Positions 1 to 64,000 of a stretch of DNA of 64,000 bases are shown piece after piece. Source of the stretch: Macrostomum lignano. Taxonomy: Eukaryota. The DNA lies in assembly GCA_002269645.1 (NCBI GenBank), contig NIVC01000353.1, positions 1 to 64,000 on the forward strand. Reading direction: 5' to 3'. Both the position numbers and the translations under genes were made by a program. A model generated the notes under the pieces. It saw only the letters and a program-made list of their open reading frames with translations. It was not told the origin of the DNA and ran no database searches. Within the stretch, counting starts at the first letter, position 1. Every line of letters begins with the position of its first letter.

Positions 1-1281
1 AGTTTTTAACTTTGAGAGAAAAAATTTATTATTGCTGAAAGAACTTGCAAAGCTGATTTCAGGGATATAAATTGTTTGCTTTAATATATGAAAACTAAAA
101 GCTCTGCATTGCAAAAACTATTTCCATACTTTAAACTTTCTGCAAAGATTGTACTCATTTTAGGATTTCAATGGCGTTCGACCGACCCCCAACAGTTAGG
201 AGGTCGGTCGGTGTGTATTTGAGGGTTGATTTAGATTGCGCAATCTGTTTGTTAACTTTAACTGAGACTGATACTGACTAACACAGAAATATATTGCACA
301 ATCAATTGATTCAATTGGTTCATTTTTTATTATCGCGCCCTGTGTATTAGTTTGGCAGTGAAATTCAATGAATAAACTTGCGAGCTTCTCTAGCAAGTAG
401 TCGGGAAATTGGTAAATTCAAACGCTAACTGTTCCTCGAGTTTTAAACTTTCAGAGGAGAAACTTATATTGCTGGAAAGATCTTGCAACGCTGAGTTCGG
501 GGATATAAGTTGTTTGCTTTAAATATAAAAAGAAAAAGCACAGCATTGAAAAAACTATTTCCATGCTTTTAACTTTCTGCAAAAATTGTGCTCAGTTTTG
601 CGAGACGTAATAGATAAAGTTGGGGGAGGGTTCAACTTCTCACTGCTGCTGTGTATTGGAGGGTTGATTTAGATTGCGCAATGTTTTTTTAACTTTAACT
701 GAGACTGATACTGACTGACTGTGAAATCGGTTGCACCATCAATTTGTTTTATTATCTGTGCCTTTCAATACGCTGCCCTGTGTAATAGCCGCGCCTGTGT
801 AGTGAATGAATCAACTTGCGAGCCTCTTTGGCAGGCAGTGAACGTACACTCGATATTTTAATGCTTTAAAACGGAAACTTTCAAACGCTAACTGCTCTTC
901 GAGTTCTAAACTTTAAGAGAAGAGACTTATACTGCTGAAAAGATCTTGCAACGCTGAGTTCGAGGATATAAATTGTTAGCTTTCAATATAAAGACTAAAA
1001 GAGCAGCATCAAAAAAACTATTTCCATACTTTTAGCTTTATGCAAAGATTGTACTCATTTTTTGGTTCAATGCCCCAACAGATGGGGGTTCAATTTCTAA
1101 CTGCCACAGCGTATTGAAAAGGGGTCGGTCTCTGTGTATTGGAGGGTTGATTTAAATTGCGCAATCTTTTGGTTAAATTTAACTGAGACTGATACTGACT
1201 GTGAAATCGGTTGCGCAATGAATTGATTCAATTAGTTCAATAATTTTATCAGTGCCTTTTAACACGAAGCTGTGCGTAGTT

Positions 1282-1315
1282 CTAACCCTAACCCTAACCC
1301 TAACCCTAACCCTAA
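1282..1315 (+). repeat. (CCCTAA)n telomere-type tract inside each Helitron-like unit
   Basis: Tracts of about 3-7 copies at about 1282-1315, 3718-3752, 6443-6482, 8648-8669, 9854-9877, 12562-12585, 15036-15073, 17293-17316 and 19530-19558. Always at the same position in the unit. Confidence 0.9.
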
Positions 1316-1369
1316 TGAATCTGGCGAGTTAAGTTGTTTGACGGAAAAAATTCGATTAAGTCAAGTTTA

Positions 1370-1690
1370 ACGGAGACGATTTCAATGTTTAAATTCTGAC
1401 GGAGAAGATTTCTGTTTCGTGGAGAGGATTTCGATGATGTTCAGTTTCACGAAAGGATTTCCATGGTGTTCAGTTTCACGGAGAGGATTTCGATCATGTT
1501 CAGCTTCACGGAGAGGCTTTCTGTTTCGCTGAGATAATTTATCATTGATTTCTGTTTTATGGAAACAATTTTGATGGATTCAGGTTTCAAGGAGAGGATT
1601 TCGAAGGAGTCCAGTTTCACTGAGAGGATTTCGATGGTTTTTAGTTGCACAGACAGGATTTTTGCTTCGCGGAGAGGATCTTGATGGATT
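1370..1690 (+). repeat. About 30-bp minisatellite (TTCACGGAGAGGATTTCGATGATGTTCAGT) internal to each array unit
   Basis: Degenerate tandem copies follow the CCCTAA tract in every unit (e.g. 6540-6850, 9930-10360, 15130-15470, 19620-19900). Source of the spurious MQLKTIEILSVKL ORFs. Confidence 0.85.
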
Positions 1691-1704
1691 TGGCATCTTC
1701 AATC

Positions 1705-2415
1705 AGTCAGAGAAGAGAGTAAAGAGAAGACTGAAAAGAGAAGAGAGAAGAGATGATAGAAAACAGAGTATAATTGAGTGGAGAGATTAGACATGACAGA
1801 TTGGAGATTATAGGAGAGAGAATAGATGAGGGATAAGAGCGTACAGAGGCAATATAAGAGAGGGGAGAGTAGAGGAGAAAGAAAGAGTGAGATGAGGAGA
1901 TGAGGGATGAGAGAGCAGGGGAGAGAGGAGACAGGAGAGAGTACAGACGAAAGACTAGGGAGAAGATATAAATAAGGTAGTAAAGATGAGAGGAGAGAGA
2001 GGAGAGAGAAGCGAAAGGAGAAGAGAGTGAGGAGAGAGGAGAGAGATGAAAGGAGCAAGGAAATGAGAAAAGAGAGAATGGAGAGAATAGAAAAGAGAGA
2101 AGAGAAGAGACAGGGATAGTGAAAAGGAGGAAGAAAGATGGGAGACAAGAAAGTAGTGTCAGAGCGTATATGAAATATGAGAAATGAGAGCAGAGAGAAG
2201 AGAAAAGAGAAGAGAGAGAGAGGGTTAAGAGAGACGATAGATAAGTGAGTAGAGATGACATATGAGAGAGGAGAGAAGAGGGAGAGATAAGAGTGAAGAG
2301 AGGAGACAGAAGACAGGAGAAGGTACAGACGAAAGACGAGGGAGAAGAGATAAATAAGGGAGCAGGGTAGAGATGAGATGAGAGAGAGAGAGGAGATATG
2401 AGAGACTTGAGAGTC
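1705..2415 (+). repeat. GA-rich polypurine low-complexity tract (one per array unit except U4)
   Basis: Almost purely A/G on the plus strand. Homologous tracts at about 3970-4940, 6870-7590, 10385-11500, 12950-13955, 15495-16215, 17545-18370 and 19925-20850. Source of the Ser/Leu-rich minus-strand ORFs. Confidence 0.9.
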
Positions 2416-5400
2416 TTTGAGCTATGGTCTTTGAAAGATTTTGTAAAGAATTTGGAGACGATTTTGAAGATAGGGTTAAAGACATGGAATTTCAGTTGAT
2501 GGATATTTCAGGGAATAGAATTCCGGTGATGGGAGTTCTTCCCCTTTCTCCAGTTTGTAAAAATAGCCACCCCAACCTCCGCCCGCGGGCCGCTGTGTAT
2601 TGAGGGGTGGTGGGTGCGCGTGTTCTGGGTTCAATGCAAATAAAACCCCCGCGTGTCGGGGGGTTGGGTTAAATTTAATGATTCCCCCGGAACGGGGGGG
2701 TTGGGCTTGGGCTGAGTGTACATAGCTGTTTTAAACAGATAGAACTGTGCCGAGATTCAATTGGTTTTATTATCGGCCCTGTGTATTAGCTGGGCAGTGA
2801 ATTTCAATGAATAAACTTGCGAGCATCTCTAGCAAGAAGTCGGGAAATCGGTAAATTTCAAACGCTAACTGTTCCTCGAGTTTTAAACTTTGAGAGGAGA
2901 AACTTATATTGCTGGAAAGATCTTGCAACGCAGAGCTTCGAGGATATAAGTTGTTTGCTTTAAATATGAAAAGAAAAAGCACAGCATTTGAAAAGTATTT
3001 CCATACTTTTAACTTTCTGCAAAATTGTACTCAGTTTTGCGAGACGTAATAGATAAAGTTGGGGAGGGTTTAACTTCTCACTGCTGCTGTGTATTGCGAG
3101 GTTGATTTAGATTGCGCAATGTTTTTGTTAACTTTAACTGAGACTGATACTGACTGACTGTGAAATCGGGTTGCGCCATCAATTTGTTTTATTATCTGTG
3201 CCTTTCAATAGGCTGCCCTGTGTAATAGCCGGCGTGTGTAATTAATGAATAAACTTGCGAGCCTCTTTGGCAGGCAGTGAACGTACACTCGATATTTCAA
3301 TGCTTTAAAACGGGAACTTTCAAATGCTTACTGCTCTTCGAGTTCTAAACTTTAAGAGAAGAAGACTTATACTGCTGAAAAGATCTTGCAACGCTGAGTT
3401 CAAGGATATAAATTGTTTGCTTTAAATATAAAGACTAAAAGCACAGCATAAAAAAACTATTTCCATACTTTTAGCTTTCTGCAAAGATTGTACTCATTTT
3501 TAGTTCAATGCCCCAACAGTTGGGGCGTTCAATTTCTAATTGCCACTGCGTATTGAAAAGGGGTCGGTCTCTGTGTACTGGAGGGTTGATTTAAATTGCG
3601 CAATCTTTTTTGTTAACTTTAACTGAGACTGATACTGACTGACTGAGAAATCTGTTGCGCAATCAATTGATTCAATTGTTTCAATTTTTTTATTTGGACA
3701 CGCAGCTGTGTGTAGCTCTAACCCTAACCCTAACCCTAACAATAACCCTAACCAGTGAATCATGATATTTTATTCTTTTTGACGGAGAAAATTTCGATTG
3801 AGTCCAGTTTTAAAGAGAGAATTTCGATGGTTATCAGTTTCACGGACAGGATTTCTGTTTTCGCTGAGAGGATTTCGATGGTTTCAGTTTTACGGAGAGG
3901 ATTTCGATGGTTTTCAGTTGCACAGACTGCTTCGCGGAGAGGATCTTGATGGATTTGGCATCTTCAATCAGTCAGAGAAGAGAGTAAAGAGAAGAATGAA
4001 AGAGAAGAGAGATGACATGATAGAAAACAGAGTAGAAATGAGTGGAGAGATTAGACATGACAGATAGGAGAGAAGAGGGGAGTAAGGCGGGAACGAAGGA
4101 GAGAGAAGAGAAGAGGAGAGAGGAGATGAGAGGGGAGATATGAGATAGCAAAGGGATACAAGAGAGGGGAGAGTAGAGGAAAAAGAAAGAGTGAGATGAG
4201 GGATGAGGGATGAGAGAGGAGGGAAGACAGGAGAGAGAAGAGAGGAGAAAAGAGGGGAGAAAGGAGACAGGAGAGAGTAGAGACGAAAAAACCAGGGAGA
4301 AGAAATAAATAAGGTAGTAGAGATGAGAGGAGAGGGAGGAGAGAGAAGCGAAAGGAGAAAAGAGAGAGGAGAGAGGAGAGAGATGAAAGATCAGAGATGA
4401 GAGAGTTAAGAGAGGAAAGTAGTGAGGAGAGGAGAGATGAGAGATACGATGAGAAGATATGCGTGAGAACATAAGAGAGAAGAGATTAGAGATTAGAGAA
4501 GAGAGGGAGAAGATGAAAGGAGAAAGGAGAGGAGAAAAGAGAGAAGAGAAGAGACAGGGGATAGTGGAAAGGAGAAAGAAAGATGGGAGACAAGAAAGTA
4601 GAGTGTGAGAGCGTATATGAGATATGAGAAATGAGAGCAGAGAGAGAGAGAGGGTAAAGAGAGACGATAGATAAGTGAGTAGAGATGACATATGAGAGAG
4701 GAGAGAAGAGAGAGAGATAAGAGAGAAGAGAGGAGACACGAGACAAGAGAGGGTACAGACGAAAGACGAGGGAGAAGAGATACATAAGGGAGTAGAGATG
4801 AGAGGAGAGAAAGGAGAGACTAGATATAAGATAGCAAAGAAGAGAGAGCAGAGATGAGAGACTAGAGATGAAAAGCAGATTAGAGAGAAAAGATAAGAGA
4901 CTACACTGTAGAGATAAGAGGGCAAAGAGGAGAGCAAAAAGGCTTTACAGAGGTTTTGGAGATGATTTGGAAGATGGGATTCAAGTCATGGAGTTTCAGC
5001 TGATGGATTTCAGGGAATGGAATTCCGATAATGGGAGTTCTTCCCCTTTCTCCTCCGGAGGAGGAGTTCCACTCTATATACTAAAGTTGACGTGTTGTTT
5101 GTCTGTCTGTCTGTCTGTCATTTCGACAACTCCTCCTTGAATAGTGGCAACTCAGCGTTGAAACTTATATGGGAAGATTGGAAATTATCCGAGGTCGGCT
5201 ATAGGCTATTTTAATTCTGAAATTTTAATTTCTAAGATCCTCAAAAAAGCAGAAAACGGCGGTCTTGACCTTTGATAATCTTAATTGTCCCTCTTTCTGC
5301 TTGGAGCTGAAAATTTGCATGAATTTCAAGTGATTGCGCCACAACTTTTCCCTATCTCTGCAGTGTATTTTCTCTCCAGTGGGGGGATGGGGCGTTCTAA

Positions 5401-8400
5401 ATGGCTGCCTGTGTACAATCGGACCCTGGCTCACTGGCTGACTGTATAGACAATTGCGCAAAGATTTGTGTTCTAATTTTCAATAGGCAGCCCTGTGATT
5501 TTGTTTGAACCTTGAAATTCAATGCATAAACTTGCGGGCCTCTTTTAGCAGGCAGCGAACGTACAATCGATATTTCAATGCTTTAAATCAGAAAGTTTCA
5601 AACGCAAACTGTTGCTCAAGTTTTTAACTTTGAGAGAAAAAATTTATATTGCTGGAAAGAACTTGCAAAGCTGATTTCAGGGATATAAATTGTTTGCTTC
5701 AAATATGAAAACTAAAAGCTCTGCATTGCAAAAACTATTTCCATACTTTAAACTTTCTGCAAAGATTGTACTCATTTTGGCGAGAGGTGAGAGATAAAGT
5801 TGGGGGTTTCGACTTCTAACTGGCGCTGTGTATAGGAAGGGGCGTCAGTTGCTTTGTATTGGAGGGTTGATTAGATTGCGCAAACTTTTTGTTAACTTTA
5901 ACTGAGACTTATACTGACTAACACAGAAATATATTGCGCAATCAATTGATTCAATTGGTTAGCTTTTTTATTATCGGCCCTGTGTATTAGCTTGGCAGTG
6001 AAATTCAATGTACAAAATTGCGAGCCTCTCAGGCAAGCAGTCGGGAAATCGGTAAATTTCAAACGCTAACTGCTCCTTGAGTTTTAAACTTTGAGAGGAG
6101 AAACTTATATTGCTGGAAAGATCTTGCAACGCTGAGTTAGGGATATAAGTTGTTTGCTTTAAATATGAAAAGAAAAAGCACCGCATTTAAAAAACTATTT
6201 CCATACTTTTAACTTTCTGCAAAAATTGTACTCAGTTTTGCGAGACGTAATAGATAAAGTTGGGGGAGGGTTCAACTTCTCACTGCTGCTGTGTATTGGA
6301 GGGTTGATTTAGATTGCGCAATGTTTTTGTTAACTTTACCTGAGGCTGATACTGACTGACTGTGAAATCGGTTGCGCAATGAATTGATTCAATTAGTTCA
6401 ATATTTTTATCTGTGCCTTTTAACACGAAGCTGTGCGTAGTTCTAACCCTAACCCTAACCCTAACCCTAACCCTAACCCTAATGAATCTGGCGAGTTGAG
6501 TTGTTTGACGGAAAAAATTCGATTAAGTCAAGTTTAGCGGAGACGATTTCAATGTTTAAATTCTGACGGAGAAGATTTCTGTTTCGTGGAGAGGATTTCG
6601 ATGATGTTCAGTTTCACGAAAGGATTTCCATGGTGTTCAGTTTCACGGAGAGGATTTCGATCATGTTCAGCTTCACGGAGAGGCTTTCTGTTTCGCTGAG
6701 ATAATTTATGATTGATTTCTGTTTTATGGAAACAATTTTGATGGATTCAGGTTTCAAGGAGAGGATTTCGAAGGAGTCCAGTTTCACTGAGAGGATTTCA
6801 ATGGTTTTTAGTTGCACATACAGGATTTTTGCTTCGCGGAGAGGATCTTGATGGATTTGGCATCTTCAATCAGTCAGAGAAGAGAGTAAAGAGAAGACTG
6901 AAAAGAGAAGAGAGAAGAGATGATAGAAAACAGAGTATAATTGAGTGGAGAGATTAGACATGACAGATTGGAGATGATAGGAGAGAGAATAGATGAGGGA
7001 TAAGAGCGTACAGAGGCAATAGAAGAGAGGGGAGAGTAGAGGAGAAAGAAAGAGTGAGATGAGGAGATGAGGGATGAGAGAGCAGGGGAGAGAGGAGACA
7101 GGAGAGAGTACAGACGAAAGACTAGGGAGAAGATATAAATAAGGTAGTAAAGATGAGAGGAGAGAGAGGAGAGAGAAGCGAAAGGAGAAGAGAGTGAGGA
7201 GAGAGGAGAGAGATGAAAGGAGCAAGGAAAGGAGAAAAGAGAGAATGGAGAGAATAGAAAAGAGAGAAGAGAAGAGACAGGGGATAGTGAAAAGGAGGAA
7301 GAAAGATGGGAGACAAGAAAGTAGTGTCAGAGCGTATATGAAATATGAGAAATGAGAGCAGACAGAGAGAAAAGAAAGAGAAGAGAGAGAGAGGATTAAG
7401 AGAGACGATAGATAAGTGAGTAGAGATGACATATGAGAGAGGAGAGAAGAGGAGAGATAAGAGTGAAGAGAGGAGACAGAAGACAGGAGAAGGTACAGAC
7501 GAAAGACGAGGGAGAAGAGATAAATAAGGGAGCAGGGTAGAGATGAGATGAGAGAGAGGAGAGAGGAGATATGAGAGACTTGAGAGTCTTTGAGCTATGG
7601 TCTTTGAAAGATTTTGTAAAGAATTTGGAGACGATTTGGAAGATAGGGTTAAAGACATGGAATTTCAGTTGATGGATATTTCAGGAATAGAATTCCGGTG
7701 ATGGGAGTTCTTCCCCTTTCTTCCTCCGAAGGAGGAGTTCCACTCGTCTTATACTAAAGTTGGTGTGATGTTTGTCTGTATGTCAGTTGCATAACTCCTT
7801 CTAGAATACTTGCAACTCAGAGTTGAAACTCATATGGGAAAACTGCAAATTTTCCGGGTCAGGCTATAGGCTATTTTAATCATTCATTTTTACATTTTGA
7901 GATCCCTAAAAAAGCAGAAATAATAGAACAATAGGGGAATATGCCCATCTTGCGTAATTTGCAATGATTGCGCCACAACAGCTGGCCTATCTGTGTAGTG
8001 TATTCTTTCAGCTGAAGGGGGTGTAACCGGGCCGGTTGACATCAATTTTTAGCAATTGCGCCACAATTTTTTGCATTGAGCACTGGGGCAAATAAAACCC
8101 CCGTACGTATTGGGGTGTTAGGGCTTCAGTAAAATTCACATGAATAAATTTGCGAGCCTCCCTATGTAGCAGGCAGTGAACGTACACTCAAAAATTCAAT
8201 GCTTTAAATTGGGAAATTTCAAACGCAAACTGTTCCCCGAGTTTTTAACTTAGAGAGAAGAGACTTATATTGCTGGAAAGATCTTTCAATGCTGATTTCA
8301 ATTATATAAATTGTTTGCATTAAATATGAAAACTAAATGCTCTGCATTGGAAAAACTATTTCCATTCTTTTAACTTTTTGCGAAGATTGTACTCATGTTA

Positions 8401-11400
8401 GGAGTTCAATGGTGTTCGACTGACCCCCAACAGTTGGGGGGGCTCAATTTCTAATTGCCACTGCGTATTGGAAGGGGGTCGGTCGCTGTGTATTGGAGGG
8501 TTGATTTAGATTGCGCAATATTTTTGTTAACTTTAACTGAGACTGATACTGACTGACTTAGAAATACGAGCGTAAATTGCGCAATCTTTTGATTCAATTA
8601 TCTCATATTTTATTGGACCTTTTCAACACGCAGCTGTGTGCAGCTCCAACCCTAACCCAAACCCTAACCACTGAATCCTGAGAGTTTAGTTGTTTGACGG
8701 AGAAACTTTCGATTGAGTCCAGTTTCACGGAGAGGATTTCTGTTTCGCGGAGAAAGATTTCGATGGTGTTCAGTTTCACGGAGAGGATTTTGATGGATTT
8801 GGAGAACAGTTAGATGGATGATATTCGGGTCTTGGGATTCAGCTGATGGAGTTCAGGGAATGGAATTCCGGTGATGGGAGTTCTTCCCCTTTCTCCTCCA
8901 TCGGAGGAGTTGGCCTCTATATACTAAAGTTGACGCGTTGTTTGTCTGTCTGTCTGTGTGTCTGTCTGTCATTTCGACAACTCCTCCTTGAATAGTGCCA
9001 ACTCAGCGTTGAAACTTATATGGGAAGATTGGAAATTATCCGAGGTCGGCTATAGGCTATTTTAATTCTGAAATTTTAATTTCTAAGATCCTCAAAAAAG
9101 CAGAAAACGGCGGTCTTGACCTTTGATAATCTTAATTGTCCCCTCTTTCTGCTTGGAGCTGAAAATTTGCATGAATTTCAAGTGATTGCGCCACAACTTT
9201 TCCCTATCTCTGCAGTGTATTTTCTCTCCAGTGGGGGGATGGGGCGTTCTAAATGGCTGCCTGTGTACAATCGGACCCTGGCTCACTGGCTGACTGTATA
9301 GACAATTGCGCAAAGATTTGTGTTCTAATTTTCAATAGGCAGCCCTGTGATTTTGTTGAACGTTGAAATTCAATGCATAAACTTGCGGGCCTCTTTAGCA
9401 GGCAGTGAACGTACAATCGATATTTCAATGCTTTAAATCAGAAAGTTTCAAACGCAAACTGTTGCTCGAGTTTTTAACTTTGAGAGAAAAAAATTATATT
9501 GCTGGAAAGAACTTGCAAAGCTGATTTCAGGGATATAAATTGTTTGCTTCAAATATGAAAACTAAAAGCTCTGCATTGCAAAAACTATTTCCATACTTTA
9601 AACTTTCTGCAAAGATTGTACTCATTTTGGCGAGAGGTGAGAGATAAAGTTGGGGGTTTCGACTTCCAACTGGCGCTGTGTATAGGAAGGGGGTCAGTTG
9701 CTTTGTATTGGAGGGTTGATTTAGATTGCGCAATGTTTTTGTTAACTTTAACTGAGACTGATACTGACTGACTGTGAAATCGGTTGCGCAATGAATTGAT
9801 TCAATTAGTTCAATAGTTTATCAATGCCTTTTAACACGAAGCTGTGCGTAGTTCTAACCCTAACCCTAACCCTAACCAATGAATCCGGAGAGTTGAGTTG
9901 TTTGACGGAAAAAATTGATTGAGTCCAGTTTAGCGGAGACGATTTCAATGTTTTAATTTTGACAAAGAGGATTTCTGTTTCGTGGAGAGGATTTTGATGA
10001 TGTTCAGCTTCACGGAGAGGATTTCTGTTTCGCGGAGTTAAATTTATGATTGATTTCTGCTTTATGGAGACGATTTTGATAGATTTAAGTTTCAAGGAGA
10101 GGATTTCGAAGGTGTTCAGTTTCACGGAGAGGATTTCGAAGGTGTTCAGTTTCACGGAGAGGATTTCGATGATGTTCAGCTTCACGGAGAGGATTTCTGT
10201 TTCGCGGAGATAATTTATGATTGATTTCTGTTTTATGGAGACGATTTTGATGGATTTAAGTTTCAAGGAGAGGATTTCGAAGGAGTCCAGTTTCACGGAG
10301 AGGATTTCGATGGTTTTCAGTTGCACGGACAGGATTTCTGCTTCGCGGAGAGGATCTTGATGGATTTGGCATCTTCAATCAGTCAGAGAAGAGAGTAAAG
10401 AGAAGAATGAAAAGAGAAGAGAGATGAGATGATAGAAAACAGAGTAGAAATGAGTGGAGAGATTAGACATGACAGATGGGAGAGAAGAGGAAAGTAAGGC
10501 GGGAACGAAGGAGAGAGAAGAGAAGAGGAGAGAGGAGATGAAGGGAGAGGATATGAGAGAGGAGATATGAGATTGCAGAGAGGAGACAGGATGGAGAAGA
10601 AAGGAGGGACAAGGGGGTACAGAGGCAATAGAAGAGAGGAAAGAGAGGAGAGAGGTGAGAGGTGAGAGGAGAGAGATGAAAGATCAGAGATCAGAGATTT
10701 AAGAGAAGAAAGTAGTGAGGAGAAAGAAGAGGGTAAAGATGAGAGTGCAGAGAGGAGAGAAACGAGAGGAGACAGGTGGTAGAAAGGAGTGTAAAAACAG
10801 CAGATAAGAAAGGGGAGGGTGAGAGTGAGAGCATATAGGAAAGTGTAAAAGGGGAGCAGAGGAGAGAGAATATATAAGTGAGTAGAGAAGAGATATGAGA
10901 GAGGAAAGACGAGGGGAGAGAGGAGACAGGAGAGAGTAAATTTGAAAGACCTGGGAGAAGAGATAAAAAAGATAGTACAGATGAGAGGAGAGAGAGAGAG
11001 GAGAGATGAGAGATGCAATGAGAAAAGAGATGAGTGAGAAAATAAGAGAGAGAAGAGATTAGAGATTAGAGAAGAGATGAGGGGAGATGAGAGTAGAGAA
11101 GAGAGAATGGAGAGGAGAGAAAAGAGAAGAGAGGAGACAGGTGATGCAGTAGAAAGGAGGGAAGAAAGATGGGAGATAAGAAAGGAGAGGGTGAGAGCGT
11201 ATAAGAGATACGAGAAATGAGAGCAGAGAGAAGAGAGAAAAAAGAAGAGAGAAAGTAGAGCGGAGACGATAGATAAGTGATTAGAGATTAGATATGAGAG
11301 AGGAGAGAAAAGGGGAGAGATAAGATAGAAGATAGGAGAGTAGACAGGATAGGGTACAGACGAAAGACGAGGGAGAAGAGATAAATAAGGGAGTAGAGAT

Positions 11401-14400
11401 AAATAAGAGAGTAGGGGTAGAGATGAGATGAGAGAGAGGAGAGAGAAGCGAGTCACGATAATAGCGAAGAGAGGAGAGAGTAGATATGAGAGACGTAAGA
11501 GTCTTTGAGCTATGGTCTTTGAAAGATTTTGTAAAGAATTTGGAGACGATTTGGAAGATAGGGTTAAAGACATGGAATTTCAGTTGATGGATATTTCAGG
11601 GAATAGAATTCCGGTGATGGGAGTTCTTCCCCTTTCTCCTCCGAAGGAGGAGTTCCATATATACTAAAGTTGACGTGTTGTTTGTCTGTGTGTGTGTGTG
11701 TCATTTCGACAACTCCTCCTTGAATAGTGCCAACTCAGCGTTGAAACTTATATGGGAAGATTGGAAATTATCCGAGGTCGGCTATAGGCTATTTTAATTC
11801 TGAAATTTTAATTTCTAAGATCCTCAAAAAAGCAGAAAACGGCGGTCTTGACCTTTGATAATCTTAATTGTCCCCTCTTTCTGCTTGGAGATGAAAATTT
11901 GCATGAATTTCAAGTGATTGCGCCACAACTTTTCCCTATCTCTGCAGTGTATTTTCTCTCCAGTGGGGGTGGGAGCGTTCTCAGTGGCTGCGTGTGTACA
12001 CTTGGACCCTGGCTCACTGGCTGACTGTATAGATAATTGCGCAATGATATGGCTACTGATAAGTTTTCCTGCCTTTCAATGGCAGCCCTGTGTATTTGTT
12101 GACATTGAAATTCAATGCATCAACTTGCAAGCAGGCAGAGAACGTACACTCGATACTTCAATGCTATAAATCAGACAGTTTCAAACGCTAACTGTTCCTC
12201 GAGTTTTAAACTTTGAGAGGAGAAACTTATATTGCTGGAAAGATCTTGCAACGCTGAGTTCGGGGATATAAGTTGTTTGCTTTAAATATGAAAAGAAAAA
12301 GCACAGCATTTGAAAAACTATTTCCACACTTTTAACTTTCTGCAAAAATTGTACTCAGTTTTGCGAGACGTAATAGATAAAGTTGGGGGAGGGTTCAACT
12401 TCTCACTGCTGCTGTGTATTGAAGGGTTGATTTAGATTGCGCAATGTTTTTGTTAACTTTAACTGAGACTGATACTGACTGACTGTGAAATCGGTTGCGC
12501 AATGAATTGATTCAATTAGTTCAATAGTTTATCAGTGCCTTTTAACACGAAGCTGTGCGTTCTAACCCTAACCCTAACCCTAACCAATGAATCCGGAGAG
12601 TTGAGTTGTTTGACGGCAAAAAATTAGATTGAGTCCAGTTTAGTGGAGACGATTTCAATGTTTTAATTTTGACGGAGAGGATTTCTGTTTCGTGGAGAGG
12701 ATTTCGATGGTGTTCAGTTTCACGGAGAGGATTTCGATGATGTTCAGCTTCACGGAGAGGATTTCTGTTTCGCGGAGATAATTTATGATTGATTTCTGTT
12801 TATGGAGATGATTTTGATGGATTTAAGTTTCAATGAGAGGATTTCGAAGGAGTCCAGTTTCACGGAGAGGATTTCGATGGTTTTCAGTTGCACGGACAGG
12901 ATTTCTGCTTCGCGGAGAGGATCTTGATGGATTTGGCATCTTCAATCAGTCAGAGAAGAGAGTAAAGAGAAGAATGAAAAGAGAAGAGAGATGAGATGAT
13001 AGAAAACAGAGTAGAAATGAGTGGAGAGATTAGACATGACAGATGGGAGAGAAGAGGGTAGTAAGGCGGGAACGAAGGAAGAGAGAAGAGAAGAGGAGAG
13101 AGGAGATGAAGGGAGAGGATATGAGAGAGGAGATATGAGATAGCAGAGAGGAGACAGGAGCGAAAAGAAAGGAGGGATAAGAGCGCACAGAGGCAATAGA
13201 AGAGAGGAAAGAGAGGAGAGAGGTGAGAGGTGAGAGGAGAGAGATGAAAGATCAGAGATCAGAGATTTAAGAGAAGAAAGTAGTGAGGAGAAAGAAGAGG
13301 GTAAAGATGAGAGTGCAGAGAGGAGAGAAACGAGAGGAGACAGGTGGTAGAAAGGAGTGTAAAAAACATAAGATAAGAAAGGGGAGGGTGAGAGTGAGAG
13401 CATATAGGAAAGTGTAAAAGGGGAGCAGAGGAGAGAGAATAGATAAGTGAGTAGAGAAGAGATATGAGAGAGGAGAGATTAGAGATTAGAGAAGAGATGA
13501 GGGGAGATAAGAGGAGAGAAGAGAGAATGGAGAGGAGATAAAAGAGAGGAGAGGAGACAGGTGATGCAGTAGAAAGGAGGGAAGAAAGATGGTAGATAAG
13601 AAAGGAGAGGGTGAGAGCGTATAAGAGATACGAGAAATGAGAGCAGAGAGAAGAGAGAAAAGGGAAGAGAGAAAGTAGAGCGGAGACGATAGATAAGTGA
13701 GTAGAGATGACATATGAGAGAGGAGAGAAGAGGGAGAGATAAGAGAGGAGAGAGGAGACAGGAGACAGAAGTGAAGAGGAGAGATATGAGAGAAGAGATG
13801 AGACAAGAGACAGGAGAGGGTACAAACGAAAGACGAGGGAGAAGAGATAAATAAGGGAGTAGGGGTAGAGATGAGATGAGAGAGAGGAGAGAGAAGAGAG
13901 TCACGATCACGATAATAGCGAAGAGAGGAGAGAGGAGATATGAGAGACGTGAGAGTCTTTAAGCTATGGGCTTTGAAAGGTTTTATAAAGAATTTGGAGA
14001 CGATTTGCAAGATAGGGTTCTAGACATGGAATTTCAGTTGATGGATATTTCAGGGAATGGAATTCCGGTGATGGGAGTTCTTCCCCTTTCTCCTCCGAAG
14101 GAGGAGTTCCACTCGTCTATATATACTAAAGTTGACGCGTTGTTTGTCTGTCTGTATGTCTGTCTGTATGTCTGTCTGTCATTTCGACAACTCCTCCTTG
14201 AATAGTGCCAACTCAGCGTTGAAACTTATATGGGAAGATTGGAAATTATCCGAGGTCGGCTATAGGCTATTTTAATTCTGAAATTTTAATTTCTAAGATC
14301 CTCAAAAAAGCAGAAAACGGCGGTCTTGACCTTTGATAATCTTAATTGTCCCCTCTTTCTGCTTGGAGCTGAAAATTTGCATGAATTTCAAGTGATTGCG

Positions 14401-17400
14401 CCACAACTTTTCCCTATCTCTGCAGTGTATTTTCTCTCCAGTGGGGGGATGGGGCGTTCTAAATGGCTGCCTGTGTACAATCGGACCCTGGCTCACTGGC
14501 TGACTGTATAGATAATTGCGCAATGATATGGCTACTGATAAGTTTTCCTGCCTTTCAATGGCAGCCCTGTGTATTTGTTGGACATTGAAATTCAATGCTT
14601 CAACTTGCAAGCAGGCAGTGAACGTACACTCGATACTTCAATGCTATAAATCAGACAGTTTCAAACGCTAACTGTTCCTCGAGTTTTAAACTTTGAGAGG
14701 AGAAACTTATATTGCTGGAAAGATCTTGCAACGCTGAGTTCGGGGATATAAGTTGTTTGCTTTAAATATGAAAAGAAAAAGCACAGCATTTGAAAAACTA
14801 TTTCCATACTTTTAACTTTCTGCAAAGATTGTACTTTAATCTGCAAAGATTGTTGGGGGGAGGGTTCAACTTCTCACTGCTGCTGTGTATTGGAGGGTCG
14901 ATTTAGATTGCGCAATGTTTTGTTAACTTTACCTGAGGCTGATACTGACTGACTGTGAAATCGGTTGCGCAATGAATTGATTCAATAGTTCAATATTTTT
15001 ATCTGTGCCTTTTAACACAAAGTTGTGCGTAGTTCTAACCCTAACCCTAACCCTAACCCTAACCCTAACCCTAATGAATCTGGCGAGTTGAGTTGTTTGA
15101 CGGAAAAAATTCGATTAAGTCAAGTTTAGCGGAGACGATTTCAATGTTTAAATTCTGACGGAGAAGATTTCTGTTTCGTGGAGAGGATTTCGATGATGTT
15201 CAGTTTCACGAAAGGATTTCGATGATGTTCAGTTTCACGAAAGGATTTCCATGGTGTTCAGTTTCACGGAGAGGATTTCGATCATGTTCAGCTTCACGGA
15301 GAGGCTTTCTGTTTCGCGGAGATAATTTATGATTGATTTCTGTTTTATGGAAACAATTTTGATGGATTTAAGTTTCAAGGAGAGGATTTCGAAGGAGTCC
15401 AGTTTCACTGAGAGGATTTCGATGGTTTTTAGTTGCACAGACAGGATTTTTGCTTCGCGGAGAGGATCTTGATGGATTTGGCATCTTCAATCAGTCAGAG
15501 AAGAGAGTAAAGAGAAGACTGAAAAGAGAAGAGAGAAGAGATGCTAGAAAACAGAGTATAATTGAGTGGAGAGATTAGACATGACAGATTGGAGATGATA
15601 GGATAGAGAATAGATGAGGGATAAGAGCGTACAGAGGCAATAGAAGAGAGGGGAGAGTAGAGGAGAAAGAAAGAGTGAGATGAGGAGATGAGGGATGAGA
15701 GAGGAGGGGAGAGAGGAGACAGGAGAGAGTACAGACGAAAGACTAGGGAGAAGATATAAATAAGGTAGTAAAGATGAGAGGAGAGAGAGGAGAGAGAAGC
15801 GAAAGGAGAAGAGAGTGAGGAGAGAGGAGAGAGATGAAAGGAGCAAGGAAAGGAGAAAAGAGAGAATGGAGAGAATAGAAAAGAGAGAAGAGAAGAGACA
15901 GGGGATAGTGAAAAGGAGGAAGAAAGATGGGAGACAAGAAAGAAAGTAGAGTGTGAGAGCGTATATGAGATATCAGAAATGAGAAGCAGATAGGAGAGAA
16001 AAGAGAAGAGAGAGAGGGTTAAGAGAGACGATAGATAAGTAAGGAGAAATGACATATGAGAGAGGAGAGAAGAGGGAGAGATAAGAGTGAAGAGAGGAGA
16101 CAGAAGACAGGAGAAGGTACAGACGAAAGACGAGGGAGCAGAGATAAATAAGGGAGCAGGGGTAGAGATGAGATGAGAGAGAGGAGAGAGGAGATATGAG
16201 AGACTTGAGAGTCTTTGAGCTATGGTCTTTGAAAGATTTTGTAAAGAATTTGGAGACGATTTGGAAGATAGGGTTAAAGACATGGAATTTCAGTTGATGG
16301 ATATTTCAGGGAATAGAATTCCGGTGATGGGAGTTCTTCCCCTTTCTCCTCCGAAGGAGGAGTTCCACTCGTATATACTAAAGTTGACGCGTTGTTTGTC
16401 TGTCTGTATGTCTGTCTGTATGTCTGTCTGTCATTTCGACAACTCCTCCTTGAATAGTGCCAACTCAGCGTTGAAACTTATATGGGAAGATTGGAAATTA
16501 TCCGAGGTCGGCTATAGGCTATTTTAATTCTGAAATTTTAATTTCTAAGATCCTCAAAAAAGCAGAAAACTTGAATCTTGACCTTTGATAATCTTAATTG
16601 TCCCCTCTTTCTGCTTGGAGCTGAAAAAATGCACGAATTTTTAGTGATTGCGCCACAACTTTTCCCTATCTCTGTAGTGTATTTTCTTTCCAGTGGGGGT
16701 TGGGAGCGTTCTCAGTGGCTGCGTGTGTACACTTGGACCCTGGCTCACTGGCTGACTGTATAGATAATTGCGCAATGATATGGCTACTGATAAGTTTTCC
16801 TGCCTTTCAATGGGCAGCCCTGTGTATTTGTTGGACATTGAAATTCAATGCATCAACTTGCAAGCAGGCAGTCAACGTACACTCTATACTTCAATGCAAT
16901 AAATCAGACAGTTTTAAACGCTAACTGTTCCTCGAGTTTTAAACTTTGATAGGAGAAACTGATATTGCTGGAAAGATCTTGCAACGCTGAGTTCGGGGAT
17001 ATAAGTTGTTTGCTTTAAATATGAAAAGAAAAAGCACAGCATTTGAAAAACTATTTCCATACTTTTAACTTGCTGCAAAGATTGTACTCAGTTTTGCGAG
17101 ACGTAATAGATAAAGCTGGGGGGAGGGTTCAACTTCTCACTGCTGCTGTGTATTGGAGGGTTGATTTAGATTGCGCAATGCTTTTGTTAACTTTAACTGA
17201 GACTGATACTGACTGACTGTGAAATCGGTTGCGCAATGAATTGATTCAATTAGTTCAATCAGTTGTCTTTTAACACGATGCTGTGCGTAGTTCTAACCCT
17301 AACCCTAACCCTAACCAATGAATCCGGAGAGTTAAGTTGTTTGACGGAAAAAATTCGATTAAGTCCAGTTTAGCGGAGACGATTTCAATGTTTTAATTTT

Positions 17401-20400
17401 GACGGAGAGGATTTCTGTTTCGTGGAGAGGATTTCGATGGTGTTCAGTTTCACGGAGAGGATTTCGATGGTTTTCAGTTGTACGGACAGGATTTTTCTGC
17501 TTCGCGGAGAGGATCTTGATGGATTTGGCATCTTCAATTAGTCAGAGAAGAGAGTAAAGAGAAGAATGAAAAGAGAAGAGAGATGAGATGATAGAAAACA
17601 GAGTAGAAATGAGTGGAGAGATTAGACATGACAGATGGGAGAGAAGAGGGGAGTAAGGCGGGAACGAAGGAGAGAGAAGAGAAGAGGAGAGAGGAGATGA
17701 AGGAAGAGGATATGAGAGAGAAGATATGAGATAGAAGAGAGGAGACAGGACAGAGAAGAAAAGAGGGATAAGAGCGCACAGAGGCAATAGAAGAGAGGAA
17801 AGAGAGGAGAGAGGTGAGAGTTGAGAGGAGAGAGATGAAAGATCAGAGATCAGAGATTTGAGAGAAGAAAGTAGTGAGGAGAAAGAAGAGGGTAAAGATG
17901 AGAGTGCAGAGAGGAGAGAAACGAGAGGAGACAGGTGGTAGAAAGGAGTGTAAAAACAGGAGATAAGAAAGGAGAGAGTGAGAGTGAGAGCATATAGGAA
18001 AGTGTAAAAGGGGAGCAGAGTAGAGAGAATAGATAAGTGAGTAGAGAAGAGATATGAGAGAGGAGAGACGAGGGGAGAGAGGAGACAGGAGAGAGTAAAT
18101 TTGAAAGACCTGGGAGAAGAGATAAATAAGATAGTACAGATGAGAGGAGAGAGATGAGAGATGCAAATAGAAAAGAGATAAGTGAGAAAAGAGAGAGAGA
18201 GAGATTTGAGAAGAGAGGGGAAAAGATGAGAGGAGAAAGGAAAGGGGAGAAGAAAAAATGGAGAGGAGAGAAAAGAAAGGTGACAAGAGACGGTAGTAAG
18301 GAGGGCAGAAAGATGGAAGATAAGAAAGGAGAGGGTGATATGAAAGATATGAGATATGAGAAATGAGAGCAGAGACATGAGAGTCCGAGTCTGGACAATG
18401 CCAGTGAGTTTTTGCAAATAGGGAAAACAAGATATCCGGTAATTGAAATGCATTGTAGAGGATTTGGAGATGATTTGGAAGATGGGATTCAAGTCATGGA
18501 ATTTCAGCTGATGGGAGTTCTTCCCCTTCAGAATTCCAGTGATGGGAGTTCTTCCCCTTTCTCCTCCAGAGGAGGAGTTCCACTCGTACATATACTAAAG
18601 TTCACGTGTTGTTTGTCTGTCATTTCGACAACTCCTCCTTGAATAGTGCCAACTCAGCGTTGAAACTTATATGGGAAGATTGGAAATTATCCGAGGTCGG
18701 CTATAGGCTATTTTAATTCTGAAATTTTAATTTCTAAGATCCTCAAAAAAGCAGAAAACTGCATTTTTGACCCCCAATAACCTTCTTTTGCTACTCTGCC
18801 TGGGGCTGCAGCCAGTTTGTAAAAATAGCCACCCCAACCTCCGCCCGCGGGCCGCTGTGTATTGAGGGGTGGTGGGTGCGCGTGTTCTGCGTTCAATGCA
18901 AATAAAACCCCCCGCGTGTTGGGGGGTTGAGTTAAATTTAACGCTTCCCCCAGAACGGGGGTTGGGCTTGGACTGAATGTACATAGCAGTTGTACAGTGT
19001 AAATAGATAGACTGTGTCGAGATTCATTTGGTTTTATTATTGGCGCCTTTTTTCCATAGGCAGTCCTGTGTATTAGTTTGGCAGTGAAATTCAATGAATA
19101 AACTTGCGAGCTTCTCTAGCAAGAAGTCGGGAAATCGGTAAATTTCAAACGCTAACTGTTCCTCGAGTTTTAAACTTTTAGAGGAGACACTTATATTGCT
19201 GGAAAGAGCTTGCAACGCAGAGTTTGAGGATATAAGTTGTATGCTTGAAATATGAAAAGAAAAAGCACAGCATTTAAAACACTATTTCCATACTTTTAAC
19301 TTTCTGCAAAAATTGTACTCAGTTTTGCGAGACGTAATAGATAAAGTTAAGGGGAGGGTTCAACTTCTCACTGCTGCTGTGTATTGGAGGGTTGATTTAG
19401 ATTGCGCAATGTTTTTGTTAACTTTAACTGAGACTGATACTGACTGACTGTGAAATCGGTTGCGCAATGAATTGATTCAATTAGTTCAATATTTTTATCA
19501 GTGCCTTAACAGAAAGCTGTGCGTAGTTCTAACCCTAACCCTAACCCTAACCCTAACCAATGAATCCGGAGAGTTGAGTTGTTTGACGGAAAAAAATTCT
19601 ATTGAGTCCAGTTTAGCGGAGATGATTTCAATGTTTTAATTTTGACGGAGAGGATTTCTGTATCGTGGAGAGGATTTCGATGGTGTTCAGTTTCATGAAG
19701 AGAGGATTTCGATGATGTTCAGCTTCACGGAGAGGATTTCTGTTTCGCGGAGATAATTTATGATTGATTTCTGTTTTATGGAGACGATTTTGATGGATTT
19801 AAGTTTCAAGGAGAGGATTCGAAGGAGTCCAGTTTCACGGAGAGGATTTCGATGGTTTTCAGTTGCACAGACAAGATTTCTGCTTCGCGGAGAGGATCAT
19901 GATGGATTTGGCATCTTCAATCAGTCAGAGAAGAGAGTAAAGAGAATAATGAAAAGAGAAGAGAGATTAGATGATAGAAAACAGAGTAGAAATGAGTGGA
20001 GAGATTAGACATGACAGACGGGAGAGAAGAGGGGAGTAAGGCGGCAACGAAGGAGAGAGAAGAGAAGAGGGGAGAGGAGATGAAGGGAGAGGATATGAGA
20101 GAGGAGATATGAGATAGCAGAGAGGAGACAGGAGAGAGAAGAAAAGAGGGATAAGAGCGTACAGAGGCAATAGAAGAGAGGAAAGAGAGGAGAGAGGTGA
20201 GAGGAGAGAGATGAAAGATCAGAGATCAGAGATTTAAGAGAAGAAAGTAGTGAGGAGAAAGAAGAGGGTAAAGATGAGAGTGCAGAGAGGAGAGAAACGA
20301 GAGGAGACAGGTGGTAGAAAGGAGTGTAAAAAACATAAGATAAGAAAGGAGAGGGTGAGAGTGAGAGCATATAGGAAAGTGTAAAAAGGGAGCAGAGGAG

Positions 20401-21291
20401 AGAGAATAGATAAGTGAGTAGAGAAGAGATATGAGAGAGGAGAGATTAGAGATTAGAGAAGAGATGAGGGAAGATGAGAGGAGAGAAGAGAGAATGGAGA
20501 GGAGAGAAAAGAGAGGCGAGGAGACAGGTGATGCAGTAGAAAGGAAGGAAGAAAGATGGTAGATAAGAAAGGAGAGGGTGAGAGCGTATAAGAGATACGA
20601 GAAATGATAGCAGAGAGAAGAGAGAAAAGGGAAGAGAGAAAGTAGAGCGGAGACGATAGATAAGTGAGTAGAGATAAGCGAGAAGAGTAGGAATAGAGGA
20701 GAGAAAGAAGCGAGAGAAGGGAGAGAGGAGGGAGAATAGAGATGAAAGATCAGAGATGAGAGAGATGAAAGTGTAGAGAGGAGTAATTAGTGAGAAGAAA
20801 GAAGAGAGTAAAAATAAAAATCAGAGCGCAGGGCGCAAGAGATGAGAGATGGGAGTTGATAGATTGTAGAGGATTTGGAGATGATTTGGAAGATGGGATT
20901 CAATTCATGGAATTTCAGCTGATAGGAGTTCTTCCCCTTCAGAATTCCGGTGATGGGAGTTCTTCCCCTTCAGAATTCCGGTGATGGGAGTTCTTCCCCT
21001 TTCTCCTCCAGAGTAGGAGTTCCACTCGTACTATTTTAATTTCGTAATTAAACAAAGTGTCAGTGTAATATTTTTGTTTTCTAGTCTAGACGAAGATGAA
21101 CGTTTTTTATTTTCTAAATCTGAAAGTGTTCAAAGCAATACTCGAAATAATGATTTATAAATGTCAGATTAATGCTTTGACAGGTTTATTGAGGTTATTG
21201 ATTATCTGAATATTGAATTATGCCACTATTACAAGCTTTGATTAATTGGTTTTCTGCTAAGCATCATTTTCCAATTCCTAAAAATAGAACC

Positions 21292-24200
21292 ATGAGTCAC
21301 GTGATGCTCTCGTACCAGTGGGACAAGCAGGCCCTTGTCAAGAAAGTTTACGAAGCCCTCCAGTCTCAGGGAATCGCCGTGTGGATGGACATCCATGGTG
21401 GAATGAGCGGTAACATCAATGACAGGTATATATATAGCTTAAAAGGCAGCTTTAATTTTAAATATACTCTAATAAGCTACTTACAGTAGGAGAAGTAGTA
21501 TAGTACTGGCATAAAGTAGAAGTATGAGTAGTAGAGCCAAAGCTGTGCATGGAAGAATTTGCATATAAATACAAGGCAACATGATCTAACAATTAAAAAT
21601 TAAATCAAGGCGCTCCAGTTATAATTTAATCCCACGACACTCCCCTAAACTGAAAAGGCACTTCCCTAAACTAAAATGGCACTCTCCTAAACTAAAATGG
21701 CACTCCCCTAAACTGAAAAGGCTCCCCTAAACTGAACTGGCACTCCCCTAAACTGAACTGGCACTCCCCTAAACTGAACTGGCACTCTCCCCAAAACAAC
21801 CACAGCATGGCCGCAGGCGTAGACAACGCAGCGGTGGTATGCCCGTTCATCACTGCCAAGTACCAGGAGTCCAAAAACTGCAAGAAGGAGCTCAACTATG
21901 CCGACGCTCGCGACGTCCCAATCGTGCCGGCCATGGCCGAGCTGAAGTTCAAGGCCACCGGCTGGTTGGGCATCATCACGGCCGGACTGCTCTGGATGGA
22001 CTTCCGACGTGATGAGGCCTTCGACAACAGCATCGTGTCGCTTACTAAAGAAATCATCCACGCTGCCGGAGACAAACTCAAAATTGGCCAGGCCAGTCCA
22101 TCCCAGCCTCCGGCGCTCAAGGTGGATTTGAAGAAGAAACCCGGCCGAGCTTTCAGGCACAGCCAGTTGGGAAAATTTCTGGCCGAATCGGGTGAGTCAG
22201 AGTTAGGGGTGTTAATATTGTTGTAGCATTTATTCAATTAGTTTATAGGCCTCGCTTTCAATTTGGCGCTAGTGCTTCATCGAATTCGCTGGCCCTAATG
22301 TCCGAATTAGTATCTCTAACTGGCGTCAATTGAACCCTAATTGGAGTCTCTAGCACCCTAATTGGCATGCCCTAATGCCCTAATTGACAAACCCTAATAC
22401 CTTAATTGGCAAACTTAAATTGTCCTTTGTTTGCAATCCCTAATACCCTAATACCCTAATCGGCAACCCTAACTCCCTAATCGGTTCAAGTTTATGTTCA
22501 TGCACATGTAAATGACATGATAACGCGCTCGAAGGCATTCCAGATCGTCGGTACATTAACAAGCTACCAAAGAAATGATGACATTTGCACAGCCTTGCAT
22601 ATCAATAAGACGCAAACACCTCTATCATTCCCCCATGCGCAGGCGAGGTGAAGCACCACCAGGCTAGCGGCAGCCGGAGCACCCTGGTGCTGCGAGACAC
22701 GCCCGAGGACACCAGCTACTGGGAGGAGAGCAAGCTGGAGCCCAAGTCTGAGATCCACTACTTCCGCAACTACCAAACTAAGCAGTACCTCGGTGAGTGA
22801 GGCTGAATATGACTCTGCATCACAGTCCCAATCATTATGCGCTCTGATAATCATTATCTCCCTCACTCTGATAATCATTATCTCCCTCACTCTGATAATC
22901 AATATCTCCCTCACTCTGATAATCATTATCTCCCTCACTCTGATAATCAATATCTCCCTCACTCTGATAATCATTATCTCCCCCACTCTGATAATCAATA
23001 TCTCCCTCACTCTGATAATCATTATCTCCCTCACTCTGATAATCAATATCTCCCTCACTCTGATAATCATTATCTCCCTCACTCTGTTAATCAATATCTC
23101 CCTCACTCTGATAATCATTATCTCCCTCACTCTGATAATCAATATCTCCCTCACCCTGATAATCATTATCTCCCTCACTCTGATAATCATTATCTCCCCC
23201 ACTCTGATAATCAATATCTCCCTCACTCTGATAATCATTATCTCCCTCACTCTGATAATCAATATCTCCCTCACTCTGATAATAATTATCTCCCTCACTC
23301 TGATAATCATTATCGCCCTCACTTTGATAATCATTATCGCCCTCACTCTGATAATCATTATCTCCCTCACTCTGATAATCATTATCTCCCCATTTTGATA
23401 ATCATTATCTCCCTCACCCTGATAATCATTATCTTCCCCATTTGGATAATCATCATCTCCCTCATTTTGATAATCATTATCTCCCTCACTCTGATAATCA
23501 TTATCTCCCTCACTCTGACAATCATTATCTCCCCCACTCTGATAATCAATATCTCCCTCACTCTGATAATCATTATCTCCCTCACTCTGATAATCAATAT
23601 CTCCCTCACTCTGATAATCATTATCTCCCTCACTCTGATAATCATTATCTCCCTCACTCTGATAATCATTATCTCCCTCACTCTGATAATCATTATCGCC
23701 CTCACTCTGATAATCATTATCGCCCTCACTCTGATAATCATTATCTCCCTCACTCTGATAATCATTATCTCCCCATTTTGATAATCATTATCTCCCTCAC
23801 CCTGATAATCATTATCTTCCCCATTTGGATAATCATCATCTCCCTCATTTTGATAATCATTATCTCCCTCACTCTGATAATCATTATCTCCCTCACTCTG
23901 ATAATCATTATCTCCCTCACTCTGATAATCATTATCTCCCTCACCCTGATAATCATTATCTTCCCCATTTTGATAATCATTATCTCCCTCACCCTGATAA
24001 TCATTATCTTCCCCATTTGGATAATCATCATCTCCCTCATTTTGATAATCATTATCTCCCTCACTCTGATAATCATTATCTCCCTCACTCTGATAATCAT
24101 TATCTCCCTCACTCTGATAATCATTATCTCCCTCACTCTGATAATCATTATCTCCCTCACTCTGATAATCATTATCTCCCTCACTCTGATAATCACTATC

Positions 24201-25401
24201 TCCCCATTTTGATAATCATTATCTCCCTCACCCTGATAATTATTATTATCTTCCCCATTTGGATAATCATCATCTCCCTCATTTTGATAATCATTATCTC
24301 CCTCACTCTGATAATCATTATCTCCCTCACTCTGATAATCATTATCTCCCTCACTCTGATAATCATTATCTCCCTCACTCTGATAATCATTATCGCCCTC
24401 ACTCTGATAATCATTATCGCCCTCACTCTGATAATCATTATCGCCCTCACTCTGATAATCATTATCTCCCTCACTCTGATAATCATTATCGCCCTCACTC
24501 TGATAATCATTATCTCCCTCACTCTGATAATCATTATCTCCCTCACTCTGATAATCATTATCTCCCCATTTTGATAATCATTATCTCCCTCACCCTGATA
24601 ATCATTATCTTCCCCATTTGGATAATCATCATCTCCCTCATTTTGATAATCATTATCTCCCTCACTCTGATAATCATTATCTCCCTCACTCTGATAATCA
24701 TTATCTCCCTCACTCTGATAATCATTATCTCCCTCACTCTGATAATCATTATCTCCCTCACTCTGATAATCATTATCTCCCTCACTCTGATAATCATTAT
24801 CGCCCTCACTCTGATAATCATTATCGCCCTCACTCTGATAATCATTATCTCCCTCACTCTGATAATCATTATCTCCCTCACTCTGATAATCATTATCTCC
24901 CCATTTTGATAATCATTATCTCCCTCACCCTGATAATCATTATCTTCCCCATTTTGATAATCATTATCTCCCTCACCCTGATAATCATTATCTTCCCCAT
25001 TTGGATAATCATCATCTCCCTCATTTTGATAATCATTATCTCCCTCACTCTGATAATCATTATCTCCCTCACTCTGATAATCATTATCTCCCTCACTCTG
25101 ATAATCATTATCTCCCTCACTCTGATAATCATTATCTCCCTCACTCTGATAATCATTATCTCCCTCACTCTGATAATCACTATCTCCCCCAGGCTACGAC
25201 CCGAACGGTGACTACATCTACACGAAGGGCCAGCACTACGGCGCCGAAGAGTGGCTGCTGATCTCGGACGAGGAGTCCACGGACGGCCGCAGGGCGGTGG
25301 TGATTTTTGCCAAGTTCGGCCAGCGCTACCTGGCTATTAGAAATGGCAAGCTGACCGGCGTGGCCAACAAAGGGCCCGACTGCGTTTGGTACCTGGATTA
25401 A
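21292..25401 (+). CDS. TIR (TIR_2-type) domain + C-terminal beta-trefoil domain protein, 292 aa, 4 coding exons
   Basis: Exons 21292-21425, 21806-22191, 22643-22792 and 25193-25401; all GT-AG, in frame, 879 nt including TAA. N-terminus MSHVMLSYQWDKQ...IAVWMDIHGGMSGNINDSMAAGVDNAAVVCPFITAKYQESKNCKKELNYADARDVPIVP...GWLGIITAGLLWMDF has the TIR_2 signatures. The C-terminus has three about 40-aa repeats (FRHSQLGKFL..YW, FRNYQTKQYL..EEW, IFAKFGQRYL..CVW) typical of beta-trefoils. No transmembrane segment or signal peptide. Confidence 0.85.
21640..21790 (+). repeat. 21-bp minisatellite (GGCACTCCCCTAAACTGAACT, about 7 copies) in TIR gene intron 1
   Basis: Direct tandem copies ending about 15 nt before the acceptor AG at 21804-21805. 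Confidence 0.9.
22333..22480 (+). repeat. Degenerate CCCTAAT(TGG) cluster in TIR gene intron 2
   Basis: About 10 irregularly spaced CCCTAAT-like motifs. Confidence 0.6.
22842..25190 (+). repeat. 24-bp minisatellite (CTCTGATAATCATTATCTCCCTCA, about 97 copies) filling TIR gene intron 3
   Basis: Unit contains the palindrome GATAAT-C-ATTATC. A variant block recurs at about 23387, 23770, 24200, 24563 and 24898. The array runs right up to the acceptor AG at 25191-25192. Confidence 0.97.
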
Positions 25402-25753
25402 CATGGCTTTGATTATTAGCTACAGAATAGTAATGCTAGTAGCTATTAAGGACAGGAAAGGACAAATCTCATTATTTGTTAAATCTTCGTTTGACTTTTT
25501 AGATTTTTCTCTTGTCAATTGGAATATTTTCTCATTTTTAAAACTAATATTTAATTTTTCTATCTGTTACTTCATATAGCACAAAATATTACATCAATAT
25601 GTCATCAAACTACTTATTAGCTTTTAAATAAGTAGTTTAGACGCAAGTTAACTAAAACAGGTTATACGCGACATGGTCTTATATTTTCCAATTTACTGAC
25701 TTTCTAGATGTTTTTTGATGTCTCTTAATACCGTATATTATTATACCGTCATG

Positions 25754-25940
25754 CAGGGACTACTTTAAGTAGAATGATGGAAAACTACGCTTCTTGAAAA
25801 TTTTTAGGAGACATATTTTACTGAAAAATGCATTACGGAGATAGGGTTTCATTTTTCAGGACAGCTAAGAAATGATTCTCCAAGAATTTTTTCAACATTT
25901 CCAAAAAACGCAGTTCCCATCCTACTTTAAGTAGTCCTTG
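25754..25940. mobile_element. Short (187 bp) MITE-like element with imperfect terminal inverted repeats
   Basis: Left CAGGGACTACTTTAAGTAGAATG versus reverse complement of right end CAAGGACTACTTAAAGTAGGATG (20/23), with weaker inverted similarity further in. No clear TSD. Confidence 0.5.
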
Positions 25941-26874
25941 CCTGCCTTCATGCTTATATTAATGCACTTTTTGCCACTTATTTGGCATTTCAAATCATTT
26001 TATTAACCACGGCGCATATATTGCAACTATTGCAACGTATCGACAAGATTCTTTCAGACTAATAACTCTGTTTGAAAAATAAATCATCTTTTGTGCATTC
26101 CTTAGTTTTATTTATACACAAATTTTGCACACGCCTCTAAAAACTTCATCTCTATATTAGACAATTCGCTGAAGAAATTGAGTTTTGCGTTATAAAATTA
26201 TTTAATAATGTGTTAGCAAAAGTTTATTCCGGTTATTAAATTTATTTATTAAACATTAGCATAGTTATTGTAGTTTTTAGAGAGCAATTGCGAAACAACG
26301 AATAAATACAAACGTATTACACATGTAATAAATATAGTACTTATAGGCGACTGCATTGAATATAACAAACAAACAAATATATCATGCAGCAAACACATCA
26401 TAAAAAGCTGCTTGAAAAGGCAAAATAATAATCATGCATCCCGGTTTGCTATAGACCAGACGGAACTACTGAGGCACCTAACTATAGCAAACATATAATA
26501 TTTGATTTTTGTAGCAGTTCATGCTACTAACAATAATATAGAGGTTTTAAGCACACCAACATGTATAGTAGTACTAATATACAACAGCTTATAAATAGCA
26601 TCAAGAAATTCTTTTCTGTAAATGACAAAACATTTCACTAGAAAGTTAAAAAAATTGACGGTGAAATGAGTACAATTTTTTAGCTCGTAAAAAATTTATT
26701 TACAAAAATTTAATATGCTATGCTTTAGCATAAACACAATATCGCCACTAAATGATACGCCTAAACAGTGTATCAGGGTTGTTATTAATAAACTTATACA
26801 GTAATACCAAAAATTGAAAATGAGGCCTATAGAATAACGTTGCTTTTCAATGTGATGTAAGAGCCTTTCTACAA

Positions 26875-27210
26875 TGTACATTATAGGGGCAGGGGTTTTC
26901 CAGAGTGTACACTAGGGGTAGAAGTTCTCCCGAGTGTACATTATGAGGGTAGGGGTTTTCCAGAGTGTACACTAGGGGTAGAAGTTCTCCTGAGTGTACA
27001 TTTTGAGGGTAGGGGTTTTCCAGAGTGTACACTAGGGGTAGAAGTTCTCCCGAGTGTACATTATGAGGGTAGGGGTTTTCCAGAGTGTACACTAGGGGTA
27101 GAAGTTCTCCTGAGTGTACATTATGAGGGTAGGGGTTTTCCAGAGTGCACACTAGGGGTAGAAGTTTTCTCGAGTGTACATTATAGAGACAGGAGTTTCT
27201 AGGGTGAACA
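26875..27210. repeat. 60-bp minisatellite (two related 30-bp halves), about 5.5 copies
   Basis: TTATGAGGGTAGGGGTTTTCCAGAGTGTACACTAGGGGTAGAAGTTCTCCCGAGTGTACA with an exact 60-nt period. Contains the palindrome AGTGTACACT. Confidence 0.95.
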
Positions 27211-27610
27211 GTAGGATTGGATGTTGCATAAAATAGACAGAAGAGCCTATACTGCATGGCACTTGAAAATGTGAAAAACTAAGAAAATGTTGCGAACGCA
27301 ATCATGCAACATAATTAAGCTAGTGAAAAAGCAAGCACATTGAAAAATCCGTTTTTACTGTATGGCAAATAAAGTACATAAGGTACTACTGATGCTAGTA
27401 AGACATGCAGCGGAAAGCAACGCTAAGCGGGTACAAATGGAAGCCGCTTGTTAAAGTAAAGCTGACAACAAAAAGTTGTTGACAATAACAAGCTTAAAAA
27501 GCAGCATGGACTTTAACCATAAACACTCGACAGAGCGACAGTCAAACTTAAAAGTTTAGCATTTGTCAGGGTTAATTTAAAAGACAAAAATCACACTCTA
27601 CCATGCATTA

Positions 27611-28464
27611 AACTTTAAAATCTCACCCCTAGTAGAAATCTAAACTTTAAAATCATCTCACCCCTAGAAAATATCTAAACTTCAAAATCTCACCCCAGCA
27701 GATCGATATCTAAACTTCAAAATCTTACCCTTAGTAGATAGCTAAACTTCAAAATCTTACCCTTAGTAGATAGCTAAACTTCAAAATCTCACCCCTAGTA
27801 GATCGATATCTAAACTTCAAAATCTCACCCTAGTAGATAATTAAACTTTAAAATCTCACCCCCAGTAGATCAATATCTAAACTTTAAAATCTCACCCCTA
27901 GTAGATTGCTAAACTTCAAAATCTCACCCCTAGTAGATTGCTAAACTTCAAAATCTCACCCTTAGTAGATTGCTAAACTTCAAAATCTCACCCTTAGTAG
28001 ATTGTCAAACTTCAAAATCTCACCCTTAGTAGATTGCTAAACTTCAAAATCTCACCCTTAGTAGATAGCTAAACTTCAAAATCTCACCCTCAGTAGATTG
28101 CTAAACTTCAAAATCTCACCCTTAGTAGATTGCCAAACTTCAAAATCTCACCCTTAGTAGATTGCTAAACTTCAAAATCTCACCCTTAGTAGATTGCTAA
28201 ACTTCAAAATCTCACCCTTAGTAGATTGCTAAACTTCAAAATCTCACCCTTAGTAGATTGCTAAACTTCAAAATCTCACCCTTAGTAGATTGCTAAACTT
28301 CAAAATCTCACCCTTAGTAGATTGCTAAACTTCAAAATCTCACCCTTAGTAGATTGCTAAACTTCAAAATCTCACCCTTAGTAGATTGCTAAACTTCAAA
28401 ATCTCACCCTTAGTAGATTGCTAAACTTCAAAATCTCACCCTTAGTAGATTGCTAAACTTCAAA
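27611..28464. repeat. 32-bp minisatellite (AAACTTCAAAATCTCACCCTTAGTAGATTGCT), about 26 copies
   Basis: Period 32. Homogeneous at the right end and degenerate at the left. Ends about 75 nt from the integrin stop codon. Confidence 0.95.
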
Positions 28465-28539
28465 GTAAACTTAGAGCATAAACTTGTGTAAAAGACGCAG
28501 AAACATCGCAGTTTCGTATTTAACAATTAAAAAAGCCGA

Positions 28540-31500
28540 TCAAAAGTCGTTCTTGCCGGCAAACACGGGATTAGTGACGGTGGTGTTGGGATCTCGATAG
28601 ACCGGATTCTCCCCGGCGCCCCAGGCGGAGTTCTGAGTCTGACTCTTGAATTTGGCGAACTCTCGCCGGTCGGATATCGTGATCAGAGCCTTCCAAATCA
28701 GCAGGATGATGATGCCGACAATTACCACGGCGGCTACTACGATGAGTACGAGAATGAGCGGAGACACCCGGTCGCGGCACTGCTTCTCCTCCTGGATGAA
28801 CAGCGTCATGTTGCGAATAGACCTGCTGCCAATGCTGCCGTCCCCGATGATGTAGCCGTACAAGAGGCTGCACTCGTTGGCCATGTTCAGCACGCAGGTG
28901 CTCTTGTCGTTGATCACCTCGCTTTGGGGAGTCAACTGGATCCTAATTAGGGATGAGCAGGCATGAGACTGTTAATATTAGCTTCTAATGTCACCAATAT
29001 TCTCTAGTCTCACAACTTTTCTCTAGTCTCCAATCTCTCCTAACATCTTCTATCATTGGGTTTACTTTAGTCTTGACCAAGATCTGATCTAATCATATAT
29101 AGTTTCTCTTTTATCTGATTTAAATTATCTCTAGTCTAATCTACTCGTAGATACTCTAATCTCATTTTCTAGGTTCTCTTCTAATCTCATCTCGTAAATT
29201 GTGTGTCTAATATCATTTTCTAGATTCTTTAATCTCATCTTCTAGATTATCTCAAATTTCATTTTCTAGATTCTCTCTAATCTTATCTCCTAGATTCTCT
29301 CTAATCTCATTGCCTAGATTCTCTCTAATCTCATCTCTTAGATTCTCTCAAATTTTATTTCCTAAATTGTCTAGTCTCATCTCCTAGTCTTTTTATCTTA
29401 TAGATTGTCTAATCTAATCCTATATTATTCTCAATAATAACGAACAGAAGCCAGAGACACCCACTTGCTAGCGTCAATCCAGACGCCCTCCTCAACCAGG
29501 CTGCAGTTGCACTGGGTCTGCCGGTCCTCGGGCGCCAGTTTCCGATGATTGAACACGCACTCAACGCATCGGCGGAGGCCTTCGTCGTTGCACAGGCTGC
29601 CAGTTGATCCAGCCTTGGTGTCGCAGTGCGGATCAGAGGACCACAGGGCTTCGCAGACGCATCGGCCGCAGATGCAGGTGCCGTGATTTGAGCACTGCAT
29701 ATCTTTGTATTGCTCTTTCTTAGAATGACAGTCGGGTTTGAGCTTGTTAGCGTCTGAGCATGAACAGTCTTTCTCAGAGTAGCCAGGCTTGCAAATGCAC
29801 GTCCTTTTGCCGTCGCATTCGCCTCGACTGGGCCCGCCGCAGGGCTCCTTGGTGTCCCAGGAGTCCGGGCAGGACAGCTTGTCCAGTTCGCACAGTTTGC
29901 CATAGTAATTGTCCTTGTAGCACACGCATTTGTTGCACACGCACCGGCCGTTCTTGCTGCAAATATTCGATACGTCGCCGGAGTGGCACTGGTCAACCTG
30001 GGACCCGGTCTGGGCGTCGCATTGGCACGAGTCGCCGCTGTAGTTGCCATGGCAACTGCATACTCCGCACTCCAGGTGGCTGGGTTGGAAAGAAAAAACA
30101 TTGATCGTTATTTTATTTAAAACATTGATAGCTCTTTTCTCTCTAATCTACTCTTTAATCTTCTATCTCCTCTCTCTTCTCCCCCTCTCTCTCCTCTCCT
30201 CTCTCCTCTTTCTTCTGTTCTCCCTCTCTCCTCTTCCTTCTCTTCTCCCTTATCTTCTCCCTCTCTCATCTCCTTTCTCTTCTCTCTCTCTCCTCTCTCT
30301 TCTCTTCTCCTACTCTCATCTCCTTTCTCTTCTCCCTCTCTCCTCTCCCTTCTCTTCTCCTTTCTCTTCTCCCTCTCTCCGCTCCCTTCTCTTCTCCCAA
30401 TCTCATCTCCTTTCTCTTCTCCCTCTCTCCGCTCCCTTCTCTTCTCCCAATCTCATCTCCTTTCTCTTCTCCCTCTCTCCGCTCCCTTCTCTTCTCTTCT
30501 CCCACTCTCATCTCCTTTCTCTTCTCCCTCTCTCCTTTCTCTTCTCCCTCTCTCCTCTTCCTGCTCTTCTCCCTCTATCATCTTCCTTCTCTCCTCTCCC
30601 TGCTCTTCTCCCACTCTCATCTCCCTTCTCTTCTCCTTCTCTTATCTCCCTTCTCTGCTCCCTCTCTCATCCCCTTTCTCTTCTCCCTCTCTCCGCCCCC
30701 TTCTCTTCTCCCACTCTCATCTCTTTTCTCTTGTAAGGTCATCCAAAAAGTGCTAGCGACTCCGAGAATTTCGTACAGCCAAGTACAGCGCTGGCTAACT
30801 AAAGCTCTGAGGGATGACGCAATCAAAACAGTAGAACTCACCCGACATTCTGACACTTCGGCACCTTCTGCAGAGGATTAGCTTTGGCCTCGCACTCCGG
30901 ACAATTGCACAGCGATTTAATTCGAACTTCCATTCGATCGTCAGAAGTTGTTGACGCGAAATGTACAATCTCTTCTGGCCGGGGCAGGCACTTGGTGAGG
31001 GTGACGGTGGCCCTGTAGGACACGGTAGCTCCTAGCGGCACTCGGTGACACCTGTTGCCCAATTTGAAATCGGTCTCGCCGGGGCATCGAACCTCGGACG
31101 TGATGTTCAACCATAGGCCAGGATCGTTAGCCCGAATCTCAACAGTCTCAGCAATGGATCGATAATTCTTTTTAATCAATTCCAATACGTTATCGTTAGT
31201 GACCAGATCGACTTCAGTCACCACTGGCAGGGCGTGCTTCAGTTGCATGTACAGAGGCGTGTAGCTGTCAGATTTCAAGGCGAATATTACTGACACCTTG
31301 GCGTCGGAGAGCACCTTGGCAACTTGCCCAATTGATGGATAGTCAAATCTGAAGTTTTATCAATTAATTATTATCAGTAAAGAAAATCCCCCCTTGACAA
31401 TTTTTTTGCTGCGCCGTATTGGAGCAACGCAGGCACACGAAGTTCAAGAACACGGGCAAAGTTTTTGTTGCGCACCTTCTCAAACAAGAATCAAGTCGCC

Positions 31501-34500
31501 AGCCCTCTGGACCGTCGAGATATTCGACGATTCTGCCGAAAGTTCGGATTTTTCCCATAAGCGCCAGTGTATTCAGTACACCCCTGTGCGCCAATTAGCA
31601 CTGCGCCTCAGTGCAGCCTTGCCAAGCCTCCAAATTTTATCAGCAACTTGAAAACGTTACTGACTTCTTTGGTCACTGGCCTTCACCCAGATGGAGCTTC
31701 TGGACCTTCAACAGATGACACCAGGTGACTATGAACACCCTGATAAGAATTTCTCTAGTTTCGCCGATCAAGCCTCGACAGTGGAAAACCTCAACTGCTA
31801 GGTATCCTCAGCTGGTCTCTCGAGCATTCCGTCATCACCCCGTCGGTACTTTCAACAGATGACACCAGATGACTATGGACATCCTTTTGCGAAAATATGT
31901 CAGATTTTTCTTATCAAGCTTCAATAATGGGCAAGCCTCAACCGCCGGAAATCCTCAGCTAGTATCTCAAGCATTCAGTCATCACTCGGACGCCGTCATC
32001 CCCCCTCTTGGTAGTTCTACTGTTAAAAACCATTTTTCAAGTAGTTTTTTCTATAAGAAACCTAAACTAAAGATATCCCGTGTGGCCATCCGATCAGGTT
32101 TTTCGCCCGGTTTTGCTCTGGCTTGCTATGTTTTTTGCCCCATTTCCAGGCGAAGAACATAAACCAGGCGAATTTATCCGGTTTTTCTCTGCCTTTCTAA
32201 ACCAGGCGAAATTCCGGAGGAAAAACCGTACGAGTGCTCTGGTTTTTTACCCGGTCCTTCGCCAGGTTTGGAACCAGTTTAGTAACGCAGGCAAATCCGG
32301 AGTAAAAGCGGATGAAATAACAATTCCGCCTGGAATTTTGCCCGGTTCTTTCTCTGGTTCTTCGACCGGACAAGAGCCGGAGAAAAGAGCTGATGAAAGC
32401 CTTTAATTCAGGATTGGGTTGAAAATGGTATGGGAGACACAGTGTATAATTGACAATTGACATGAAGATTTTCTTGTAATTGTATGTCCTGTAATGTGCT
32501 CCTGTTTTGTTCTCTTGCAGTATTTTTTCCGCTCATCTTTATATATACCATATGAGCGTCTTCGTATGTTACATTACGAGCGTAGTTCACGTAAACTGAG
32601 AATAAAAATATGTCATTTTAATGCTGTCATCGCACACATTTCTGAAGGCTGCATGCTACTTGGGGATTCCAACATACTTTTGGCCAGTCAGAAGTGATTT
32701 TAAATTCCCGCATTTATGCGCCTAGATGACTAGCGACTATGCGCCTACTGACTGTATTCTAAAACATCTTTGGAATCAAAAAAACAGAGGAGTATATTGA
32801 TCTTGTAGGTGATTTGGAACAGTTTGATGAATTGCAAGATGGAACGTTACATATTTTGTATTAACACTGACAATTGTCTTACTTCTTCACTCTTCACGGT
32901 ATCCGTTGACAGAAGCGCACTGTAGATGTTTTACTAAGTCGGCACTACATATTTCCGAGAGTAGACACCATTTGATAGGGATGCAGGGTTTTTCGTCCGG
33001 TTTGATCGTCGTGTCGCTTTCGTTAGGTTTTAGTCTGATTTTGCCCCGGTTATTTGCCGGGTTCTGCTATTGCACTTTCATCCGGTCATTTGTCGGGTTT
33101 TATTCAGGGTACTCATCAGTTTGAGTAGCCGAAGAGAAACCCGAGAAAATACCTGATGTCCTCTACGAAATTCCTGACGAACAACCAGACGAAACTGCCG
33201 TCTTCGTCCGTTTTCGAGACCACTTTCCCGAGGATTTTCGGGTTTTTAGATAGGAAAAAATGTATTACAAACCGGGCAAAAATCCCGATCGCCTACCGGG
33301 CGAAAAACCTGATCAGATGGCCACACGGGATACAGGAGTCACAGCAGAAATATCACGACAGAGTGAACTAACCACTAGCTCCTAACTCGCTCACTCACTC
33401 ACTTCTCACTCACTCACTCACTCACTTCTCACTCCTCACTCACTCACTCATTCACTTCTCACTCATTCATTTCTCACTCACTCACTTCTCACTCACTCAC
33501 TTCTCACTCCTCACTCACTCACTTCTCACTCCTCACTCACTCACTTCTCACTCACTCACTCACTTCTCACTCCTCACTTATTCACTTATCACTCCTCACT
33601 CACTCACTCCTCACTCATTCACTTCTCACTCCTCACTCACTCACTTCTCACTCCTCACTCACTCACTTCTCACTCCTCACTTATTCACTACTCACTCCTC
33701 TCTCACTCACTTCTCACTCACTCACTCACTTCTCACTCACTCACTTCTCACTCCTCACTTATTCACTTATCACTCCTCACTCACTCACTCCTCACTCATT
33801 CACTTCTCACTCCTCACTCACTCACTTCTCACTCCTCACTCATTCACTACTTGCTCCTCACTCATTCACTACTCACTCCTCTCTCACTCACTTCTCACTC
33901 ACTCACTTCTCACTCCTCACTCACTCACTTCTCACTCATTCACTTCTCACTCCTCATTCACTCACTTCTCACTCCTCACTCACTCACTTCTCACTCCTCA
34001 CTCATTCACTACTTGCTCCTCACTCATTCACTACTCACTCCTCTCTCACTCACTTCTCACTCCTCTCTCACTCACTTCTCACTCCTCACTCACTCACTTC
34101 TCACTCCTCACTCATTCACTACTTGCTCCTCACTCATTCACTACTCACTCCTCTCTCACTCACTTCTCACTCCTCACTCACTCACTTCTCATTCCTCACT
34201 CACTCACTTCTCACTCCTCATTCACTCACTTCTCACTCCTCACTCATTCACTACTTGCTCCTCACTCATTCACTACTCACTCCTCTCTCACTCACTTCTC
34301 ACTCCTCTCTCACTCACTTCTCACTCCTCACTCACTCACTTCTCATTCCTCACTCACTTCTCACTCCTCACTCACTTCTCACTCCTCACTCACTCACTTC
34401 TCACTCCTCACTCACTCACTTCTCACTCATTCACTTCTCACTCCTCACTCACTCACTTCTCACTTCTCACTCCTCACTCACTCACTTCTCACTCCTTACT

Positions 34501-37500
34501 CATTCACTACTTGCTCCTCACTCATTCACTTATAACTCCTCACTCATTCACTCCTCACTCATTCACTCCACAACTCATTCACACCTCCCACAATCACTCC
34601 TCATTCACTCACGCCTCACTCAGTTGAGTATTAACTAACCGCTGCCAAGTTACAAAAAACATCTTTAACGCACCTGGTGGCATTGACGTACTCCAGACTG
34701 CCAGTAACATTCAGTTTATTTCTACCCGTCTCCAGGTGACACTGCGACTCGGGAAACGGTTCGATAATGCCGCCAAACCGGCCGTCGCCAGCCATGTGAA
34801 AGCCGCCATCAATAGCCAGCAGGACCACTTTGCGAGAATTCGATCGCCAACCAATTTGTGAGCGGCAGATCACCGCCTGCAGTAGGGCGTCTAGGGAGCC
34901 TTCGGGAGCGTCCAGGTTGGCCGAGATGGTCTTGGCCGCTGTGACCTAATGTGGGTATAAAAAGGCACAAATGAAGGGTACAAATAAAGGTTAAAGAGTC
35001 GGGGGAAAGGTAGCACAGGTACAAATAAAGGTTAAAGAGTCGGGGGAAAGGTAGCACAGGTACAAATGAAGGCTAAAGAGTCTGGCAAAGGTAGCACAGG
35101 TACAAATGAAGGTTAAAGAGTCAGGCAAAGGTGGCACCGGTACAAATGAAGGTTAAATAGCCGGGCAAAGGTAGCTTCGGTACAAATAAAGGTTAAAGAG
35201 TCGGGGGAAAGGTAGCACAGGTACAAATGAAGGTTAAAGAGTCTGGCAAAGGTAGCACCGGTACAAATAAAGGTTAAAGAGTCGGGGAAGGGTAGCACAG
35301 GTACAAATGAAGGTTAAAGAGTCGGGGGAAAGGTAGCACCGGTACAAATGAAGGTTAAAGAGTCTGGAAAAGGTAGCACCGGTACAAATGAAGGTTAAAG
35401 AGTCTGGCAAGGGTAGCACCGGTACAAATGAAGGTTAAAGAGTCGGGCAAAGGTAGCACCGGTACAAATAAAGGTTAAAGAGTCGGGGAAGGGTAGCACA
35501 GGTACAAATGAAGGTTAAAGAGTCGGGGGAAAGGTAGCACCGGTACAAATGAAGGTTAAAGAGTCTGGCAAAGGTAGCACCGGTACAAATGAAGGTTAAA
35601 GAGTCTGGCAAAGGTAGCACCGGTACAAATAAAGGTTAAAGAGTCGGGGAAGGGTAGCACAGGTACAAATGAAGGTTAAAGAGTCGGGGGAAAGGTAGCA
35701 CCGGTACAAATGAAGGTTAAAGAGTCGGGCAAAGGTAGCACCGGTACAAATGAAGGTTAAAGAGTCGGGCAAAGGTAGCACCGGTACAAATGAAGGTTAA
35801 AGAGTCGGGCAAAGGTAGCAGCGGTACAAATGAAGGTTAAAGAGTCGGGCAAAGGTAGCACCGGTACAAAAGAAGGTTAAAGAGTCGGGCAAAGGTAGCA
35901 CCTGTACAAATGAAGGTTAAAGAGTCGGAAAAGGGCAGCACCGGTACAAAGGTCACAAAGTCAGAGCGCGTCGTAATTAGGGTAAGTAGAGTACAAATAA
36001 AGGTTAAATTATCGAGCGACGGTACAAATGAAAGTTAAAAGTATGGGAGGGTAGCATAGCATTTATATAGCTCATCCAAAGGTAATAACGCTACATATCG
36101 GTATATAATAAGGTGAAGATTTACTTCTTTAAGCTCGGCGACATTCTGGCTCAAATCCATAGCGTGAATATAGCTGAAGGTGTCGATACAACGTTCGCCG
36201 AAGCCCAAAGAGTCGCAGGGCGCAGCAGACGGATTCGGCTGCACGTAGGGGAACACTGGCTTGTCGACAAAGAATCCGACCCCGATACGCCAGTTGCGAG
36301 TCAGCTCGCCCAGAGTCTGCTGAATCTTCTCGGACATGTTGGCTACGGACTGTAGAAAGTCTCGCATACTGTGACTCTTGTCGGACAGGATGTACATGTC
36401 CACCGGGTAGTTTTCGGCTTGCTTAAATTCGAACTCCAGTTGGATTGAATGATGAGTTCGGGCCCATACGCTCACGTTTTGAGGCTTGATTTGGTTGCTA
36501 TCGCTCAGCGGGTTGTCGAGCATGATCTGGGAATGTGCAGAAGGACAGGGGTGATAAATCTTCATTTGCGAGCTTCTGGCCCTTATCTAGAGTTCTGCCG
36601 TAGCTATAGAAACGGCTATGGGAAGTTACGGATATGGTTATGGGAACATAACTGAATGAATATAGCTACATAAATGCAATCCCCGAGAGATTGTTCTAGT
36701 ACAATAAATAAGTGAGACTTTATTTAAGATTATTTATTTACTTTCTCACGATATTATAGTGCATGATGGAAGAACATTTGCTATTGCCATTGAACAGTTG
36801 CCTTCTGTAAGTGGGGCTGTGGGATGCAGTGTGGGGGCTCAGTCAGACATGCTCTGATGATGTACTCCGTGCCTTGGAGCCCCAGATTAATGTGGCTCAG
36901 AATCGAAGACGGCGACTTTGGTGCGAGAGTGCGACGCGACGGGTTGTGACCCACTATATAGGGCTGGGTGTGACCGGATTAAGGAGCCACGTGTGACAGG
37001 CTGTGACCCATTATTAAGGGCCAGGTGTGACAGATTGTGACTCACTAAAGGAGCCAGGAGTGAAAAGTTGTGACTCACCATGAGGAGCCAGGCGGAATAG
37101 TTGTGATCCAGGGATCCAGGACCCAGGGTTGAGAGGTTGTGATCAACTTTTAAGGGCCAGGTGTGACCGGGTTGTGATCGACTATTAAGGGCCAGGTGTG
37201 ACCCACTATAAAAAGCTAGATGTGACAGGTTGTGACTCAATAAAGAGCCAGATTTGACAGGTTGTGACCCAATAAGGACCCGGATGTGACAGGTTGTAAC
37301 CCAATAAGGAGCCAGATGTGACAGGTTGTGACTCAATAAAGAGCCAGATGTGACAGGTTGTGACCCATTATAAAGAGCCAGATGTGACAGGTTGTGACCC
37401 ACTATAAATAGCCAGGTGTGACAGGTTGTGACTCAATACGAGCCAGATGTGACAGGTTGTGACCCACTATAAATAGCCAGGTGTGACAGGTTGTGACCCA

Positions 37501-37990
37501 CTATAAAGACTAAAGAGCCAGATGTGACAGGTTGTGACTCAATAAGGAGCCAGATGTGACAGATTGTGACTCAATAAAGAGCCAGATGTGACAGGTTGTG
37601 GTCCTATATAGAGCCGGATGTGATTGGGTTGCAAGTCTGCATGAAGACCATTGATCCGTATCCATCTATAATTGACCAATAAAGACAGTCTAAGGCTACC
37701 AAGATTGAGTAAAAGTACATTTCTTCCCTCACCTCAGCGCGACTAACTGGCGACTCCATGAGAATGCAGCCGCGGTCCCTAAGCTCGGCCTTAGTGCCGC
37801 ACCTGTGCTGAGGCCCAATGCGACTGTCATCAAATGATTCGTCTGTGCACCAGGCGCAGGAGCTGTGCAATTTGATGCAGGCCGAACAGCTGGTTGGCGG
37901 AATGCCCACAGAGCAGGGCGAGATGGAGGACACTATAGTGACAGTGGCAGAGCATAGCAGTGCCAGAAATAGTGATTTGGGAAGTAGCAT
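28540..37990 (-). CDS. Integrin beta subunit, 818 aa, 6 coding exons
   Basis: Exons (minus strand) 37990-37733, 36526-36125, 34945-34674, 31348-30842, 30079-29465 and 28942-28540; all GT-AG with matching phases, 2457 nt. Signal peptide; PSI domain (CSACIKLHSSCAWC); beta-I domain with MIDAS DKSHS, GFFVDKP, NLDAPEG and DYPSIGQ; four Cys-rich I-EGF modules; beta-tail; TM helix; cytoplasmic tail KALITISDRREFAKF with NPVY and NPVF motifs. Not assignable to a vertebrate paralog by eye. Confidence 0.95.
29000..29420. repeat. Degenerate about 20-bp repeat (TCTAGATTCTCTCTAATCTCA-like) in integrin intron 5
   Basis: Repeated CTAGATTCTCT/AATCTCAT motifs, with the best copies at 29265-29350. Confidence 0.7.
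30135..30732. repeat. CT-rich (polypyrimidine/polypurine) low-complexity repeat in integrin intron 4
   Basis: Almost only C/T on the plus strand, with semi-periodic TCTCATCTCCTTTCTCTTCTCCC. Confidence 0.9.
31707..31995. repeat. Diverged 144-bp tandem duplication in integrin intron 3
   Basis: TTCAACAGATGACACCAG(G/A)TGACTATG at 31707 and 31851; the downstream CCTCAAC..ATCCTCAGCT..AGCATTC.GTCATCAC motif is also duplicated. Confidence 0.65.
32077..33329. mobile_element. 1253-bp non-autonomous DNA transposon with 35-bp TIRs and a 2-bp TSD
   Basis: Left TIR CCCGTGTGGCCATCCGATCAGGTTTTTCGCCCGGT (32077-32111) versus right 33295-33329, 34/35 identical. Flanked by AT/AT (or TA/TA if the TIR is extended by one base). 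No transposase ORF. Confidence 0.85.
33386..34620. repeat. (CACT)n-derived compound microsatellite in integrin intron 3
   Basis: CTCACTCACTCACTTCTCACTC variants over 1.2 kb. Source of the spurious LLTHSL ORFs. Confidence 0.95.
34965..35950. repeat. 40/41-bp minisatellite (GGTACAAATGAAGGTTAAAGAGTCGGGCAAAGGTAGCACC), about 24 copies, in integrin intron 2
   Basis: Period 40 at 35701-35900. Begins about 20 nt from the exon 3 acceptor. Confidence 0.95.
36980..37625. repeat. 32-34-bp minisatellite (GAGCCAGATGTGACAGGTTGTGACTCAATAAA) in integrin intron 1
   Basis: Period 32 at 37321/37353, degenerating leftwards. Confidence 0.9.
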
Positions 37991-38310
37991 GATTGTTTTT
38001 AGTAGCTGGAAAAGTTTATGAATCATTTTTAAATTAGTTTTTTCTACTTTTATTTTACAAAACGTTTGGGAGATGGAATTTTTTTGTTTTTGTTGTCAAA
38101 TTTATTTTTTTTATTTTTAGTAATTTTTATTTAAATACATTTTTTATTTTCTTAATAATTTGATTAAGTCAGGAACATTTAAAACATGGAAACTTCGAAC
38201 TCACAACAAATTTTTCACACACTCAATTTAAAAATCCCCGACGCCACTCTTCTATAGTCCCTAAAAACAAAATTACCACTATAAAAATTATATACAGTGA
38301 TAATAATATA

Positions 38311-38460
38311 GAAGAGGGGTTTAGCCTGACTGAAGCCCAGTTGTTATTTGTGTCCTTTAGCAGTGACACTGAACTCTGCATTGGTTCAGTTCAACCAGCT
38401 GCAAAATGGGTGCCAGCTGGGTAACTGAGGATGTGTGTGGCAACCCCCCCCCCCCCCTAG
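38311..38460 (+). mobile_element. Degenerate SINE remnant with a Meta-domain-like core
   Basis: TGTGTCCTTTAGCAGTGACACTGAACTC...CAACCAGCTGCAAAATGGGTGCC resembles, from memory, the core of metazoan tRNA-derived SINEs (GTGTCCTTG.GCAAG.CACT...CACCCAG.TG.AAATGGGTACC). Pol III boxes are not clearly preserved. Confidence 0.35.
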
Positions 38461-39087
38461 TCCTTGGACTGAACAGCTATACAACCTTCAGACATGCTGT
38501 GCAATAGCTGTAGCAGAGCTGTCGGTTGCACATCTATCTATTAGGACAGGTATAATTAATCAGGTACTAATATTAATATTACACATAAATGTTCAACTCC
38601 CAAATTTTACATAATCTATGCAACATTGCTTTTCACAAAAATATGACATAACTATATCAAAAGAGCCTTTTGGCAATAGCTTCCCTTGTTTTCTCTCAGT
38701 TTTACAGGTTTTTCTATTGATTAATTCATTTCTTTTTTCATTTTTTGTCATGTGTATCTTTCTTTAATTTATTGGGGGCTTTGTTGATTGATCTAGCAAT
38801 ATACCTACCTTGACTGAGTGTTATGCAATAAATGCCTTAAAATAACTTTTGTTAGTTAAATTTTCAATTTTTTTCCTAAAAATATAAATGTAGAATGATA
38901 TAAATGGTTAATATATTATAAAAATTTAAAGTTTCAAGCAAGCTATACTCCACCCTTTGGCTTTGTGGTTTATTTAAAACTGGTCATTTTTTATTTTTTG
39001 TCTACTACATGTTAACTAGACTTTAAAATTAAATGGCATCTAACTAAAAAACAGGTTGTCACTTTGGTATCTGGGTAAACATTCAAT

Positions 39088-39610
39088 AAACATTCAATGA
39101 AACAACAAAACATCCGCAACATGAAAGCTGAGGAAAGAACCATTAAAAGTTATTCAACATTGTCCTGAAGCTTCACCACATAGTCACCACTGTGCTGCAC
39201 ACTTCTGCCATTGGCTGTGCATGTTGTCAATGTTGTCAATCAGCAAAATCTGAGCGTGGCATCTCATGAAGGAGAATTTGGCGAGTCAATGCTTCCAAGC
39301 TCCCATGACAAGCAAAGATTTGTCCATGCAGCAGCTTCTTCCTCTTTGGAAAGAAGGCAAAGTCAGCTGTTTACAAATCCAGAGAGTAGGGTGGCAGTGA
39401 GAGCAGCACAGATTTTGCCTGCTTGATCGTCTCCTCTGTTTTCTTGGCCATGTGGGACGTGCGCTGTTGAAATGCACAGCCGATGGCAGAAGTGTGCAGC
39501 GCACCCAGTGGTGACAATGTGGAGAAGCCTCAGGACAATGTTGATTAACTTTTAACTGTTCTTTCCTCAGCTTTCATGTTGCGGATGTTTTGTTGATTTG
39601 TTGAATGTTT
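39088..39610. repeat. Foldback element: about 135-bp inverted repeat arms with a 250-bp spacer
   Basis: Left arm 39088-39222 (AAACATTCAA..CAACAAAACATCCGCAACATGAAAGCTGAGGAAAGAAC..GGCTGTGCAT) is the reverse complement of right arm 39472-39610 at roughly 85-90% identity. Confidence 0.85.
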
Positions 39611-41039
39611 CATTGTTTCATGCATCAGGTACAAAGCTTTGGTCTATGGCAATTTGTAAAAGTAGCACAGGGGGTGGGGCAGAAAAGTGCTCATATCTCA
39701 AGAATGCCAGCAGATACAGAAATAAACAGAAAGTCATTTTAACGGGCAGATAATTCTCTTTTTAACTGCAATAGACTTAATATTTCTGATTAGTCAGAAA
39801 AGGCTATATTGAAGAAAGTGAACTGACTTTTGGGACACCCCTTGTAATAAATGCAAGTCTACGAGACTCATAAATGCAAAACTTTTGGGCCTTGTAATAC
39901 ATGTGAATATATTGTGATTATGGCTTTTTTGACTGTTGCTTTTCTGATTGTCACTTTTTATCTATTGCCTTTTCACTCTCCTAAGGATGCTATTTTCTCA
40001 ATGAATTTGTGACATGCATGAGGGTTTTTGGCCCTTGCACCGCCTACATTACCATATATAGTAAGACTTCATATGCAATAGACAAAAATTTTTTGGCATA
40101 TAGCATGTGCAAAATGGATTTGGAAATAAAACAGATTTGGATTTGGCTACACTGTGGAAATTTGTAATTGGTAATGTCTTAATTTAAATTATTTTTTTCA
40201 ATATTTTAATTATGAAATTTTAGTTAAATAACTACAATATAATATATTTTGTTATAATTATAACTTGGCAACAAAATAAAAGATAGAGAAAAGTAATCCA
40301 ATCTGTGAAAAAGAATTCAATTTGTTTAAACAGGCTTTGCTGCATTGCGTAAGCATATAAGCAAAGTGCTCTTTAAAACATAAGCACATTTTTGCTTTTA
40401 ACCTCCTCTCCCCTAGTCACCACTTTGCATGCAGCACACAGTGCAAATGAAACCCTTGGAATGTAGCATGCAGAGTCAAAATTTTTTGTGGCATGCATGA
40501 AACATCTTTGGGACTATGGTTGCTTTTTTGACCTATTATAGAATATAGTAGGTACTTTTGTCTATGTCCTTTTAGTGTGTTCATACAAAGTTACTTAGTC
40601 TTGGAGATATGGCAGCCTGAATACACTATTTAATTTGAATTAAATAGGCCCTAAGATTTAAAATGCTAAGAAAATGTCAACTGACTAAGATAATGAAGTA
40701 GCTAAAATTCTATTATATACTGTATGTTACATATTTCACGCATGTAATTCTGCCTTTTCTTTTTAGTGTATTTGTAAACTTCTAAATTAATACTATGCAC
40801 TAAATATGTACGCCTACATCTTTTATTTTGCCTTAACAAAGAATACAGTAAGAAAATATTGTTATAATGTATCTGCCATTTTTATAAAGTTTCCTATATA
40901 AGCAAAAAATATATGTTAGAAAAGATAACTTGTGTTTGCTTGGTTTGCCACTTGGCTCCAATACTCCTATCCTGTTCTCAAGCATTAGAAGAACAGTTGT
41001 GCTAAAAATAGAATTTAGTATTTGTCAATCTTCCTTTCT

Positions 41040-41536
41040 TATTCAGAGGAGCGTACAGTAGAGACGCACAGCCACTCCTTTCCCTTCTCCCCCGCGAGCG
41101 TTTCCCCAAGACAAGAAGAATCGGCCTTGCATCCCAACCCCTCCCTGATCTTCCCCAGACATAACAACTGTCAAGTCACTGCTCGCCCCGACTAATTGTC
41201 CCTTAGTATTAGAAGTTCTATTCCCGCTACTTAATTCCTAATGAAGCAACCTGCCATTTATGCCAGCATTCACTAATAACCACTAGAATTCCCCATTAGC
41301 ATGCCAAGCAACTCTTATCCATCGCGAAACCCTTATCTCCCCCCATTTATATTTCCCCAGACTGAGTAGAAAATTGTGTCTTGCTGCTCAGACACATCAT
41401 GTTACCAGGAGCAACCTAAGGCTTACTCCTGTTAGTAGAATAAATTGCATTTTCCTCCCCAAATCCTAAGAAACGCTCAGAAAATCCCCAGTAACCCCTG
41501 ACCCCCTTACAACAAATTTGGTGTCAGCAATAGGAT
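41040..41536 (+). mobile_element. Possible LTR remnant followed by a tRNA-Leu-type primer binding site
   Basis: TGGTGTCAGCAATAGGAT (41519-41536) lies a few nt after ...TTACAACA, with an AATAAA about 75 nt upstream. No gag/pol or second LTR found; the left boundary is a guess. Confidence 0.3.
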
Positions 41537-42974
41537 AAACTTCCCTCCCCCACAACCCCTGTAACAATAAGGAATCAAGTGCCAGGGAATTATATAAATG
41601 AAATTTCAAAGAATATAGCCATGATCTTCCAATCTTATAAATATCTAGGATTGGAGATAACATAACAAATACTGCTTTAGCTAGGCTATAAAAGATTAGA
41701 CACAGGCCTAACTGAACCTTCTGTTGATCATATCATTCACAATACTCAATAGGCCTTAGGCCTACTCAAAGTCAAAACTTTTGGGCCTAGAGAAATAGTT
41801 TCTAATCCAATGATTGAACACTAGCCTATTCTGATTGACAAGTAGTAGAACACTTTAGTTTGCTGCAGAAAAATACTAGCATAGCATAGAATAATACATT
41901 AATACAGCATAATGCCATGGCATAATGGTGTTTAAGTTTTTCTCTTGAATGTTGCGTTTCTATTATTATATTCTACTATTAGAATCTCTACACAGAAAAA
42001 ATATAATTATAAGCAAAAGTAGTATAGCTGTTATTTCACAGTATAAAAATACACTAACTGCATTAGGTAGGCTGCTTAGCTTTTCAATTGCGCAGTAGGA
42101 ATGTAAGTATATAGCTGTAATAACTGTAATTAACCGATTGTCAGGGTCTGGTCTAATAGATTTTCTAAGATAACGACAATTTCCAAATTAGGATTTTGTG
42201 TATTTAAACAAGTAAGTATAACTGGTTGTTTTTAAGCTTGTAATACAATTATACTAACAATATTTTTTACAAAGGTTTTACTTTTAAATAATAAATGCTT
42301 AACTTTAAGAGTCGTAATGTGGTGCATCCAACGTTTCGTCTGACAAATTTAACATGAAAAAGCAGACTTTATTTAGTTAAATAAATTTTCCAGCCAACAG
42401 CTGCAAAAAAACTGTATTTTCAAGGAAATTTTAGGAAGATAATTCTAACGCTGGAAGTATTTTGATTTTACTGAGAATCACAGGTATACGGAGACTATAC
42501 AAAGATTAAAGAGCCTAAAATATTTTATTAAGTAAATGGAGTTATTTAACCAATTTTGTACAGATAATGTATCTTTGGACGTATCGTAAAATACTGCCAT
42601 TTAGTGGAATTTTTATCCAACTAAGCTCCATAAGCTTATGGAGATAGTAATTTATTTTTATAACATGTTGCTCGCTTTCCTATACAACTTTATTTGCTTA
42701 GTTAGGATACTTATTGTTTTAAGCTTTTTTAGTCTGAAACATTTAGCATCTAAATGGATTTAAAATGTATACTGCATACTGTATATGTCTCTTAGCTTAA
42801 ATACTGCTTTGTAAATATCTTATCAATGTATTATTATACATATGTTGTTTTTTGTTTCATTCATAAATTTCTAAAATATTTTTCGAAATTGGTATCGAAG
42901 GTTTATATTATAATGCATGACCAAGCGGCCAAAAGCCTGAAGCATTGATAAAAACAGTATAAGCTACAGGCACC

Positions 42975-45900
42975 ATGGCTGTCTCATTGCCAGTAACCTT
43001 CGAGCCTCAATCAGCCATGAGTCTCAGCAGCTTGGTAACATCCATCGAATATAAAACTGGCGCTCTCTACGATGGTGACGTTAGCGATCAGGCCAAGCAG
43101 GGAACCGGGGTTTTCACTTGGCCTAATGGTGACACGTACTCCGGCGAGTTTTCCAATGACAAGAGAAATGGCAAAGGTATTCTGGTATTCTGGGTCGGAA
43201 TGTTTGATTGTTATTTCATTGTTTTGACTGATTGTTAAAACGTAAACAACTTCAGGTGAACAAGTTTGGTACGATGGAGACCGCTACAATGGCGAATATG
43301 TCGACGACATGAGACACGGATTCGGCGAATACACCTGGAATAACGGAGAGGTAAGAATTAAAACTGACAGTGCGAGATAATTACTCAATTAAAAAATATA
43401 GACTACTAAATCGGATTGACAGCAAAAGAAGAAAAAAGCTTTTTGCTCCCAGCCTTGCACACTAGTCACAGGGACCTCCAATCTGCACCTCTGTAGCTGG
43501 CGCCCCTCTGTAGCTGGCATCCCCCTCTGTAGCTGGTACCATTTAGAACATTTAGAACATTCATATTTAGCATATCGTATTTAGTGCAGTCTTTCGCGTA
43601 GAAAAGATCGATGGGCAATTCTCGTCCACCGAAATTTAGAAAATTGTTTAAAATTATAATTTTTATCTCCATGCAGCGCTACATCGGTCAGTTCTACAAA
43701 GACCACCGGCACGGGCCGGGTCAGTACACCTGGGCAGATGGCAGTAGTTTCGTCGGTACCTACTACATGGATCGCAAAGAAGGCTACGGAACGTTTTTCT
43801 ACGCCAATGGCGACAAATTCGATGGTCTCTACCAAGCTGACGAGCGCGAAGGCCCCGGCGTGATGACTTATGCCGATGGTAGCCAGGACGTCGGACTGTG
43901 GCATCGAGAGCGACTATCCAGACTGCTGACTGAGGTTCCTGACACGTTCAGCCTGGGCAACCACCCAGAGCTCGACTACGATCCCAGCCGTGGCAAAGTT
44001 CAACTGCCTGCCGAGGGTCGACCGGATCCGCAGCTCGACGCCTTCCTAGAGGCGATCGTCAATCCACCACCCGAGTGGACGTACGACCCGGCCGCTGCGC
44101 AGCGCGTCAAGTCACGTCTGGACGGCGAAGTGCTCACTGGCAGCCGACCGGACAGCGCTGCTTTTAACAGAAAGGACTCCGACGTGAACTTTCGACGCTC
44201 GGCTGGTCTACGGGAAGACGCCGAGCACACGGATGAGGCTGACGCGGCCGGGAAGGAGACTCCGGCGGCGGAAACTGAGCAGCAGGATGCCTCATCTTTG
44301 CCACCGTCGAGCAATCAGTCTCCAACGCATCAGCAGCATCAACACAGGGCGTCACCGAAAAAGGCAGGCGGTAGCAGCCCTAGCAGGTGAGGAGGATGCT
44401 GATAAATTTGGTTTGATTTGGTTTGGTTTTGTTTGATAGAATCACTCGTGAGGCTTCTGACTTGATTTTCAAGCAAGGGAGAAGCTAACGAGATCGAAGA
44501 AATATTATCTTTTTGTGTCCTCCGCCACAGGAGTCCGAAGCGCGGCTCGCCCAGTCGGAGGCCGCAGCCGACCGTTAAGCCGGCGAAGCGAGGCGGCCGC
44601 TCCACTGTTGAAACGCCCAACGAGTCGTCGAACAGCCCAACGGCCGACGCGGAAGCCGCAGCCAAGAAGTCTCAAACAGTGGACGCTTGGAATCCTACAC
44701 CGGCCAGCGTGGCGATGCAACTCCACGTGATTCGGTTTCGACAGTTGCAGTCACGAGCCGGATTCGATGTGGATGCAGTTCTACGAGCCGATCGGAGTGG
44801 CTTTTGCCAACAGGTACAAAATATTTTTAATGGGCAAACTTTTAAACGTTGACCTACTTGATTTTTGGATAAAGGCTATGCCAACCGCAGCCGAAAGTAA
44901 AACTGAAAAACTGCAAACTGCACTGTAGTCGATAATTTGCTTGAAAAGGTGGATAGAAACCCTGAGACATTTCATCCAGATCCCTCTTAGAATCCCAGGA
45001 GAATTTTCTATTACAGTTGGTCTGCCTCAGCTCAACTCTAGAGCATTCATTTATGAGTAGCTTGCACACATTCGACGCATCCCCAGACTTTGATTCTGTG
45101 CGCGGCCTTATTCATTTGGGGCTTGTGCGCAAAAATTCGCCGGCGTGTAGTCGTGCGTCCCTACTTACAGTACCCACCCACGTATAGGTGCACAACGGAA
45201 CAGACAGAATTGCGTCAGCGCTGGTTGTAGGACAATGTCACTGAAAGCGTTGCACCAGGGTACCTAAAACCCTGAATATTTATTCTTGGCATAGTTTAAG
45301 AAACTTACTTTGCGGAGCCTCAGAGAATTCCATTGCATAGCTAATATAATTCGCAACACCAGGGCCCATTGGAGCGTCGCTCGGTAGAGCTGATCGAAGC
45401 CGCCAAGTCTGGCGACCTCGCTGCGGTGCGCGGCTTATTGTCCAGCGGCGACGTCGATCCCAATGTGTCTGACAGTCTGGGCAAAACTCCACTTCTCTGC
45501 GCCAGCGTCAACTGGCACCGACAGGTGGTCGATTACCTGCTGGACGCCGGTGCGGACGTCAATCGGCTTAGCGACGAAGGCGTCTCCTGTTTAGCTGCTT
45601 GCTTCGTTCACTACTATCCGAGCGACAAGTTTCAGCGGAACATTGCTGAGAGTCCGGTAAGAAGCATGTTTTCGTGCAAGTTATGTCTATAGTCATGGGA
45701 ATGTCGAGAAATCAACAATTGCTTTCCTGGAAACTAACTATACCGCTAACTTGAACTTAAATTTCTGCCAAACGAGCGAATTTCGTTGCATTTTTTCGAG
45801 TTTTTTAACACCAAATTGGCAACATTTCCTTTTGAAATTAAAAAAGACCAGTTTGTTTTGTCGGAGATTTTCAAGTCGGAAGATTTGGAGGGGAGATGTT

Positions 45901-48900
45901 GGCAATATTTTGCTTAAAAACGGAAAACGTCTCATCTAGCTAATTTACTCGGACTTTTTAGCGAAAACTACGATTTTCAAGCTCAATTCATGTCCGGGGG
46001 CACGTCTATCGCGTAAAAAATATATACTGTTTAGAAATTCATCCCTATGTTGCTACGTTGAAAAAATAACAATATTACTGTTTCCCAAAAAAATTCGTTT
46101 AGGTGAAGCGCCTCACTGAAGAAGAGCAGAAAGCCGCTAGGAAGGCAGCGGCTAAAGCCGCCGCCGCTGCCGCCGCTGCCGCCTCGACTGCCGCAGCTCA
46201 TCGCAAGCCGGGCGCTCTGCCGCCAGTTGCTGAAGGCAAACCTGGCGAAGCCGCCGGACGACCGGGAGCCTCATCCGACCGACTAACCGACCCCGTTGTT
46301 GGCCGCGGTGGCCGATTTGCCGGGACGCTAACCGGGGCAAGACGACCGGACTTTGGGGCAGCAGCCGCGACCCGGCCCGGCCGGTTCCAGCGTAGCTGGT
46401 CGGTCAGCGACGACGACGACGATGACGACGATGACAATGGAGATTCAAATTCTGGCGCCCGCGGTGGCCAACCGAAGCAGGACGATGCCGTTGAGTTGGC
46501 CAGCGCCGTCAGCGTTGGTTCAGCTTCGCCCAGACCGTCGGAAGATTTTGAAAGCACCGATTCGCTGGCTAATTACAAAATCACCGTGCCGGAGGAGCTG
46601 GTCAGGCGGGCCGCCACGGCGCTAAGCAGCAATCAGATGGTGGCCAGTCGCGTCGCGTCATCCATGGTGACCCGCACGGCGCCGCAGCCGCCTGGCGGGG
46701 GAGATGAAAATTTGGAATCCGGCGGACAGGAGGGCAGGACAAGAGAGCTGGCTGCCCATATGGCTAAGTAAGTTTATTAACAGTAGCATGTCGTGCCTTT
46801 TTATGAGATATGAAATTGCAGCAGAAATTCCATCGCTACTACATAGAACGGGTAGTAATCGAAAATTGTGACCATTAACCGATGTAACCTGCTCCTTGTG
46901 AAGACCTAATAGGCGTCTCACTGATTTTTACAAAAATGGTCAAATATGGACAATTCTTGATCAAACGGTTTTTACCTACTTTTTGGCACCTTTTGCATCA
47001 GTCGGTGATTTGATGATCGACTTAGTTGACGGCGGTCAAAGAGCTTCGAAATGTGTATGTATATGATTGGAAACCACTTAAACACTGCAGGCACAAGCTG
47101 ATGTCAGACACCGTCCACCTGCTCCTTGAACGCGGCGCCGACCCGAACGCATCTGCCGTCCCCTTTCCCGCCCTGTTCTTCGCGGTGAAGTCCGGCGACG
47201 TTGACATGACTCGCCAATTGCTGCTTCGCGGAGCCGACGTCCGTGCTCGTCTGGAGGCGTCGCGCGGCGGCTTAACGGCGCTGCACATTGCCGTCGCGCT
47301 GCCGGGCGAGCCGAGCGTCACCATCACGGAGCTGCTGCTGCACAGCCTGGCGTATCCTGACGCCCGAGCTGTGCTGGACGATTCCTTTCTCGATCGAACT
47401 ATGGAAGAGGATTGGTCGCGCGACGAGATCACGGACGAGCAGAAAATGCTTCTTGGCGGTAGGACTCCGCTGCAGATTGCTGCTTCGAGAGAGGATGAGC
47501 ACCGGGTGAGACTGGGGCCTCGGATTGGTAAATTTTTATCATAATTGCTATTGAAGATTGTTACAGGGGAAGGGTAGCTCAATGAGGGTATGCATGGATC
47601 GGGATTATCTGCTTGCCTCCTCGGCTGCGGATGGATCGTCGCCTCGATTTGCGTTGGTCAGCTCAAAACTTTGCTTGACTAAAACATAAAACGTGAATCA
47701 ATAAAAACTGTTACTATTTTCTTGCCCGAGGAACCAACGAAACCAAAATTGTTAAGGTAAAATTCTAATTTTTTCATTGATAAATCAAAATTAAGTAAGT
47801 GGCTTAGTCATCGTATTATTCTCTACTTCATATTATGTCACTCATTGTCATCACCGACCTGCATCTAAGCCGTGCACCATTCAGTGTTCAAAGTCAATGC
47901 ATAACAGAAACACAAACGCCCACAACGCGTTCTTCACTTCACATGTTTTATTGACTTGTAATAACCTCAGCGTAGCAACAAAGTATCAGCGTCGAGTCCA
48001 AATTCTTACCAAATAATTTCTCTGAATTTTCAGCGAGCCCACCAAATTGTTCGCCTATTGCTGGAACACAAGGCCAATCCCAATCTGCTTTGCAACGGAA
48101 ATAATGCTCTGACGCTGGCTGTTCAAAGCGGAAATGACGCAGTGAGTTCCCGTTGGTTTTAGCGCTATTGATCAACAAAGTCAATCATGAATCTTTAAAT
48201 CTTAAATCGTTAAGCAAGCAATCAAAGAAACTTACAAGATACGTAAAGTTTTAGCACCGCACAATGTTGAGTAGGACGAAAATTACTCCGTCATGAATAA
48301 TGCCTAGAGAGCATCCGTGTCCTTGTCAATTTAAAAATTCATAGTCCATTTCACTCTGAACTGAACACTTCGTTTCCCGCACACTTGTTTTTTGAATTAG
48401 TAATGATCCCCACATGTGATTCCCAGCTGCACTGACCTACGGGTTGAGCTAATTATACTTGTCTATTTACTAATTAAATCATGCAACTAATTTATCCGAT
48501 AAACAAACCGATAGTCACTGACCTGATGCATAAATCTGTAGCAACTCCGTCCCAAGCATGGCAGCGTCAGCACGATTCGGGAGCTTCTGGACTTTAATCG
48601 ACGCTTAGCCATGCTGGAGCCTCAAACTCTGATGCTCTCGGCAGCAGAGGGAAAAGCTCAGCAAAGTGCAACTTACAGTCCCAGACTGCAAGATGGCTCG
48701 GTCGATGACCATGTTTCGTCGAGAACCGATCCAGCAGATCTGATTGCTAATTTCATCGATAAGATGGACACACCCGAGATGGACAGTGTTCGTTAAAAGA
48801 TCACTCGCTACTTTATGAATAATTGCCAACGACACCATTAAACTGCACAATATTTATTATTCGTGTCTACTATATCACCCGCGTATATCAAACAATAGCT

Positions 48901-51900
48901 GCAAATATGTTCTGGTATCAGGACATCTCGAGACACTCTATGTTATTACCAAGGTCTTAATTATTACGAGCGAAATTACACAAGACAAAACCTAAAGTTA
49001 CACACTCACTTCAATTTACCGGTTTTTGGTCTTCAAACACAATTTATATTACTTCGGATTCACGTGCTACTCGAATTTAAATGAATTCACAATAATCACT
49101 TTAAAGCTCTATTCCATCACGTGCATGACAACACGGTAAACTAATTTTGATAAAGTAAATTTCACCAAACTTTTGCTAAACTTCAGGCCATAGACGAGCT
49201 GCTAGCCCACAATGCCAACGTCAACTTGGCTTTGTCTCACGGTGTCGGCAGTGCCCTCTGCGCAGCCTCCAACATCGCCTACGAGGATAAACGCCAACTT
49301 AGAGGCCGCCTGGATCTAGTGAGCGCTTGGGATACATTGAAAACCTTCACTGCTACTCCTGAAATACCTAACTAAACACTGTTTAGCCCCATTTTAGAAT
49401 CTAACCATTAGTTTCTAACCACCCATCAACTTCAGATCGACAAGCTCATGGACGCCGGCGCGGACATACTGCAGCCAATAGCCATTGGTGTCAAACGACA
49501 GCTTGGCACGGCTGTAGACTACGGATGGCAGTCCTACTACCTGGACAAGCGCGTAGCCTTCTCTCCCTACCATGCTCTCAACCCGGTTGAACGTCAAGCC
49601 TTCCAAGATCGCAACGTCGTGCTGAAGCATCTCAGCAATCGACTTCGCGAGAAGGCGGTAGAACGAGAACGGCGCCGGCTTGAAGAAGAAGAAGCTGACG
49701 GCGTTGTCAGTGAGTTCAATCGTCAGTTTTGTTTATTTGTTTGCTCGGAAATTTCAGAGTTCCAGACTTCTATCTAGGTCGGACACCAGCATGGGCTATA
49801 GAAGCACGCTGTGGCCTTGTGGGCATAATAAAATTCTAGAAAGTTCTAGGAAATTCTAGGAAACTACCACAGACAGTCTCGATTAATAGATTAATACGCT
49901 CGTAGAGCTTTCATCAAACCTGCAAAGGCTAACTCATTTTTGAGATTAAGTACTCTTACTTTTATCCAACCTTTCATTAAACTATATATGCAGCAAGCAT
50001 GTACTATTCAATTTTTAGATCACGAGAAAATCAAGGGTGAAGCAGAATTTTGCTGTAATATTTTCTCCTTGTTTACATATAAATGCTATGGTTTTCGTAG
50101 ATACACTGTACTACATCCTATTTCGTTGAGCTATGAGTTGAGCAAACTGTTTTTGTTATTCTGATTTTTGTTAAAAGGGTCTTTCATCTTCATAGTCACG
50201 TATTTCTCTGAGTCTTTAACTTTCCTTTTCATCCAAGATATTTTTGTTTGAATTTGAATTGAATTTAAATATCATAGATTCTCTAAGCGCGCCAATTTGA
50301 ATTGATCAATTTAAAGTAAGCAGACTAAAAAACAAATATTCTCTTTGACAACTTTCAAGGCCGCGGGCCGAGCGAGAATTTTGTGTACACTGGTGCGGGC
50401 GCTTCAATGCCGGGCACGCGCGACTCCGGTGACGAGTTTCTTCGTCAGCAGGAAGTCATCGTCCGGTGAGTTCTTCTCCTTCTGCTACTATAAGTAGGAT
50501 AATTCAAACATTCGGAAAACTAGTTTGGATTGTCAAGCGATTCACACCCTTGAAGACTAACTCCAAGTCACAGATAGTGTACATGCTGGACGATTAGAAA
50601 GTCTAGGCCGCTGTACACTTGTGTGAGCATCTGTGCATGCTCAGGTAACAGCGGAGTGCGTGATTCATAGGAGCTGCGTTTGCCAACACAATAACTGAAA
50701 AACCGAAAATTATTATTTAATTTCAGATTTAAAACCAGAAAAGAAAGGTTTGTATTATTAGTTAGAGCAATTTAGATTTTCTACTTATAATTTGTTATCT
50801 AAACTGTTTCAGCTTCAGTTTAAAAGCATCATTGTCAGTGTCTTCTTTTAGAAGCGCGGAGCGCTATTTCTTGAATAGCTAGACTAGACATAATCTATCA
50901 GTATTACTGCATCAATTCTTGCCAGAGTAGTATGATGCTTTTGTTTGTTTCAGAAATAGTAGCTTAGGCGAATATTTTTTATGTAAAAAATGGGGTTTGA
51001 CTGTTTGACTCTTATTTTAGTTCTTGGCTCAGTTATTGCTGTGTGGAAGCACTCCTTATGTTTGTCCTTGTTTATTAAAGATTATTTGAGAGGGCTTGTT
51101 TAATGGACCATCGAGGTTCTTGAGAATTTTTTAAGCCCAGTTTTTCACGCTGATGTCAGAATGTCTCTCTCTTCATTGGCTCTGATGTCAGAATGTCTCT
51201 CTCTCTTCATTGGTTCTGATGTCAGACTGTCTCTCTTTCTTCATTGGTTCTGATGTCAGACTGTCTCTCTTTCTTCATTGGCTCTGATGTCAGAATGTCT
51301 CTCTCTTTCTTCATTGGCTCTGATGTCAGAATGTCTCTCTCTTTCTTCATTGGCTCTGATGTCAGAATGTCTCTCTCTTTCTTCATTGGCTCTGATGTCA
51401 GACTGTCTCTCTCTTTCTTCATTGGCTCTGATGTCAGAATGTCTCTCTCCATCGGCTCTGATGTCAGACTGTCTCTCTCTCTTCATTGGTTCTGATGTCA
51501 GACTGTCTCTCTCCATCGGTTCTGATATTAGACTTTCCATTTTTTCCATTGTCTTTCCATTAGACTTTACATAATCTTCATCTCCTTGAATACATTAACC
51601 ATGAGTATCTGGCTGAAAAGACACGTAACCATCAAGAGAATCCCTCCACGACACAGGCGTCCAATTTTCAAGTACTGCTACGACTGCGGCCGATCAGTAG
51701 GCGTACGGTTGACTCCGTGCACTCGCTGCAAAGAGGTCTACTTCTGCGGCAAGGCCTGCAAAGTGCGCGCCTGGAACGACCGGCACAAAGACGAATGCCA
51801 ACGTGTTGGCGGCGGCGCCGGGGCCGCAGGTCGGAAAACCGACGCCAGTCGAATCGACAGTCCGACTCCGGCTACTGACGCGGACAGAGGCTTGAGCAAG

Positions 51901-54900
51901 CCGCGAGTTCGCGACCTGAGCAAACACCTGGCCGAACTGCGGATGCGCAATCCGATGAAAGGTCGCAGCAAGAGCGCCGTAGGAGCCGGCGTTGGAGGTG
52001 ATTTCTTGCTTCTGCAAATCACTTTTGATAATGGGGATGTCAACTTAATCAAACTGGAATGGAGCCAAAAGTTATTATCAGAATCAAAGTGACTATCTGG
52101 CTAGAAGCCATTGAGAGTACAAACCTTCTCCAAAGGAGGGACCTGCTGAGATGAAATGTCTCATTACCTGTGGTATTGCATCAATCAGTTGGATATTCAA
52201 TCTGATCTTTGTGAGGCATTGGGACAGACACTTAGGAGCTGGAAAGCTTCTGAGACAGACTGGGGTAGACACTAAGACAGGCATTTAGACAGACGCTACG
52301 ACAGACACCAGGACACCAATTAGACAGGCACTTGGACAGACACCGGGACACCAATTAGACAGACACTTAGACAGACACCAGGACACCAATTAGACAGACA
52401 CTTGGACAGACACCAGGACACCAATTAGACAGACACTTGGACACTAATTAGACAGGCACTTGGACAGACACCAGGACACCAATTAGACAGACACTTGGAC
52501 AGACACCAGGACACCAATTAGACAGACACCAGGACACCAATTAGACAGGCACTTGGACAGACACCAGGACACCAATTAGACAGACACTTAGACAGACACC
52601 AGGACACCAATTAGACAGACACTTAGACAGACACCAGGACACCAATTAGACAGACACTTAGACAGGCACTTGGACACCAATTAGACAGACACCAGGACAC
52701 CAATTAGACAGGCACTTGGACACCAATTAGACAGGCTCTTGGACACCAATTAGACAGACACCAGGACACCAATTAGACAGGCACTTGGACAGACACCAGG
52801 ACACCAATTAGACAGGCACTTGGACAGACAACAGGACACCATTTAGACAGACACTTGGACAGACACCAGGACACCAATTAGACAGGCACTTGGACAGACA
52901 ACAGGACACCATTTAGACAGACACTTGGACAGACACCAGGACACCAATTAGACAGACACTTGGACAGACAACAGGACACCAATTAGATAGGCACTTGGAC
53001 AGACACCGGGACACCAATTAGACAGACACTTAGACAGACACCGGGACACCAATTAGACAGGCACTTGGACAGACACCAGGACACCAATTAGACAGACACT
53101 TAGACTGACACCAGGACACCAATTAGACAGACACTTGGACAGACACCAGGACACCAATTAGACAGACACCAGGACACCAATTAGACAGACACCAGGACAC
53201 CAATTAGACAGGCACTTGGACACCAATTAGACAGGCACTTGGACAGACACCAGAACACCAATTAGACAGACACTTGGACAGACACCAGGACACCAATTAG
53301 ACAGACACCAGGACACCAATTAGACAGGCACTTGGACAGACACCAAGACACCAATTAGACAGACACTTAGACAGACACCAGGACACCAATTAGACAGACA
53401 CTTAGACAGACACCAGGACACCAATTAGACAGACACTTAGACAGGCACTTGGACACCAATTAGACAGACACCAGGACACCAATTAGACAGGCACTTGGAC
53501 ACCAATTAGACAGGCTCTTGGACACCAATTAGACAGACACCAGGACACCAATTAGACAGGCACTTGGACAGACACCAGGACACCAATTAGACAGGCACTT
53601 GGACAGACAACAGGACACCATTTAGACAGACACTTGGACAGACACCAGGACACCAATTAGACAGGCACTTGGACAGACAACAGGACACCATTTAGACAGA
53701 CACTTGGACAGACACCAGGACACCAATTAGACAGACACTTGGACAGACACCAGGACACCAATTAGACAGACACTTGGACAGACACCAGGACACCAATTAG
53801 ACAGACACTGGGACAGACACCAGGACACCAATTAGACAGACACTTGGACAGACACCAAGACACCAATTAGACAGACACTTGGACAGACACCAGGACACCA
53901 ATTAGACAGGCACTTGGACAGACACCAGGACACCAATTAGACAGACACTTGGACAGACACCAGGACACCAATTAGACAGACACTTGGACAGACACCAGGA
54001 CACCAATTAGACAGACACTTGGACAGACACCAGGACACCAATTAGACAGACACTTGGACAGACACCAGGACACCAATTAGACAGACACTTGGACAGACAC
54101 CAAGACACCAATTAGACAGGCCCTTGGACAGACACCAGGACACCAATTAGACAGACACCAGGACACCAATTAGACAGGCAATTGGACAGACACCAGGACA
54201 CCAATTAGACAGGCACTTGGACAGACACCAGGACACCAATTAGACAGGCACTTAGACTGACACCAGGACACCAATTAGACAGGCACTTATACTGACACCA
54301 GGACACCAATTAGACAGACACTTGGACAGACACCAGGACACCAATTAGACAGACACTTGGACAGACACCAGGACACCAATTAGACAGGCACTTGGACAGA
54401 CACCAGGATACCAATTAGACAGGCCCTTGGACAGACACCAGGACACCAATTAGACAGGCCCTTGGACAGACACCGGGACACCAATTAGACAGGCACTTGG
54501 ACAGACACCAGGACACTAATTAGACAGGCACTTGGACAGACACCAGGACACCAATTAGACAGACACTTGGACAGACACCAAGACACCAATTAGACAGACA
54601 CTTGGACAGACACCAGGACACCAATTAGACAGACACCAGGACACCAATTAGACAGACACCAGGACACCAATTAGACAGACACCAGGACACCAATTAGACA
54701 GGCACTTGGACAAACACCAGGACACCAATTAGACAGACACCAGGACACTAATTAGACAGGCACTTGGACAGACACCAGGACACCAATTAGACAGACACTT
54801 GGACAGACACCAGGACACCAATTAGACAGACACCAGGACACCAATTAGACAGACACCAGGACACCAATTAGACAGGCACTTGGACAAACACCAGGATACC

Positions 54901-55456
54901 AATTAGACAGGCATTTGGACAGACACCTGGACACCAATTAGACAGACACTTGGACAGACACACTAAGATGCACTAAGAATACCAAATCTTACGAACAAAA
55001 CAAAGAGTAGATAGCCAAGTCAACTAAGCATTGTAAGTCTCTTTGATGCTTTGTGCTAAGTAAGTCTTAGCCTTTCAATAGCTAGCTGAGCTTGACCACT
55101 CCAACTAAATGTAGTCCTTAACTACGCCTTCAGGTGCGAGAGACTTCTCACCTACGCACGGCGGCGGTAAGCTGCCACCGATCAAGGGCCAACACCAGCA
55201 GCAGCTCCTGATGCAGCAGCAGCAACAGCGCGCCCTACTCAACAGAAAGCTTCAACAGCAAGGTGGAAAAGCTGGCAATGGCACCGCAGCTGGCGGTTCG
55301 TCCCTTCCTGAGGGCGTCTCCTACAAGTACAGCAACGGGCGCTACATCCTGGTTGATTCGCTTGGCAGACCTCTTAAAGGTCCGTACTATCAGCAATTAA
55401 TGATGACGGGCATCGGCAGCGATGGCAGCCTGCCAGACAATTATAGCTTCGAGTGA
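42975..55456 (+). CDS. ANKMY1: Ankyrin repeat and MYND domain-containing protein 1 (N-terminal MORN repeats), about 1322 aa
   Basis: Exons 42975-43176, 43256-43350, 43677-44386, 44531-44813, 45363-45656, 46103-46767, 47091-47505, 48034-48141, 49187-49318, 49436-49709, 50360-50465, (50727-50747), 51657-51997 and 55134-55456; all GT-AG with consistent phases. Six full MORN repeats, ankyrin repeats ([34 protein letters not shown]), the GTAVDYG motif and a MYND finger [41 protein letters not shown]. This domain order matches ANKMY1. Confidence 0.9.
51150..51530. repeat. 36-bp minisatellite (TCTGATGTCAGAATGTCTCTCTCTTTCTTCATTGGC) in an ANKMY1 intron
   Basis: About 11 copies with a variable (CT)n core; contains the TCTGA-TG-TCAGA hairpin. 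Confidence 0.92.
52270..54960. repeat. 35-bp modular minisatellite (GACAGACACCAG-GACACCAATTA-GACAGACACTTG) in the last ANKMY1 intron
   Basis: About 2.7 kb built from 11-12-bp modules; 23-bp variants lack one module. The diagnostic variant GGCTCTT at 52734 and 53513 marks a 779-bp duplication. Confidence 0.95.
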
Positions 55457-56987
55457 CCTTGACCTTTGATTGGTCGCTACGTTGATGTCTTTTTGCAGTT
55501 TGAGAAGCTTAAAACCTCGCGATTTTGATATGGAGTATACCAGTGCAAGCTACAATGTTCAAAACTAGCCTGTGACAGTTTTCACACTCGATAATCTCTG
55601 GTCTAGACAGTTATATAGCTTTTGACCATAGACAGTAATTAGGAGCGTTCGATGGGTTATAAAATGAGTTTTAGTCGTCTGCCTATACATGTTAAAACGA
55701 GGCTGAATGGCATAGCAAGCCACCAGCTAAGAATGTCAATGGCCAAAAGCCTATTGATTTAGTGAAAATCTAGCGGGCGTGGCCTGAAACGCCAAGACTG
55801 TCTGTGGTAAATCTAAGTATACTGCTAGTAGTATATTAAAATGATGATAATTTAGGAGAATCGTTTAAACTATTGCAAGTAACAGACAGTTCTTTGTATG
55901 TTTCTGACGTTATTGTAGTAACATTTTAGATAATTCGTAGCTTTTAGACAGCCGTCCATTGTTGTTTTAATAGCTAAACAGAATCGTTTTAAGTTCAGAC
56001 TAGCGTGTACACGTATAGACTTTGATTGGTTGGATTTTTCCGTCAGCCTTTTTGTAATTTTGTTTTAAACTGAACTACTGCTGCTGTTGTGTGTGCGCGT
56101 GCCTTTCAGCACTTTATTTTCCAAGAAAGCACAATCTATGCTGCTGCGTTTCCTCTTTCGTTAGTTTTTGTTGCTTTCTTTTTCTATTTACAAATTTGAT
56201 TTTTTAAGTATCCCAATAAATATTTTGTTATACTAGCTTATATCTGAAATGGCTTAAAGAAAATGAAATATCGTGTAATTAAATATTCGAATTTTGTGCC
56301 GCTTCTCATACACTGCTGCTAATTATGACAAGAACTTTCATTTTCTGTCTATTTTTGCTATTAATGAAAACACGCTTTGTTTATCTGAATCCCAGTCGAT
56401 TGGCTAAACTGCTGAATAATATTTTAAATTGAAGGCCTAAGCGTTTTATCGTTGATTTTTTAATTTTAAAATTTTATTAATAGAAATGATTTTTTAGACA
56501 TGGCTGAACTTCTAAATCTGTATCATTATTTTGAATTCGCGTGTCTAAAATGTCTAGAATGCACTTTTATTTTGCGCCGTTAGTGATGTTACTTCTATAA
56601 GTCTGATTTATTTTTACGCAGCCAGGGACAGTTTCCCTGCTGCTAACGCTTCTCTGCTAAAGGCAACCCTATCTATAAGGACGCTTTCTTTGAAAAAAAC
56701 GGCTCCTTGTCAGAATAAATTATTTTGTTCTGCTTGCGAACAAATTATAATTTATTTGTCATTGTTACGCGCGCTATAAATTTAGATCTCTAATAGTTGC
56801 TTGATTTAGTTAGCAAGCCTTAATCTCTATACTGTGCTACGAAATAATCTTCTTAATGCTTCTAATGTTCAATAAAAACTATATTTTGATCATTTCGATG
56901 GATTAAATGTGCCGATGAGAAACTGTTTAAGGATTATGATAATCCTGATTTATTTCGATGCAACACAAGTGGGTGTTAACAAGATTT

Positions 56988-57137
56988 GGGGGCTTTAGCA
57001 CAAGGGACTTTAGCATCAGGGACTTTAGCACCAGGGACTTTAGCACCAGGGGCTTTAGCACCAGGGACTTTAGCACCAGGGACTTTAGCACCAGGGGCTT
57101 TAGCACCAGGGACTTTAGTACCAGGGACTTTAGCACC
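56988..57137. repeat. 15-bp minisatellite (GGGACTTTAGCACCA), about 10 copies
   Basis: Direct tandem copies; source of the LKSLV/FSTRD ORFs. Confidence 0.95.
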
Positions 57138-58013
57138 TGAATGCTTGGGTATTAATATAGAGGCGCCAGCACAAGGGGCGCAGTTTCATTTAACGGTCTC
57201 TAAAGCTGTTGTTTAGGGGCCAATCGTTTAAATGCAATTGTACCACATGGCCTGTTTGCTTGGCGAGCGAATTATCTGTGCCTGTTAACTTATTAACGAC
57301 CGCTAACAACAAGATGTCTATGGTCGAATCTCTATTAATCGCCCGCAAATAGTGGGCACTTAAGACTATCAACTGAACGAAAATTTCTGAAATTTATTTT
57401 GTCGAAAACAAAAATAGTCTATGGTGGTGAGTGGGGCTCCTTCCACAGGCCGCCATCACTAGCTGTCATTGTGATTGATATGAGCGTCCATCATAGAATG
57501 CTTGGGTATTAATATACGATAATCACATGCTCTGGCACGCTTAGCACGCATGAACTAAATTATACCGGTAGTGAGGAGGTCATTTTTTAACTGACTGTGC
57601 CTATAGCTTTCAATCTGAGTCTGCTTTCGTCATACTAATAACTATTCAGTAGAAAAAAACACAACACGAATGAAAGAGCGAGAGTTTTAGTGTCAGGCCA
57701 CACTGGTCACAACTCCTGGCTTGTATCGGCTCGCTATCTGCCAGCTAGTCAGCTCTGCACAGCTGAATGAAATTCTCAGAACTGCAGCCTGGCACAGCAG
57801 CAACTCGGCTAACACTGTCATTTGCCAATGCTTATCGCGATCCTCTTAGCAGTAAAAGCAGTGTTATCTGCTTTGCCAAGTCGAAGAGCCGTTGGTGAGA
57901 AAGTTACCGAAGTGAAAAAGGTTCAATAAAACAAGCAACTTTCATTTTCGAGGATTGGAAGTTTCCAATTTTATTGTTTTTTAATAGACAGCAGAAATAA
58001 CTGTGCAGTCTGA

Positions 58014-61000
58014 ATGCTAAAAGACAACTTCAAACTGCTGTTGCTGCTTCTAGCAGCGCTGCTTTGCCAAATTGTTCACTGTCAGCAGAGCTGTCCATCG
58101 TCAGATTGGATTGAAAATGGAGCATTCTGCTACCTGCTAGTCAATGGCACAACCGGTAGGAGCTTCGACGAGGCCAGGACAGACTGTCAGGGTCGAGCGA
58201 ACGGCGCCGATTTGCTGTGGATTTCGACAGACAGCGAACTGAGCTGGTTTGAGGACTACCAGGCCAGGGCGTGGAACATTAAGAAGAACTGGGCGCAATG
58301 CACCGACTGTGGCAGACGTGTGGAAGCCGCCTGGATCGGTGCCTACAGAGACGATTTGGGAATTTTCCGTTGGATAAGAGACAGCCAAGCGGTGGAAATC
58401 AATTTGTAAGTTGTTGAGATGCTTGAAATCGACAGTTACTACTCTAGCTGTACCGGCATTTGATTGCGAGTACACTTTGAAAAAATTATTTAGTTGAAAC
58501 GTTAAGCATGCCTATAAAGTCAATGGAAATTAGAAAATATTTGCTTATGCTTGCCTTTCTGTTCGAAATTAAAACCAGCAACCTTAGCCTAAATTAACGC
58601 TGTTATGAATATTTCAGCAAATGGTACTTTGGCCAGCCTAAGGACACGCCGCTAGATTACATCCTAGCAGACGACACCGGATCAAGCATCCGGTACCGGA
58701 CTGACACCAGAGAGGCCAACAGAAAGTTCTGGCACTTCTGCAAAGTGCAGCACAAAGAGCCCACAACAACCACCCCAATGCCGACTACAACGCTGCCTCC
58801 GTACCTCGGTCCGTGTCCAACTCGATACTGGACCGAGCAGGGCGACTCCTGCTACCTGCTGGTCAAGGGCGAGTCCGGTCGTAGCGTCGATGAGGCCGAA
58901 GCAGACTGCTCAGCTCGGAGCTCTAAGGCCGGACTCTTGTGGATCGAGACGGCAGACGAGGCCGCCTGGGTCATGAACAACTCAAAGTCGGCGTGGAACC
59001 TGAAGAGAGACTGGTCTGAGTGCAAGGACTGCCAGTCCGATGCTACAGCTTGGATGTCGCTGAGAAGAACCGGAGACGTGTGGACTTGGGGAGCAAAGAC
59101 AGGCATCGATCAGTCTGCAGTGTCAGTGTCTCTACAAACAGTGTCTCATTCCCTTGCTTCAATAGCAGCATAACTTACATATCTGAAATCCTGACATTGT
59201 CCATTTCAGACGGTGGTTCACCGGTCACCCTAGAGCTACACCGAACGACTTTGCTTCGCTGTACGACACAGGAAACAGCAACGATCTTTGTGTGAGGAGC
59301 GAGACCGCCGGGTCCAAGATGTGGCACATTTGCAAGTTCCGGTTCAGAGAAAGCACAGCCACGACTCCGCCGTCTACGTCGACACAGCCGGCAACCAGCT
59401 CCGTCACCACCTCCGCGCCTACAACGACGCCGTACGAAGGAGCTTGTCCTTCATCCGAATGGATCGAGAACGGAGCTTTCTGCTACATTCTGGTCAAAGG
59501 AGCGACTGGTAGGAGCTTCGATGAAGCCAGGACTGACTGTCAAAGTCGGAACGCAGGCTCCGATCTGCTGTGGTTCTCCGACCAAAATGAGCTGAACTGG
59601 TTCCAGGACTACAGTGCTAGGCAGTGGAACATCAAGCAGGACTGGGATCAGTGCACAGACTGTGTGAGAGGCATCGAAGCAGCTTGGATCGGGTTGTACA
59701 GGGATGTTGCTACAGGCGAGTTCAAGTGGCTCAAGACTGGACTGGCGAACGAACTGACCTTGTAAGTTAAATCTATTTGGACATTTATTTATTTGTTTTG
59801 AAGCAACGCAGTGGATTAGATTAGAGAAGAAGATCAAAGAGCATTTATCATTCATTCAATTCGACGAAATGAAATCAAAGTTCAACTTTTCCGTCAGTGG
59901 TCGGCATGGAGACAATCAAATTGTCTCAATATATCATGGCCTATTATTTAAATTAAAGAAAAAAGTACGCATTTGGTACTGGTATTGTTGTTAAATTCAG
60001 ATAAAAATGTTGGATTCCCTTGGTGCCACGGTACTTTCCTCGAAATACTCGTACAATACTATTGGCTTTGGAGACCTATTTCGTCATCTGAGTTTTATTT
60101 CTGCTTTACAAGCTGGCCACTTAATTAAATTAATTTTTTAGTGGACGAGCTTTGTGTTGAGGATATACGAGCGTATTATTTATATAGTTTGCCAACCCCT
60201 ACGGCTAAAGAATTTCGTAGACTAAAGAAATCGATAGTATATCTCCGGTGCCCCTAGAATGACGTCGACCTGGTGCCTCTAACAATGTCCATCCATGTCT
60301 CTAATCATGTCCATCTCGTGTCTCTAGTATGTCCATCCAGTTACTTCCAATAATGTCAAGCTAGTGTCTCTAGCAATGTCAATCTAGTTCTAGTGCGTCT
60401 ATTGATGCCAAGCTAGTGCCTCTGATAATGTCAGGCTAGTGCCTCTGATAATGCCAAGCTAGTGCCTCTGATAATGGCAAGCTAGTGCCTCTGATAATTT
60501 CAATTTAGTGCCTCTGATAATGGCAAGCTAGTGCCTCTGATAATGTCAGGCTAGTGCCTCTGATAATGTCAGGCTAGTGCCTCTGATAATGGCAAGCTAG
60601 TGCCTCTGATAATGTCAGGCTAGTGCCTCTGATAATGGCAAGCTAGTGCCTCTAATAATTTCAACTTAGTGCCTCTAATAATGTCAATCTAGTGCCTCTA
60701 ATAATTTCAACTTAGTGCCTCTAAAAATGTCAATCTAGTGCCTCTAATAATTTCAACTTAGTGCCTCTAATAATGTCAATCTAGTGCCTCAAATAATTCT
60801 CTACTAATACGTTAGATGATGTCTATCTGGTTTATCTAACAATGTCAATCTATTGTCACTCTGATGGTATCCCTCTGATGCATCCGACGCCAAAATGGTT
60901 GCAGATTTAAAATGTTCAGATTTTAGATGGCCTTGATATTATAGGGGGTAGCCATTACGAACCTTTGTTTTAACGGCAGCTCTGAGCTGATACTCTGTCG

Positions 61001-62438
61001 CAGTAGGGTAAGCTGGAGCTCAGCTTGGACCATGGAATCACTCAAGTTTCATTTTGAGTTACTCTGTCAACCTAGCAAAGTCATGCATGCGATACAAGGG
61101 GATTAAACAAAAAGGTACAACAGAGGCGAAATAAAAAAACGAAAGTAAAAGCCAAAACACTATTTTCTAATGCGCCGACCAAAAGCTTAGCTGAACAGCA
61201 AAACTTTGCAAACAAGCGAGCACCATACAACTTACGTCGAACACACAGAATACTAATAACTAATTAATCATTCGCTAGATATCCAAAGTGACAAATATAC
61301 TTAAAATGAAGATCTCACTTTTCGAATCCATTCATAAAATAGAGACTGGTGGCTCAGCAATCCGAAGGACTCGCCGGCCGACTTTGTCATCGCAGACGAT
61401 ACCGGGTCTCAAATGCGGTATCGCTCCGAGACCAGAGAAGCCAACAGAAAGTTCTGGCACTTTTGCAAAGTGCAGCACAAAGAACCCACAACAACCACCC
61501 CAATGCCGACTACAACGCTGCCTCCGTACCTCGGTCCGTGTCCAACTCGATACTGGACCGAGCAGGGCGACTCCTGCTACCTGCTGGTCAAGGGCGAGTC
61601 CGGTCGTAGCGTCGATGAGGCCGAAGCAGACTGCTCAGCTCGGAGCTCTAAGGCCGGACTCTTGTGGATCGAGACGGCAGACGAGGCCGCCTGGGTCATG
61701 AACAACTCAAAGTCGGCGTGGAACCTGAAGAGAGACTGGTCTGAGTGCAAGGACTGCCAGTCCGCTGCTACAGCTTGGATGTTGCTGAGAAGAACCGGAG
61801 ACGTGTGGACTTGGGGAGCAAAGACCGGCATCGATCAGTCTGCAGTGTCAGTGTCTCTACAAACAGTGTCTCATTCCCTTGCTTCAATAGCAGCATAACT
61901 TACCTATCTGAAATCCTGACATTGTCCATTTCAGACGGTGGTTCACCGGTCACCCTAGAGCTACACCGAACGACTTTGCTTCGCTGTACGACACAGGAAA
62001 CAGCAACGATCTTAGCGTGAGGAGCGAGACCGCCGGGTCCAAGATGTGGCACATTTGCAAGTTCCGGTTCAGAGAAAGCACAGCCACGACTGGCCCACCC
62101 ACTACTCCAACGCCGCACCTTGGCGTTTGTCCCGGTCCCGAGTGGCGAGAGTTCTCAGCCTGGTGCTACTTGCTGGTCAAAGGCTCCAGCGGTCGAACAT
62201 TCGAGCAGGCTAGGGAGGACTGCAGATCCAGGGGAACCGATGTGGACCTTCTGTGGATTGACGCAGATGAGGAGGAGACCTGGTGGGTGGACCACTCCGA
62301 GCGCTCCTGGAACATCAAAGCTGACTGGTCGCAGTGCACCGACTGCTCCGGTGCCGAAGGTGCTTGGGTCGGGATGTTCAGAGACTCGAATGGAATATTT
62401 CGATGGAGTCGCAATAATAAAGTGGTGGAAAGGCACAT
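58014..62438 (+). CDS. Multi-domain C-type lectin-like protein with signal peptide (at least 5 CTLDs with Thr/Pro-rich linkers), 3'-partial
   Basis: Exons 58014-58405, 58618-59121, 59210-59761, 61343-61846 and 61935-62438; all introns are phase 2 at the same position within the domain. Signal peptide MLKDNFKLLLLLLAALLCQIVHC. Each domain has CP..W....CY, A...C, WIG/WVG/WMS and W..G.P...WH.CK. The intron starting at 62439 runs off the window. Confidence 0.9.
60340..60800. repeat. 23-bp minisatellite (CTAGTGCCTCTGATAATGTCAGG) in lectin intron 3
   Basis: About 17 good copies at 60410-60800, with degenerate copies to the left. Confidence 0.92.
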
Positions 62439-62518
62439 GTAAGTGTATTGTACTCTTGTAGATATCTTATAAAGTTGTCTGTCCAAGTGTGGGATATTAC
62501 TAGTTTTCTAGTTTGATA

Positions 62519-63600
62519 CTAGCAATCTACGCCCCCCGTTGGGGAGCCAAAGAAATGCAATACACGTTTTTTTAATAAACTACATGTATCCTTGAAATCT
62601 TAAAAAATCTCCTGTCAAACCTTGTAAGTCTTGACATGTCAGTAATTCCCCCCCCCACAAGCTTTAACATATCAACTTCCCCCCTTGACATCTCAGCAAT
62701 GCCCCAAATAAGCCTTGGAAATCTAAAAATATCTGTCAACCTTCTAACCCTAACCCTAGCCTAACCCTAACCCTAACCCTAACCCTAACCCTAACCTAAC
62801 CCTAAAGCATTGAAATTTCAGTAATTCTCTCTAAGAGTCATTATAGCACTACTACAGCATTATAGCGATTCCCTGCAAGCCTCGACATCGTAGAGATTCC
62901 CAAATGAATCTCTTAACTTCGACATGAAGCTTATTTTATTTTTTACATTACGCTTTTTTTATCAGCGATCCCTCCCCAGAGGAGGCATCAAATAATGTAA
63001 TAAAAAGTTTTCAATAAACTACATGTAGCTTCTGACTTTAGCCTTGAAATCTCATTTATACCCCCGTGAACCTTGACATCTCAGATATTCCCCCGTAAGT
63101 CTTAACATGTCAGCGATGGCCCCCATAAACCTTGAAATCTAAAAAATCCCCTGTTATTCTGTTAACCTTGAAATCCGATAAAATATAACCCTCAACCCAC
63201 ACCTGACCTAAACCTAACTTTAACCCAACCTAAAGCCTTGAAATCTCAGCAATTCTTCTCCCCTAAGCCTTGACATTTTAGTGATTCCTTCTTTAAGAAT
63301 CACAGCACTATAACGATTTCCACCAAGCTTTGACATCGTAGCAATTCCCAAATGAATCTTTTAACTTCGACATGACTTTTCTTTTATGTATACGTAGTGC
63401 TACTTTTATTTTTTACATGACTCTTCTTCTATCAGCGCCCCCCCCGTGGCGAGCCAACAAATAATGCAATAAAAAAATTGAGTAAAGTACATGAACTTTG
63501 AAGTAGCTTCTGACTTTTGCTTTGACATCTCAGAACCCCCCCCCCTCGTAATCTCAGTTATTCTCTGAGAGCCTTTACGTCTCAGTTTTTCTCCCCAGCA
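62519..63600 (-). mobile_element. Second Helitron-like non-autonomous element (3' end at 62519) with about 440-470-bp internal repeats and a (CCCTAA)n tract
   Basis: The minus strand reads GCTCCCC-AAC-GGGGGGCGTAGATTG-CTAG|T, i.e. a GC hairpin about 10 nt before CTAG followed by T. Internal repeats start near 62521, 62961 and 63431. (CCCTAA)n at about 62744-62805. 5' end not located. Confidence 0.55.
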
Positions 63601-63619
63601 CAGCATTATAGCTGCATTT

Positions 63620-64000
63620 AATTTTTACATGACACCCTTCATGTCTGACATGACGCTTCTTTTATTCTACCATGATGCTTCTTAATTTTTTAAATGACAC
63701 TTTCATTAGTTTTTAAATGAGGCTCCTATGATTTTTTCATGACGCTTCTATGATTTTTACATGACACTTCTATGATTTTTTATATGACGCTTCTATGATT
63801 GTTTATATGACGCTTCTATGCTTTTTACATGACGCTTCTATGATTTTTTTACATAACGCTTCCATGATTGTTTACATGACGCTTCTATGATTGTTTACAT
63901 GACGCTTCTATGATTGTTTACATGACGCTTCTATGATTTTTTACATGACGCTTCTATGATTGTTTACATGACGCTTCTATGATTGTTTATACGACGCTTC
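63620..64000. repeat. 23-bp minisatellite (TTTACATGACGCTTCTATGATTG), runs off the window
   Basis: Direct tandem copies, becoming more homogeneous toward the window end. Confidence 0.95.

Follow-up and report, generated by a model that had tools for sequence, protein, structure and literature searches.

Catalytic TIR domains are central to bacterial and plant immunity and, in the case of SARM1, to axon death in animals. The stretch of Macrostomum lignano DNA analysed here (the window; 64,000 nucleotides of contig NIVC01000353.1) raises the question of whether an animal gene joins such a domain to a beta-trefoil in a small soluble protein and, if so, whether the product is likely to be an enzyme and what its second domain may contribute. 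The initial annotation had proposed a candidate immune module of this type, in which a trefoil sensor would cluster an NAD+-cleaving TIR domain.

Four exons on the plus strand join into an open reading frame of 292 codons plus TAA (879 nt; 21292-25401), and GT...AG borders are found at all three introns. Exon 1 (21292..21425), supported by tblastn, begins with the ATG at 21292 and encodes amino acids 1-44 and two nucleotides of codon 45, including the start of the TIR domain and its beta-A motif, MLSYQW, and is followed by the donor GT at 21426. Intron 1 (21426..21805) is 380 nt long and interrupts codon 45 in phase 2; within it, a 21-bp tandem repeat occupies 21638-21795 in 7.6 copies. Exon 2 (21806..22191) completes the TIR domain, which runs to about aa 135 (nt 22076), and continues through the Pro/Lys linker (22077-22142) into the first trefoil strands, from G158 (nt 22143) onwards; it also carries the GAG codon (21888..21890) of E73, the glutamate at the catalytic position of helix alpha-C, within the motif SKNCKKELNYA. 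Intron 2 (22192..22642; 451 nt) interrupts codon 174 in phase 1 and is rich in CCCTAA hexamers (11 copies). Exon 3 (22643..22792; aa 174-223), likewise supported by tblastn, covers the end of trefoil subdomain alpha and the start of subdomain beta, including W200. Intron 3 (22793..25192; 2400 nt), which interrupts codon 224, again in phase 1, consists almost entirely of a 24-bp minisatellite (unit CTCTGATAATCATTATCTCCCTCA, 97.9 copies, 22842-25188), which splits the coding sequence, so that, as had been recognised at the outset, no single listed open reading frame spans the gene. Exon 4 (25193..25401), also supported by tblastn, encodes aa 224-292 and the TAA, that is, the rest of subdomain beta and the whole of subdomain gamma, with W244 and W289.

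The 292-aa product is 100% identical to the M. lignano UniProt entry A0A1I8GCP2, and the same 292 residues, with the same junctions, lie inside GenBank PAA46663.1/PAA84925.1 (BOX15_Mlig013557g1), from an annotation based on RNA-seq and transcriptome assemblies (PMC5730564), which provides transcript support for the four exons. Each of the three introns has a Nematostella counterpart at the same position and in the same phase (introns 1, 4, and 5, respectively). The coding sequence for the TIR domain and the trefoil is a real gene, and the spliced model proposed initially is upheld by the splice sites, the reading frame, the UniProt identity, and the RNA-seq-derived GenBank model. No second copy or pseudogene was found within the window by tblastn. 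The neighbouring genes (an integrin beta, a MORN/ANK/zf-MYND gene, and weakly lectin-like open reading frames) are uninformative for function in a eukaryote.

The N-terminal domain is a TIR domain of the TIR_2 type (Pfam; aa 4-118, E=4.2e-20; score 72.9 bits, cut-off 28), and no other Pfam domain was found in the 292-aa protein, which therefore lacks the SARM1-family architecture of ARM, tandem SAM, and C-terminal TIR. A TM-like hydrophobic stretch is also absent (maximum KD19 = 1.07), in agreement with the earlier description of a protein with no TM, LRR, ARM, or SAM domain. The AF2 model of the TIR domain alone has a pLDDT of 88, and Foldseek matched it to many TIR structures (TM 0.7-0.8), the PDB neighbours including Hydra TRR-2, a receptor TIR and the top match, together with RPS4/RUN1, SPARTA, and SARM1 (9mw2_A; TM 0.76/0.80, rmsd 2.2 Å); the TIRs of MyD88, MAL, and the TLRs were also among the matches. 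The BB-loop region, the element that mediates self-association of catalytic TIRs into oligomers, is present at aa about 33-45, where the pLDDT is low. Profile matches to NADases (Cat1, 1.8e-6; SARM1, 1e-3) set E73 on the catalytic glutamate, both hmmsearch and hhalign placing it opposite E642 of SARM1, and the residue is invariant in 36 orthologues. Both the TIR fold of a five-stranded parallel sheet between helices, seen with Pfam, AF2, and Foldseek, and the alpha-C glutamate of catalytic TIRs are thus in place, and the glutamate first noted at 21888-21890 is intact.

A Pro/Lys-rich linker of lower pLDDT (aa about 136-157) leads into the C-terminal domain (residues about 158-292). In the AF2 model of the two domains (pLDDT 90.3, pTM 0.87), this domain is formed by 12 strands at aa 159-291, and its best 50 fold matches in the PDB are nearly all trefoils, such as Symfoil/FGF-1, SeviL, actinohivin, and BEL (Foldseek; E about 4e-7, TMt 0.77-0.85), with FGF-1 and Symfoil at 12-18% identity. 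The predicted structure thus bears out a beta-trefoil fold behind the TIR domain, and the pTM value hints at a defined packing between the two. The three-fold character claimed for the domain holds for the structure but not for the sequences of the three subdomains, which, except for one Trp in each (W200, W244, and W289), have no significant similarity in pairwise alignment (z<1).

The Trp of each subdomain is kept, but the Gln of the (QxW)3 motif is not, and neither this signature of the R-type lectins nor a match at threshold to the Ricin_B_lectin and RicinB_lectin_2 profiles was found in the domain, RicinB_lectin_2 being sub-threshold in six of 25 orthologues (best E=0.043). The FGF/IL1 profiles likewise gave no match at threshold, with FGF sub-threshold in nine of the 25 (best E=0.029), and the Fascin profile matched neither the protein nor any of the 25 orthologues, the trefoil being single rather than tandem. 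The C-terminal 135 aa alone had no Pfam match even at E<=10. The trefoil lies C-terminal to a TIR domain in a protein with no TM-like hydrophobic stretch. The best PDB sequence match is SeviL (E=0.03), the links to FGF and RicinB_lectin_2 being weak as well, and the binding residues of SeviL (F21, R26, D28, F32, Y37, D38, and D39) fall outside the aligned segment, which is the reason why the sugar-binding residues are not comparable and lectin activity is not transferable. When the whole protein was searched against the PDB with phmmer, antibody V domains were matched by chance, and SeviL and Cat1 were matched weakly.

An exhaustive search of 1.84e9 representative proteins with the trefoil profile returned 78 matches, nearly all of which, judging from their lengths and matched stretches, appear to be members of the family or fragments of them; ten of the 78 were scanned against Pfam. 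At least two long, multi-stretch matches (P0136 and P0137) are unrelated proteins and, like the WW-domain-like matches (Prp40), were judged to be spurious or of low complexity. It is strongly supported, on the modelled structure, that the domain is an orphan beta-trefoil resembling a degenerate R-type or SeviL-like lectin fold and, on the profile matches, that it occurs almost only fused behind the TIR domain of this family. The TIR plus beta-trefoil architecture of the initial annotation stands, the first domain by Pfam and the second by AF2 and Foldseek.

Orthologues with 45-69% identity were recovered from cnidarians, annelids, a nemertean, an acoel, teleosts, and a filasterean protist, the flatworm and cnidarian proteins being 63-69% identical. 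Most of the species searched yielded one match each, with several copies in M. lignano, and no lineage expansions were seen in the orthologue search; in the tetrapods, arthropods, nematodes, and molluscs, none were found in either the protein database or the trefoil-profile search. The acoel Convolutriloba macropyga has an orthologue, and is reported to be without the canonical Toll pathway (TLR/MyD88/IRAK); TLR-type TIRs are also reported to be absent from flatworms. The pairing of TIR and trefoil appears to be conserved from sea anemones to the coelacanth, whose protein (H2ZXV5; 296 aa) is assigned by its TIR identity and comparable length. Judging from these alignments, both domains appear to be under very strong purifying selection, and the family is ancient and tightly conserved, having arisen before the split between cnidarians and bilaterians, with a pre-metazoan origin being possible.

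A class named 'ecTIR-DC' reportedly figures in the classification of Gerdol et al. 2017. The literature search found no papers naming the accession or locus identifiers of the gene, and the TIR surveys PMC7075850 and PMC13142454 (a TIR atlas) make no mention of the trefoil fusion. The view that this was not a characterised animal family was essentially right, but the protein already had entries in UniProt and GenBank, and TIR domains of fish members have been assayed. The family is real, catalogued, and essentially uncharacterised, and its trefoil was previously unannotated.

These assays bear on the question of catalysis. In a preprint by Hurieva et al. 2026 (bioRxiv 10.64898/2026.04.20.719644, Table S4), two fish members are recorded as active when their TIR domains are over-expressed in isolation in E. 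coli, and Glu74 is listed as the catalytic residue of both. The two orthologues gave different products, the TIR of Latimeria chalumnae (H2ZXV5) depleting NAD+ without cyclic products and that of Clupea harengus (A0A6P8EVF3) making cADPR. The preprint states in general terms that mutation of the catalytic glutamate abolished activity in the active TIRs; no mutant row was seen for the Latimeria or Clupea domain in the part of Table S4 available, nor is a C-terminal trefoil mentioned in the available portions of the main text and supplementary tables. The flatworm TIR is 58% identical to that of Latimeria and 60% identical to that of Clupea, and shares with them the motifs MLSYQW...NCKKELNYAD...WLGLITAGLLW and the glutamate at 73/74, with the herring model differing in being a truncated form of 236 aa. 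At this level of identity, the activity of the fish domains supports the enzymatic reading well, and the NAD+ turnover predicted initially is favoured by homology. Given the TIR fold, the invariant E73, and the active fish members, the flatworm protein is most likely to be an NAD+ glycohydrolase/ADP-ribosyl cyclase.

The reading preferred here, with moderate confidence, is that of a soluble, cytosolic two-domain TIR enzyme whose trefoil acts as a regulatory or targeting module for an invariant ligand, independently of TLR signalling. The ligand-bound trefoil would set where or when the TIR domains assemble, in the manner of other TIR enzymes, into an active oligomer, and the output would be local NAD+ loss and/or cADPR-type signalling. 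The combination of strong purifying selection, mostly one match per species, and survival without Toll/MyD88 suggests both the TLR independence and the invariance of the ligand, which may be a conserved endogenous glycan, metabolite, partner, or damage signal, rather than a fast-evolving pathogen molecule. The physiological context may be immunity, cell death or stress, or Ca2+/NAD+ signalling.

A more speculative and rather improbable proposal is that the family represents a second, SARM1-independent TIR NADase/cyclase pathway, extending from pre-metazoan ancestors to the coelacanth, in which the orphan trefoil would sense a conserved cytosolic cue and switch an autoinhibited monomer to an active oligomer, resulting in cADPR production or NAD+ collapse. 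Such a cue might be a nucleotide or other metabolite, or glycans that become exposed when endomembranes are damaged. If this were true, the loss of the pathway in tetrapods, ecdysozoans, and molluscs would account for its having gone unnoticed so far.

The rival that survives best, while still tentative and on the unlikely side, is close to the initial annotation: the trefoil would act in the cytosol as a lectin for microbial glycans or for host glycans that have become exposed, with multivalent binding clustering the TIR domains and leading to NAD+ depletion, cell death, or an immune messenger. The lectins SeviL, BEL, actinohivin, and the ricin-B-like proteins among the neighbours of the trefoil are consistent with this, as are the rotifer relatives that join the same TIR to a canonical ricin-B lectin, the role of bacterial and plant TIR enzymes as immune effectors, the production of cADPR by many animal TIRs, and a patchy distribution resembling that of accessory or immune genes. 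The domain, however, bears no lectin motif at the family threshold, the orthologue persists in an acoel without Toll/MyD88, and the flatworm-cnidarian identity, in mostly single matches with no expansions, is atypical of arms-race receptors. The earlier interpretation is thus retained for its architecture, its glutamate, and, by homology, its NAD+ turnover, but the conservation of the family cuts against a typical pathogen sensor.

It is doubtful, too, that the protein is simply an enzyme of physiological signalling or metabolism, supplying cADPR/ADPR for Ca2+ signalling or NAD+ homeostasis, with the trefoil targeting the protein within the cell or capping its structure rather than sensing danger. 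Such a role would fit the fact that both domains and the intron positions have been conserved, in a housekeeping-like manner, since before cnidarians and bilaterians separated, as well as the high pTM, which suggests a fixed two-domain unit, and the cADPR made by the herring TIR, a canonical Ca2+-mobilising messenger. Loss from many large clades would, however, be unexpected of a core housekeeping gene, and the coelacanth domain depleted NAD+ but yielded no cyclic products.

A non-enzymatic adaptor or scaffold, signalling through TIR-TIR contacts with the conserved glutamate in a structural role, is very unlikely: animal TIRs are classically adaptors, and the Foldseek matches include Hydra TRR-2, as the best, and MyD88, MAL, and TLR TIRs, but the related fish TIRs are recorded as active in the preprint, E73 is invariant, the protein has neither a death domain nor a further adaptor module of the MyD88 kind, and the family is kept in an acoel without TLR/MyD88/IRAK and in flatworms, reported to be without TLR-type TIRs. 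Weakest of all, an annotation artefact, with four exons unjoined in vivo or C-terminal exons taken from another gene, can be suspected from the large repetitive intron 3 and from shorter models (the 247-aa PAA81851.1 and fish models of ~237 aa stopping at the intron-3 site), but is practically dismissed by the canonical splice sites and exact frame, the agreement of two independent annotations, one built from RNA-seq, on the identical protein, the intron positions and phases shared with Nematostella, the orthologues that are collinear over their full length, some on ~1-kb contigs that are too small for introns of such size and are therefore probably transcripts, and the AF2 model, in which the trefoil is complete only with all the exons.

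The gene shows one active clade of animal TIRs to be a compact two-domain protein. Across a range that extends from a filasterean and cnidarians to the coelacanth, its partner trefoil is conserved to the same degree as the TIR, with no recognition by Pfam and no description found in the literature searched. Small, soluble, and genetically tractable, the protein offers a system for the study of how a sensor domain gates an animal TIR enzyme and of the effects of cADPR and NAD+ depletion outside neurons, and the trefoil ligand, if identified, would open a new way into NAD+-based signalling in animals. RNAi is available in M. lignano, and genetic tools exist for Nematostella and the teleosts. Transgenesis is also established in M. 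lignano (PMC5730564). Many more animal TIRs are argued to be enzymes in the 2026 preprint, where they are treated largely as isolated domains (bioRxiv 10.64898/2026.04.20.719644).

The known systems resemble the TIR-trefoil protein in different respects. Arabidopsis PP2-A5 is a soluble TIR protein with the catalytic glutamate and a carbohydrate-binding module, although its PP2 domain is a beta-sandwich rather than a trefoil, whereas BdTIR shares the solubility and the glutamate but is TIR-only, with no such module. The plant TIRs form a separate clade with 2'cADPR or pRib-AMP-type signals as products, and there is no evidence of common descent between the plant TIR-lectin and flatworm fusions. 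SeviL (PDB 6lf1/6lf2) has a comparably small trefoil (~130 aa), whose internal repeats are weak and whose subdomains each carry an equivalent Trp, but it stands alone, with no enzyme domain, and its sequence similarity is sub-threshold. The closest outside TIRs, 50% identical and with the glutamate kept, belong to bdelloid rotifers (for example P0093-P0098, Adineta/Rotaria), in TIR_2 plus RicinB_lectin_2 proteins of the same order and size, with an N-terminal TIR, an acidic linker, and a C-terminal trefoil. The rotifer trefoil, however, belongs to the canonical (QxW)3 ricin-B lectins, is highly symmetric, and has no detectable homology to the flatworm trefoil (hhalign probability 0.2%), which speaks against the rotifer proteins being simply divergent orthologues with the same trefoil. 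The rotifer fusion supports the logic of the architecture rather than a lectin function. SARM1 is a deeply conserved animal TIR NADase that combines the alpha-C glutamate (E642, equivalent to E73) with a regulatory domain, one that binds NMN/NAD+, but its TIR, about 16-18% identical to that of the flatworm, lies C-terminal to ARM and SAM domains, whereas the flatworm TIR is N-terminal and its trefoil C-terminal. The TIR-trefoil protein is thus a new architectural variant among the catalytic TIR proteins.

The evidence strongly supports a soluble protein, encoded by the gene at 21292-25401 (+), in which a TIR domain with a catalytic glutamate is permanently attached to a folded beta-trefoil, the two being conserved together; TIR domains closely related to it turn over NAD+. 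The four exons on the forward strand (21292-21425, 21806-22191, 22643-22792, and 25193-25401) meet at canonical GT...AG joins and splice into 879 nt, which encode 292 aa followed by TAA, across introns of 380, 451, and 2400 nt. Nearly all of the third intron is occupied by a 24-bp minisatellite of approximately 98 copies (22842-25188), which explains the absence of a gene-spanning ORF from the mechanical ORF list. The product matched just its four exons in a tblastn search of the 64-kb window, with no second copy of the gene being found there.

This product is 100% identical to the M. lignano UniRef entry A0A1I8GCP2 (“TIR domain-containing protein”), and the GenBank proteins PAA46663.1 and PAA84925.1 (BOX15_Mlig013557g1, “5' partial”) contain the same 292 aa, preceded by ten N-terminal residues that represent translated 5' UTR and agree with the window upstream of the ATG. 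As TransDecoder ORFs called on a genome-guided RNA-seq/transcriptome assembly underlie the GenBank annotation of these sequences (PMC5730564), the spliced mRNA is supported at the transcript level. The exon structure of the ortholog in Nematostella vectensis was also rebuilt, and each of the three flatworm introns has an exact counterpart, in both position and phase, among the introns of this gene, which has two more. Intron 1 (codon 45, N[DG]SMA, phase 2) corresponds to Nematostella intron 1, intron 2 (the Gly of AE[ST]G[EQ]V, phase 1) to intron 4, and intron 3 (the Gly of YLGYDP, phase 1) to intron 5. This coincidence supports the gene model, together with vertical inheritance since the cnidarian-bilaterian ancestor. 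The joins, the identical database proteins, and the shared introns thus bear out the initial annotation, which had proposed a four-exon spliced ORF of 292 aa concealed by a minisatellite intron, with the codon of the catalytic-position glutamate, E73, at 21888-21890 (+) within SKNCKKELNYA, where it reads GAG.

Short tandem repeats form most of all three introns, including a 21-bp unit repeated 7.6 times in intron 1 and the 24-bp unit repeated 98 times in intron 3. Intron 2 (22192-22642, 451 nt) is rich in CCCTAA, which is complementary to the telomere-type unit TTAGGG: eleven of these hexamers lie among degenerate CCCTAAT(T)GG repeats, against a window mean of approximately one per kb. A further M. 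lignano protein of 195 aa (P0080, UniRef A0A1I8F900) is a garbled, frame-shifted-looking copy of the gene from another locus, in which unrelated sequence separates segments identical to the window's protein. This copy probably reflects either the partial duplication of the genome or a mistake in assembly or annotation, and its name, “EamA domain-containing protein”, looks wrong.

Upstream, repeated blocks of 0.8-2 kb, with a mutual identity of 77-97%, make up a mosaic region at 1-21000, which has a strong positive GC skew (up to +0.58) and internal periodicities of approximately 30, 80, and 141 bp. The long ORFs of this region are of low complexity (Ser/Leu-rich on the reverse strand, Glu/Arg-rich on the forward strand), and no recognizable gene was found there. 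Downstream, an integrin beta-subunit gene (28540-38026, reverse strand) has exons that match PSI_integrin, Integrin_beta VWA, EGF_integrin, and Integrin_b_cyt, and introns packed with minisatellites, for example, at 30166-30712, 33385-34622, 34977-35950, and 36978-37623. At 43611-52092 (forward strand), a probable single ANKMY1-like gene is made up of exons for MORN repeats, ankyrin repeats, and a zf-MYND finger. A tandem series of ORFs at 58014-62442 (forward strand), the first of which opens with a hydrophobic leader, encodes Cys/Trp-rich modules of approximately 130 aa, each following Thr/Pro-rich linkers. The copies at 58745-59173 and 61413-61898 are near-identical across most of their length, and the series yielded one weak, sub-threshold match to Lectin_C (E=0.0014), and no others.

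The only Pfam match in the product is TIR_2 (aa 4-118, E=4.2e-20), which agrees with the TIR_2-type N-terminus and the lack of LRR, ARM, and SAM domains described initially; the product has no TM-like segment either, as had also been proposed. The structure model of the TIR alone (pLDDT 88.4) resembles the solved structures of Hydra TRR-2, the plant proteins RPS4 and RUN1, SPARTA TIR-APAZ, and SARM1, all at 13-18% identity, with TM scores of 0.76/0.80 and an rmsd of 2.2 Å for SARM1 (9mw2_A). When the PDB was searched with the family TIR profile, two NADases were recovered, Cat1 at E=1.8e-6 and SARM1 at E=1e-3, and both HMMER and hhalign aligned E73 with E642, the catalytic residue of SARM1, so that the glutamate is indeed intact.

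Closer evidence on catalysis is provided by a 2026 preprint from the Sorek laboratory, in which 154 eukaryotic TIR domains were expressed in E. coli, and cADPR isomers and NAD+ were measured (bioRxiv 10.64898/2026.04.20.719644). Two entries in its Table S4 carry the family motifs, as a search for these motifs showed, and both were assayed as isolated TIR domains. The coelacanth entry (row 145: H2ZXV5 from Latimeria chalumnae, 296 aa, TIR 3-140, catalytic Glu74) is listed as active, depleting NAD+ with no cyclic isomer, and is singled out in the text, and the herring entry (row 146: A0A6P8EVF3 from Clupea harengus, 236 aa, Glu74) is listed as active and makes cADPR (bioRxiv 10.64898/2026.04.20.719644). 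The window's TIR is 58% identical to the former and 60% to the latter. For neither protein is a trefoil or C-terminal domain mentioned in the main text or in the supplementary-table sections consulted. The Clupea protein resembles teleost models of approximately 237 aa (P0084, P0202, and others) that end a few residues past YLG, exactly at the conserved phase-1 site of intron 3. These models reflect either read-through or a missed last exon in the annotation, or possibly a real short isoform with a truncated trefoil.

The AlphaFold2 model of the whole protein, based on an alignment of 36 orthologs (mean pLDDT 90.3, pTM 0.87), comprises a canonical TIR (aa 3-135), the anticipated Pro/Lys linker, which is of lower confidence, and twelve beta-strands (aa 159-291). 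The matches of the full model to the PDB in Foldseek are almost exclusively beta-trefoils (E of about 4e-7, target TM 0.77-0.85), so that the C-terminus is a beta-trefoil. Among these matches are the Symfoil proteins derived from FGF-1, FGF-1 itself, actinohivin, and the lectins BEL and SeviL, the latter from a mussel. The “three-fold” character claimed for it holds for the twelve-strand fold, but not for the sequences of the three subdomains, which are not significantly alike. At the sequence level, this trefoil is an orphan, with no match to Pfam even at E<=10, SeviL as the sole match of the family profile to the PDB (E=0.03), and sub-threshold matches of single orthologs to FGF (9/25) and RicinB_lectin_2 (6/25). 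One Trp is conserved in each subdomain (W200, W244, and W289, spaced by 44-45 residues), a hallmark common to SeviL, for which its authors describe one Trp per subdomain in a degenerate R-type lectin (PMC7744527).

Full-length orthologs (285-303 aa, 45-69% identity over approximately 100% of the length) were found in many groups, including the cnidarians Nematostella, Exaiptasia, Porites, Oculina, Desmophyllum, Rhopilema, and Sanderia (anthozoans and a scyphozoan), the annelids Owenia and Dimorphilus, the nemertean Tubulanus, the acoel Convolutriloba, and many teleosts, all annotated as “uncharacterized” or “TIR domain-containing”. The homology and trefoil-profile searches recovered no members from tetrapods, arthropods, nematodes, molluscs, or echinoderms. 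Most species returned one match each in the homology search, and M. lignano, several near-identical or partial copies. The TIR and the trefoil are equally conserved (mean column identity 62% in each), and the KKPGRAFRH segment leading into the trefoil is conserved too. Invariant polar residues of the trefoil are R159, H163, R185, D226, E242/E243, and R257. The subdomain-beta motif YLGYDPNGDYxYTKxQHYGAEEW is near-invariant outside the percomorph fishes and relaxed within them, which makes it a candidate for a functional surface.

An exhaustive search of 1.84 billion representative proteins with the trefoil profile returned 78 matches, nearly all of which appear, from their lengths and matched stretches, to be family members or exon-sized fragments; a Pfam scan covered ten of the 78. 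At least two long proteins with multi-stretch matches (P0136 and P0137) were rejected as unrelated. Variant forms include a divergent protein of 344 aa with TIR_2, the trefoil, and an N-terminal hydrophobic segment, as read from its sequence (P0125), a TIR-trefoil protein with a large insertion (P0155), and a paralog with the trefoil behind a weakly SAM-like N-terminus (P0113; SAM_PNT, E=0.12). The last of these and a full-length ortholog of 295 aa, 60% identical to the window's protein (P0026), both come from EukProt EP01137, the unicellular filasterean Pigoraptor chileana, and the family may predate the animals, provided that these transcriptome sequences are not contamination.

The closest TIRs outside the family are found in bdelloid rotifer proteins of 311-336 aa (P0093-P0098, Adineta/Rotaria; 50% identity), which share the N-terminal TIR with its glutamate retained and a C-terminal trefoil, here after an acidic linker. 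In contrast to the trefoil of the window's protein, that of the rotifers scores above the Pfam threshold as a canonical ricin-B lectin with a highly symmetric (QxW)3 pattern, and hhalign detected no homology between the two (probability 0.2%). Given this, the TIR + C-terminal trefoil design is a recurrent one, through either replacement or extreme divergence, which supports a functional coupling of the two domains, and hints at carbohydrate recognition without proving it.

In the preferred reading, the trefoil would be a regulatory or targeting module that governs the self-association, and hence the activity, of the TIR, with an output of cADPR-type signaling and/or NAD+ depletion. It is also favored that the ligand is invariant and that the protein acts independently of Toll signaling, given the housekeeping-like conservation with one match in most species, the retention of an ortholog by the acoel C. 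macropyga, acoels being reported to have lost TLR, MyD88, and IRAK (PMC12849515), and the reported absence of TLR-type TIRs from flatworms (PMC7075850). The pathogen-glycan sensor proposed in the initial annotation is a tentative alternative, with lectins among the structural neighbors on one side, and the housekeeping-like conservation on the other. A physiological cADPR/NAD+ role is a second alternative of slightly lower probability, for which the Clupea TIR speaks by making cADPR, and against which that of Latimeria speaks by depleting NAD+ with no cyclic isomer. A pure adaptor role is improbable beside the intact glutamate and the active fish TIRs. An annotation artifact is barely credible in the face of the transcript-level support.

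The protein itself is already present in the databases, and a recent report describes the family's TIR as enzymatically competent. The literature searched appears to contain no description of the orphan trefoil, of its near-exclusive pairing with this TIR, of how deep and strong the conservation is (shared introns included), or of the possible filasterean origin. With its trefoil as the proposed regulatory module, the TIR-trefoil protein represents a compact, tractable sensor-TIR system, rather than a categorically new mechanism.
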